Shown in pieces: positions 1 to 64,000 of a DNA stretch of 64,000 nt (positions are counted from its first letter, which is position 1; the number at the start of each line of letters is the position of its first letter). This DNA is from Chrysemys picta bellii (lineage: Eukaryota). The position numbers were made by a program, and so were the translations under genes. The notes beneath the pieces were generated by a model that was not told where the DNA came from, made no database searches, and saw nothing but the letters and a program-made list of their open reading frames with translations. The stretch covers positions 24,986,001-25,050,000 of the forward strand of contig NC_088807.1 in NCBI RefSeq assembly GCF_011386835.1, in the 5' to 3' direction.

Positions 1-272
1 GATGAATACCAAAGACGCCTTGCTGCCACGACCACTGCCCCCGCCATTATCCTCACTACTACTACCACCCCTGTAACACATCCTAATACAGACAATACTA
101 TATACTCTTATGAAACCCAGTGGCCAAGGCCTTTACACCTTAGTGATCCCTATGGGATGGTGCCAATAGTGCAGCAGCAATTTGGAACATTTACAAAGGC
201 CAACAACATGATGAGAAATTAGAGCAACTGGAAAAGGCCACTGGTCTTATTATTGGAGCACAGTTAACCCAG
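1..272 (+). mobile_element. Possible retroviral env-like fragment (degraded)
   Basis: Thr-rich reading (DEYQRRLAATTTAPAIILTTTTTPVT...). After a frameshift it reads [40 protein letters not shown], resembling a fusion-peptide/heptad start. Pattern recognition only. Confidence 0.3.
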
Positions 273-1321
273 AGATCCTCCGCGGTGTCATTTGCAGCGT
301 GAAGAAGGAAGGAGAATGGAAGGTGCTGATCATGGACCACCCCACCATGCGCATCCTCTCGTCGTGCTGCACGATGTCCGACATTGTGGACGAAGGCATC
401 ACGCTTGTGGAAGATATTAATAAGCGCCGGGAGCCAAGCCCCAGCCTGGAGGCCATCTACCTGCTCAGCCCTGTGGAGAAGTCGGTGCAGGCTCTGATCA
501 ATGACGTCCAGGGCACTCCCACTTCACCTACAAGGCGACTCACATCTTCTTCATCAACACCTGTCCTGAGACTCTGTTCAACGAGCTGAGGAAGTCACGG
601 ATCACCAAGGCCATCAAAACCCTCAGGGAGATCAACGTGGTCTTCCTGCCCTTCGAGAGTCAGGTGTACTCCCTGGCAGGGTCATAGACCTTCCACAACT
701 GGTTCAGCCCCTACTGCTTCTTGGAAAAGAACAAGCAGATGGAGATGCTGACAGAGCAGATTGCCACATTGTGTGTAACCCTGAAGGAGTATCCAGCCAT
801 CCTCTACAGGAAGGACCATGAAGATAACTTCCACCTGGTGCACAAAGCCCACTCCCAGCTGCTGATGGTGGATCGGAGCTTCGACCTGGTGTCCGCACTG
901 CTGCACGAGCTCACCTACCAGGCCATGGCCTACGACCTACTCAGCATCGAGAACGGCACCTACAAGTACGAGACAATGGGCATCAGCGACTCGCGGGAGA
1001 AAGTGGCGCTGCTGGACGAAGACGACGAACTCTGGGTGCAGCTACGCCACATGCACATCGCTGACGTCTCCAAGAAGTGAGAGTAAGAGGCTGACCATGG
1101 ACAAGACCAACATCGAGGACCTGTCCCAGATCCTAAAGAAGATGCCACAGTACCAGAAAGAACTGACCAGGTACTCCACGCACCTGAACCTGGCCGAGGA
1201 CTGCATGCGGCACGTCAAAGGGACAGTGGAGAAGCTGTCCATGGGGATGGACGTGGACGGGGAGATGATCAAGGACCCCGTGAAGATCATCGTGCCTGTC
1301 CTGCTGGATCCCATTGTGCCT
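273..1321 (+). pseudogene. STXBP2: Processed pseudogene of syntaxin-binding protein 2 (Munc18-2), 5' exon missing and 3' truncated
   Basis: Intronless match: [80 protein letters not shown] and [10 protein letters not shown] favour STXBP2 over STXBP1. Frameshift near 520, in-frame TAG at 685, internal deletions. Confidence 0.93.
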
Positions 1322-1386
1322 CCAGCGCAACTATCAGTCTTAAACCTCCATGTTCATCAACCCTTGTATTTCTGATTCTAGATCAA

Positions 1387-1878
1387 ATGGTCCTGTTCTG
1401 GGCACTGCACTTCAAGACAGATGTGGTCAAACTGGAGAGAGTCCAGAGGCGAGAGACAGGAAGGAGGAAAGGTTTCGAAAACCTGACCTAGGAGGAATGG
1501 TTAAAAACTCAGGACATGTTTACTCCTGAGAAAAGAAGAACAGTCTTCACATTTGTTCCGGGCTGTTATAATGAGGCCGGGGAATCAGTTGTTCTCCGTG
1601 TTTGCTGAAGGCAGGACAAGAAGTAAAGGGTTTGATCTGCAGCCGGGGGGGATTATGTTCGAGGTTAGGAAAAACTTTTTAACTCTGAGGGTAGTTAAAC
1701 TCCGGAACCGGCTTCCAAGGGAGATTGTGGGATCTCTGGTCATTGGCGGTTTCTAAGAAGAGGTCGGAGAAACACCTGTCAGGGATGGTCTAGGTTTATT
1801 TGGTCCTGCCACCTCACCGGGGGCTGGACTTGATGACGTCTCGAGGTCCTTTCCAGCCCAACGTTTCTATGACTCTAT
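1387..1878 (+). mobile_element. CR1 LINE 3' fragment
   Basis: Degraded ORF2 end (KLERVQRR-like) and a CR1 tail, ggtcctttccagccc...ttctatgactctat. Confidence 0.85.
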
Positions 1879-2560
1879 ATTTCTAATCTCTTTTTTCCCC
1901 TGCCTTCCTCTGAAGCACCGGAGATCAGCCACTGCTGGTTGGCGCTTGGAGCTGGTCCAGGAATCCTCTGTCTAGATGCCTAGCTCTTGGGACATGGGGC
2001 CTTCCTCCCATAGGGGACGCCAGCTCCCATCCAGTCCAAAATCCAACAGCCGTTCCTAGAGACAACAAGGGTTGTTCTCAGTCCGTCAGTGACAATGTGA
2101 GACCCTAACGGCCAGTAGGCCCGTCCTGTCTCTGCACTTCACGGCCCCTTACACACTCGGCCCCTCGGAAGGGGGCTCTGGATGGGACACGGCCCGTCTG
2201 CACCTTCTCCTAACCCTTTGGGATGGGATGGGCTCCTCCACACATCGCTGGAGGGGGGAGTCCCCGTAGAATTGGACCCAGCGATCTGGGGATTGCACCC
2301 CAACCTCTGGGCACCATAATCGGGAGGCGTGTAATGGCTCTAAGCATCTCTCAGAGCTTTGGGCTTGCACCTGGGGGCGAATCTCGGAACTCCGTCCCCT
2401 GGACAATGCCCAGCTTGGAGAGATTGTGGGACAAACGTCCTGTTAATTACCACAAACTCCCACCTCAGCCCGTCAGCCGCTCCGCCTCCACCCCCAGCTG
2501 GTTGGGGGCAGAATTGACGGGGGGGCTTGAAACAGTAGAATTGTTGGGAGACACAATTGA

Positions 2561-2699
2561 CACATCCGACACATCCGAAGAAGTGGGCTGTAGTCCACGA
2601 AAGCTTATGCTCTAATAAATTTGTTAGTCTCTAAGGTGCCACAAGTACTCCTGTTCTTTTTGCGGATACAGACTAACACGGCTTCTACTCTGAAACCTG
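2561..2699 (+). mobile_element. Penelope-like element terminal fragment with a hammerhead-like motif
   Basis: ccgaagaagtgggctgtagtccacgaaagcttatgc...gttagtctctaaggtgccac; flanked by ACAATTGA at 2553-2560 and 2700-2707; absent from paralogous sites near 30240 and 50060. Confidence 0.8.
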
Positions 2700-3268
2700 A
2701 CAATTGATAGGGTACTGGAGGGGGCAGAATTAGGGGGGTCCAGGCTTCATTTCGGGGCTGGGAGACAGAACTAACTGCTGGGCAGAGGGATGAGCTGCTG
2801 TGGGGGTGATGGGGGCCCCCCCCACTTCTGTTCCAAGCACTTCCAGTACTGAGATGTTCTCGTCAGGGCATCCAGGGTCACAAGCAGCCGCCTCGCCCTC
2901 TGCCTCCGCAAGAGCGAGCGTGGCTGGAAATCAGTTCCCTGCCGTGCCGGCCTGTCCGCCTCACCGGTAACCCCCCAGAGACGCTGCTGGCCTTTCCCTT
3001 GCCTTCCGGCTGACTCCCCGCCTCCGGCAACCCCAGAGCCGTCCCTGGGCTGTGTCCCGTCCCGCCCCGGCCTGTTTGCTCAGCTGAGCCTCGCGCCCGA
3101 CTCCAACGCCCCAGCATGGAGCCGGGTTCTAGCAAATCCAATGCTGAGCGTGGCAACGAAGAGCCGAGTTTAAGTGATGCGGAGCCAGAGGAAAAGGCAC
3201 CAAACCGCACTTTTCTAGTGACGGACACGACATTGTTGCGCGGGGCTACTTTGCCGAGTGTTTAAGGC

Positions 3269-3535
3269 GGTGTTGTTGGAGATGTGTCGATCTCATCTTG
3301 TCTATCTTTGCCGATGGTTGTAGGTAGTGTTGTTGGAGCCAAGTCAGTCGCACCTTCTTTCTTTGCCGATTGTATACAGCAGAATTGGAGCCATGTCAGC
3401 CTCACTTTGTCTATGTTTTCTGGTTGTTGTAGGAAGTGTTGTTGCAGTCGCATCAGTCCCCCATTGTCTAGCTTTGCCATGTTGTACATGGTGTTGTTGG
3501 AGCCGTGTCGGTCCCACCGTGTCTCTCTATCTTAC
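3269..3535. repeat. Degenerate ~55-bp tandem repeat, about 5 copies
   Basis: Recurrent gtgttgttggagcc...gtc...ctttgcc units starting near 3269, 3327, 3382, 3436 and 3490. Confidence 0.65.
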
Positions 3536-4315
3536 CCCATTCAATTTTCTGCCTTATGTCAAGTTCCCAGCAACCCCAGCCCTCCAGGCCGGGGGACTGA
3601 ACAGGCCCAGAGGGGACCGGCCCCTACATCCATCAAGGAGGGTCATTGTGCTCCTTGTGTATCCCCCAAAGTCCATTGTCTCTGCCTCAAGAGCCAGGAA
3701 GGACTCCTGGAGGCTGGACAATGTCTCCCCGCCTGCTCCCCATGTCACTCGAGGGCTGTGAATGTACGTTTCTTCTCTCCGCTGGGCATCCAGCCGTTCG
3801 GCCGGGTAAATCAACACTCCAGTGTCTAGGGCAGGCTGGGTTTCCACTACCTCCTCACGCATGCACAAGGCAATGGGGCTCGATGCAGCTGTTATCGGAG
3901 CCCCTCCAAGACTGGAGAAATAATCCCCTAAGTGAGAACCCAGCTTGGGGAGGGGTCAGAGTTGAGGGGGCTGGGAGCCAGGACTCCTGGGTTCTCTCCC
4001 TGGCTCTGGGAGGGGTGTGGGGTCTGGTGGGTGAATACGGGGGACTGGGAGCTGGGGCGCTAGGAGCCAGGACTCCTGGGTTCTTTCCTCAGCCCTCTGA
4101 AGGGATTGGGGTCTAACGAAACCCAGGCGCCCAGCCATGGACGTGATGGCATCTCCCTCATACCGCACTAGGTGCAAAGGGCCCAGCCCTCGGTGCCACG
4201 CAGGGACTGGCAGCAAGGCAGAAGATCCGAGGCTGGTTCTGCTCTAATGCGGGTTACTGGGAGCACTCCATGGTGTGTGTGTGTGTGTAGCTGGCCCAGC
4301 AGCCCCGCCTCCGCA

Positions 4316-4576
4316 GGCGCCAATTTCCCGTGCGATTAGCCGGCTGCGTCTGACTCCCTGCGGGCAGGAGCCGGGGGGTGATGAGCGCCCAGCCCCTCCG
4401 TCTGCGGGGCCCGGCTGGCACGGTGGAGATTGGCTCAGGCAGGAGCCCTGGGAGTCGGTGCCAGGGGAGGACTCGTGGATGCCGGGGAAAGGGCCCATAA
4501 AAGCCCCGGCGCCGCCCGGGTGGAAAGCAGCAGGCACCGGCACCGAGAGAGACGCAGACCCTGCCGCTGCCCAGGT
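4316..4576 (+). promoter_or_regulatory. Predicted promoter and non-coding first exon of the OR at 6261
   Basis: CCAAT 4320-4324, reverse CCAAT 4429-4433, CATAAAAG 4496-4503, donor CAG|GTAGGG at 4575. Conserved in the paralogs at 29039-29300 and 48945-49200 on the minus strand. Confidence 0.45.
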
Positions 4577-4699
4577 AGGGCGGGTGCCGTGGGGCAGAGA
4601 CGGGACACGGGGCCATTCCCGGGTAGGGACACCCCCTCCGCACTGACCCCCATCACCTCCTCCTCTGGTCAGGGGGCTGTCCAGCCACAGTCAGTGGGA

Positions 4700-5100
4700 G
4701 CCAGGATGCCTGGGTTCTGTCCCAGGCTCTGGGAGGGAAGTGGGGGCTAAAGGTTAGAGCAGGAGGGGCTGGGAGCCAGGACTCCTGGGTTCTGTCCCAG
4801 GCTCTGGGAGGGGAGTGGGGGCTAAAGGTTAGAGTAGGAGGGTCTGGGAGCCAGGACCCCTGGGTTCTCTCCCTGGCTCGGGGAGGGAAGTGGGGTCTGG
4901 TAGGTTAGAGTGGGGGGGTTGGGAGCCAGGACTCCTGGGTTCTCTCCCTGGCTCTGGGAGGGGGGTGGGGTCCAGTGGGTTAGAGCAGGTGGGGCTGGGG
5001 GTCAGGACTCCTGGATTCTTTCCTCATCTCTGGGCAGGAAGTGGGATCTGGTGGGTTAGAGCGGGGTGGGGCTGGGAGCCAGGACTTCTGGGTTCTCAGG
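4700..5100. repeat. GC-rich minisatellite (gggagccaggactcctgggttct core, ~60 bp unit)
   Basis: Tandem copies here and at 3960-4110; reverse-complement arrays at about 28670-28920, 29530-29760, 48500-48830 and 49430-49580. Confidence 0.85.
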
Positions 5101-6260
5101 GGTGAATCCCTCCATGCTTTGCCCATAAAGGGCTCCCAGCCCATCCCAGTCCCTCTCTCTCTCAGCGGGAGGCAATTTTCCTTCCTTCTCTTCAGCCGTC
5201 CCCCTTTCTAATCCCTGCCCTGCTCGGAGGATCCCCCCCATCCGGTTACCCTGTCCCCCTCGGTACCTCTCAGCCACAGCCCCTCCTGCTAGGTCTTCCC
5301 TCCTTTCCCAGGCATGGGGCTCCTCCCCAAACCCCCGGCCCCATGCCCAGTTCCATCTGGGATGGAGGGACCAGTGTTCAGAGCAGGAGGGTGGGCTTCC
5401 CAAAGCTGTCTGGACCATCCCCCTCTCTTCTCTGCCCCAAATATGCAACCCCCGATCATCGCACCCAGCCCTTGGGGCTCTCAGCCACCAACCCCGACGA
5501 GGTGTCCCCGTCCCATCTTTATGGGGATGTTTATTATGGTCCCGGTAGGAGGCTGCAGATGAAATCGCGGTGGGGAGGCTGACACTGAGTGCTGCCAAGA
5601 TCAGGGCCCCCCCTTGTGCCAGGCGCTGCCCAGACCCTGACCGAGATCAGGGCCCCGTCGTGCCGGGCGCTGCCCAGACACACACGGAGAGACTGGCTCT
5701 GCCGTCGAGAGCTCCCAGTCTGAATGCACCGGGGGAAGCAGAGCCCTAGAGCTGGGCAGTAACTTGCCCAGCGTAACCCAGCTGGTCAGTAGCGGAGCTG
5801 CGAATAGAACCCAGGAGTCCTGAGTGCCCGTCCTGCTGTCTGCCCACATCACATTGCCACGCTGCCTCCAGGTCCCTCTGTCATCCCCCTGCCCCAGGCA
5901 TCGCTCCCCCCGGCTTAGTAGCGCCTGCAGATTTAAGTCACCGACCCCTCTTTCCAAAAGGAACCCCGTGAACCCCGCTTTCCTCACCAACGCCTTTCGC
6001 CTGCTAACGTCCCTAAAGATGTGTGTGGATATTGGCTTATTCTTTGCTTCATAGCCTAAACTGTTATGTGGTGTTATGTGCGGCTGTTCCCCAGCTGCCT
6101 CGCCCCAGACGTGGCTGCATCTCTGCGCCAGACCAGCCCTTCCCGAACACCAGACCCTTAACACTAGGAGGAGGCAGTGCCAGCCCCAGCCTGGGCTGAG
6201 GGCACTGGCAGAGGGTCAGGTTCTCACCCACGCTCTCTCCCACAGATCCGTGCCCCCCCC

Positions 6261-7193
6261 ATGGCCGGGCCAAACCGGACAGAGGTTACTGACTTCCTCC
6301 TTGTGGGCTTCTCCTCCCGCCGAGACCTAAGTCTGCTCCTCTTCTCGCTTGTGCTGCCCGTCTTTCTGCTGGGCCTGGCGGGGAACCTGGGCCTGGCGGT
6401 TCTGATCCGGGCCGAGCACTCCCTCCACACCCCCATGTACTACTTCCTCAGCCACTTGGCGCTACTGGACCTCTGCTCCTGCTGTGCCGTGGGCCCCATC
6501 ATGCTGTGGGGTCTGCTGGCCGGCCAGGCCGCCCTCCCCGGCCCAGCCTGCGCCCTTCAGATGTTCCTCTTTGCCGCTGCTGCGGATGCCGAGTGTTGCC
6601 TGCTGGCCGTCATGGCCTACGACCGCTACGCCGCCGTCTGCCGCCCGCTCCACTACCAGGCCGCCGTGCCGCCCCGCCTCTGCCGTGGGCTGGTGCTGGG
6701 CTCCTACGCAGCTGGGGCGGCCAGCGGGGCTGTACACTCCGGCCTGGCCTTCCGCCTTCCCTTCTGCCGCAGCCGCGCCATCAACAGCTTCTTCTGTGAC
6801 ATCCCACCTGTGCTGGAGCTGGCCTGCGCCGACACCAGCCTCAACCAGGCCCTGCTGCTGGCCATCTGTGGAGCCATCCAGAGCGTCACCCTGCTGACCA
6901 TCCTGGCCTCCTACAGGCTCATCCTCGGGGCCGTGGGGCGGGCGGGCTTGCGCCGGGCTGCCTCCACCTGCGGCTCCCACCTGGCAGCTGTGGCTGTGCT
7001 CTACGGGACCCTCATCTTCATGTACCTGCGGCCTGAAGGCAGCTACGCTCCCGAGGCCGACAAGATGGCCGCTGCCTTCTATACCGTGGTCATCCCCACC
7101 CTCAACCCTGCCATCTACAGCCTGCGCAATGCTGATGTCAAGGCGGCCCTGGCCACGTGGCTCTTGGGTGGGCGCCGCATCTGGGGGGGCTGA
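6261..7193 (+). CDS. Olfactory receptor, class II, family 5/8/9-like, 310 aa (OR-A)
   Basis: NRT glycosylation site, LHTPMYYFL, MAYDRYAAVCRPLHY, STCGSHL, PTLNPAIYSLRN. Splice acceptor ctctctcccacAG at 6244-6245 places the start at ATG 6261. Confidence 0.95.
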   Translation: MAGPNRTEVTDFLLVGFSSRRDLSLLLFSLVLPVFLLGLAGNLGLAVLIRAEHSLHTPMYYFLSHLALLDLCSCCAVGPIMLWGLLAGQAALPGPACALQMFLFAAAADAECCLLAVMAYDRYAAVCRPLHYQAAVPPRLCRGLVLGSYAAGAASGAVHSGLAFRLPFCRSRAINSFFCDIPPVLELACADTSLNQALLLAICGAIQSVTLLTILASYRLILGAVGRAGLRRAASTCGSHLAAVAVLYGTLIFMYLRPEGSYAPEADKMAAAFYTVVIPTLNPAIYSLRNADVKAALATWLLGGRRIWGG

Positions 7194-7244
7194 GGAAGGG
7201 GCTGGAGGAGGGGTGGCCAAGGGAAGGGGAGATGGGTCAAGATG

Positions 7245-7470
7245 GCTGCTTAAGGTCTGCCACGGCATTGGTGCAGTGCTTCAGTGTAGACGCAACCTAC
7301 TCCGATGGGTGGGTGAAGGTAATGCACCTCCCAAGGAGGCGGTAGCTAGGTCTTACGGAGTATTTCTTCCATCAACCCAGTGCTGTGTACACATCTCTCT
7401 GGGGTGTGGCTTTTTCACACCCTGGAGCGACATCGCTGGGTCGACCAACTTCTTAGAGTAGCCCAGGTCT
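7245..7470. mobile_element. Short non-autonomous DNA-transposon-like repeat just 3' of OR-A
   Basis: gtgtagac/gtcgacc-containing repeat; reverse-complement copies at about 26155-26400 and 45890-46137. Confidence 0.45.
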
Positions 7471-7474
7471 CAGT

Positions 7475-7745
7475 ACATAAGAACGGCCAGACATGGTCAG
7501 ACCAAAGGTCCATCTAGCCCAGTATCCTGTTTTCCGACAGTGGCCCATGCCAGGTGCCCCAGAGGGAATGAACAGAGCAGGGAATCGTCAAGTGATCCAT
7601 CCCCTGTCGCCCATTCCCAGCTTCTGACAAACAGAGACTCGGGACACCATCCCTGCCCAGCCTGGCTATGATGGACCTATCCTCCACGAACTGATCTAGT
7701 TCCTTTTTGAACCCTGGCCCTGGCAACATCCTCAGGCAAAGAGTG
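7475..7745 (-). mobile_element. CR1 3' end fragment
   Basis: acataagaacggcc...ggtcagaccaaaggtccatctagcccag is the reverse complement of a CR1 tail. Confidence 0.8.
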
Positions 7746-8001
7746 CTGCAGCCAGTGGCCCCGTCCTGTCTCTGCACTTCACGGCCCCTTAAACGCTCAG
7801 TCCCTAGAAGGGGGCTCTGGATGGGACACGGCCCAGCCTCACCTTCTCCTAACCCTTTGGAATCAGCTGTTCTCCTCCACACATCGCTGAGGGGCAAGTC
7901 CCCCTGGAATTGGACACAGGGATCTGGGGTTGCACCCTAACCTCTGTGCACCATAATCAGGGGGTCCTAAATGACTCCAAGCATCTCACAGAGCTCTGGG
8001 C

Positions 8002-9290
8002 TGTTAAAGGGCTTATTCCTTCACCCGCTTACTTCCTGGATCCTTCTTGCATGAACAGAGAGCAACAATATCCGAAATCTGAAGGTGCAAAAATTCAATG
8101 TTTATTGGGGTGAACTTCCAGCAAGCAATGATTCCAATTTCCTTCCTCAGTGTCCCCCTTCCCAGCTCTGACACCACACAGCATGGCCTGTGTCCCTGTT
8201 CCCATCCACCCTCTTAGCAAAACATGATTCCAATTCCCCCTCCCCGTTCCCTGTTCCCATTCCCCCGTTTACGACCTGATTGACTGCAGACTATCTAGTA
8301 AAACTTGCGTTCTGCTTAGCCAGACCTTAACCAATCATTTTACTGAAATTTAACTAACCAATTCTAACCTATTGTAACATGATTATCTAACCAATTATAT
8401 CCCACCACCTTAATTGGTTTACACCCAACAAAATTGCAGACAGAAACAATCACAGAACCAGACAGAGATTATACAGACAAACAATAGGGAAATGAAAAGA
8501 ACGAGGAGTATTTGTGGCACCTTAGAGACTAACAAATTTATTTGGGCTAAAGCCCACTTCATCAGATCCCTGTAGTGGAAAATACAGTAGGAAGATAGAT
8601 ATACAGAGAACATGAGAAAATGGGTGTTGCCATACCAACTCTAATGAGACTAATTGATTAAGGCGGGCTATTATCAGCAGGAGAAAAAAAACTTTTGTAG
8701 TGATAATCAGGATGGCCTATTTCCAACAGTTGACAAGAAGGTGTGAGTAACAGTAGGGGGGAAATTAGCATGGGGAAATAGTTTAGTTTGTGTAATGACT
8801 CCTCCACTCCCAGTCTTTATTCAAGCCTAATTTAATGGTGTCCATTTTGCAAATTAATTCCAGTTCTGCAGTGGAGACTACAGTGATAGAACAACAAAGA
8901 AATGAGGATTTCACACCCGTGCTATGGATAAGTGAGTTCTTGCCAGACAGGACGTTATCAAACTACGTTTTCTTTAAATCTTCTAGGCTCTTCCCTTTCT
9001 CTGGAGGTGATGGGCATTACCAGGAGAGGACTGTATTCCTAACGGCCCCATAGCACCTTATTGCCATGTGACTAGTGGACGGTAAGGATGGGACCATACA
9101 CTTCCCAGTTTATGGCTGCCTCTTCTGCTTAGCCAAAGGCCTCAGACTGTCACAGTGAGAAAAGGCCCTATTCAGGCAGACAGTGATTTTGATTCTTTCT
9201 TTTATACCTCTAGAACTAGCTAAACAATAAACCTAGACCTAAATTCTTAAAGTATAGCCCTTTACGGACAGGCCTATCTATATCCTAACA
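8002..9290 (-). mobile_element. Solo LTR (ERV-like), interrupted by a Penelope fragment
   Basis: TGTTA...TAACA termini; minus-strand AATAAA near 8103; flanking direct repeat CTCTGGGC; empty site in the paralog near 30465. Confidence 0.75.
8491..8870 (-). mobile_element. Penelope-like element 3' fragment
   Basis: Minus strand reads AELELICKMDTIKLGLNKDWEW (ORF C-terminus), then a degenerate hammerhead region and gttagtctctaaggtgccac. Confidence 0.8.
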
Positions 9291-9649
9291 CTCTGGGCTC
9301 GCACCCAGGGCTGAATCTCTGAACGCGGCCCCTTGGAGATATCATGGGACAAACGTCCTGTTAATTACCACAAACTGCCACTGCAACTCATCAGCCGCTC
9401 CGCCTCCACCCCCAGCTCCCATCCCCGAGGGCACCAGCGCCTAACGATGCCCAGAGCGGTGTGGCTTCATTATCAGTAATGAACACACCAGGGGATGAGT
9501 TGGAGACAGGAACACAAGGAGACCCGGGTGGGGCCGGATGTGCCTGTGCCGTGTATTCCTATGTTAGATGGATAAACAGGGGACTCCGGAGTAACTGGAG
9601 ATTGGGTCTAGTTCCCCTGTAATTGGCCCTGGTGCGACCACAGTCTATA

Positions 9650-9900
9650 AGTACCAACATGGGGGATAAATATTTACTAACAGGCTCTTCACTCTAGCAG
9701 AGGAAGGTCTAACCCGATCCAATGGCTGGATGGTGAAGCTAGACACGTTCAGACAGGAAATAAGACGTGCATTTTTAACGATGAGGGGAATTAACCATTG
9801 GGACAATTGACCAAGGGTCATGGTGGATTTTCCACCCCTCACAATTTTTCAATCAAGCTGGGATGTTTCTTTAGGAGATCTGCTCTAGGAATTGGCTTGG
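9650..9900 (+). mobile_element. CR1 ORF2 end fragment
   Basis: Reads GLFTLAEEGLTRSNGW..KLDTFRQEIR; reverse-complement paralogs at about 24935-25170 and 44670-44905. Confidence 0.8.
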
Positions 9901-10199
9901 GGCCTTTCTCTGGCCTGTGATGGGGGGGTCCCAGTAGATGATCCCAGTGTGGGATCGATAGATGATCTTGAAACTCTCCCAACTCCAAAGAATCCAGGGC
10001 TGTCCTAGGGTCTGGGATCTATGGGTTGGTTCAGATTGGATGATCCCAATGGGCTCTTCTGGCTTTGGTATCTATGTTAACAGCAGGTGGTGAGGATGGC
10101 CAACGCTCCAGGATTGCCCCGGAGTCTCCACTAATTAAAGATGGATCTTTAATTAAAGATGATGTCATGTGATGAAACCTCCAGGAATACGGCCAACCA

Positions 10200-10945
10200 A
10201 AATGTACAACCCTATAGGTGGCATGTTTTCGATGAGCTACCTCGCTTCATGGACACACGTAGCTTGATCTTGTGGGAGTCATTCCCCCGCCACATGGGGC
10301 TGGATTTACTCCCCCTCCCGCACCACATGGGGCTGGATTTACTCCCCCTCCCCCGCCACATGGGGCTGGATTTACTCCCCCTCCCGCACCCCATGGGGCT
10401 GGATTTACTCCCCCTCCCCCACCACATAGGGCTGGATTTACTCCCCCTCCCGCACCCCATGGGGCTGGATTTACTCCCCGTCCCCCTCTCTATCTGCAGG
10501 GGAGGGTAACAAGCAACTACTACTCTAGGCCTCCGGATTTGGGATTTTTAACCCCCCAGATCTAAAAGGAGACAATCACGTGAGGGGAGGGGGCTTTTAT
10601 TGTAAATTTCCTGTCAGAGAAAATAAATCCAATGGCCTCCCCCCGATATTAAAAGAACTCCCCCCCATCAAAATGGTTCCTTCCAGGGAAGATAAAAGCA
10701 CCAAAGTTCACAATGACCAGGATGAACCATTTCATTATGGGGGAGAGGGGGAATATCCACAGCTCAAATTTAATACATTTTCCTTGGTCTCTGGGGAAAA
10801 AAATTACAATTTTTGCAGCACAGATGGTGCCAGCCAAAATGAGAATGGAACCTTCCAAAGTGGCAGTTATGGCAGTTGGCCAGGCTCCTCCGCCCAGGGA
10901 GAATGGGACCTTCCAAAGTGGCAGTTATGGCCTCTGACCAGGCCC
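10200..10945. repeat. Unclassified interspersed element containing a 33-bp minisatellite (10287-10485) and ccttccaaagtggcagttatgg repeats
   Basis: About 6 copies of atggggctggatttactccccctcccgcaccac; related to 22245-23440 and 39705-40830. Confidence 0.6.
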
Positions 10946-11444
10946 TCCCCCACCCCCAACTGCCCCTCAGATCCCGGGGGGTAGGGGGAGCTGCGCAGCC
11001 CTGACTAGGGGGCACACCCCATCCATGTGTGGTGGGAGTGGGGCTGATGGGATCTGTCTGTCCTTGCTCCATTGGAGCAGGCGGGGGGATTTAGGGGGCA
11101 GCTAGGGGGAGGGGATTCCCCCCTTCAACAGGACAATGGAGCACAATCGTCCCCTGGGGCCTGCCGTTTAAACCTCATTCATTCATCAATTGTGGGAAAT
11201 GGGTTCTTCCCCGCGGGTGTCGCTCCCACCCCTGTCCCTGAGAAAGCAGCCTGGGAGAGGGGAGAATCACTGGGTTTACTAGGGACAAAATGGCCGCCAT
11301 GATTAATGACCCCACAATTCAACACCAAGGAAACTCATTGACAGGGATGAAGATCAGCCCGTTCCCAGCCTCAGAGCATGGCACTGCTTGGGCCAGAGCA
11401 GGATCCTTGGCCTGAATCTTCGCTGGCTCCTCCTGTCCCGCACC

Positions 11445-12064
11445 TCTTTCTTTTAGAAATAGTTCATAGGTTATAGTTCAATGTCCATATTCAGGGTGAC
11501 ACCAATCAGTGACTGGGGATCTCAATTCTTATGGTTTAAGGTTTCCCCTTCTTGAAACCCAAAGCAGATCTGAGATGAAGAAGGATCATGTCCCAGGGTT
11601 TTTATACATAACAACAGCCTCTTGGCCTGAGAAAACAATAGGCTTAACTTGCTGTCTTCCAAACATCCTGGCAATTAGCACAGGATAATTTATCCATTAA
11701 ACAGTTCAGATACAGGTTACCACAACCTTCAAAGAGACAAATAGACAATAATACTATTTCACTCAAGTGTCTTCCTAAATGTTAATACTCCTTTTTTGAT
11801 CTTTGAATCAAAGCCATAAACATAAGAACATAAGGGTAATAGTAATAGACAAGACTTGTTAGCTTACATCACAAGACCTGAGCAAACATCTACCCTTCTA
11901 TCTCTAACAATGCAGGCTGCATTTCAAAGCTCTATTCATTTACAGATCTTCCTAACAAGTCTTTAAAGTTTAGCCATGGATCAGGTCAGTCGGAGAGTTA
12001 ATTAATCCTTTCTGGCCCTGTGTCACCTTTCAATGAGATATTATATTACACTCATAATGTCACA
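11445..12064 (-). mobile_element. LTR fragment (ERV/Gypsy-like)
   Basis: Minus strand starts TGTGAC at 12064 and truncates an OR reading frame. Confidence 0.6.
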
Positions 12065-12215
12065 AGGAGTCAGAGCGGATCAGCAGGGCAATGCGCAGGT
12101 TCCCTAGCAGCATCAGCAGGCACATGGAGAGGAAGAGGAGGTGCCAAAGCTCCGGCCGGTCTGAGAGACCCAGCAGCATGAACCCGGAGACGCTGGTCTG
12201 GTTCCCCTGCTTCAT
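12065..12215 (-). pseudogene. OR 5' fragment (family 1-like), first ~50 codons only
   Basis: MKQGNQTSVSGFMLLGLSDRPEL...LLGNLRIALLIRSDS; acceptor ctctctgcAG 14 nt upstream of the ATG; cut by the LTR. Confidence 0.8.
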
Positions 12216-12964
12216 GGCTCCGAGGTCCCTGCAGAGAGGAGATTTGAGCCATGAAATGGAATGCTCAGTTGGGAATGGGCTGCAAGGGCGATGGAGACCC
12301 ACGATGAACCGAGCCAATGGTCACACGTTCTACACCCAGAAGGGGACAGTTCTGACCCATCTCGCCTCATGTCCTGCACGCTCCAGGCCTGACGCCCGGA
12401 GCCCTTCCTACATCCAGCCAAGAGCTGCGGTGTGAACTAAAGTTTCTTTCTTAGAAAGAGACTTCCAGTCTCAATGTGATGGACTCCACGTGATGGAGAA
12501 GTCACCACGCCCCTCGGCAAGCTGTTCCTATGGTTAACCCCCCCCCCCCTTAAATATTGGCAAATTATTACCCAAGAGACAGTCAGAAAGGGGGAGTTTC
12601 TTTCTAAGAAAAGCTCTCCAGCTAAAGAGACAGGGAACAAGGGATGTTGTTAAAATGAAAACTTTACTTAAGTAACTCTAAAGAACCCTGTCAATGCCAA
12701 CTACCAAGAGTTCACAAACTCAGATAACTCCCAAGAGGCCCGTCAAACTCCTTACACCTAACACACTGCTTTCATAGCATTTATCCATCAATAATGTCAT
12801 GTGAGAACTTCAGTAAAAGCTGGGCTCATGGTGGTCATACCAGCATATCTACATACAGAGGCCATGTAAAAAGTGAAATGCCTATAATGAAAAACAGTCT
12901 GAAGTGCAAAAGGGTTGACAAACACGTCTGGTCTGCCTCGGTCTCTAGCCGACCTGGAGCCTCT

Positions 12965-13115
12965 GTGTCTTGCTAGATTTGAGCTCCAGGGATGGGATTT
13001 ATCCCCTGGGTGGACTCGCTGATAGGGGATAAGCTTCAAGCATGGACTGAATCCTTTCCCACACTCAGCACATTGATAGGGTCTCTTTCGTGCATGGATT
13101 CTCTGATGCATGATA
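12965..13115 (-). pseudogene. Degenerate C2H2 zinc-finger remnant
   Basis: [20 protein letters not shown]...QRVHPGDK, a decayed HTGEKPY linker pattern. Confidence 0.8.
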
Positions 13116-13153
13116 GGGGGTAGCCTTATCTATAGTCATGGGTTACTTTAACT

Positions 13154-13755
13154 CAGTGGTTCTCAAACTTATTTGATCGGGTCCCCCCTTCTCTGTGTCT
13201 GTAGTCGTTTACCCACTTCCCCCAAGTATATATACCACTACCCAGCTCTGAAGACAGAGCGGAGAGCAGCGGCTGCTGGTCAGGTGCCGAGCTCTAAAGG
13301 CAGCGCCGCTGCCAGCAGCAACGCAGAAGTAAGGGAGGCCATGTGAAAAGTTATATTTGTCAGTATCACTTTTTACAGCAGACTTAGTGCCGATGGCCAC
13401 CCTTACTTCTGTGCTGTTGCTGCCACCCTGGGGCTGACAGCCAGCTGAGGAGGGAAGGAGAGCCCAAGCCTGTGCTGCCTCCCAGTGGGGAGGGGGGAAG
13501 GAGACCCTGAGCCCAAGCCACCTCCCGGTGAAGGATTGGCTGGGGGTGGGGGGGAGCCCAAGCCCTGGTGGTGGGGTTCCAGCTGTCGCCTTTATCCTGC
13601 CTCTTGGGTGTGCATGGCCCTTCTGCACGAGCTCCAGCCACCCGGGGCTGACAGCCAGAGCTCTTCAAATAAAAAAAAGGCACACAGCTCACGCCTCCCT
13701 TGCCACACTCCCAGACCTCCCTCGGTAGGCCCGTCCCAGAGTTTGAGAACTGCTG
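13154..13755. mobile_element. hAT-type non-autonomous element
   Basis: TIRs CAGTGGTTCTCAAAC / GTTTGAGAACTGCTG; 8-bp TSD CTTTAACT (13146-13153, 13756-13763). Only its right part is present in the second duplicate (34236-34636). Confidence 0.85.
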
Positions 13756-14264
13756 CTTTAACTAATCACCCACCCCCAGGTGAGGGTTTGCACCTACTTT
13801 AATCTGTGAGCGTTCAGCTCCAAGCTTCACTACAGTAGAGAGAGTATCGATAGTCCACGGCGGGCTTTCTGTAATCAGGAGTTTTATCAGCCAACCAAAC
13901 CACAATAGGCACACTGCAGTGGAGTATCTCGCCTTTGCATTCTGCACGCCATTCCTTGCAGAAAAGCCCAAAGTGTCTCATCCTCCTCATCTTCATCCTC
14001 ACCATCATCATCACCAGTGGTCGTCATCCTGGTGTCTCCCAAGGCACGCAGGCCGGAACACCACTTTGCAGATTGCTGCTGGCCCCCTGAGTCTGCAAAA
14101 ATCCCCCAAATACTCTAACTATCTTTAACGGGTACATTGCAATATAAGTTTCCTAAATATCAGCAGCTGAACACTTACTGAATGCAATATTCTACCTTAT
14201 GACATCCTGTGATCTAGGGTCATTGCTATCTTGAGACAATTTATGCTCTAGGGTCACTTATTGG

Positions 14265-14390
14265 CCGTGCTTAATTTGTAATGAAAGAGGTGCCGGGGCT
14301 CAAGCAATTTTTTTACATTAATAACTGATGCACAAAGTGCAGAGGCACCGGGGCTCAGCTCTGGCAAGCCCTGGCACAAATTATGCCCTG
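14265..14390. mobile_element. hAT-type MITE
   Basis: ccgtgcttaatttgt / acaaattatgccctg ends; 8-bp TSD cttattgg/cttactgg; copy at 35321-35446. Confidence 0.7.
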
Positions 14391-14619
14391 CTTACTGGGT
14401 AGTGGCTTATGTCACGTCTTTAGGCTCTAAGACTTGTTTCTCTAAGCTAAATATCTTACAAACCTAAGGCCTGTAGGCCCTGTGTTACAGTATGAATTAA
14501 TACTTGTATTTCACCTCTATGCCCTAAATACACCTGATGTCTTTTCTCCTTGGCTACCAAGGTCTGACATCGCCCACATTCAGGGGATTGTTGGGGTCTC
14601 TCTTCATGGAGGATGGGTT

Positions 14620-14830
14620 CATCATTGACTATTAGCCAAGATAGTTAGGGATGCAAGGCCATGCTCCAGGTGTCCCTAAACCTCTGACGGCCAGAAGCTG
14701 GGACTGGATGACAAGGAATGGATCACTTGATAATTTCCCTTTTCTCTTCATTCCCTCTGAAGCATCTGGCACTGGCCACTGTTGGAAGACAGGAAACTGG
14801 GCTAGATGGACCATTGGTCTGACCAGGTGC
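14620..14830 (+). mobile_element. CR1 3' UTR fragment
   Basis: ttcattccctctgaagcatctggcactggccactg...gatggaccattggtctgacc; copy at about 35676-35886. Confidence 0.75.
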
Positions 14831-15204
14831 AGTGGAAATTCCCTAAAAGTGTGAGGGCCACTGGTGACTGACCCGTCACTCTGCCCCTGCACCGCCCCTT
14901 CTCGCTGAGGCCCCACCCCGTCATCCCAAGGCCCCGCCCTGATGCCACCCATTGCCCCCGAGGACCCGCCCTCACACCTTCCTTTTCCCCAAGACCCCAC
15001 CCTCACATCACTCCTTCCCCTGAGAACCCACTCCCATGCCACCTCTTCTCCCCAAAACCCCACCTCCTGCTCACTCTTCTTTGCCCCCTCTTCCCCCGTT
15101 GCTCGCCCTTACTTTGGGTAAAAAGTGACGGGGCCATGTCTCCCAGGTGTCTCCTGTTCCAGTGCCCCAGGGTCTGAACCAGTATGGTTTTCCTTAAGTT
15201 CTTA

Positions 15205-15860
15205 TGTTCCTCTGTGGACTCTCTGATGGGTGATGAAGTCTGACCTCTCCCAGGATCCTCTCCCACACTCATCACACTGATAGGGTCTCCTCCGTGGATT
15301 CTCAGGTACTTAGTGGGCGTTGAATTCCCACCAGCTCTTTTCCCACATTCACGACGCTCAGGGGCGCGCCCCTGAGTTGATTCTCTGATGGACACTAAGC
15401 TTTGAGCTCCCATTGAATCCTCTCCCACATTCAGGACATCTATAGGGTTTCTCTCCTGGTGAATCCTTTGGTATGTAATCAAGTCTGAGCTCCAGTCAAA
15501 CCTTTCCCCACATTTAGGACACTGACAGGGTCTTTCTCCGTCTCCTGCCTGAACCCTCTGCTGTTTCTGGGCTCTAATTTAAGCTTTTCTGACCCTCCGT
15601 GCTGGGGCCAGGTTTAAGTCACAAGAGGATTTTGAGGATTTCTCACTCTTCTGTTTTGGGGAGTAGATTTACTTCCGCTCCTTTTTTGGGGGACCACTCT
15701 GCTGCCTTTCTGAGCTGGGCTGTCTCTTGCTGTCTCTCCTGCCATCTGAGGTATGGGAAACCAGAGTAGGCCTTGGCAGTATGGTAACACACCCGGTATT
15801 GGCTTGGCTAACCAAGTAAGCCTGTTCCTGACCGGAGAGGATGGTACAAAACCACCCAGA
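15205..15860 (-). pseudogene. C2H2 zinc-finger gene exon remnant (linker plus ~4 fingers)
   Basis: With frameshifts reads [63 protein letters not shown]; another linker remnant near 14560-14620. Confidence 0.85.
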
Positions 15861-15897
15861 GTTCTCAAGTAAATATGTATACAAATTCCCAAGAGAT

Positions 15898-16261
15898 TGT
15901 ACAGGAATACACCGATCCCTCGTAAGATAAGGATGGGATGGCAGGATAATGGAATGAGCATGGTTTATTTTGAACTAGTAGGTACAAGGTATAAGGGTGG
16001 TAACGAATAACACCTGGAGTGTAATACATAACTCGTTTGTACTGATGTATAAAAGGAGAAGACATAGGAGCGGCATCTTTGTAGCAGCCAAGGGGACAAC
16101 ATCTTGTTATGTTGACCAAGCCTTTACTTTGTTGTGGACATACATATGTTAGTGTCCCTGTGCCAGGGCACTGGACAGGCTCGGACTGTGCTTTGCTGAC
16201 AATAAACCTGGCCGAGCGACTTTGCCACCAACTCGAGCCTGTGGTTTCTTTAGGAATAACA
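15898..16261 (+). mobile_element. Solo LTR (ERV-like)
   Basis: TG...AATAACA, TATAAAA 16048, AATAAA 16201; copy at 36953-37315; TSD not resolved. Confidence 0.6.
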
Positions 16262-16394
16262 TTGAGGTCTGCAGAACCGTCACACAGCACTCTCTGCTAA
16301 TCCAGGTAACACCGGAGCTCCGAGAATAGCAGCACTGGCAGCCTTACCAACTCTGCAGCACCACCAACGCTCCGTAGCATGAACCACACTTGTC

Positions 16395-16592
16395 TTTATG
16401 GAATGTTGTCTTGTTGATTTCAGACCAGTTCTCCAATTTGGCGAGGTCGTTTTGAATCCTAATCCTGTCCTTGAAAGTGCTTGCAACCCCTCCCAACTTT
16501 GGGTCACCTGCACATTTTATAAGTATCAGCTCCAGTCCGTTATCCAAGTCATTAATGAACATATTGGATAGGTCTGAACCCAGGACTGACCC
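16395..16592 (-). mobile_element. CR1 RT fragment
   Basis: GSVLG..FINDLDNG..IKCAGDPKLGG (decayed FADD); copy at about 37449-37646. Confidence 0.8.
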
Positions 16593-16599
16593 CACTAGA

Positions 16600-18052
16600 G
16601 ACTATGAGCCGCCAATGTGATGCGGCCATGAAAAAGGCTAATGCAGTCCTAATGCATCAGGCAAGATATTTCTACTAGAGACAAGGGAGTGTTAGTACCG
16701 TTATACAAGGCACTGTATATACTGGAATACTGTGTGCAGTGCTGGGCTCCCATGTTCATGAAAGACTAACTCAAAGTGGAACAGGTGCAGAGAAGGGCTA
16801 CTAGGATGATCCGAGGAATGGAAAACCTATCCTATGAGAGGAGACTCAAAGAGCTTGGCTTGTTTAGCTTAACCAAACGAAGGCTGGGGGGAGATGCGAT
16901 TGCTCTCTATAAATACATCAGAGGGATAAATACCAGGGAGGGAAAGTTGCTATTTCAGTTAAGCACCAATGTGGGCACAAGAACAAATGGATATAAATTG
17001 GCCATCAACAAGTTTAGGCTTGAAATTAGATGAAGGTTTCTAACCATCAGAGGAGTGAAGTTCCGGAACAGTGGGGGCAAAAAAGTGAACTGGCTTCAAG
17101 ACTGAGCTTGATACGTTTATGGATAAGATGGTACAATGAGACTGTCTATGATGGCATGGAGCCCATCTGCAACTGCTTGAAGAAAACTTGTCCAATGGCT
17201 GGTGATGGGACACTAGATGGCGAGGGCTCTGAGTTACCACAGCAAATTCTTTCCCAGGTGTCTGGCTTGTGGATCTTTCCCACATGCTCAGGGTCTAACT
17301 GCTCACTGTATTTGGGGTTAGGAAGGAATATTCCCCTGGGCCAGATTGGCAGAAACCCTGAGGGTTTTCGCCTTCCTCTGCAGTGTGGGTCATGGGTCAC
17401 TTGCAGGTTTAAACTAGTGTAAATGGTGGATTCTCTGTAACTTGAAGTCTTTAAATCATGATTTGAGGATGTCAGTGACTCAGCCAGAGGTTAGGGGTCT
17501 ATTACAGGAGTGGGTGTGTCACGGAGTGTGTGGGAGTCAGGGCCCTGCACCCCCACTTCCTGCAATTCACTGTGACTCTCAGCCAGCTAGTAAAATGGAA
17601 GGTTTATTGGACGACAGAAACACAGTCCCAAACAGAGCTTGTAGGTACAACCAGGACCCCTCAGTCAAGTCCTTCTGGGGGGCAGGGAGCTTAGACCCCA
17701 GTCCTGGGGTTCCCTTCGTTTCCCCAGCCAGCTCCAAACTGAAACCCCCTCCAGCTGTCCCTCCCAGCCTCCCCCCAGCTCCTCCTCCAGCCTTTGTCCA
17801 GTTTCCCTGGCAGAAGGTGTCACCTGGCCCCAACCCCCCTCCTGGGTTCAGGTTACATGCTCAGGTATCATCCCACAAGTGAAGTCACACTCTGGTTGCC
17901 CATCACCAATGCAGACTGTCCCAGCAAAACTCCCCGGTCAATCCGCCCCACTCCCTGCGCCGTCACAGGGTGAGGTTCTGTGGCCCGCGAAGTGCAGGAG
18001 GTCAGACTAGATGGTCATGATGGTCCCTTCTGACCTTAAAGTCTATGAGTCT
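16600..18052 (+). mobile_element. CR1 3' part, interrupted by a solo LTR
   Basis: EQVQRRATRMIRGMENLSYERRL, 3' UTR and gtctatgagtct tail; copy at about 37654-39096. Confidence 0.88.
17517..17967 (-). mobile_element. Solo LTR of the Gypsy family below, shared by both duplicates
   Basis: TGTCACGGAG...CGTCACA termini, 5-bp TSD GGGTG; copy at 38571-39021. Confidence 0.9.
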
Positions 18053-18630
18053 TGATACGCCCTCTGTCACGGAGTATTGGGGGACTCAGGGCCCTGCACC
18101 CCCGGCTTCCTGCGATTCACCATGACTCTCAGCCAGCCAGTAAAGCAGAAGGTTTATTTGGATGACAGGAATACAGTCCAAGACAGGTCTTGCAGGCACA
18201 GACAACAGGACCCCCTCAGTTAAGTCCAGCTTGGGGTCCCAGGGCATCCCAGCCCGCCCCCCTTCGGGGGGGGGGGTCAGAGCCATCTCTGTCTCCCAGC
18301 CATCTCTCCAGCCGGCTTCCAGCACACTGCCTTCAGCGACCCCTCCCACAGCCTTTGTTCAGTTTCCCGGGCTAAGGAGTCACCTGGCCTTCAACCCCTT
18401 CCTGGGTTCTCATGTTACACTCCCAGGAATGCGCCCCCGGGCCGATCCCATCCTCCAATGCAGACTATCCCAGCACACTCCCCTGTCAGCATCCACAGAC
18501 CACAGTGAGAACAGGCCCAGTTCGTCACATCTCTCCCCCCTTCGAGACCGAACTGAGCAGGGTCACTGTAGCCAGTGACCCGGGGAAGTTCGAACCTACC
18601 CCCGTTCCCATGGATGCCCCCGCATCCCTC

Positions 18631-21330
18631 TCATTCCTTGGTGAGAATTACACCAAGCCCCTCCAGTTTCACGCCCCCCCTTAGGTTGGGGTGCTTGATG
18701 GCACTCGCAGTTCGCATGTGGGAAGGTTTATGCGGCCTGTGCCCTTTTCCCACCCCCATACCTCTGGGGCTCCAACTGGGCTGTGGTCTTCTCCCAGCGC
18801 TCCAGTCTGGAGGTCTGTGCTTTGGGCTCTCTTGGTTCAGAGCCGCCCTTTTTACCTTGGCCACCCTCCGGAAAGGCTCCTCTATGCTGGGCAAGGGTCC
18901 TAAAGCTGTTTTCCCCTTGTCCCAGGCCTTCCTCCCCCTCTGACAGGGGTCACAGGATCCGCAGTACTGTCGGACAGTAACAAAGACCCCAGGCCAGTAA
19001 AAGCTCCGTAGCAGCCTCTGCTGGGTACGCCAGGTTCCCTGGTGCCCTGAGAGGGGAATGTCATGGGCCTGGTACAGCAGCTGGCGGCGATACTTCTGGG
19101 GTACCACCAGCTGCCTCCTGATCCCCCCTGACTCCATTTTCCCTGGGGGAGCCCATTCTCGGTACAGGAACCCCTTCTCCCACAGGAACCTTTTCCGGCC
19201 ACCTCGTCCCATGGTCTGTACCGCATTGAGGTCGGCCAGGTCCCTTATCTTCCGCAAGGAGGGATCTCTCTGTAACTCGGCCTGGAACTCAGCAGCTGGG
19301 ACAGGGATGGCCACCTGCTCTTTCTCGCCCGCTGGGTCCGAAGCTGCAGCCTCCCTGAGCCGTGTCCCTGGGCGTTCCCTCCCCACCAGGTTAGGGTCCT
19401 GCGCCTCAGGCAAGGCACCCCCCTCAAGGCCAGGGCGCAGTGCCCCTCGCCGGCTCTGACTGCGGGTCACAACTAAGGCGGTCTGGGGGCTGCTTGGCCA
19501 GTCCTCTAGGTCCCCCCCCATCAACACCTCAGTGGGCAAATGGTGGTGCACTCCCACGTCCTTGGGGCCCTCCTTGGCCCCCCATTTCAGGTGTACCCTC
19601 GCTACGGGAACCTTGAATGGGGTCCCGCCCACCCCGGTCAGGGTCAGGAAGGTGTTGGGCACCACCCGATCTGGGGCCACCACCTCGGGCCGGGCCAGTG
19701 TCACCTCTGCGCCCGTGTCCCAGTATCCATAAACTTTCTTCCCATCCACCTCCAGGGGAACAAGGCACTCGCTCCGCAGGGACAGCCCCGCGCCAACCCT
19801 GTAAACGGAGAACTTTGAATCCGGAGCATCTGGCCCCCCAGAGAAGCTGGCCTGGGGCCCTTCTCTTTCTTGAGCAGTTGATAAGCTGCCAGCCCCTCTT
19901 GCGTGAGAAGCCTGCCCCTCGTCCGTCTGGGCCTCTACCAAGTTAACCCGGTGCGGGTTCGGTCTGCTCAGTCTGTCCTTGAGCTTGGGGCACTGGGCCC
20001 GAACGTGGCCTCTTCGGCCGCAGTAATAGCAGCTCAGGTCCCGTGGGTCCCCTCGAGCCGGTCGGTTGTCCCTGATGCTGGGCATTTCCCGGGGGAGGGG
20101 ATTCCCAATATTCCCCCTTTGGGAGGTCCCAGGGTGACTCTCTCTCTGCATCGCGGCGGGCCTGTTCCTTTGGGGCTCCTCCCTGCCACCCCCTGACCGG
20201 CTCTTTACAAACTCATCAGCCAGCTGCCCGGCGTGTCGCGGGTTCTCTGGCTTTCTGTCCACCAACCACAGCCTCAGGTCGGATGGGCACCGCTCATACA
20301 GTTGCTCCAGTACCAGCAGTTTAATCAGGTCCTCCTTCGTCTGGGCCCCACCAGCCCACTTGCTGGCGTATCTTTCCATGCGGGCGGCTAGTTGCAGATA
20401 TGAGATCTCAGGGGTTTTATCCTGACTCCGGAACCTTTCCCGGTACATCTCAGGAGTCAGCCCAAACTCTCGTAGCAGGGCCTTTTTGAATAGTTCGTAG
20501 TCCCCTTTCTCTGCCTCTCCCAGTTGGCGGTACAATGCCACGGATTTGGGGTCCAGTAAGGGGGTAAGGACCCGGAGTCTGTCCGCGGGATCAACCCGGT
20601 GCAGCTCGCAGGCCGTCTCAAAGGCCTCCAGGAAGTCATCCATGTCCTCCCCCTCCTTGTATGGGGCCATGATGCACTTATCAAAGCTCCGTGCAGTCCT
20701 GGGTCCCCCCTCACTCACCGCAGCCGGGGGTTCGCTGCCCTTCAATCTCGCCAGTTCCAGGTCATGCTGACGCTGTCTCTCATTCTCCTCCCGTTCATGC
20801 TGTCTCTGTCTCTCTTCACGCTGATGCTGTCTCTCTTTCTCCTCCCGTTCATGCTGACGCTGTCTCTCTTCATGCTGTCTCTGTTGTTCACGATCCTCCA
20901 GCTCCCTCAGTTTTAGCTCTTTCTCCCATTCCAGCCAATTCCGCTCCACGGATGCCGAACGTCGCCGGGAGGATCCTCTGCTGGCCGGCGGGCTTCGCCG
21001 GGGGGACCCCCTGCTGGCCGGGGGGGTCACGGCGCCTTCGGTATTTGCTGGGCTCCTCCCCACCCTTCCCCTAGGCATAGGAAGGAGGGGTCTCGGGAAG
21101 CCCTCAGCAGCGGGCTGACCACTCCCAGCTGGGACAGACACTGGTGCCTGCGCTGCATTTGCCAGGCTGCTTCCCTGAGACACAGGGATCAGTTCATTCG
21201 CGCGATCTTCCGCCTCCAGCTGGGCAATGAGCTGTTCTTTGGTGAGCCTCCCAATGCGCAGCCGCCTCTGCTTGCACAGCTCCACCAGGTCGCTCTTAAG
21301 CCGCTTGGCATACATCTTCCTGCTGGCCAC
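18631..21330 (-). CDS. Gag (SCAN-like capsid, CCHC knuckle) - aspartic protease - truncated integrase polyprotein
   Basis: Open 899 codons (GTG start; first ATG at 21315). LVLEQL..CPSDLRLWL SCAN-like region, CYYCGRRGHVRAQC, WDTGA, integrase HHCC (AHDIPLSGHQG...CGSCDPC), cut at PFRRVA before the catalytic core; no RT/RNase H. Confidence 0.92.
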   Translation of the reverse strand: MASRKMYAKRLKSDLVELCKQRRLRIGRLTKEQLIAQLEAEDRANELIPVSQGSSLANAAQAPVSVPAGSGQPAAEGFPRPLLPMPRGRVGRSPANTEGAVTPPASRGSPRRSPPASRGSSRRRSASVERNWLEWEKELKLRELEDREQQRQHEERQRQHEREEKERQHQREERQRQHEREENERQRQHDLELARLKGSEPPAAVSEGGPRTARSFDKCIMAPYKEGEDMDDFLEAFETACELHRVDPADRLRVLTPLLDPKSVALYRQLGEAEKGDYELFKKALLREFGLTPEMYRERFRSQDKTPEISYLQLAARMERYASKWAGGAQTKEDLIKLLVLEQLYERCPSDLRLWLVDRKPENPRHAGQLADEFVKSRSGGGREEPQRNRPAAMQRESHPGTSQRGNIGNPLPREMPSIRDNRPARGDPRDLSCYYCGRRGHVRAQCPKLKDRLSRPNPHRVNLVEAQTDEGQASHARGAGSLSTAQEREGPQASFSGGPDAPDSKFSVYRVGAGLSLRSECLVPLEVDGKKVYGYWDTGAEVTLARPEVVAPDRVVPNTFLTLTGVGGTPFKVPVARVHLKWGAKEGPKDVGVHHHLPTEVLMGGDLEDWPSSPQTALVVTRSQSRRGALRPGLEGGALPEAQDPNLVGRERPGTRLREAAASDPAGEKEQVAIPVPAAEFQAELQRDPSLRKIRDLADLNAVQTMGRGGRKRFLWEKGFLYREWAPPGKMESGGIRRQLVVPQKYRRQLLYQAHDIPLSGHQGTWRTQQRLLRSFYWPGVFVTVRQYCGSCDPCQRGRKAWDKGKTALGPLPSIEEPFRRVAKVKRAALNQESPKHRPPDWSAGRRPQPSWSPRGMGVGKGHRPHKPSHMRTASAIKHPNLRGGVKLEGLGVILTKE

Positions 21331-21635
21331 TCACCGGCCTGTGCGCTCACAGCTCCCCACAGTTCCCAGGGGGACCCCTAGTGTGCCAGCCCTTCTCGAG
21401 GTCACCACCTCTCTGCCAGGGTCGAGCTGCAGACTCCTCCGCCCCTGGGACCACTCGCTGCGATCCCCCCGGGGGACCCTGTTACTGCAAAAGTCCTTCT
21501 CGCTGGTCACACACTCCCAGGGGTAATAACCGTCTCTCTCCCACTCTTCAGCGTGCCTGGTCCCCGTCAATCCCCCTTCGTTTTACTGCTCCCCAGTCAC
21601 TTACTGCAGGAAGCACCGTCCACGGGGTGCAGTAG

Positions 21636-21653
21636 ATCCCACCGCTGCCACCA
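21636..21653 (-). other. Primer-binding site complementary to the tRNA-Leu 3' end
   Basis: Minus strand TGGTGGCAGCGGTGGGAT, 2 nt inside the 5' LTR; matches the vertebrate tRNA-Leu(AAG/TAG) end ATCCCACCGCTGCCA+CCA as recalled. Confidence 0.85.
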
Positions 21654-22244
21654 GTTGTCACGGAGTATTGGGGGACTCAGGGCCCTGCACCCCCGGCTTC
21701 CTGCGATTCACCATGACTCTCAGCCAGCCAGTAAAGCAGAAGGTTTATTTGGATGACAGGAATACAGTCCAAGACAGGTCTTGCAGGCACAGACAACAGG
21801 ACCCCCTCAGTTAAGTCCAGCTTGGGGTCCCAGGGCATCCCAGCCCGCCCCCCTTCGGGGGGGGGGGTCAGAGCCATCTCTGTCTCCCAGCCATCTCTCC
21901 AGCCGGCTTCCAGCACACTGCCTTCAGCGACCCCTCCCACAGCCTTTGTTCAGTTTCCCGGGCTAAGGAGTCACCTGGCCTTCAACCCCTTCCTGGGTTC
22001 TCATGTTACACTCCCAGGAATGCGCCCCCGGGCCGATCCCATCCTCCAATGCAGACTATCCCAGCACACTCCCCTGTCAGCATCCACAGACCACAGTGAG
22101 AACAGGCCCAGTTCGTCACACCCTCCCAGTTTGACAGCGAACCATTGATGACTATGCTTTGAATACGGTTTTTCAACCAGTTGTGCGCCAGCCTTATAAT
22201 TTTGTCTGGCCCGCACGTCCTGGGGGACTGTGTCAAAAGCCTTA

Positions 22245-23440
22245 CTAAGGCTTATATGTCCCAGGCGGTTTGGTTTCTCGGTGCAGCGATGGGAACAGCA
22301 CCATGAGAAAGGAGGCATCTTGCACAACTGAATCGGTGAATGAATGAGCCTTTAAATGGCTGCTTCTGGGGGTGCAGTCGTGCCCCATTGCCCTGTTGAA
22401 AGGGATTTCCGGTGATTGTGTCCGAATCCTCTCTCCAGTGATCATGGACCTTCCAAAGTGGCAGTTATGGCAGTTGGCCAGACCCCTCCCCCCAGGCAGA
22501 ATGGGACCTTCCAAAGTGGCAGTTATGGCAGTTGGCCAGACCCCTCCCCGCAGGCAGAATGGGACCTTCCAAAGTGGCAGTTATGGCAGTTGGCCCGACC
22601 TCTCTCCACAGGCAGAATGGGACCTTCCAAAGTGGCAGTTATGACTCTTTGCCATTTCATCTCCCTTCTCCTGTCCCCACTCAGTGAAATGGTTCGTTCC
22701 ATCAGTTGGGCACTTTGGGGCTTCTCTCTCCCTTGGAAGAGACCATTTCACAGGCAGGAGGGTGCAGGGGTTAAGTTATCTGGACAAGTGCATTGGATGT
22801 ATTTTTCCCTGTCAGGAAATGTATAATAATACCGCCCCCCCCCCCCACACACACACATCTGTTATGTGAATGGCTCCTTTTCAGTCTGAGGGGGTAAAAA
22901 GCCTGAGTCCGGGATAATTCTCCATCTCCCCCCCCCCCCAGGGGAAAAATGGTCTGTCCCAAGCCCAAAGTGGCAGTTAGTTGCCGCCCCCCCCCCCCCC
23001 GATAGGGAGGGAGGGGGGGAGGAAACGCAGCCCAAATGGTGGGGGAGGGGGAGTAAACACAGCCCAAATGGTGGGGGAGGGGGGAAGGAAACATAGCCCA
23101 AATGGTGGAGGAGGGGGGAAGGAAACATAGCCCAAATGGTGGGGGAGGGGCAGTAAACACAGCCCAAATGGTGGAGGAGGGGGAAGGAAACGCAGCCCAA
23201 ATGGTGGGGGAGGGGCAGTAAACACAGCCCTATATGGCGGGGGAGGGGCGCACTCTCAGCCCTAGACGATGGGAGAACAAGGGGAAATGGCTCCCAAAGA
23301 TGAGCCTACGTGTGGCCGTGAAGAGAGGTAGCTTGTAGGAAAGGTGCCCCCTACTGCCAAGGCCAGAAAGGCCGGTTGGGCTCATCCCGTCATCTCCCCG
23401 GCCCCGCCCCCATATGGCCCAGGCCCTAGGACGGCCCTGG
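22245..23440. repeat. Unclassified element with a 58-bp tandem repeat (4 copies, 22446-22645) and a ~33-bp G-rich minisatellite (23025-23240)
   Basis: ggaccttccaaagtggcagttatggcagttggcc at 22446, 22504, 22562 and 22620; copy at 39705-40830. Confidence 0.65.
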
Positions 23441-23441
23441 G

Positions 23442-24150
23442 TTCATTTCTGTTTGAACCACAGCTGATGTTTTAGACAAACACCCTTGGTCCATAGGGTT
23501 GAGAGATCCGAGCCGTCGGCCGGCAGCACGTCAGGGGGAGTGAGTGATTGCTGGACCCAGACTAGAAGGAGACTAGTCTGTAAAAGGCAGTTTACTGGGT
23601 GAGGTTTTTATCTGTATTCAGTTTCTTAGACATAGACTTGCGTGTTCTATTTTATTTTGCTTGGTAATTCACTTTGTTCTGTCTGTTACTACTTGGAACC
23701 ACTTAAATCCTACTTTCTGTATTTAATAAAATCATTTTTACTTACTAATTAACCCAGAGTATGTATTAATACCTGGGGGGAGGGGGGGGAGGGCAAACAG
23801 CTGTGCTTATCTCTCTATCAGTGTTATAGAGGGCGAACAATTTCTGAGTTTACCTTGTATAAGCTTTATACCGGGTAAAACGGATTTATTTGGGGCTTGG
23901 ACCCCATTGGGAGTTGGACACCTGGGTATTAAAGACAGGAACACTTCTGTACGTTGCTTTCAGTTAAGCCTACAGCTGTCGGGGACGTGGTTCAGACCCT
24001 GGGTCTGGGTTTGCAGCAGGCTAGCGGGTCTGGCTCAAACCAGGCAGGGCACGAAGTCCTAAGCTGCCAGGGCAGGAAAGCAGGGGCAGACGTAGTCTTG
24101 GAACATCAGTTGGCAGCCCCAAGGGGGTTTCTGTGATCCAGCCCGTCACA
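23442..24150 (+). mobile_element. Gypsy-type LTR, 5' truncated
   Basis: AATAAA near 23725, ends cccGTCACA; copy at about 40835-41541. Confidence 0.7.
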
Positions 24151-24855
24151 CCACGTGCTGGGCAGCTGGTGTTTGAAACAAAGGAAGCAGAGGCCGCGTG
24201 GCAAGAGTCTATAAAAGGCAGCTGCATCTTCTCTATTTTGTCTTCAATCCTGCTCCTGACCTCTGGAGGGACTTGGCTACTAACTGAAGGTCTGAACAAA
24301 GGACTGAAGGACCCATCCCAGCTGGGGATGTATTCCAGAGACTTGATTCGAGCCTGCAGTTTATTCCACCACTGCTATAAGCCTGAACCAAGAACTTTGC
24401 AACTGTTGTACGTCTTTGATTCCATTTATCCAATTTTAACTCTCATCTATCTTTCTTTCTTTTATGAATAAACCTTTCGATTTTAGATTCTAAAGGATTG
24501 GCAACAGCGTGATTTGTGGGTAAGTTCTGACTTGTCTATTGACCTGCGTCTGGGGCTTGGTCCTTTGGGATCGGGAGAACCTTATTTCATTTACTAGGGT
24601 ATTGGTTTTCATAATCATTCATCCCCATGAGGAGCGGTGCTGGTGGTGATACAGGGGGACTGGAGTGTCTGAGGGAATTGCTTATATGACTTCTGGTTGG
24701 CCAGTGGGGTAAAACCGAAGTCCTCTCTGATTGGCTGGTTTGCTTTGCTTTAATAATAAAGGAACCCCAGCCTTGGGCTGTGACTGCCCTGTTCTAAGCA
24801 ATTTGTCCTGAATTGATACTCTCAGTTGTGTCCCGCCAGACGCCGCTTTGTTAAA
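24151..24855 (+). mobile_element. ERV-like LTR remnant
   Basis: TATAAAA near 24210, AATAAA near 24467, ends ctttgtta(c)a; the copy at 41542-44591 is split by a CR1. Confidence 0.7.
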
Positions 24856-26445
24856 GAGTTTTGATTGACTCCAAACTGGGATTGTCTAGTGGGACCCCCC
24901 ATCAAACAGGCCGGAGAACGACCCCGAGACAATTCCTAGAGCAGATCTCCTAGAGAAACACCCCAGCTTGATTGAAAAATGGTCAGGGATGGAAAAATCC
25001 ACCATGACCTTTGGTCAATTGTCCCGATGGTTAATTCCCTTCATCGTTAGAAATGTACCTGTTATTTCCTGTCTGAACGTGTCTAGCTTCACCGTCCAGC
25101 CATTGGATCAGGTTAGACCTTCCTCTGCTAGAGTGAAGAGCCTGTTAGTAAATATTTATCCCCCATGTTGGGCTCGAGTCACCCCTTCACCTTCTTGTTG
25201 TTCGGCTAAACAGATTGAGCTCCTGGTGTCTCTCACTGCCCGGCAGGGTTTCTAAATCAGGAGACTTGTTTTTTCGGGGAGTATAGTTGCAGATAGAAGA
25301 CAAAGCCCCTGATATCGGGACAATCCTGGTGTTATCGGGACATCAGCTCACCCTAACCAGGACTACGGTCGCCCCAGGGCCAAATACAGAGGCACTAGAA
25401 CCAATCTCCAATCTATTCAAGAGTCCCCTGTTTATCCATCGAACACAGGAATACACGGCATGGGAACACCCATCCCCACCCGCTGTGCTCCCATGTCCAA
25501 CTCATCCCCGGTGTGTTCATTACTGATAATGAATCCACACCGCTCTGGGCATCGTTAGGTGCTGGTGCCCTCAGGGACGGGAGCTGCGGGTGGAGGCAGA
25601 GCGGCTGATGAGTTGCGGTGGAGTTTGTGGTAATTAACAGGATGTTTGTCTCCAAACTGGCATTGTCCAGGTGATGGAGTTCCGAGATTCATCCCCTGGT
25701 GCGAGCGCAGAGCTCAGTGAGATGCTTGGAGTCATTAAGACCCCCCGACTATGGTGTTCAGAGGTTGGGCTGCACCCCCAGATTGCTGTGACCGATTCTA
25801 GAGGGATTCCCTCCCCCCAGCAATGGCTGCAGGAGACTATCCGATTCCAAAGGGTGAGGAGAAGGTGTGGACGGGCTCTGTCCCGTCCAAAGCCTGCGCC
25901 TGGGGGCCGAGTGTGTAAGGGGCCATGAAATGCAGAGACAGGACGGGGCCATTGGCCATTAGGGTTTCACGTTGTCACCCTGGTGTCACACGGGGACTGG
26001 GGATGGTGTTTGGATTCAGGCAAATGCCCCTGTTAGTTTCCAGCGGGCGTTTGTCCGAATGAAGACAGGATACGGTCTACAGAAAAAGTGCTCACAGCTA
26101 GAGTAGAGAGCCAGAAGGGCTGTGGGCTAGATTTTGATCGTTTTACTCAGGCCAGGGACTATGCTAAGAAGTTGGTCGACCCAACGACGTCAGTCCAGGG
26201 TGTGAAAAATCCGCATCCCGGAGAGATGTAGCTAAACCCAGCGTAGAGTGTACACAGTACAGAGTCGATGGAAGAATTACTCCATAAAACCTAGCTACCG
26301 CCTCCTTGGGAGGTGCATTACCTTCGCCCACCCATCGGAGTAGGTTGCATCTACACTGAAGCACTGCACCAATGCCAGTGCAGATACTAAGCAGCCATCT
26401 TGCCCCAGCGCCCTTTCCTCTGCCACCTCGCCTCCAGCCCCTTCC

Positions 26446-27378
26446 TCAGCCCCCCCAGATGCGGCGCCCGCCCAGGAGCCGCTTGGCCAGGGCCCCCTTG
26501 ACATCAGCATTGCGCAGGCTGTAGATGGCAGGGTTGAGGGTGGGGATGACCACGGTATAGAAGGCAGCGGCCATCTTGTCGGCCTGGGGAGCATAGCTGC
26601 CTTCGGGCCGCAGGTACATGAAGATGATGGTCCCGTAGAGCACGGCCACAGCTGCCAGGTGGGAGCCGCAGGTGGAGGCAGCCCGGCGCAAGCCCACCTG
26701 CCCCACGGCCCCAAGGATGAGCCTGTAGGAGGCCAGGATGGTCAGCAGGGTGACGCTCTGGATGGCTCCGCAGATGGCCAGCAGCAGGGCCTGGTTGAGG
26801 CTGGTGTCGGCGCAGGCCAGCTCCAGCACGGACGGGATGATGCAGAAGAAGTGGTCGAGAGTGCGGCCACGGCAGAAGGGAAGGCGGAAGGCCAGGCCGG
26901 AGTGTACAGCCCCGCTGGCCGCCCCGGCCGCGTAGGAGCCCAGCACCAGCCCGCGGCAGAGGTGGGGCGGCACGGCGGCCTGGTAGTGCAGCGGGCGGCA
27001 GATGGCGGCGTAGCGGTCGTAGGCCATGACGGCCAGCAGGCAACACTCGGCATCCGCAGCAGCGGCAAAGAGGAACAGCTGAAGGGTGCAGACTGGGCCG
27101 GGGAGGGTGGCCTGGCCGGCCAGCAGACCCCACAGCATGACTGGGCTCACGGCACAGCAAGAGCAGAGGTCCAGCAGCGCCAAGTGGCTGAGGAAGTAGT
27201 ACATGGGGGTGTGGAGGGAGCGCTCGACCCAGATCAGAACCGCCAGGCCCAGGTTCCCCACCAGGCCCAGCAGGAAGACAGGCAGCGCGAGCGAGAAGAG
27301 GAGCAGACTTAGGTCTCGGCGGGAGGAGAAGCCCACAAGGAGGAAGTCAGTAACCTCTGTCCGGTTTGGCCCGGCCAT
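26446..27378 (-). CDS. Olfactory receptor, class II, family 5/8/9-like, 310 aa (OR-B)
   Basis: Same motifs as OR-A; acceptor at 27393-27394; open frame. Confidence 0.95.
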   Translation of the reverse strand: MAGPNRTEVTDFLLVGFSSRRDLSLLLFSLALPVFLLGLVGNLGLAVLIWVERSLHTPMYYFLSHLALLDLCSCCAVSPVMLWGLLAGQATLPGPVCTLQLFLFAAAADAECCLLAVMAYDRYAAICRPLHYQAAVPPHLCRGLVLGSYAAGAASGAVHSGLAFRLPFCRGRTLDHFFCIIPSVLELACADTSLNQALLLAICGAIQSVTLLTILASYRLILGAVGQVGLRRAASTCGSHLAAVAVLYGTIIFMYLRPEGSYAPQADKMAAAFYTVVIPTLNPAIYSLRNADVKGALAKRLLGGRRIWGG

Positions 27379-27979
27379 GGGGGAGCACAGATCTGTGGGG
27401 AGAGAGCGTGGGTGAGAACCTGCCCCTCTGCCAGTGCCCTCAGCCCAGGCTGGAGCTGGCACTGCCTCCTCCTAGCGTCAAGGGTCTGGTGTTCGGGGAG
27501 GGCTGGTCTGGCGCAGAGATGCAGCCACCTCTGGGGCACGGCAGCTGGGGAACAGCTACACATAACGCCACACAACAGTTTAGGCTACGAAGCAAAGAAT
27601 AAGCCAACATCCACACACATCTTTAGGGACGTTAGCAGGCGAAAGGCGTTGGTGAGGAAAGCGGGGTTCACGGGGTTCCTTTTGGAAAGAGGGGTCGGTG
27701 ATTTAAATCTGCAGGCGCTACTAAGCCGGGGGGAGCGATGCCTGGGGCAGGGGGATGACAGAGGGACCCGGAGGCAGCGTGGCAATGTGATGTGGGCAGA
27801 CAGCAGGACGGGCACTCGGGACTCCTGGGTTCTAGTCGCAGCTCCGCTACTGACCAGCTGGGTTACGCTGGGCAAGTTACTGCCCAGCTCTAGGGCTCTG
27901 CTTCCCCCGGTGCATTCAGACTGGGAGCTCTCGAGGGCAGAGCCAGTCTCTCCCTGTGTGTCTGGGCAGCGCCTGGCAT

Positions 27980-28135
27980 GACAGGGGGCCCTGATCTCAG
28001 TCAGGGTCTGGGCACCACCTGGCACGACAGGGGGCCTGATCTCAGTTGGGGTCTGAGCAGCGCCCGGCACGACGGGGCCCTGATCTCGGTCGGGGTCTGG
28101 GCAGCGCCCGGCACAATGGGGCCCTGATCTGTGCA
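27980..28135. repeat. ~45-bp VNTR in the predicted OR intron
   Basis: ctgatctcagtcggggtctgggcagcgcccggcacgac units: about 3 here, 5 at 47728-47955, 1 at 5600-5680. Confidence 0.85.
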
Positions 28136-31100
28136 GCGCTTAGTGCAACGCGCCTGCCCCACCCCCAAGTCATCTGCAGCCTCCTAGTGGTACCATAATA
28201 CACATCCCCCTAAAGTGTGGCGGGACATAGTCCCCAGCCTGGCTCTTCGACGGGACAGGGACACCTGCTCGGGGTTGGTGGTTGAGAGCTCCAAGGCCCG
28301 GGTGTGATCGGGGATGCACAGTCGGAGCAGAGGAGAGAGGGGGATGGTCCAGACAGCTTTTGGGAGCCCCCCCCTGCCCTGAACACTGATCCCTCCCAGA
28401 CTGAACTGAACACACAGGGGCGCGGTGGGGGGGGGGGCGGAGGGGTTCAGAGAGGAGCCCCAGGCCCGACAGAGGAGAGAAGGACTAGCACAGGGGGGCT
28501 GAGGCTGCGAGGTACCGAGGGAGATGGAGTAATCGCTGAGGGCATCCCCTGAGAAGGGCGGGTTTTAGACAGGGGGACAGCTAAAGAGAACGAAGGAAAA
28601 TTGCCTCCTGCTGAGAGATAGAGGGACTGGGAGCCCTGTATGGGCAAAGCGTGGAGGGAGTCACCACTGAGAACCCAGGAGTCCTGGCTCCCAGCTCCCT
28701 CTTCTCTCACACACCAGACCCCACTCACCTCCCGGAGCCAGGGAGAGAACCCAGGAGTCCTGGCTCCCAGCCCTCCCTGCTCTAACGACAGGACCCCACT
28801 CCCCTCCCAGTGCTGGGGAGAGAACACAGGGGTCCTGGCTCCCAGCTCCCCGCTGCTCAAACCATTAGCCCCCACTTCCCTCCCAGAGCCTGGGACAGAA
28901 CCCAGGCATCCTGGCTCCCACTGACTGTGGCTGGACAGCCCCCTGACCAGAGGAGGAGGTGATGGGGGTCAGTGCGGAGGGGGTGTCCCTACCCGGGAAT
29001 GGCCCCGTGTCCCGTCTCTGCCCCACGGCACCCGCCCTACCTGGGCAGCGGCAGGGTCTGCGTCTCTCTCGGTGCCGGTGCCTGCTGCTTTCCACCCGGG
29101 CGGCACCGGGGCTTTTATGGCCCCTTTTCCCGGCATCCACGAGTCCTCCCCTGGCACCGACTCCCAGGGCTCCTGCCTGAGCCAATCTCCACCGTGCCAG
29201 CCGGGCCCCGCAGACGGAGGGGCTGGGCGCTCGTCACCCCCCGGCTCCTGCCCGCAGGGAGTCAGACGCAGTCGGCTAATCGCACGGGAAATTGGCGCCC
29301 GTGGCGGGGGGGCTGCTGGGCCACAGCTCCACACACACACACACACCCCATGGCGTGCTCCCAGTATCCCGCATTAGAGCAGGGCCAGCCTCGGATCTTC
29401 TGCTCTGCTGCCAAGAGAGGTCGGCCCCCGGGTGGCGCTGAGGGCTGGGCCCTTTGCACCCAGCGCGGTGTGAGGGAGATGCCATCCCATGTGCTTCCGA
29501 GGCTGGGCACCTGGGCTTTTTGAGACCCCACTCTGCTCCCAGAACCGGGGAGAGAACCCAGGAGTCCTGGCTCCCAGCCCCCCCGCTCTAACCATCAGCC
29601 CTCACTCCCGTCCCAGAGCCAGGGAGAGAACGCAGGAGTCCGGGCTCCCAGCCCCCCTGCTCTAACCACTAGACCCCACTCCCCTCCCAGAGCTGAGAGA
29701 ACCCAGGAGTCCTGGCTCCCAGCCTCCCTGCTCTAACCACTAGACCCCACTCCTCTCCTGGAGCTGGGCTTTCACCTTAGGGTGTGAATTCTGTAGTCTC
29801 GGAAGGGGCCCCATTGCCTTCTTCATGTGTGTGGGGGTAGTACCTAGTGGTTAGACCAGGAGGGGATGGGGGAATGAGGATTCCTGGGTTCTATCCCCAG
29901 CTCTTGGGGCTAGTGGGCTAGAGCAGGGAGGTGGGGGGTGGGAGCCAGGACTCCTGAGTTCTCTCCACACCTCTTGGCCGGGAGCGGGGTCGGGGGAGCG
30001 GGGGAGGGATGGACTGATTTCCAGCCACGCTTGCTCCTCCGGAGGCAGAGGGACGACGCGGCAGCTTACATCCCTGGGCGCCCTGAAGGGAACGTCCTGG
30101 TGCTGAAAGCGGTAGGAACAGAAGTGGGGGGCTCCCGTCGCCCCCACAGCAGCCCGTCCTCCTGCCCAGCAATTTGCTCTGCTAATCAGCCCCAAAATCA
30201 AACCTGCCCCCCACAATTCTGCCCCCTCCAGCATCCCATCAATTGTGCCCCCCAACAATTCTGCTGTTCCAAGCCCCCACCACAATCCAGGCCCCTCCAG
30301 CCCCCCATGAATGTTGCCCCCTGCAGCCCCCACCAGCTGGGGGTGGAGGCGGAGTGGCTGACGGGCTGCGGTGGGAGTTTGTGGTAATTAACAGGACATT
30401 TGTCCCACAATCTCTTCAAGCCGGGCATTGTCCAGGGGACAGAGGTCAGAGATTCTCCCCTGGGTGTGAGCCCAGAGCTCTGCGAGATGCTTGGAGTCAT
30501 TAAGCGCCTCCCAATTATGGCGCACAGAGGTTGGGGTGACATGCCACCCCACATCCCTGTGTCCAAAAGAGATGTGGAGGAGACCAGCTGATTTCAGAGG
30601 GTTAGCTGGGCTGCGTCCCATCCAGAGCCCCCCCTACTACGGGCTGAGCATTTAAGGGGCCGTGAAGTGCAGAGACAGGACGGGGCCACTGGCCGTTAGG
30701 GTCTCAGATTGTCGGTGATGGACTGAGCACAACGCTCCTGTCACACGAGGTCCGGGAGCGGCTGTTGGATTTTGGACTGGCTGGGAGCTGGTGCCCCCTG
30801 GACAGGGAAGGCCCATGTCTCATTCCCGGCCAAATTAGAGCCAGTGCCCCCTAGAGGGAAAAGGCCCACTTATCCCGTTCGCTGTCCCCCAGAACTAGCC
30901 ACTCCCTCCAGTCATATTGCTGCTTATACAAAAACATCGGCGTTTAGTTAAAAAGCTTCTAAGCCCGCTTACGTTTTCACACCGGTGCAAGAGGATGTGG
31001 TTGAAGCCTTTTAAATTTTGTAATCAATTTATTTAAGTTGCAGGAAATTACGGGAGAGGTCGGCGAATCATTGCTTCGTGACCGTCAACGTTGCGGTTCA

Positions 31101-31182
31101 AAAAGATAACGCTTGCTATCCGTGACGACCCAAATTGTCAGCGTCACAAGGTCCAGCAGAATAGACACCGTAAATATCTTTG

Positions 31183-31309
31183 TATCAGAGGGGTAGCCAT
31201 GTTAGTCTGAATCTGTAAAAAGCAACAGAGGGTCCTGTGGCACCTTTAAGACTAACAGAAGTATTGGGAGCATAAGCTTTCGTGGGTAAGAGCCTCACTT
31301 GTTCTTTCA
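31183..31309 (-). mobile_element. Penelope-like fragment, left arm only of the palindrome at 51006-51222
   Basis: Matches 51006-51132 then jumps to sequence matching 54815. Confidence 0.9.
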
Positions 31310-32216
31310 CCTGGGAAATGCGAGCTGCAAAGCCAAGCGAGCTTGTGCCTTAAGAATCTGCCTGCCTGTTTATCACTTAGCGTGAGAATTTGCTAATGTA
31401 TCCTCATAATCTCTTTAGTGTGGTAAATTTAGTCTGAGTGTTTTGTTTATTTACTAAAGGAATCTGCTTTGTTCTGTTTGCTATCTCTGATAACCACTGA
31501 AAAGCTACCTTTTGTAGTTCAGACACTTCTTTCTTGTTTATACCATAACCCAGTTTGTGCAATTAGGAACTGGGAGGGGCAAAGAGCTGCGTCTCCCCAG
31601 AGCTGATCTGAGCGTCTGCATCTTTCTGCAGCTGGGCGTGGCCCTGTCTGTGTGCATGGCTGGAAGAGGCTTGGGAGCCTAGCCCAGCAAGAAAAGGTAA
31701 ACGGGGCCCAGGCTGGCGGAACAGGCGGACTCAGAGGTATCCCAGTACAACAGGTGGCACGCCGAAGAGGGACAAGTGGACTTTCAATAGAGTTACTTTA
31801 TTCCTTAAATATTACCCGGACACACATCTCGCAGTCGTGATAAATCACGAGCTTTCTGTAGATACCTCACAGGCTCCTCTTTATGGCTAAAGATCCCGTA
31901 AGATGGGTGTTTGGCGGAGTGAGTTTGTCTGGACTGAGTTGCAAAGACCTGGGGACCCTTCCCCAAGGTGCCTCTGTCACGGCTTCTTGCCCAGTGGCTA
32001 AGCCACCAACGGGGCTTTATGAGGTTGTACCAGATCCTGCAGTTCTAGCCAAAGGTCCTAGGTATGATTTCCTCTCAGGGACTGTGGCTTTTTCGTGGAT
32101 TCTCAGGCCACTGTCATCATCTACTCTGATCTCCTGTATCACCCAGGCCAGAGAACGTCCCCCAGATAATTCCTAGCGCAGATCTGTTGGAAAACCATCC
32201 CATCTCCACTTGATGT

Positions 32217-32624
32217 GCAGCAGCAGTCCAAAAAGCAGAGTCTTGGGAGTCATTAGGAAAGGGACAGATAATAAGACAGAAAATATCCTAGTGCCTCTAT
32301 ATAAATCCACGGTCCGCACGCATCTTGAATACTGTGTGCAGATCTGGTCGCCCCATCTCAAAAAAGATAGATTGCCCTGGAAAAGGTTCAGAAAAGGGCA
32401 ACAACAATGGTTAGGGGCATGGAACAGCTTCCGCATGAGGATAGATGAAGAAGACTGGGACTTTTCAGCTTGGAAAAGAGTCCACTAAGGGGGGATATGA
32501 GAGAGGTCTATAAAATCATGACTGGTGTGGAGAAAGTAAATCAAGAAGTTGGGAACAGGCAACAGGAGATGGACACTTGATGATTCCTGCTCTGTTCATT
32601 CCCTCTGGGGCACCTGGCACTGGC
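32217..32624 (+). mobile_element. CR1 3' fragment (internally deleted copy of 55722-56460)
   Basis: VRTHLEYCVQIWSPHLKKD; 261-bp deletion at AGAAGT relative to the unit 2 copy. Confidence 0.85.
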
Positions 32625-32951
32625 GGCCATGACTGTGTGCAGCAGGGAGTGGGGGATCACCACGGCCCAGGAGACGGCGGCCATCTTGAGGCAAAGGGGC
32701 CACGTCACCATGGTGGCATAGCGCAGCGGGTTGCAGATGGCCACGTAGCGGTCATAGGCCATGGCAGCCAGCAGGTAGCCCTCCATGTTGCCCACAGCCA
32801 TGAAGATGAAGAGCTGGGCCATGCAGCTGGCGAAGGGGACGGCCCGGCGCTGGGTCAGGGCGTGCACCAGGGCCTGGGGCAAGGTGATGGAGGCGAAGCT
32901 CACATCCACCACGGCCAGCTGGCCGAGGAGGAAGTACATGGGGCTGCGGAG
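32622..32951 (-). pseudogene. Internal OR fragment (TM2-TM4), remnant of the 56771-57709 gene
   Basis: LRSPMYFLLGQLAVVDV...MAYDRYVAICNPLRY...LLHTVMAA; both ends are deletion junctions. Confidence 0.93.
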
Positions 32952-33017
32952 GTTCTGAAATAATCTTCCACTTGGAAAACAGCCTAACTGGTGTTAACGG
33001 GGCCCGCAATTCAAGAA

Positions 33018-33217
33018 TTGGGGGGGAGGGATAGCTCAGTGTTTTGAGCATTGGCCTGCTAAACCCAGGGTTGTGAGTTCAATTCTTGAGGGGGCCACTT
33101 GGGGATCTGGAGCAAAATCAGTACTTGGTCCTGCTAGTGAAGGCAGGGGGCTGGACTCAATGACCTTTCAAGGTCCCTTCCAGTTCTAGGAGATGGGATA
33201 TCTCCATTTATTATTAT
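33018..33217 (+). mobile_element. tRNA-derived SINE with a CR1-like 3' tail (turtle Pol III SINE type)
   Basis: A box tagctcagtg, B box gagttcaattc, tail gacctttcaaggtcccttccagttct, (tta)n end, TSD AAGAA; empty site at about 60413. Confidence 0.9.
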
Positions 33218-34178
33218 AAGAAGGAGGCTGGCCAGTTGGAAAGGGTTCAGAGAAGAGCCCTGGAAATGATTGAAGGATTGGAAAACCTGCCTGACAGTGA
33301 GAGATGTAAGGAGCTCGAGCTCTTTAGCTGAACAAAGAGAAGGTTAAAGGGTGACTCGATCCCAGTCTAGAAATACCGACATGGGGAACAATCATTTGAA
33401 TAATGGGCTCTTTGATTTAGCAGAGAACGGTCTAACCCAATCCAGGGGCTGGGAGTTGAAGCTAGACACGGCGGCTGTGATAGCCTGGACTTGAGTCCAC
33501 GAGTCAGGAGGGGACCTGTAGGAAAACCCTAGATACCACAAGGTAAAGTTCATGAGAGTCACACCATGGCGAGCACATTGCTGCATATTTCCAAGCATGC
33601 TCAGCTGCTACACAGGATGTCCAGAAAACCTACCCAACAGGGGCTCAGTCTGCTTAGTTCATCGAAGAGCCGGCGAAGATGGGACTTGGTACCAGTTTGG
33701 AAACATGCTCGCAGCCCTTCGCCCGCATCTGGATCTTGCCTGCAGCCCTGGGCCCTCTCAGCACCACACGGGAAATGCAGAATGACCAGGGGCTTGGGGA
33801 CAGGTCAGGCTCTGGGAAAACTCTCCTGTGAAGAGAGACAAGAAAGATCAGGGTTGCGTAAAGCATAAGAGGGAGAATGACACAACGAAAATGGGGCCGA
33901 GAAAAGAGCTTGGGGGATTCTGTCGTCCCTGTCACATGGCACAGGAACAAGGAGACAGCCCATGAACTTACAGTGAGAAATTCAAAAGACACTCTCGCAC
34001 TCAGGGACTGTGGAACTCACTGCCACAGGATGGTGTTGAGGCTAAAACCTAGCAAGATTCAAAGAGGAAGTGGACATTTCCAAAGGGAAGAGGAACATGC
34101 AAAGTTAGATTCTCTCAAACTAACTAAAAAGCAACAGAGGGTCCTGTGGCACCTTTAAGACTAACAGAAGTATTGGGA

Positions 34179-34219
34179 GCATAAGCTTTCGTGGGTAAGA
34201 ACCTCACTTCTTCAGATGC
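34179..34219 (-). ncRNA. Minimal hammerhead ribozyme motif (Penelope type)
   Basis: GCAU-CUGAAGA-A-GUGAGGU UCUU ACCCAC-GAA-AGCU-U-AUGC: stem I GCAU/AUGC, core, stem II with bulged A, palindromic AGCU stem III. Confidence 0.75.
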
Positions 34220-36260
34220 CATCTGAGCTGGTCACTATTTGTCAGTATCACTTTTTACAGCAGACTTAGTGCCGATGGCCACCCTTACTTCTGTGCGGTT
34301 GCTGCCACCCTGGGGCTGACAGCCAGCTGATGAGGGAGGGAGAGCCCAAGCCCGGGCTGCCTCCCAGTGGGGAGGGGGGAAGGAGACCCAGAGCCCAAGC
34401 CACCTCCCGGTGAAGGATTGGCTGGGGGGTGGGAGGGGCCCAAGCCCTGGCGGTGGGGTTCCAGCTGTCGCCTTTATCCTGCCTCTTGGGTGTGCATGGC
34501 CCTTCTGCACGAGCTCCAGCCACCCGGGGCTGACAGCCAGAGCTCTTCAAATAAAAAAAAGGCACACAGCTCACGCCTCCCTTGCCACACTCCCACACCT
34601 CCCTCGGTAGGCCCGTCCCAGAGTTTGAGAACTGCTGCTTTAACTAATCACCCACCCCCGGGCAAGGGTTTGCACCAACTTTATTCTGAGTATTCAGCTC
34701 CAAGCTCACAGTAGAGAGAGTATCGATAGTCCACGGCGGGCTTTCTGTAATCAGGAGTTTTATCAGCCAACCAAACCACAATACGCACACTGCAGTGGAG
34801 CATCTCTCCTTTGCATTCTGCATGTCTATCCTTGCAGAAAAGCCCAAAGTGTCTCATCCTCCTCATCTTCATCCTCACCATCATCATCACCAGTGGTCGT
34901 CATCCTGGTGTCTCCCAAGGCACGCAGGCCGGAACACCGCTTCTATACTGTGCTCACTGGAATTCACACATATTTATGAAGGTTTTTGACCCCTTTCTCT
35001 TTTTTGAGCTTCCCCACCCCACAACTTGTGGGCTGCTCCATTTTTCATAGGCTACTAATTGGTTCGTTTCTCTTATACTCACTGACCTTTATGTCACTCA
35101 GTCATCATAACAACTTGTGCTTTGCAGATTGCTGCTGGCCCCCTGAGTCTGCAAAAATCCCCCAAATACTCTAACTATCTTTAACGGGTACATTGCAATA
35201 TAAGTTTCCTAAATATCAGCAGTTGAACACTTACAGAATGCAGTATTCTACCTTATGACATCCTGTGATCTAGGGTCATTGCTATCTTGCGACAACTTAT
35301 GCTCTAGGGTCACTTATTGGCCGTGCTTAATTTGTAATGAAAGAGGTGCCGGGGCTCGAGCAATTTTTTTACATTAATAACTGATGCACAAAGTGCAGAG
35401 GCACCGGGGCTCAGCTCTGGCAAGCCCTGGCACAAATTCTGCCCTGCTTACTGGGTAGTGGCTTATGTCACGTCTTTAGGCTCTAAGACTTGTTTCTCAA
35501 AGCTAAATATCTGACAAACCTAAGGCCTGTAGGCCCTGTGTTACAGTATGAATTAATACTTGTATTTCACCTCTATGCCCTAAATACACCTGATGTCTTT
35601 TCTCCTTGGCTACCAAGGTCTGACATCGCCCACATTCAGGGGATTGTTGGGGTCTCTCTTCATGGAGGATAGGTCCATCATTGACTATTAGCCAAGATAG
35701 TTAGGGATGCAAGGCCATGCTCCAGGTGTCCCTAAACCTCTGACGGCCAGAAGCTGGGACTGGATGACAAGGAATGGATCACTTGATAATTTCCCTTTTC
35801 TCTTCATTCCCTCTGAAGCATCTGGCACTGGCCATTGTTGGAAGACAGGAAACTGGGCTAGATGGACCATTGGTCTGACCAGGTGCAGTGGAAATTCCCT
35901 AAAAGTGTGAGGGCCACTGGTGACTGACCCGTCACTCTGCCCCTGCACCGCCCCTTCTCCCTGAGGCCCCACCCCGTCATCCCAAGGCCCCGCCCTGATG
36001 CCACCCATTGCCCCCGAGCACCCGCCCTCACACCTTCCTTTTCCCCAAGACCCCACCCTCACATCACTCCTTCCCCTGAGAACCCACTCCCATGCCACCT
36101 CTTCTCCCCAAAACCCCACCTCCTGCTCACTCTTCTTTGCCCCCTCTTCCCCCGTTGCTCGCCCTTACTTCGGGTAAAAAGTGACGGGGCCATGGCTCCC
36201 AGGTGTCTCCTGTTCCAGTGCCCCAGGGTCTGAACCAGTATGGTTTTCCTTAAGTTCTTA

Positions 36261-36915
36261 TGTTCCTCTGTGGACTCTCTGATGGGTGATGAAGTCTGAC
36301 CTCTCCCAGGATCCTCTCCCACACTCATCACACTGATAGGGTCTCCTGTGTGGATTCTCAGGTGCTTAGTGGGCGTTGAATTCCCACCAGCTCTTTTCCC
36401 ACATTCACGATGCTCCGGGACGCGCCCCTGAGTTGATTCTCTGATGGACACTAAGCTTTGAGCTCCCATTGAATCCTCTCCCACATTCAGGACATCTATA
36501 GGGTTTCTCTCCTGGTGAATCCTTTGGTATGTAATCAAGTCTGAGCTCCAGTCAAACCTTTCCCCACATTTAGGACACTGACAGGGTCTTTCTCCTTCTC
36601 CTGCCTGATCCCTCTGCTGTTTCTGGGCTCTGATTTAAGTTTTTCTGACCCTCCGTGCTAGGCCAGGTTTAAGTCACAAGAGGATTTTGAGGATTTCTCA
36701 CTCTCCTGTTTTGGGGAGTAGATTTACTTCCGCTCCTTTTTTGGGGGACCACTCTGCTGCCTTTCTGAGCTGGGCTGTCTCTTGCTGTCTCTCCTGCCAT
36801 CTGAGCTATGGGAAACCAGAGTAGGCCTTGGCAGTATGGTAACACACCAGGTATTGGCTTGGCTAACCAAGTAAGCCTGTTCCTGACCGGAGAGGATGGT
36901 ACAAAACCACCCAGA
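36261..36915 (-). pseudogene. Duplicate of the ZNF exon remnant
   Basis: Near-identical to 15205-15860. Confidence 0.85.
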
Positions 36916-38570
36916 GTTCTCAAGTAAATATGTATACAAATTCCCAAGAGATTGTACAGGAATACACCGATCCCTCGTAAGATAAGGATGGGATGGCAGG
37001 ATAATGGATGAGCATAGTTTATTTTGAACTAGTAGGTACAAGGTATAAGGGTGGTAACGAATAACACCTGGAGTGTAATACATAACTCGTTTGTATTGAT
37101 GTATAAAAGGAGAAGACATAGGAGCGGCATCTTTGTAGCAGCCAAGGGGACAACATCTTGTTATGTTGACCAAGCCTTTACTTTGTTGTGGACATACATA
37201 TGTTAGTGTCCCTGCGCCAGGGCATTGGACAGGCTCGGACTGTGCTTTGCTGACAATAAACCTGGCCGAGCGACTTTGCCACCAACCCGAGCCTGTGGTT
37301 TCTTTAGGAATAACATTGAGGTCTGCAGAACCGTCACACGGCACTCTCTGCTAATCCAGGTAACACCGGAGCTCCGAGAATAGCAGCACTGGCAGCCTTA
37401 CCAACTCTGCAGCACCACCAACGCTCCGTAGCATGAACCACACTTGTCTTTATGGAATGTTGTCTTGTTGATTTCAGACCAGTTCTCCAATTTGGCGAGG
37501 TTGTTTTGAATCCTAATCCTGTCCTTGAAAGTGCTTGCAACCCCTCCCAACTTTGGGTCACCTGCACATTTTATAAGTATCCGCTCCAGTCCGTTATACA
37601 AGTCATTAATGAACATATTGGATAGGTCTGAACCCAGGACTGACCCCACTAGAGACTATGAGCCGCCAATGTGATGCGGCCATGAAAAAGGCTAATGCAG
37701 TCCTAATGTGTCAGGCAAGATATTTCTACTAGAGACAAGGGAGTGTTAGTACCGTTATACAAGGCACTGTATATACTGGAATACTGTGTGCAGTGCTGGG
37801 CTCCCATGTTCATGAAAGACTAACTCAAAGTGGAACAGGTGTAGAGAAGGGCTACTAGGATGATCCGAGGAATGGAAAACCTATCCTATGAGAGGAGACT
37901 CAAAGAGCTTGGCTTGTTTAGCTTAACCAAACGAAGGCTGGGGGGAGATGCGATTGCTCTCTATAAATACATCAGAGGGATAAATACCAGGGAGGGAAAG
38001 TTGCTATTTCAGTTAAGCACCAATGTGGGCACAAGAACAAATGGATATAAATTGGCCATCAACAAATTTAGGCTTGAAATTAGATGAAGGTTTCTAACCA
38101 TCAGAGGAGTGACGTTCTGGAACAGTGGGGGCAAAAAAGTGAACTGGCTTCAAGACTGAGCTTGATACGTTTATGGATAAGATGGTACAATGAGACTGTC
38201 TATGATGGCATGGAGCCCATCTGCAACTGCTTGAAGAAAACTTGTCCAATGGCTGGTGATGGGACACTAGATGGCGAGGGCTCTGAGTTACCACAGCAAA
38301 TTCTTTCCCAGGTGTCTGGCTTGTGGATCTTTCCCACATGCTCAGGGTCTAACTGCTCACTGTATTTGGGGTTAGGAAGGAATATTCCCCTGGGCCAGAT
38401 TGGCAGAAACCCTGAGGGTTTTCGCCTTCCTCTGCAGTGTGGGTCATGGGTCACTTGCAGGTTTAAACTAGTGTAAATGGTGGATTCTCTGTAACTTGAA
38501 GTCTTTAAATCATGATTTGAGGACGTCAGTGACTCAGCCAGAGGTTAGGGGTCTATTACAGGAGTGGGTG

Positions 38571-39021
38571 TGTCACGGAGTGTGTGGGAGTCAGGGCCCT
38601 GCACCTCCACTTCCTGCAATTCACTGTGACTCTCAGCCAGCTAGTAAAATGGAAGGTTTATTGGACGACAGAAACACAGTCCCAAACAGAGCTTGTAGGT
38701 ACAGCCAGGACCCCTCAGTCAAGTCCTTCTGGGGGGCAGGGAGCTTAGACCCCAGTCCTGGGGTTCCCTTCGTTTCCCCAGCCAGCTCCAAACTGAAACC
38801 CCCTCCAGCTGTCCCTCCCAGCCTCCCCCCAGCTCCTCCTCCAGCCTTTGTCCAGTTTCCCGGGCAGAAGGTGTCACCTGGCCCCAACCCCCCTCCTGGG
38901 TTCAGGTTACATGCTCAGGTATCATCCCTCAAGTGAAGTCACACTCTGGTAGCCCATCACCAATGCAGATTGTCCCAGCAAAACTCCCCGGTCAATCCGC
39001 CCCACTCCCTGCGCCGTCACA
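38571..39021 (-). mobile_element. Solo Gypsy LTR (duplicate of 17517-17967)
   Basis: Same termini and GGGTG TSD. Confidence 0.9.
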
Positions 39022-39216
39022 GGGTGAGGTTCTGTGGCCCGCGAAGTGCAGGAGGTCAGACTTGATGGTCCCTTCTGACCTTAAAGTCTATGAGTCTTGA
39101 TACGCCCTCCCAGTTTGACAGCGAACCATTGATGACTACGCTTTGAGTATGGTTTTTCAACCAGTTGTGCGCCAGCCTTATAATTTTGTCTGGCCCGCAT
39201 GTCCTGGGGGACTGTG

Positions 39217-39684
39217 TGTCACGGAGTATTGGGGGACTCAGGGCCCTGCACCCCCGGCTTCCTGCGATTCACCATGACTCTCAGCCAGCCAGTAAAGCAG
39301 AAGGTTTATTTGGATGACAGGAATACAGTCCAGGACAGGTCTTGCAGGCACAGACAACAGGGCCCCCCTCAGTTAGGTCCAGCTTGGGGTCCCGGGGCAT
39401 CCCAGCCCCCCCCCCCCTTTGGGGGGGGGTCAGAGCCATCTCTGCCTCCCAGCCATCTCTCCAGCCCGCTTCCAACACTCTGCCTTCAGCGACCCCTCCC
39501 ACAGCCTTTGTTCAGTTTCCCGGGCCAAGGTGTCACCTGGCCTCCACCCCCTTCCTGGGTTCTCATGTTACACGCTGAGGTATTCGCCTTCGGGCAGACT
39601 CCCATCCCCCAATGCAGACTATCCTAGCCACACTCCCCTGTCAGCATTCACAGACCACAGTAAGAACAGTCCCAGTTCGTCACA
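39217..39684 (-). mobile_element. Solo Gypsy LTR private to unit 2
   Basis: TGTCACGGAG...TTCGTCACA, TSD CTGTG; empty site at about 22227-22231; close relative of the 18065 LTR. Confidence 0.93.
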
Positions 39685-41718
39685 CTGTGTCAAAAGCCTT
39701 ACTAAGGCTTATATGTCCCAGGCGGTTTGGTTTCTCGGTGCAGCGATGGGAACAGCGCCATGAGAAAGGAGCCATCTTGCACAACTGAATCGGTGAATGA
39801 ATGAGCCTTTAAATGGCTGCTTCTGGGGGTGCAGTCGTGCCCCATTGCCCTGTTGAAAGGGATTTCCGGTGATTGTGTCCGAATCCTGTCTCCAGTGATC
39901 ATGGACCTTCCAAAGTGGCAGTTAGGGCAGTTGGCCAGACCCCTCCCCCCAGGCAGAATGGGACCTTCCAAAGTGGCAGTTATGGCAGTTGGCCAGACCC
40001 CTCCCCGCAGGCAGAATGGGACCTTCCAAAGTGGCAGTTATGGCAGTTGGCCAGACCTCTCTCCACAGGCAGAATGGGACCTTCCACCAAAGACCTTCCA
40101 AAGTGGCAGTTATGACTCTTTGCCATTTCATCTCCTTTCTCCTGTCCCTACTCAGTGAAATGGTTCGTTCCATCAGTTGGGCACTTTGGGGCTTCTCTCT
40201 CCCTTGGAAGAGACCATTTCACAGGCAGGAGGGTGCAGGGGTTAAGTTATCTGGACAAGTGCATTGGATGTATTTTTCCCTGTCAGGAAATGTATAATAA
40301 TACTGCCCCCCCCCCCACACACACATCTGTCATGTGAATGGCTCCTTTTCAGTCTGAGGGGTTAAAAAGCCTGAGTCCGTGATAATTCTCCATCTCCCCC
40401 CCCCAGGGGAAAAATGGTCTGTCCCAAGCCCAAAAAGTGGTGGAGGGGGAGTAAACACAGCCCAAATGGTGGGGGAGGGGGGAAGGAAACATAGCCCAAA
40501 TGGTGGGGGAGGGGGAGTAAACACAGCCCAAATGGTGGAGGAGGGGGAAGGAAACGCAGCCCAAATGGTGTAGGAGGGGGGAAGGAAACGCAGCCCAAAT
40601 GGTGGGGGAGGGGCAGTAAATACAGCCCTATATGGCGGGGGAGGGGCGCACTCTCAGCCCTAGAGGACGGGAGAACAAGGGGAAATGGCTCCCAAAGATG
40701 AGCCTACGTGTGGCCGTGAAGAGAGGTAGCTTGTAGGAAAGGTGTCCCCTACTGCCAAGGCCAGAAAGGCCGATTGGGCTCATCCCGTCATCTCCCCGGC
40801 CCCGCCCCCATATGGCCCAGGCCCTAGGACGGCCCTGGGTTCATTTCTGTTTGAACCACAGCCGATGTTTTAGACAAACACCCTTGGTCCATAGGGTTGA
40901 GAGATCCGAGCCGTCGGCCGGCAGCACGTCAGGGGGAGTGAGTGATTGCTGGACCCAGACTAGAAGGAGACTAGTCTGTAAAAGGAAGTTTACTGGGTGA
41001 GGTTTTTATCTGTATTCAGTTTCTTAGACATAGACTTGCGTGTTCTATTTTATTTTGCTTGGTAATTCACTTTGTTCTGTCTGTTACTACTTGGAACCAC
41101 TTAAATCCTACTTTCTGTATTTAATAAAATCATTTTTACTTACTAATTAACCCAGAGTATGTATTAATACCTGGGGGGGGAGGGCAAACAGCTGTGCATA
41201 TCTCTCTATCAGTGTTATAGAGGGCGAACAATTTCTGAGTTTACCTTGTATAAGCTTTATACCGGGTAAAACGGATTTATTTGGGGCTTGGACCCCATTG
41301 GGAGTTGGACACCTGGGTATTAAAGACAGGAACACTTCTGTACGTTGCTTTCAGTTAAGCCTACAGCTGTCGGGGACGTGGTTCAGACCCTGGGTCTGGG
41401 TTTGCAGCAGGCTAGCGGGTCTGGCTTAAACCAGGCAGGGCACGAAGTCCTAAGCTGCCAGGGCAGGAAAGCAGGGGCAGACGTAGTCTTGGAACATCAG
41501 TTGGCAGCCCCAAGGGGGTTTCTGTGATCCAGCCCGTCACACCACGTACTGGGCAGCTGGTGTTTGAAACAAAGGAAGCAGAGGCCGCGTGGCAAGAGTC
41601 TATAAAAGGCAGCTGCATCTTCTCTATTTTGTCTTCAATCCTGCTCCTGACCTCTGGAGGGACTTGGCTACCAACTGAAGCTCTGAACAAAGGACTGAAG
41701 GACCCATCTCAGCTGGGG

Positions 41719-43713
41719 ATGTATTCCAGAGACTTGATTCGAGCCTTTAAGTTAAAGATGCATGAGCTGTCGGAGGCCTGTATTCCCAAAAAGGGAAAAA
41801 GATTACCAAGCAAGAGATTTAGACCGAGCTGGATGAGCGACCGACTCAAAGGGGCGATTAGGAAAAAACAGAAAGCGTACAAAGAGTGGAAGAGGGGAGG
41901 GATCAGTAAGGAAATGTACCAAAGTGAAGTCAGAGAATGTAGAGATAGAGTGAGAAAGGCCAAAGGCCGTGTAGAATTGGACCTAGCGAGGGGAATTAAA
42001 AGCAATAGTAAGAGGTTTTACAGCCACATAAACAGGAAGAAAGCAAAGAAAGAAGAAGTGGGACCGCTGAAGACTATTGCCGGAGAGGAGATTAAAGACA
42101 ATCTAGGCATGGCGCAATATCTCAATGAATATTTTGCGTCGGTGTTTAATGAGGCCAATGAAGGGATTAGGGATACTAGCACCATTACAGAGGGGCGTTC
42201 GGGATGGGGGATTACTGTATCCGAGGTAGAAACAAAACTTGAACGCCTTAATGGGGCTAAGTCGGGAGGACCGGACGATCTTCATCCGAGAATATTGAAG
42301 GAATTGGCGCGGGAAATAGCAGGCCCGTTAGCGATAATATTTAATGAATCTGTAAACTCGGGGGTGGTCCCGTTAGACTGGAGAATAGCTAATGTGGTTC
42401 CTATTTTCAAAAAAGGGAAAAGAAGTGATCCGGGTAACTACAGGCCTGTTAGTTTAACATCTGTAGTGTGCAAGGTGTTAGAGAAAATTTTGAAGGAGAA
42501 ATTAGTTGAGGACCTGGAGGGTAGTGGCAATTGCGATAATTTACAACATGGTTTTACGAAGGGCAGATCGTGCCAAACGAATCTGATCTCCTTCTTTGAG
42601 AAAGTAACGGATTTATTAGATAAGGGAAATGCGGTGGACCTAATATACCTGGATTTCAGTAAAGCGTTTGATACTGTACCCCATGAGGAATTATTGGTTA
42701 AACTGAAAAACATGGGGATCGATTTGAAAATCCAGAGATGGATAAGGAATTGGTTAATGGGGAGAATGCAGCGGGTCGTATTGAAGGGTGAACTGTCAGG
42801 TTGGAGGGAGGTTACCAGTGGAGTTCCCCAAGGTTCAGTTTTGGGACCCATTTTATTTAATCTATTTATAACTGACCTCGGAACCGATTGCAGGAGTAGG
42901 CTGGTAAAGTTTGCGGATGATACGAAGGTGGGAGGCGTTGTAAATTCGGAAGAGGATAGGGATATCCTGCAGGGAGACTTGAATGAGCTTGTGAATTGGA
43001 GTGTCAGAAATAGGATGAAATTTAATAGTGAAAAGTGTAAGGTGATGCATTTGGGGATGACCAATAACAATTTTAGTTACAAGATGGGGACGCATTGGTT
43101 AGAAGTAACGGAAGAGGAGAAGGACCTAGGGGTCCTTGTAGACCGTAGGATGACTATGAGTCGACAGTGTGACGTGGCGGTGAAAAAAGCCAATGCTGTC
43201 TTGGGATGCATTAGGCGAGGTATATCTAGTAGGGATAAGGAGGTCCTGCTTCCGTTGTACAAGGCGCTGGTGAGACCTCATTTGGAGTACTGTGTGCAGT
43301 TCTGGTCTCCCATGTTTAAAAAAGATGAACTCAAACTGGAACGGGTGCAGAGAAGGGCCACTAGGATGATCAGAGGAATGGAAAACCTGTCGTATGAAAG
43401 GAGACTAGAGGAGCTTGGGTTGTTTAGTCTGACAAAGCGAAGGCTGAGGGGGGATATGATTGCTATCTTTAAATATATTAGAGGGATTAATACAAGGGAG
43501 GGAGATGAATTATTCCAGCTTAGTACTAACGTGGATACGAGAACGAATGGATATAAACTGGCCGTGGGGAAGTTCAGGCTTGAAATTAGACGAAGGTTTC
43601 TGACCGTTAGAGGGGTGAAATATTGGAACGGCCTTCCGAGGGAAACGGTGGGGGCAAGGGACTTGTCTGGCTTTAAGATTAAGTTAGATAAGTTTATGGA
43701 GGGAATGGTTTAA
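41719..43713 (+). CDS. CR1 ORF2 reverse transcriptase frame without endonuclease (664 aa from a flanking ATG)
   Basis: No stops; NYRPVSLTS, QHGF, YLDFSKAFD, GVPQGSVLGP, KFADD motifs; the ATG at 41719 comes from the host LTR. Confidence 0.8.
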   Translation: MYSRDLIRAFKLKMHELSEACIPKKGKRLPSKRFRPSWMSDRLKGAIRKKQKAYKEWKRGGISKEMYQSEVRECRDRVRKAKGRVELDLARGIKSNSKRFYSHINRKKAKKEEVGPLKTIAGEEIKDNLGMAQYLNEYFASVFNEANEGIRDTSTITEGRSGWGITVSEVETKLERLNGAKSGGPDDLHPRILKELAREIAGPLAIIFNESVNSGVVPLDWRIANVVPIFKKGKRSDPGNYRPVSLTSVVCKVLEKILKEKLVEDLEGSGNCDNLQHGFTKGRSCQTNLISFFEKVTDLLDKGNAVDLIYLDFSKAFDTVPHEELLVKLKNMGIDLKIQRWIRNWLMGRMQRVVLKGELSGWREVTSGVPQGSVLGPILFNLFITDLGTDCRSRLVKFADDTKVGGVVNSEEDRDILQGDLNELVNWSVRNRMKFNSEKCKVMHLGMTNNNFSYKMGTHWLEVTEEEKDLGVLVDRRMTMSRQCDVAVKKANAVLGCIRRGISSRDKEVLLPLYKALVRPHLEYCVQFWSPMFKKDELKLERVQRRATRMIRGMENLSYERRLEELGLFSLTKRRLRGDMIAIFKYIRGINTREGDELFQLSTNVDTRTNGYKLAVGKFRLEIRRRFLTVRGVKYWNGLPRETVGARDLSGFKIKLDKFMEGMV

Positions 43714-44088
43714 TGGTAAAACATAGTTGTCAAGGAAAACCAAGCAATGGTGGGTAAATAGCATAATGGCTAAAAGGGGTCAGGATGGAGACTCTTGCCT
43801 ATATGCTCGGGGTCTTACTGATCGCCATATTTGGGGTCGGGAAGGAATTTTCCTCCAGGGCAGATTGGCTGAGCCTCTGGAGGTTTTTCGCCTTCCTCCG
43901 CAGCATGGGGCAGGGATCTCTAGCAGGAGGGTCTCTGCCGATTGAGGTCACTAATAACAGGATTGGGGACTTCAGCAGCAGAGTCCAGGGAAGGGGAGGG
44001 GACGGTTTTATGGCCTGCAGCGTGCAGGGGGTCAGACCAGATGATCATAATGGTCCCTTCTGACCTTAAAGTCTATGAGTCTATGAGT
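41747..44088 (+). mobile_element. Young 5'-truncated CR1 LINE private to unit 2
   Basis: Inserted in the LTR at gagcct|gcag (empty site about 24350-24360); (TCTATGAG)2 tail; apparent 3-bp TSD CCT. Confidence 0.95.
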
Positions 44089-46182
44089 CCTGCAGTTTAT
44101 TCCACCACTGCTATAAGCCTGAACCAAGAACTTTGCAACTGTTGTATGTCTTTGATTCCATTTATCCAATTTTAACTCTCATCTATCTTTCTTTCTTTTA
44201 TGAATAAACCTTTCGATTTTAGATTCTAAAGGATTGGCAACAGCGTGATTTGTGGGTAAGTTCTGACTTGTCTATTGACCTGCGTCTGGGGCTTGGTCCT
44301 TTGGGATCGGGAGAACCTTATTTCATTTACTAGGGTATTGGTTTTCATAATCATTCATCCCCATGAGGAGCGGTGCTGGTGGTGATACAGGGGGACTGGA
44401 GTGTCTGAGGGAATTGCTTATATGACTTCTGGTTGGCCAGTGGGGTAAAACCGAAGTCCTCTCTGATTGGCTGGTTTGCTTTGCTTTAATAATAAAGGAA
44501 CCCCAGCCTTGGGCTGTGACTGCCCTGTTCTAAGCAATTTGTCCTGAATTGATACTCTCAGTTGTGTCCCGCCAGACGCCACTTTGTTACAGAGTTTTGA
44601 TTGACTCCAAACGGGGATTGTCTAGTGGGACCCCCCGTCAAACAGGCCGGAGAACGACCCCGAGACAATTCCTAGAGCAGATCTCCTAGAGAAACACCCC
44701 AGCTTGATTGAAAAATTGTCAGGGATGGAAAAATCCACCATGACCCTTGGTCAATTGTCCCAATGGTTAATTCCCCTCATCGTTAAAAATGTACCTCTTA
44801 TTTCCTGTCTGAACGTGTCTAGCTTCACTGTCCAGCCATTGGATCAGGTTAGACCTTCCTCTGCTAGAGTGAAGAGCCTGTTAGTAAATATTTATCCCCC
44901 ATGTTGGGCTCGAGTCACCCCTTCACCTTCTTGTTGTTCGGCTAAACAGATTGAGCTCCTGGTGTCTCTCACTGCCCGGCAGGGTTTCTAAATCAGGAGA
45001 CTTGTTTTTTCGGGGAGTATAGTTGCAGATAGAAGACAAAGCCCCTGATATCGGGACAATCCTGGTGTTAGCGGGACGTCAGCTCACCCTAACCAGGACT
45101 ACAGTCGCCCCAGGGCCAAATACAGAGGCACTAGAACCAATCTCCAATCTATTCAAGAGTCCCCTGTTTATCCATCTAACACAGGAATACACGGCATGGG
45201 AACACCCATCCCCACCCGCTGTGCTCCCATGTCGAACTCATCCCCGGTGTGTTCATTACTGATAATGAATCCACACCGCTCTGGGCATCGTTAGGTGCTG
45301 GTGCCCTCAGGGACGGGAGCTGGGGGTGGAGGCGGAGCGGCTGATGAGTTGCGGTGGAGTTTGTGGTAATTAACAGGATGTTTGTCTCCAAACTGGCATT
45401 GTCCAGGTGATGGAGTTCCGAGATTCATCCCCTGGTGCGAGCGCAGAGCTCAGTGAGATGCTTGGAGTCATTAAGACCCCCCGACTATGGTGTTCAGAGG
45501 TTGGGCTGCACCCCCAGATTACTGTGTCCGATTCTAGAGGGATTCCCTCCCCCCCAGCAATGGCTGCAGGAGACTATCTGATTCCAAAGGGTGAGGAGAA
45601 GGTGTGGACGGGCTCTGTCCCGTCCAAAGCCTGCTCCTGGGGGCCGAGTGTGTAAGGGGCCATGAAATGCAGAGACAGGACGGGGCCATTGGCCATTAGG
45701 GTTTCACGTTGTCACCCTGGTGTCACACGGGGACTGGGGATGGTGTTTGGATTCAGGCAAATGCCCCTGTTAGTTTCCAGGGGGCGTTTGTCCGAATGAA
45801 GACAGGATACGGTCTACAGAAAAAGTACTCACAGCTAGAGTAGGGAGCCAGAAGGGCTGTGGGCTAGATTTTGACCGTTTTACTCAGGCCGGGGACTATA
45901 CTAAGAAGTTGGTCGACCCAACGACGTCAGTCCAGGGTGTGAAAAATCCACATCCCGGAGAGATGTAGCTAAACCCAGCGTAGAGTGTACACAGTACAGA
46001 GTCGTTGGAAGAATTACTCCATAAAACCTAGCTACCGCCTCCTTGGGAGGTGCATTACCTTCGCCCACCCATCGGAGTAGGTTGCATCTACACTGAAGCA
46101 CTGCTCCAATGCCGGTGCAGATTCTAAGCAGCCATCTTGCCCCAGCGCCCTTTCCTCTGCCACCTCGCCTCCAGCCCCTTCC

Positions 46183-47115
46183 TCAGCCCCCCCAGATGCG
46201 GCGCCCACCCAGGAGCCACTTGGCCAGGGCCCCCTTGACATCAGCGTTGCGCAGGCTGTAGATGGCAGGGTTGAGGGTGGGGATGACCACAGTATAGAAG
46301 GCAGCGGCCATCTTGTCGGCCTGGGGAGCATAGCTGCCTTCGGGCCGCAGGTACATGAAGATGATGGTCCCGTAGAGCACGGCCACAGCTGCCAGGTGGG
46401 AGCCGCAGGTGGAGGCAGCCCGGCGCAAGCCCGCCCGCCCCACGGCCCCGAGGATGAGCCCGTAGGAGGCCAGGATGGTCAGCAGGGTGACGCTCTGGAT
46501 GGCTCCGCAGATGGCCAGCAGCAGGGCCTGGTTGAGGCTGGTGTCGGCGCAGGCCAGCTCCAGCACGGACGGGATGATGCAGAAGAAGTGGTCGAGAGTG
46601 CGGCCGCGGCAGAAGGGAAGGCGGAAGGCCAGGCCAGAGTGCACGGCCGCACTGGCCGCCCCGGCCGCATAGGAGCCCAGCACCAGCCCGCGGCAGAGGC
46701 GGGGCGGCACGGCGGCCTGGTAGTGGAGCGGGCGGCAGACGGCGGCGTAGCGGTCGTAGGCCATGACGGCCAGCAGGCAACACTCGGCGTCCCCCGCGGT
46801 GGCGAAGAGGAACATCTGAAGGGCGCAGACTGGGCCGGGGAGGGCGGCCTGGCCGGCCAGCAGACCCCACAGCATGATGGGGCCCACGGCACAGCAGGAG
46901 CAGAGGTCCAGCAGTGCCAAGTGGCTGAGGAAGTAGTACATGGGGGTGTGGAGGGAGCGCTCGACCCAGATCAGAACCGCCAGGCCCAGGTTCCCCACCA
47001 GGCCCAGCAGGAAGACGGGCAGCGCGAGCGAGAAGAGGAGCAGACTTAGGTCTCGGCGGGAGGGGAAGCCCACAAGGAGGAAGTCGGTCACCCCTGTCCG
47101 GTTTGGCCCGGCCAT
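46183..47115 (-). CDS. Olfactory receptor, class II, family 5/8/9-like, 310 aa (OR-C)
   Basis: Duplicate of OR-B with 16 amino-acid differences; open frame. Confidence 0.95.
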   Translation of the reverse strand: MAGPNRTGVTDFLLVGFPSRRDLSLLLFSLALPVFLLGLVGNLGLAVLIWVERSLHTPMYYFLSHLALLDLCSCCAVGPIMLWGLLAGQAALPGPVCALQMFLFATAGDAECCLLAVMAYDRYAAVCRPLHYQAAVPPRLCRGLVLGSYAAGAASAAVHSGLAFRLPFCRGRTLDHFFCIIPSVLELACADTSLNQALLLAICGAIQSVTLLTILASYGLILGAVGRAGLRRAASTCGSHLAAVAVLYGTIIFMYLRPEGSYAPQADKMAAAFYTVVIPTLNPAIYSLRNADVKGALAKWLLGGRRIWGG

Positions 47116-49200
47116 GGGGGGGCACGGATCTGTGGGGAGAGAGCGTGGGTGAGAGCCTGCCCCTCTGCCAGTGCCCTCAGCCCAGGCTGGGGCTGGCACT
47201 GCCCTCTCCTAGTGTCAAGGATTTGGTGTTCGGGGAGGGCTGGTCTGGCGCAGAGATGCAGCCACGTCTGGGGCACGGCAGCTGGGGAACAGCTACACAT
47301 AACGCCACACAACAGTTTAGGCTACGAAGCAAAGAATAAGCCAACATCCACACACATCTTTAGGGACGTTAGCAGGCGAAAGGCGTTGGTGAGGAAAGCG
47401 GGGTTCACGGGGTTCCTTTTGGAAAGAGGGGTCAGTGATTTAAATCTGCAGGCGCTACTGAGCCGGGGGGAGCGATGCCTGGGGCAGGGGGATGACAGAG
47501 GGACCTGGAGGCAGCGTGGCAATGTGATGTGGGCAGACAGCAGGACGGGCACTCGGGACTCCTGGGTTCTATTCGCAGCTCCGCTACTGACCAGCTGGGT
47601 TACGCTGGGCAAGTTACTGCCCAGCTCTAGGGCTCTGCTTCCCCCGGTGCATTCAGACTGGGAGCTCTCGACGGCAGAGCCAGTCTCTCCCTGTGTGTCT
47701 GGGCAGCGCCTGGCATGACAGGGGGCCCTGATCTCAGTCAGGGTCTGGGCACCACCTGGCACGACAGGGGGCCTGATCTCAGTGGGGGTCTGGGCAGCGC
47801 CTGGAACAACGGGGGCCTGATCTCGGTCGGGGTCTGGGCAGCGCCCGTCACGACAGGGGGCCTGATCTCAGTTGGGGTCTGGGCAGCGCCTGTCACGACG
47901 GGGCCCTGATCTCAGTCGGGGTCTGGGCAGCGCCCGGCACAACAGGGCCCTGATCTGTGCAGCACTTAGTGCAACGTGCCCGTCCCCCCACCCCCCCAAG
48001 TCATCTGCAGCCTCCTAGTGGTACCATAATACACATCCCCCTAAAGTGTGGCGGGACATAGTCCCCAGCCTGGCTCTTCGATGGGACAGGGACTCCTGCT
48101 CGGGGTTGGTGACTGAGAGCCCCAAGGCCCGGGTGTGATCGGGGACACACAGTCGGAGCAGAGGAGAAAGGGGGATGGTCCAGACAGCTTTTGGGAGCCC
48201 CACCCTGCCCTGAACACTGATCCCTCCCAGACTGAACTGAACACACAGGGGCGCGGCGGGGGGGGGGGCGGAGGGGTTCAGAGAGGAGCCCCAGGCCCGA
48301 CAGAGGAGAGAAGGACTAACACAGGGGGGCTGAGGCTGGGAGGTACCAAGGGAGGTGGAGTAATCGCTGAGGGCATCCCCCGAGAAGGGCGGGTTTTAGA
48401 CAGGGGGACAGCTAAAGAGAACGAAGGAAAATTGCCTCCTGCTGAGAGATAGAGGGACTGGGAGCCCTGTATGGGCAAAGCGTGGAGGGATTCACCACTG
48501 AGAACCCAGGAGTCCTGGCTCCCAGTCCCCTCTTCTCTCATCCACCAGACCCCACTCCCCTCCCGGAGCCAGGGAGAGAACCCAGGAGTCCTGGCTCCCA
48601 GCCCCCCTGCTCTAACCCACCAGACCCCACTCCCCTCCTGGAGCCAGGGAGAGAACCCAGGAGTCCTGGCTCCCAGCCCTCCCTGCTCTAATGACAGGAC
48701 CCCACTCCCCTCCCAGTGCTGGGGAGAGAACCCAGGGGTCCTGGCTCCCAGCTCCCCGCTGCTCTAACCATTAGCCCCCACTCCCCTCCCCGAGCCAGGG
48801 ACAGAACCCAGGCATCCTGGCTCCCACTGATTGTGGCTGGACAGCCCCCTGACCAGAGGAGGAGGTGATGGGGGTCAGTGCGGAGGGGGTGTCCCTACCC
48901 GGGAATGGCCCCGTGTCCCGTCTCTACCCCACGGCACCCGCCCTACCTGGGCAGCGGCAGGGTCTGCGTCTCTCTTGGTGCCGGTGCCTGCTGCTTTCCA
49001 CCCGGGCGGCGCCGGGGCTTTTATGGCCCCTTTCCCCGGCATCCACGAGTCCTCCCCTGGCACCGACTCCCAAGGCTCCTGCCTGAGCCAATCTCCACCG
49101 TGCCAGCCGGGCCCCGCAGACGGAGGGGCTGGGCGCTCATCACCCCCCGGCTCCTGCCCGCAGGGAGTCAGACGCAGGCAGCTAATCGCACGGGAAATTG

Positions 49201-49244
<44 letters not shown>

Positions 49245-51005
49245 CATGGAGTGCTCCCAGTAACCCGCATTAGAGCAGAACCAGCCTTGGATCTTCTGCT
49301 CTGCTGCCAAGAGAGGTCGGCCCCCGGGTGGCGCTGAGGGCTGGGCCCTTTGCACCCAGCGCGGTGTGAGGGAGATGCCATCCCATGTGCTTCCGAGGCT
49401 GGGCACCTGGGCTTTTTGAGACCCCACTCCGCTCCCAGAACTGGGGAGAGAACCCAGGAGTCCTTGCTCTCAGCCCCCCCTGCTCTAACCATTAAACCCC
49501 ACTCCCCTCCCAGAGCTGAGAGAACCCAGGAGTCCTGGCTCCCAGCCTCCCTGCTCTAACCACTAGACCCCACTCCTCTCCTGGAGCTGGGCTTTCACCT
49601 TAGGGTGTGAATTCTGTAGTCTCGGAAGGGGCCCCATTGCCTTCTTCACGTGTGTGGGGTTAGTACCTAGTGGTTAGACCAGGAGGGGATGGGGGAATGA
49701 GGATTCCTGGGTTCTATCCCCAGCTCTTGGGGCTAGTGGGCTAGACCAGGGAGGTGGGGGGTGGGAGCCAGGACTCCTGAGTTCTCTCCACACCTCTTGG
49801 CCGGGAGCGGGGTCGGGGGGGGGGGGGGGGGATGGACTGATTTCCAGCCACGCTTGCTCCTGCGGAGGTAGAGGGACGACGCGGCAGCTTACATCCCTGG
49901 GCGCCCTGAAGGGAACGTCCTGGTGCTGAAAGCGGTAGGAACAGAAGTGGGGGGCTCTCATCGCCCCCACAGCAGCCCGTCCTCCTGCCCAGCAATTTGC
50001 TCTGCTAATCAGCCCCAAAATCAAACCTGCTCCCCACAATTCTGCCCCCTCCAGCATCCCATCAATTGTGCCCCCCAACAATTCTGCTGTTCCAAGCCCC
50101 CACCACAATCCAGGCCCCTCCAGCCCCCCATGAATGTTGCCCCCTGCAGCCCCCACCAGCTGGGGGTGGAGGCGGAGCGGCTGACGGGCTGCGGTGGGAG
50201 TTTGTGGTAATTAACAGGACATTTGTCCCACAATCTCTCCAAGCCGGGCATTGTCCAGGGGACAGAGGTCAGAGATTCTCCCCTGGGTGTGAGCCCAGAG
50301 CTCTGCGAGATGCTTGGAGTCATTAAGCGCCTCCCAATTATGGCGCACAGAGGCTGGGGTGACATGCCACCCCACATCCCTGTGTCCAAAAGAGATGTGG
50401 AGGAGACCAGCTGATTTCAGAGGGTTAGCTGGGCTGCGTCCCATCCAGAGGCCCCTCTACTACGGGCTGAGCATTTAAGGGGCCGTGAAGTGCAGAGACA
50501 GGACGGGGCCACTGGCCGTTAGGGTCTCAGATTGTCGGTGATGGACTGAGCACAACGCTCCTGTCACACGAGGTCCGGGAGCGGCTGTTGGATTTTGGAC
50601 TGGCTGGGAGCTGGTGCCCCCTGGACAGGGAAGGCCCATGTCTCATTCCCGGCCAAATTAGAGCCAGTGCCCCCTAGAGGGAAAAGGCCCACTTATCCCG
50701 TTCGCTGTCCCCCAGAACTAGCCACTCCCTCCAGTCATATTGCTGCTTATACAAAAACATCGGCGTTTAGTTAAAAAGCTTCTAAGCCCACTTACGTTTT
50801 CACACCGGTGCAAGAGGATGTGGTTGAAGCCTTTTAAATTTTGTAATCAATTTATTTAAGTTGCAGAAAATTACGGGAGAGGTCGGCGAATCATTGCGTC
50901 GTGACCGTCAACGTTGCGGTTCAAAAAGATAACGCTTGCTATCCGTGACGACCCAAACTGTCAGCGTCACAAGGTCCAGCAAAATAGACACCGTAAATGT
51001 CTTTG

Positions 51006-51222
51006 TATCAGAGGGGTAGCCGTGTTAGTCTGAATCTGTAAAAAGCAACAGAGGGTCCTGTGGCACCTTTAAGACTAACAGAAGTATTGGGAGCATAAGC
51101 TTTCGTGGGTAAGAACCTCACTTCTTCTTTCATCTGAAGAAGTGAGGTTCTTACCCACGAAAGCTTATGCTCCCAATACTTCTGTTAGTCTTAAAGGTGC
51201 CACAGGACCCTCTGTTGCTTTT
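51006..51222. mobile_element. Penelope-like inverted (palindromic) insertion
   Basis: Perfect 87-bp arms 51041-51127 / 51136-51222, 8-nt spacer; 14-bp TSD cgtaaat(g/a)tctttg. Confidence 0.92.
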
Positions 51223-51440
51223 CGTAAATATCTTTGGCTGTCATGCTAAGATGTTCTCGAGCAGCAGATTTCCCAGTCCGCCTCGCTGCCGGTTTCGATG
51301 ATTGTCAACGGAAATATTTTGCTGCCGGGTTGCGGGCATTGGGGGAAATCGATGTTTACAGATAAAACAATGACAAAGCAGGATGTGCATGTATGCATGA
51401 AGCGAGTTAGTTAATATAAAAAGTACCATATATATATATT

Positions 51441-53186
51441 TAGGGTGGTCAAGCGATTAAAAACATTAATCGCGCGATTAATCGCACTGTTAAACAATAA
51501 TAGAATACCATTTCTGTTAAAAATTTCTCCATTTTCAAATATGTTGATTTCAATGACAACACAGAGTACAAAAAGTGTACTGTGCTCACTTTATTTTTGA
51601 TTACAAATATTTGCACTGTAAAAAAGAAACAAAAGAAGTAGTATTTTTCAATTCACCTCCTACAAATGCTGAAGTGCAATATCTTATGAACATGAAAGTT
51701 GAACTTACAAAACAGAACTGCATTCAAAATAAAACCATGTAAAACTTTAGAGCCTTCAAGTCCTACTTCTTGTTCAGCCAATCGCTCAGACAAACAAGTT
51801 TGGTTACATTTGCAGGAGATAATGCTGCCCGCTTCACTTGATGATAACCTGTCTGTTCATTCCCTTTGGGGCACCTGCCATTGGCCACTGTCAGAGGACA
51901 GGATACCTTTGGTCTGACCCAGTATGGACGTTCTTATGTTCTTGTTTACAAAGTCACCTGAAGGTGAGAACTGGCGTTCTCATGACACTGTTGTAGCTGG
52001 CATTGCAAGATATTTACATGACAGATGCATTAAAGATTCATATGTCCCTTCATTCTTCAACCACCATTCCAGAGGACATGCGTCCATGCTGATGACGGGT
52101 TCTGCTTGATAACAATCCAAAGCAGTGTGGACTGATGCATGTTCATTTTCATCATCTGAGTCAGATGCCACCAGCAGAAGGTTGATTTTCTTTGCTGGTG
52201 GTTCAGGTTATGTAGTTTCCACATTGGAGTGTTGCTGTTTTAAGACTTCTAAAAGCATGCTCCACACCTCCTCCCTCTAAGGTTTTGGAAAGCACTTCTG
52301 ATTCTTAAACCTTGGGTCGAGTGCTGTAGCTACCTTTAGAAATCTCACATTGGTACCTTCTTTGCGTTTTGTCAACTCTGCAGTGAACGTGTTCTTAAAA
52401 CGAACATGTGCTGGGTCATCATCCGAGACTGCTATCACATGAAATATATGGCAGAATGCGGGTAAAACAGAGCAGGAGACATACAATTCTCCTCCAAGGA
52501 GTTCAGTCACAAATTTAATTAAAGCATCATTTTTTTAACAAGTGTCAACAGCATGGACGCATGTCCTGTGGCGTGGTGGCCAAAGCATGAAGGGGCAGAC
52601 GGATGTTTAGCACATCTGGCACGTAAATACCTTGCAGTGCCAGCTACAAAAGTGCCATATGAATGCCTGTTCTCACCTTCAGGTGACATTGTAAATGAGA
52701 AGCAGACAGCAATATCTCCCATAAACATAACCAAACTGGTTTGTCTGAGCGATTGGCTGAATAAGAAGTAGGACTGAGTGGCCTTGTAGGCTCTAAAGTT
52801 TTACACTGTTTTGTTTTTGAGTGTAGTTATGTAACAAAAAAAAATCTACATTTATAAGTTACACATTCACGATAAAGAGATTGCTCTGCAGTACTTGTAT
52901 AAGATGAATTGGAAAATACTATTTCTGTTGTCATTTTTACAGTGCAAATATTTGTGATAAAATAATATAAAGGGAGCACTGTACACTTTGTATTCCGTGT
53001 TGTAATTGTCATCAATATATTTGAAAATGTAGAAAAACATCCAAAAATATTTAATACATTTCAATTGGTACTCTGTTGTTTAACAGTGCAAATAAAACTG
53101 TGATTATTCACGATTCTTTTTTTTAATCGCGATTACTTTTTTTTTGGTTAATCGCGTGAGTTTACTGCGATTAATCAACAGCCCTA
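51441..53186. mobile_element. hAT transposon derivative with transposase C-terminal remnants on both strands
   Basis: TAGGG(T/C)...CCCTA termini in an AT run; CPLEWW..KYLAMPAT (minus, 51980-52171) and CPVAWW..KYLAVPAT..LFS (plus, 52553-52771); small CR1 tail at about 51848-51940. Confidence 0.88.
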
Positions 53187-54189
53187 ATATATATGCACAG
53201 CCTTGTCCATAAGTTAGTAAGCTCAACAAAGATGCTGTTACACACTGCAAATCACTTCTGAGTGTGGTGGCAGAAGTGGGATCCCTCTCCGAGTGCTTCA
53301 CAGCAGACCTTGCCTTGGCTCATGAATCCTTCACCCTAGATGTTCACATCTGGCCCGGACACATGGGGCCTTGGGTCAGACCCACCAGGGGCTGGCACAG
53401 CCTGAGCTGTTGCACTTAGCATCTGTGACGTACCTTGGGGAACCCCCCTAGCTACCCTTCCATGCTTCCACCTGGAGAACATCTTGCTTGTACTTAGCAG
53501 GTTGGTTCCTCCTCACCCCGCAAAAAAATTCAGTCTGTTGCAGGACGGGCTGGCTTTACAAAGAACCAGGCTCCAAACCTTCACAAAAACTCCTACTTCT
53601 GCTAGGGGCTGTGCTCAGTGAATGCCTTTCCCCACACGGGTCATCCCGAAAACAGTCTTGTCTTGATCTATACCAGGGCGAGTGCCCACCCGCTGTGCTG
53701 GTACTTTTGATGGTTTAAATTGTTTGCAGCGGTCTCCAATGGTCAGAGCCGTCCTGTATATAGGGCGGTTCAGGGCGGTTGCTTTGGGGGGCCCCGGGCT
53801 TCAGGGGGATGTGGGGCCAGGGGGCACGGGGCCCTGCACCAGAGCAACCACCCTGCTCCACTCCCAGCGTCTCTCGGGAAAGGGGCTGAAGGGGTGGAAT
53901 GGCGGCAGGGTGTGGTAGGGGCGAGAAGAGGTGAGACGGAGGCTTGTGGGAAGGGGTGGAGTAGGGGCAGGGCCTGGGGTGGGGGGGTTGTCCTGGGCCC
54001 CGCACCCCACTAGGGATGGTTTCCGCTTGTTAGGGTAGTGATGGAGCAAGGCTAGACAAAGCCTTGCATTATGCCCCCCCGGCCATCCAGGAAAAGCACA
54101 ACAACTCTCTCCTGCTTGAACGGGCTGTCACCCGGATGCATGAACCCCAGGACTCATTTTCACGCCAAGTCCATAAAGTGGGGGTGACA

Positions 54190-55265
54190 CCCTGACACCC
54201 CAATATTCACCGCTGTCGTGTCAGGAGATGTTTTGTACACGATAGGTCTTGTGAGGTGTCATTCTAAAAGTCGGGCTCTGCGAGACATCCGTGTCTCATT
54301 GGATTGGACGTGTTATCGCTGGATGGGAAGTTATGGAGGTTGGCTACGGAAGCAGCTTTTTAGGCACGACAGTACAAAAAAAGCCAATCAATGGCTTATT
54401 GAGGAAATGCACACGAGCACTCGGATTACCCCAAGCGCTGTGTTCAGTAGAAACCTTTCAGAGATAACACTACACAGTGGGAACTGTTTGACCCAGGCCA
54501 CAGCAAAATAGGGCTGCCAGACAGCAAGTGTGAAAAATTGGGACAAGGGGTGGGGGGTAATAGGAGTCTATATGAGAAAAAGACCCAAAAGTCGGGACTG
54601 TCCCTATAAAATCGGGACATCTGGTCACCCTACAGCAAAAGAGCTTTCCAGCAAGGGGAAAGAGGAGATAAAAGGGGGACAATGACATTGCGGGGGCAGG
54701 GAGAGAACCTCATTCTCCCTGCAGCAACATACCTGGAAACACCTAAGGGACAAAGACTGAACTATGAGAAGTGATGGTCCCAGGCAAGAGAGATTCCTAG
54801 CCTGTGTATGAAAACCTGGGAAATGCGAGCTGCAAAGCCAAGCGAGCTTGTGCCTTAAGAATCTGCCTGCCTGTTTATCACTTAGCGTGAGAATTTGCTA
54901 ATGTATCCTCATAATCTCTTTAGTGTGGTAAATTTAGTCTGAGTGTTTTGTTTATTTACTAAAGGAATCTGCTTTGTTCTGTTTGCTATCTCTGATAACC
55001 ACTGAAAAGCTACCTTTTGTAGTTCAGACACTTCTTTCTTGTTTATACCATAACCCAGTTTGTGCAATTAGGAACTGGGAGGGGCAAAGAGCTGCGTCTC
55101 CCCAGAGCTGATCTGAGAGTCTGTATCTTTCTGCAGCTGGGCGTGGCCCTGTCTGTGTGCATGGCTGGAAGAGGCTTGGGAGCCTAGCCCAGCAAGAAAA
55201 GGTAAACGGGGCCCAGGCTGGCGGAACAGGCGGACTCAGAGGTATCCCAGTACAACAGGTGGCAC
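54190..55265 (+). mobile_element. Gypsy/ERV-type LTR remnant
   Basis: LTR-like composition ending ggtatcccagtacaacaggtggca; its 3' half is copied at 31310-31760; boundaries approximate. Confidence 0.5.
54509..54632. mobile_element. hAT MITE
   Basis: TAGGGCTGCCAGA / TCTGGTCACCCTA ends, perfect 8-bp TSD CAGCAAAA. Confidence 0.85.
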
Positions 55266-55721
55266 GCCGAACAGGGACAAGTGGACTTTCAATAGAGTTA
55301 CTTTATTCCTTAAATATTACCCGGACACACATCTCGCAGTCGTGATAAATTACGAGCTTTCTGTAGATACCTCACAGGCTCCTCTTTATGGCTAAAGATC
55401 CCGTAAGATGGGTGTTTGGTGGAGTGAGTTTGTCTGGACTGAGTTGCAAAGACCTGGGGACCCTTCCCCAAGGCGCCTCTGTCACGGCTTCTTGCCCAGT
55501 GGCTAAGCCACCAACGGGGCTTTATGAGGTTGTACCAGATCCTGCAGTTCTAGCCAAAGGTCCTAGGTATGATTTCCTCTCAGGGACTGTGGCTTTTTCG
55601 TGGATTCTCAGGCCACTGTCATCATCTACTCTGATCTCCTGTATCACCCAGGCCAGAGAACGTCCCCCAGATAATTCCTAGCACAGATCTGTTGGAAAAC
55701 CATCCCATCTCCACTTGATGT

Positions 55722-56460
55722 GCAGCAGCAGTCCAAAAAGCAGAGTCTTGGGAGTCATTAGGAAAGGGACAGATAATAAGACAGAAAATATCCTAGTGCC
55801 TCTATATAAATCCACGGTCCGCACGCATCTTGAATACTGTGTGCAGATCTGGTCGCCCCATCTCAAAAAAGATAGATTGCCCTGGAAAAGGTTCAGAAAA
55901 GGGCAACAACAATGGTTAGGGGCATGGAACAGCTTCCGCATGAGAATAGATGAAGAAGACTGGGACTTTTCAGCTTGGAAAAGAGTCCACTAAGGGGGGA
56001 TATGAGAGAGGTCTATAAAATCATGACTGGTGTGGAGAAAGTAAATCAAGAAGTGTTATTTACTCCTCATAACACAAGAACTAAGAGTCACCCGATGAAA
56101 TGAATAGGCAGAAGATTTAAAACAAACAAAAGGAAGTATTTTTTTCACACAACACACAGTCAGCCTGTGGAACTCCTTGCCACAGGATGTTGTGAAGGCC
56201 AAGACTATAACAGGGTTAAAAGAAGAACTAGATAAGTTCATGAAAGATAGGTCCATCAATGGCTATTAGCCAGGATGGGCAGGGATGGTGTCCCTAGCTT
56301 CTGTTTGTCAGAAGTTGGGAATGGGCAACAGGAGATGGACACTTGATGATTCCTGCTCTGTTCATTCCCTCTGGGGCACCTGGCACTGGCCACTGTTAGC
56401 AGACAGGACACTGAGATAGATGGACCTTTGGTCTGACCCAATATGGCCACACTTATGTTC
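55722..56460 (+). mobile_element. CR1 3' fragment
   Basis: HLEYCVQIWSPHLKKD, then a 3' UTR ending cttatgttc. Confidence 0.88.
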
Positions 56461-56770
56461 AGAACTTTGACTCGTTGGGCCCATTTATACTATCTAAATT
56501 AATACAACAGGCCTTGTGGCTGATCCAGTCTGGCCATACCCTTGAGAACATCCCTTAATTTACTCCCTTTTCTATGGAAAGTCTTGGGCTGTGTATTTGT
56601 GTGTGTGTATGTAGGTGGGTGTGACCCTGCATATGTGTTAGTTCCACCAGCCTCATGTCTGAGGAGAAAAGAACCCAGGTATCCTGGTGGACCTAAGGGG
56701 GGAAGGTTCCCTGGACACATCTTGGGTGAAAAGTCCATACCCAGCGCACTGATGGAGCTGCAGGCTGGTC

Positions 56771-57709
56771 TCACGCACTCCGAGCCAGGACCTTCCTCCT
56801 TGCCCTCCTCAGGGCCACGGCCACGTCCTTGTTCCTCAGACTGTAGATGAGGGGGTTCAGGGCGGGCGCCACCGCTGTGTAGAAGATGGCCACCTGCCGG
56901 TCACGCTCCTGGGAATAGCTGGAGGCCGGGCGGAAATAGAGCCAGGCCACGGTGCCATAAAAGAGCATCACCACTGTCAGGTGGGAGCCGCAGGTGGAGA
57001 GGGCCTTGCGCAGGCCGTGGGCAGAGCGCAGGCGGCCCACAGTGACCCCGATGCGGGCGTAGGAGGCCAGGATGAAGACGAAAGGGGCCAGCACCACCAG
57101 GACACCTTCGGTGAAGGCAGCCAACTCGTTGGAGAAGGGCCGGGTGCAGGAAAGGTGCAGCAGGGGCGGCAGGTCGCAGAAGAAGTGCTGCAGGCGGCGG
57201 CTGCAGTAGCGCAGCCGGGCGGCCATGACTGTGTGCAGCAGGGAGTGGGGGATCACCACGGCCCAGGAGACGGCGGCCATCTTGAGGCAAAGGGGCCGCG
57301 TCACCACGGTGGCATAGCGCAGCGGGTTGCAGATGGCCACGTAGCGGTCATAGGCCATGGCAGCCAGCAGGTAGCCCTCCATGTTGCCCACAGCCATGAA
57401 GATGAAGAGCTGGGCCATGCAGCTGGCGAAGGGGACGGCCCGGCGCTGGGTCAGGGCGTGCACCAGGGCCTGAGGCAAGGTGATGGAGGCGAAGCTCACA
57501 TCCACCACGGCCAGCTGGCTGAGGAGGAAGTACATGGGGCTGCGGAGCTGGGGGTCAGCCCACACCGCCCCAAGCAGCAGAGAGTTGCCAGCTAGGTTCA
57601 CCAGATATGTGGTCAGGAGCCCTGCGAAGATCAGCGGCTGCAGGTCCTGACGTTCAGACAGACCCAGGAGCACAAACTCGGAGACGGACGTCCAGTTGGC
57701 ATCGTCCAT
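56771..57709 (-). CDS. Olfactory receptor, class II, family 1-like, 312 aa (OR-D)
   Basis: MDDANWTSVSEFVLLGLS, LRSPMYFLL, MAYDRYVAICNPLRY, HFFCD, KALSTCGSHL, PALNPLIYSLRN; strong acceptor ctcccttctcctccctgctcAG at 57731-57732; Kozak caccATGg. Confidence 0.96.
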   Translation of the reverse strand: MDDANWTSVSEFVLLGLSERQDLQPLIFAGLLTTYLVNLAGNSLLLGAVWADPQLRSPMYFLLSQLAVVDVSFASITLPQALVHALTQRRAVPFASCMAQLFIFMAVGNMEGYLLAAMAYDRYVAICNPLRYATVVTRPLCLKMAAVSWAVVIPHSLLHTVMAARLRYCSRRLQHFFCDLPPLLHLSCTRPFSNELAAFTEGVLVVLAPFVFILASYARIGVTVGRLRSAHGLRKALSTCGSHLTVVMLFYGTVAWLYFRPASSYSQERDRQVAIFYTAVAPALNPLIYSLRNKDVAVALRRARRKVLARSA

Positions 57710-58762
57710 GGTGAGGGACCACAGTGGCACCTGAGCAGGGAGGAGAAGGGAGTTGCCAGTGATGTAACACGCTGACGAATTATGCCAGCCCTCTTTGAAT
57801 AATGGTTTAACAGCGCGATCTTGTTTTAAAGTTGTTCCACATTGGAGACTCCAACCCTCACTAAGTTCTGCTCACGGTTACTGACCCTCGCTGTTAAAAA
57901 TTTACACCTTACGTCTTGTCTGAATTTGTCTAGCTTCGACTTCCAGACACTGGCACTCAGTATTCCTTTGTCTACCAGACTGATACTCTATGACACTGGC
58001 AAACCAAGCGCTTGCTCTTGCCAAGACAGCAGGCAAAAGCTAAGGACTAACAAACTCATAGCTGGAGGCTAAAGCAGTTCATCTGTATGGTAGTTTTGCT
58101 CAAAACAGGGGTTAGTCTCATAAGAATGTATTTGGCGTTTCGACTCTATGTAACTCTTGTAAATTGCTGCTGGCATTAATCTCACTTACAATGTTGGTAT
58201 TCCGAGCTATAAAAAAATATGTATGTTTTGTTTTATAGAAAATGTTTGCTCTGAACTTGGGAACCCTCCCCGCCACCCATCCAGAAGGACTATCCAGATC
58301 AGATGGGCCACCAAGGACCATTGCAATGCAATGGATTGGTTAATGGCCCTGTCACACCTTCGAAATGCTACGTGCAAGAAGGTTTGTCCTGGGGTCTCAG
58401 AAGCTGAATGAAGGAAATAAAACAAAGTAATGGGAAAATCATCCATCTCTTTGCCGTTTGAACTCCGACAGGGCCAGAGACACCAAACTGAAGCCAGAGA
58501 TCCCCAGGGGTTACCTCTTGGGTCTGCCCTGAAAGACACTTTGAAGGGACAGATCTCTACAAGTTGGTCACTCACAGGATTTCAATGACAACTCATTGAT
58601 GTGTATGTATTTGCTCACTTTAACCTGTGAACAACTCTCTTCTTTCTTTTTCCTAGTTAATAAACCTTTATTCCGGGGTGGTTACAGGCGTTGTCTTTGG
58701 GGACTGGAAGCAACCTGAATGTGGCAGGATTTTTGGTGGAAGTGGTCATTGATCACTATAGA

Positions 58763-59187
58763 CATAGGTACCTACTCTGTGGGTGCTCTGGGGCTGGAGC
58801 ACCCACAGGGAAAAATTGGTGGGTGCTTTGCACCCCACCGGCAGCTCCCCACCTGCAGCTCACCTCTGCCTCCTCCCCTGAGTGCGCCATCCCCACTTCT
58901 CCTCCCAGCGCTTGCCTCCATGAAACAGCTGTTTTGCAGCATAACAAGCTGTGGGAGGGAGGGGAGAGGAGCAGGAACGCGGTGCACTTAGGGGAGAAGG
59001 CGGGGAAGAGGCAGGGCCAGGGTGGGGATTTGGGGAAGGAGTCCAATAGGGGCAGGGAGGAGTTGGGGGGGGGACTTTGGGGAAGGGGTTGGGATGGGGG
59101 CAGGGCAGAGGTGGGAGGGGGCAGGGAAGGGGTGGAGGCAGGGTGGGGCCGGGGGGATGGGGCCGCCAGGAGAAGTTGGTGCCTATG
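58763..59187. mobile_element. hAT-type MITE with a G-rich interior
   Basis: CATAGGTACC / GGTGCCTATG ends, TSD actataga/actacaga. Confidence 0.75.
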
Positions 59188-59199
59188 ACTACAGACCTC

Positions 59200-60150
59200 A
59201 AGATGTTATCAAGTCCAGCCCCTGGTGCTGTGGCAGGGCCTAGTAAACCTAGACCATCCCTGACAGGTGTTTGTCTGGCCTCTTCTTAGAAACCTACAAT
59301 GACTAGAGATCCCACTATTGGAAGCCGGCTCCGGAGTTTAACTATCTTCAGAGTTAGAAAGTTTTTCCTAACCTCTAACCTAAACCTCCCTTGTTGCAGA
59401 TTATGTGGACATGGAGAAAAATGGAGTCCCGTCCTCATTATAACAGCCCATAACAAATGTAAAGACTGTTCTTCTTTTCTCAGGACTAAACATGCCCTGT
59501 TTTTTTAACCCTCTCTCCTAGGTCAGTTTTCTAAACCTTTCCTCATTCCTGTTGCTCTCCTCTGGACTCTCTCCAGTTTGACCACATCTTTCTTGAAGTG
59601 TAGTACCCAGAACCGGACACAATACTCCATCTGAGACCTCACCAGTGCTAAGTAGGGTGGGACAGTTACATCCTGTGTCTGATATACAACACTCCTATTA
59701 ACACGCCCCAGAATATTAGCCTTTTTTCACAGCTGTTTCACTTTGTTGACTCACTTTGGTGAGTCAACATTTTCCCCATTTTCTAGCTGCGCTTTTGACT
59801 TTCCCTGCCCTAAGTGAAGTACTTTGCACTTGTCATATTTTCAGTGCCACCTTGTTGAATTCAGACTGATTCTCTGATTTGTTGAGGTGGCTTCGAATTT
59901 GCATCCTGGCCTACAAAGTGCTTGCAACCCCTCCCAGCTTGGGGTCAGCTGTACATTTCATAAGTGCACCCTCCACTCCATTATCTAAGTCATTAATGAA
60001 AATATTGACTAGTCCCGGACCCTGGACTGACCCCTGCAGGACTCCGGTAGATACGCCTTCCCAGTTTGACTGAGAACCATGAAAACTACTCTTTGAAGAC
60101 AGTCTTTTGGCCAGTTGTACACCTACCTTATAGTAATTTCATCTAGACTA
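59200..60150 (-). mobile_element. Degraded CR1 ORF2 fragments
   Basis: Antisense CR1 motifs (gcttgcaacccctcccagctt, ttaacccctctctccta); boundaries approximate. Confidence 0.7.
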
Positions 60151-61329
60151 CACTGGGGGGGGGATAACTTCCTGACCACTTCAGATGACCAACTGAAGCC
60201 TGAAGCATGAGATTGCATTCTAGTCATTGTTATAATACTGAGCTCCAAGTGTTACAGGCATGCCAAGGGAAATGCAGGTAATTCTGTTCTCTGCAAGACC
60301 CATGAAGGGGTGAAAAGGGGATTCATAGAGTCCAAGGCGAGACAGGAGGGAGGTTCTGAAATAATCTTCCACTTGGAAAACAGCCTAACTGGTGTTAATG
60401 GGGCCCGCAATTCAAGAAGGAGGTTGGCCAGTTGGAAAGGGTTCCGAGAAGAGCCCTGGAAATGATTGAAGGATTGGAAAACCTGCCTGACAGTGAGAGA
60501 TGTAAGGAGCTCGAGCTCTTTAGCTGAACAAAGAGAAGGTTAAAGGGTGACTCGATCCCAGTCTAGAAGTACCGACATGGGGAACAATCATTTGAATAAT
60601 GGGCTCTTTGATCTAGCAGAGAACGGTCTAACCCAATCCAGGGGCTGGGAGTTGAAGCTAGACACGGCGGCTGTGATAACCTGGACTTGAGTCCACGAGT
60701 CAGGAGGGGACCTGTAGGAAAACCCTAGATACCACAAGATTCGGGGTAAAGTTCATGAGAGTCACACCATGGCGAGCACATTGCTGCATATTTCCAAGCA
60801 TGCTCAGCTGCTACACAGGATGTCCGGAAAACCTACCCAACAGGGGCTCAGTCTGCTTAGTTCATCGAAGAGCCGGCGAAGACGGGACTTGGTACCAGTT
60901 TGGAAACATGCTCGCAGCCCTTCGCCCGCATCTGGATCCTGCCTGCAGCCCTGGGCCCTCTCAGCACCACACGGAAAATGCAGAATGACCAGGGGCTTGG
61001 GGACAGGTCAGGCTCTGGGAAAACTCTCCTGTAAAGAGAGGCAAGAAAGATCAGGGTTGCGTAAAGCATAAGAGGGAGAATGACACAACGAAAATGGGAC
61101 CGAGAAAAGAGCTTGGGGGATTCTGTCGTCCCTGTCGCATGGCACAGGAACAAGGAGACAGCCCATGAACTTACAGTGAGAAATTCAAAAGACACTCTCG
61201 CACTCAGGGACTGTGGAACTCACTGCCATAGGATGGTGTTGAGGCTAAAACCTAGCAAGATTCAAAGAGGAAGTGGACATTTCCAAAGGGAAGAGGAACA
61301 TGCAAAGTTAGATTCTCTCAAACTAACTA

Positions 61330-61550
61330 AAAAGCAACAGAGGGTCCTGTGGCACCTTTAAGACTAACAGAAGTATTGGGAGCATAAGCTTTCGTGGGTA
61401 AGAACCTCACTTCTTCAGATGGCATCTGAAGAAGTGAGGTTCTTACCCATGAAAGCTTATGCTCCCAATACTTCTGTTAGTCTTAAAGGTGCCACAGGAC
61501 CCTCTGTTGCTTTTTACAGATTCAGACTAACACGGCTACCCCTCTGATAC
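61330..61550. mobile_element. Penelope-like palindromic insertion carrying two divergent hammerhead motifs
   Basis: ~92-bp arms around a 1-nt spacer at 61422, one mismatch; TSD tcaaactaacta(a) 61318-61329 and 61551-61562. Confidence 0.92.
61422..61462 (+). ncRNA. Minimal hammerhead ribozyme motif (Penelope type)
   Basis: GCAU CUGAAGA A GUGAGGUUCUUACCCAU GAA AGCU U AUGC; mirror copy on the minus strand at 61382-61421. Confidence 0.7.
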
Positions 61551-62214
61551 TCAAACTAACTAAACGTTGTGGAAGGGATATTAAACCTCATGCTTCAGGG
61601 AGGTGAGAAACCTCTAGCTACAAGTGGTCAGGAGGGAATTTCACATGGGCTGTGTGTGCAGATCCCCACCTTCTTCTTCAGGTTCTTATTATACCTGCTG
61701 ACACAGCTTGTGAGACTGGCCCGAGCCGGGGATGGATTCTGTATGAGAGGGGGATTATTCTGACCCAGTCTGGGCATTTCTACACCAGATCCACCACTTT
61801 CAACTCACACACAAGCACCATCATTCCTGATCAATCTTTGATGGCCAGCAAAGGGCTCTGATTTTGTCTCCTCCAACCCAACCTTTCCCTCAAAAAATTT
61901 CCACCCGCACAAGTCAGAAATTTCCCATCAGATGGATTTCCCCTTCCCCTCCGTAGGTGGAAAACTATTTATTTTTTTCAACAAAATGGGAAACGTCCCA
62001 CCTTTACGGAAAATCCCCAGATTGCCCTCGAAAAAGCCCAACGCTGTTCTCAGTTTGGGGCCGGCAAACCCCTAAAATTTTAGGCTAAAATCGTGAAAAA
62101 AATATCTTTGGATTTTCAGGAATTTGTCTTTCTTTCCAGGGGCTATTAAGGGCAGAGTTGCCCACATGTATGAATGAGCATGGAGCTCTAATGAAGCAAG
62201 CCCCTTTATTAAAT

Positions 62215-62430
62215 TGCAGCAAGGGAGGTTTAGGTTAGACAGACACTTTCTAACAGGCTAGCGAAGCCCTGGGGAAAATGACCCAGGGCAGTTGGTGGAA
62301 TCTCTGTCTTGGGATGTTTTGAAGAACAGGTTAGTCAAACCCCTGTCAGGGCCGGTCTAGATAATATTTAGTCCTGCCTCAAGAGATTGGATAGATCGAG
62401 GGCCCTTCCAGTCCTACATTTCTGTGATTC
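62215..62430 (+). mobile_element. CR1 3' end fragment
   Basis: gggaggtttaggttagac...gagggcccttccagtcctacatttctgtgattct. Confidence 0.75.
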
Positions 62431-64000
62431 TTGTTGTAAGGTGAAAACAGGACATAGAAAACACCTTAAAACAACAACAAAGGTTTGATGAAAAGGCTCC
62501 GTTTTTCACGGATCTTTTTCAGGGGTCTGGGTACAAAACACGTCCTCCCTCTGAGCTCTCGGTTTGAGCTGGTCACTACGCGGAGACGCGGTCTCCCCAG
62601 GAAATCGATGCTCATGCTAAAGGTGACAAGACGGAGATGTGTCCGGGCGCCCTGAGAGCCCCATCCCGGTGTGTGTGGGGAAGCAAGGGTTTGCTGAGCA
62701 GGGACCCACCAGCGCATGGGGTCCTTTCCCCGGCACCATCAAAGCATCTGGCTAGACAGGGCGACGCATGAGGGTGGAGATGGAGGGGCCAGGGCTGGGT
62801 GAGGGACTGCTGGAGGCAAATCTGGGTGGGGAGCGTCTTTCTGTTCAGAGCCCAGATACCAGGGCAGGGGAGGACAGATGGACGCACAGGACATGGGGTT
62901 TTTTTCCCTGCTGTCCTGCTCCCCCATCTGTCCTGGTCTCTGAGCCCCCAGATCCCGTGCCCGCCCCCCCCCCCATCCAGCCTGCATTGCAATCCCAAAC
63001 TCTCCCCTACCATCCCCCCATCCCTGATACGCAGCCTCACCTCGGACAAGGATGCCTGGCGCCTGCCTTCTCCCAACATCTGCAGAGGGATGGCCACCCA
63101 TCCATAAAGATGAACTCCAGAAACCAGGCCCTGGGGGCAGCAGAGCCGGCCTTAATTAGCCCCCGGGAGACAGTGACTGAGAAAACAGTCATTAACGCTC
63201 AACCGAGCCGCCCCCAAAGCCGGCAGGCTCAGGGGAACTCCTGTCTTCTTGGGAGGTCTCCCCACGGACTGCCAGAGGGCAGCCAGTCTCCGAGTCCTCT
63301 GAATCGCTCCCCTGTGCTATCCAGTCCCCGGAAACTGGCAACTCACCGAAATTCCACTTCCTCTCCCCCCAAAAGGTGCAGCGTGCCTCAGTTTATCCAT
63401 TTTCCCTTATCTCCCCTCCCCAGCTCCTGGACACCACCCGTGAGCGCTTCTAATAAAACCAAAGATGGCTCATTAACAAAGATTTCCATGAGCCAGGAGA
63501 GAGAACGGTTGCAAGACAAAACAAGAATCACACCACACAAGGCTAGCCTTCTATATCGTGACTTCCCTAGCTAATAAAGTCGGTTTCCCCCTTCTCCCGA
63601 AGAGCAAATAGTTGGATTCTGGTTTTTGTGACTCTGGCCAGCTCAGCATCCATCAGCTGGGTCCACAAGACCCAGGATCCAAACGTTCATGAAAGCTCCC
63701 TCGCCAAGAGCCTTTCCCGACACTCTATGACACCGACCGCAAACTTTTGTTGTTATTCGTAGCCAGGACTAGCTCCTGCCCGCGGTGATGTCCCTTTTCC
63801 CAGCCGTTTTGACTCTGTGGATGCACAATCGACCCGTGGAACTCGCTGCCGGGGGATGTTGTGGAAGCCAAGAGAAGAACCGGGCTCGAAACAGAACGAG
63901 AGACATTCATGGAGGATAGGTCCAGTAATGGCTATTAGGCAAGATGGTCAGGGATGCGACTGTCAATATTAATCCATGACGCCGTAGGTATAACCTGTAA

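Follow-up and report, generated by a model that had tools for sequence, protein, structure and literature searches.

A defective provirus in the genome of Chrysemys picta bellii carries exons 2–14 of an STXBP2-like gene, without introns, joined to a truncated ERV env at what is most likely a splice junction. The locus straddles the left edge of the window, by which we mean the 64,000-nucleotide stretch analysed (contig NC_088807.1, positions 24,986,001 to 25,050,000, forward strand; assembly size, 2.37 Gb). We consider it likely that transcription from a provirus read through into an STXBP2-like gene, that splicing joined exon 2 to a cryptic donor within env, and that the chimeric RNA was reverse-transcribed with helper enzymes and integrated. 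STXBP2 is needed for secretion by killer lymphocytes.

The captured segment spans window positions 273–1319 on the forward strand, with all of the introns between exons 2 and 14 absent (12/12). Its best solved-structure match is human Munc18-2 (E 5e-42; Pfam Sec1), and within the genome it is closest to an intact gene at C22:21.6 Mb (1,047 nt at 92.45% identity) whose exons 1–14 have GT–AG ends and an open frame. Exon 2 occupies 273–322, followed by exon 3 (to 404), exon 4 (to 481), exon 5 (to 559), exon 6 (to 663), exon 7 (to 812), parts of exons 8 (to 841) and 9 (to 965), exon 10 (to 1073), part of exon 11 (to 1105), exon 12 (to 1171) and parts of exons 13 (to 1238) and 14 (to 1319). The original prediction that homology starts at the first base of exon 2, with intron 1 splitting a Lys codon, agrees with all 16 genomic exon 2 copies and with a host exon 1 ending in GAGA/gt (the slash marks the boundary here and below). 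Homology also stops within the coding sequence and without poly(A), as had been noted; the end lies at 1319, 51 nt short of the end of exon 14. The insert has one stop in the host frame and four internal deletions (1, 63, 26 and 21 nt), of which the 63- and 21-nt deletions span exon–exon joints and so postdate splicing. A second copy of the insert (copy A) lies 3.08 kb upstream and is 98.9% identical to the copy in the window (copy B). A search for other copies of the chimera, as had been proposed, yielded this tandem copy and no further processed or chimeric copy in the assembly; the exact junction pattern matched twice genome-wide and, with one mismatch allowed, 24 times against 22 in a control.

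Contigs from sequencing runs bridge the 5′ joint (runs X1, X6 and X8) and the complex 3′ joint (X1 and X6), and pieces without introns were recovered from runs labelled organisms A to E, one of which may be the source of the assembly itself. In two runs contig depth over the insert was several-fold that of the flanks, a hint only, given that contig depth is a poor measure of copy number. A 479-nt contig from RNA run X15 spans the insert-specific 63-nt deletion; DNA carry-over is possible and we do not count it as expression. One contig of run X8, over L021:6993-7242, bridges the chimeric joint; its env part carries eight differences and its 5′ end is unrelated sequence, so that it represents either a divergent additional copy in organism B or a mosaic of the assembly graph.

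The insert sits inside a defective provirus that retains a full 5′ LTR, a tRNA-His primer site, a gag-like start, integrase and the 5′ part of env. The LTR (G000:C17:24978921-24979346, equal to L021:2921-3346), found upstream where the original prediction had called for one to be sought, has a TATA box and a poly(A) signal, and the 18-nt primer site is the complement of the tRNA-His 3′ end encoded in this genome, with CCA added. Integrase pieces match rve (E 5e-10) and MLVIN_C (E 5e-18; best solved structure, 2m9u), the MLV-type integrase C terminus being a feature of class I (gamma/epsilon-like) ERVs. No RT motif was found in the provirus or, for the siblings scanned, in their same-strand part; a helper would therefore have been needed. 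Bases 1–272 of the window (forward strand) were correctly recognized as env and correspond to sequence that siblings carry between integrase and the polypurine tract. Positions 147–272 are the start of a TM-like region, just before which long-env siblings have a furin-like RKKR site, and a deletion of ~600 nt of env at 145–147 recurs in a subfamily of empty copies and in the closest 11 of the 28 sibling loci examined. To the left of the window the env remnant runs on into integrase, tandem copy A, gag, the primer site and the 5′ LTR. Beyond the donor, env (~1.2 kb in siblings) is gone save for an inverted 78 bp, perhaps in part through later deletion. The host sequence stands in place of internal ERV sequence and does not interrupt a continuous element.

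The ERV family comprises at least about 320 copies with a tRNA-His primer site and the MLV-type integrase end. The viral part of the locus is 7–15% diverged from its siblings, and its LTR is 75–80% like the LTRs of the closest internal-region siblings, with better LTR relatives of up to 89%. The viral part keeps 37–39 CpG against 15–22 in six of eight siblings, whereas the other two, aligned over only ~0.5 kb, show no CpG difference; this hints that the provirus entered later than those six, and local base composition could also explain it. Long env TM regions occur elsewhere in the family (L146:8147-9457, L078:6996-8141 and L171:5864-6919). Three sibling frames (352–437 aa) gave no Pfam family for the env TM, a gamma-type one included, and Atlas leads for the sibling TM point to F-type fusion proteins at 0.86–0.89, below the reliable range (<0.9).

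A paralogous host segment without the provirus (59194–63644, reverse strand) serves as a proxy for the empty site. Its homology to the locus stops at the first bases of the LTR, giving a clean host–LTR junction at which a full, U3-containing LTR starts where flank homology ends; this argues for integrase and against LINE copying of an LTR-started RNA. The provirus lies within a cluster of duplicated olfactory-type receptor units. Open single-exon receptor frames are found at window positions 6168–7193, 26446–27471, 46183–47208 and 56771–57871; the three scanned match Pfam 7tm_4 (olfactory receptor) and 7tm_1, and the fourth is a close repeat of the second. The window also contains an 899-aa frame with SCAN, zinc-knuckle and integrase zinc-binding matches (18631–21330, reverse strand; LTR-element-like) and a 765-aa frame with a reverse transcriptase (41416–43713, forward strand).

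The 5′ joint carries the argument for splicing. At the base matching 272, empty ERV copies read AACCCAG/GTACAG, so that the CAG at 270–272, rightly suspected to be the exon side of a donor, is followed in them by GT exactly at the breakpoint. GT comes next in 18 of 23 distinct non-chimeric contexts, the remaining five being two G>A variants, two one-base-deletion variants and one rearranged copy. A 19-letter pattern searched genome-wide gave 324 matches ending in G, not inspected one by one, and 13 ending in another base, namely the two chimeric copies, seven G>A variants that continue in env and four chance matches with no ERV upstream. These last four were the only apparent further host captures at this donor among the pattern matches; being strict, the pattern overlooks diverged copies as well as exons with G as their first base. 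On the host side, the base matching 273 is preceded by a pyrimidine tract and CAG in 16/16 genomic exon 2 copies (cag/AGATC; cgcag/AGATCC in the host gene). Since exon 1 ends in A and the ERV in G, ERV and spliced mRNA have not one base in common at the joint, and this zero overlap makes a splice the most likely origin of the junction. The donor matches the consensus at −3 to +3 only, lacking it at +4 to +6, and its use as a cryptic env donor is our reading of these sequences. One sibling of 6,058 nt contains 342 GT, 8 MAG/GTR and 2 CAG/GTA sites. The chance of meeting an exon start is ~1.0% (13 in 1,246 nt) and that of meeting GT 5.6% (342 in 6,058 nt), giving a calculated product of ~6e-4 for both breakpoints falling on splice sites by chance, or ~1e-5 if MAG/GTR sites are used (8 in 6,058).

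At the other end, what is visible is not a capture junction but a later inversion-plus-deletion. Positions 1314–1391 correspond to 78 bp from the 3′ region of the ERV, which in empty copies directly precede the polypurine tract and here lie on the opposite strand (83–94% identity to sibling ERVs); a search of this sequence for ERV similarity, as had been proposed, thus finds it in reverse orientation. The piece overlaps exon 14 by TGTGC and joins, with a 2-nt overlap, the 3′ part of an older repeat (1390–1885, forward strand), which we take to be CR1-like. The repeat was cut on its 5′ side by a deletion, the paralogous unit having more of its 5′ sequence; in the paralog 3,943 bp separate the integration point from the repeat breakpoint, a distance that insertions private to the paralog may have lengthened. 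A search of 114 kb (50 kb to the left plus the window) revealed no second LTR. The rearrangement removed the 3′ capture joint, the polypurine tract, the 3′ LTR, the target-site duplication and up to 3.9 kb of flank, and the inverted piece from before the polypurine tract indicates that a viral 3′ end once lay downstream of the insert in cis. Of the originally proposed 3′ template switch, the end of homology without poly(A) stands, but its position at 1319 reflects the later rearrangement, so that we infer the switch rather than observe it.

Between its two copies the tandem unit of 1,574 nt shows one indel and 17 substitutions (16 transitions, 8 of them at CpG). Copy A stops 36 nt short of the end of copy B and there abuts, almost without overlap, ERV sequence from upstream of integrase, a junction for which no bridging contig was found among those listed, and the first unit has a 1.44-kb deletion at an ACCT repeat. 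This deletion and the ~600-nt env deletion were considered as splice events and rejected, their ends lying on short repeats (ACCT and GAT) and not on GT–AG. At a rate of 0.5–2e-9 per site per year, the 1.1% difference between copies would place the duplication between a few and ~10 million years ago.

The donor was probably an early duplicated STXBP2-like gene that has since been lost, converted or left unassembled. The insert and the family of duplicated STXBP2-like genes have derived states in common, among them three amino-acid changes encoded in exon 3 at residues where the human protein equals the intact gene. In trees rooted on the intact gene (rows covering <60% of each part excluded), the insert groups as sister to the duplicate family over exons 2–8 (bootstrap 98, 16 rows); over exons 9–14 its sister is the C12 copy, with weak support (bootstrap 66, 13 rows). 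It stands on a private branch of ~5%, against ~1% between the tandem copies, and no present-day gene in the assembly is closer to it than 92.5%. STXBP2 itself has expanded by segmental duplication, with 16 intron-bearing exon 2 copies (93–98%) among loci on G000:C22 (8.39, 9.09, 9.19, 9.25, 19.31, 19.54, 21.60, 22.55, 23.20 and 23.42 Mb), at C20:6.17 Mb, on C12 (17.6 and 29.2 Mb) and on many small contigs, some of which may be haplotigs. Five full-length duplicates have a host frame that is stop-free over exons 1–14 (projected) and have amino-acid changes in common away from the human and intact-gene state. Intron 1 is 25.1 kb long in the intact gene (G000:C22:21.602-21.627 Mb) and about 2.0–2.2 kb in the duplicates.

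The source provirus was sought beside these genes. The suggestion that an ERV might still lie in STXBP2 intron 1 was not borne out: no member of the provirus family was found in the 25-kb intron of the intact gene, and no sense provirus upstream of the 16 exon 2 copies over the 0.3 to 41 kb of upstream sequence covered (<4 kb for several unplaced contigs). Two nearby ERVs were rejected as the source. The provirus at C12:29.197-29.206 Mb belongs to a long-env subfamily and is 70–84% identical to the carrier provirus, and exons 2–4 of the neighbouring STXBP2-like copy are absent from the 100 kb examined; the ERV at C22:23.43 Mb is antisense. The C12 element (G000:C12:29197462-29205691) has two LTRs (97% identity), keeps the same GT donor and lies in sense orientation 10 kb before exon 5 of its STXBP2-like neighbour.

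The captured sequence is neither open nor selected. An open env frame spans 147–302. Because env is broken in phase 0 at the donor and exon 2 starts in phase 1, this frame ends nine codons into exon 2 at a TGA (300–302, forward strand) that is also present in the host exon; the insert has frameshifts as well. Changes common to both copies and found in no paralog comprise 29 non-synonymous and 7 synonymous differences (775 and 218 sites), a pN/pS of 1.17 (P = 0.84 against neutrality) from which 33 of 69 shared changes with the same base in a paralog were excluded. Shared changes are transversion-rich (39:30) compared with those between the copies (16:1); we rejected this spectrum as proof of viral replication, as comparisons between the host gene and its paralogs are equally transversion-rich (for example, 58:43). 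Being out of frame, broken and neutral, the insert is a passenger and not an oncogene-like capture, and the provirus copy is likely to be without function today. The likeness to retroviral oncogene capture drawn in the original prediction accordingly extends to the mechanism but not to the fused, neutral product.

These observations can be ordered as follows. A short-env provirus without RT would have lain in sense orientation in intron 1 or upstream of a duplicated STXBP2-like gene. Read-through transcription would then have allowed the env CAG/GT to be joined to the exon 2 acceptor with removal of introns 2–13, an event whose junction survives. The RNA would have been packaged with a helper RNA, and reverse transcription would have switched back to the viral 3′ end. 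Integration at the present locus left a full 5′ LTR that begins exactly at the end of host flank homology. A ~1.6-kb stretch was duplicated in tandem, whether while the RNA was being reverse-transcribed or once in the genome, and the first unit lost 1.44 kb, both at times that can only be placed tentatively, as can the 3′ inversion-deletion that stripped the original 3′ junction, the 3′ LTR and adjoining flank; the outcome is a neutral passenger.

A more far-reaching reading is that the chimera formed a transducing virus lineage, packaged and dependent on a helper, which replicated over several rounds, perhaps in another individual or species, before it entered the germ line. The absence of both donor gene and source provirus, the ~5% private branch, the four deletions, the roughly twofold CpG content relative to six of eight siblings and the high contig depth over the insert in two runs keep this viable, but we consider it unlikely, given that there is one locus only, that it evolved neutrally with its joint out of frame, and that the donor shows no second capture. 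If true, the locus would be a reptile fossil of a natural, splice-made transducing virus carrying part of a killer-lymphocyte secretion gene.

Four other routes to the locus can be considered. Reverse transcriptase could have moved, by a double template switch, between ERV RNA and a co-packaged STXBP2-like RNA retaining intron 1. CAG stands on both sides of the joint, in the ERV and in the intron 1 acceptor, no provirus at the gene is required (and none was found), and switching guided by microsimilarity is the published route of LTR retrocopies (PMC5131818). This would nevertheless need a partly spliced template, a landing on the single acceptor CAG and a GT next in the ERV by chance (5.6% of positions), and the overlap with fully spliced mRNA is zero against a median of 6 bp given there; we regard it as improbable. 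Trans-splicing of ERV RNA with STXBP2-like pre-mRNA, the provirus not being beside the gene, predicts the same joint and fits the lack of an adjacent sense provirus. Trans-splicing is rare, however, and the donor gene itself is seemingly absent from the assembly, and a somatic or lost provirus accounts for the absence equally; it seems to us somewhat more improbable than the double switch.

A provirus might also have integrated empty and acquired an env–STXBP2 cDNA, made elsewhere, by later recombination through env homology. The mosaic look of the element, whose LTR is only 75–80% like those of its closest internal-region siblings, and the lack of dispersed chimeric copies favour this, yet the splice joint is needed all the same, LTR relatives of up to 89% exist, and no empty allele occurs among the contig joints listed for seven runs (contigs cannot show absence). 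We place it a shade below the double switch and above trans-splicing. Least probable of all, and very improbable indeed, is an ordinary 5′-truncated LINE retrocopy inserted by chance into a resident provirus. The original prediction had found no LINE hallmarks, and indeed there is no poly(A), the 5′ end is exon-exact and env does not resume anywhere downstream; the 3′ end that would carry poly(A) or a target-site duplication has since been deleted, which works in favour of a LINE. Such an insertion would require truncation exactly at an exon start and integration just before a GT donor, a coincidence of ~6e-4 or less. Read-through and splicing from a provirus into an STXBP2-like gene remains the reading that we prefer.

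Most of what is known of retroviral gene capture comes from tumour viruses; in the papers considered here, captures by endogenous elements are described as template-switch overlaps or whole mRNAs. At the turtle locus the 5′ joint is of splice type and preserved to the base, and >300 empty family members provide a control; the locus supports capture by read-through splicing in nature without oncogene selection. It also offers a simple screen, an ERV GT donor joined to the start of a host exon. The copy being dead, its value is mechanistic and evolutionary, not functional.

The closest tumour-virus counterpart is ALV at c-erbB, where a cryptic donor within env was presumably used as well. There, promoter insertion leads through read-through and splicing to gag–env–erbB transcripts, in which env is spliced onto an internal host exon and the host 5′ exon is lost, as in the turtle (PMC3186009); oncogene capture follows promoter insertion (PMC4276931). 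Unlike ALV c-erbB, the turtle locus is a germline fossil with an out-of-frame, neutral fusion, and its host gene is a vesicle-fusion regulator and not a proto-oncogene. LTR-mediated retroposition (Tan et al. 2016, PMC5131818), which includes the capture of FAM8A1 by HERV-K, likewise replaces internal ERV sequence with partial, intron-free host coding sequence lacking poly(A) and L1 hallmarks. Its joints are microsimilarity switches (25/29 in fly), whereas the turtle 5′ joint has splice sites and zero mRNA overlap, a contrast that rests on the main text, since the supplementary tables could contain splice-type cases. Among reptiles, CrocERV31 (nectin3) and CrocERV29 (KIT ligand) are crocodilian captures (Chong et al. 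2014, PMC4299795), and CrocERV31 resembles the turtle locus in being a reptile ERV that gained host mRNA at the expense of env. According to the main text, in which the word 'splice' is absent, these have six and nine copies with open frames under purifying selection; the turtle capture is a single locus with a partial, broken coding sequence and no sign of selection. The available text of PMC13297096 has nothing on junction mechanism. Searches of the available literature returned no ERV–STXBP2 capture and no turtle ERV gene capture. A vertebrate-wide survey of host-gene capture by ERVs may include this locus. The locus thus belongs with ERV/LTR-mediated retrocopies, set apart by its splice-type 5′ joint, its single occurrence and the absence of selection, and fits neither a selected transducing virus nor a LINE retrocopy.
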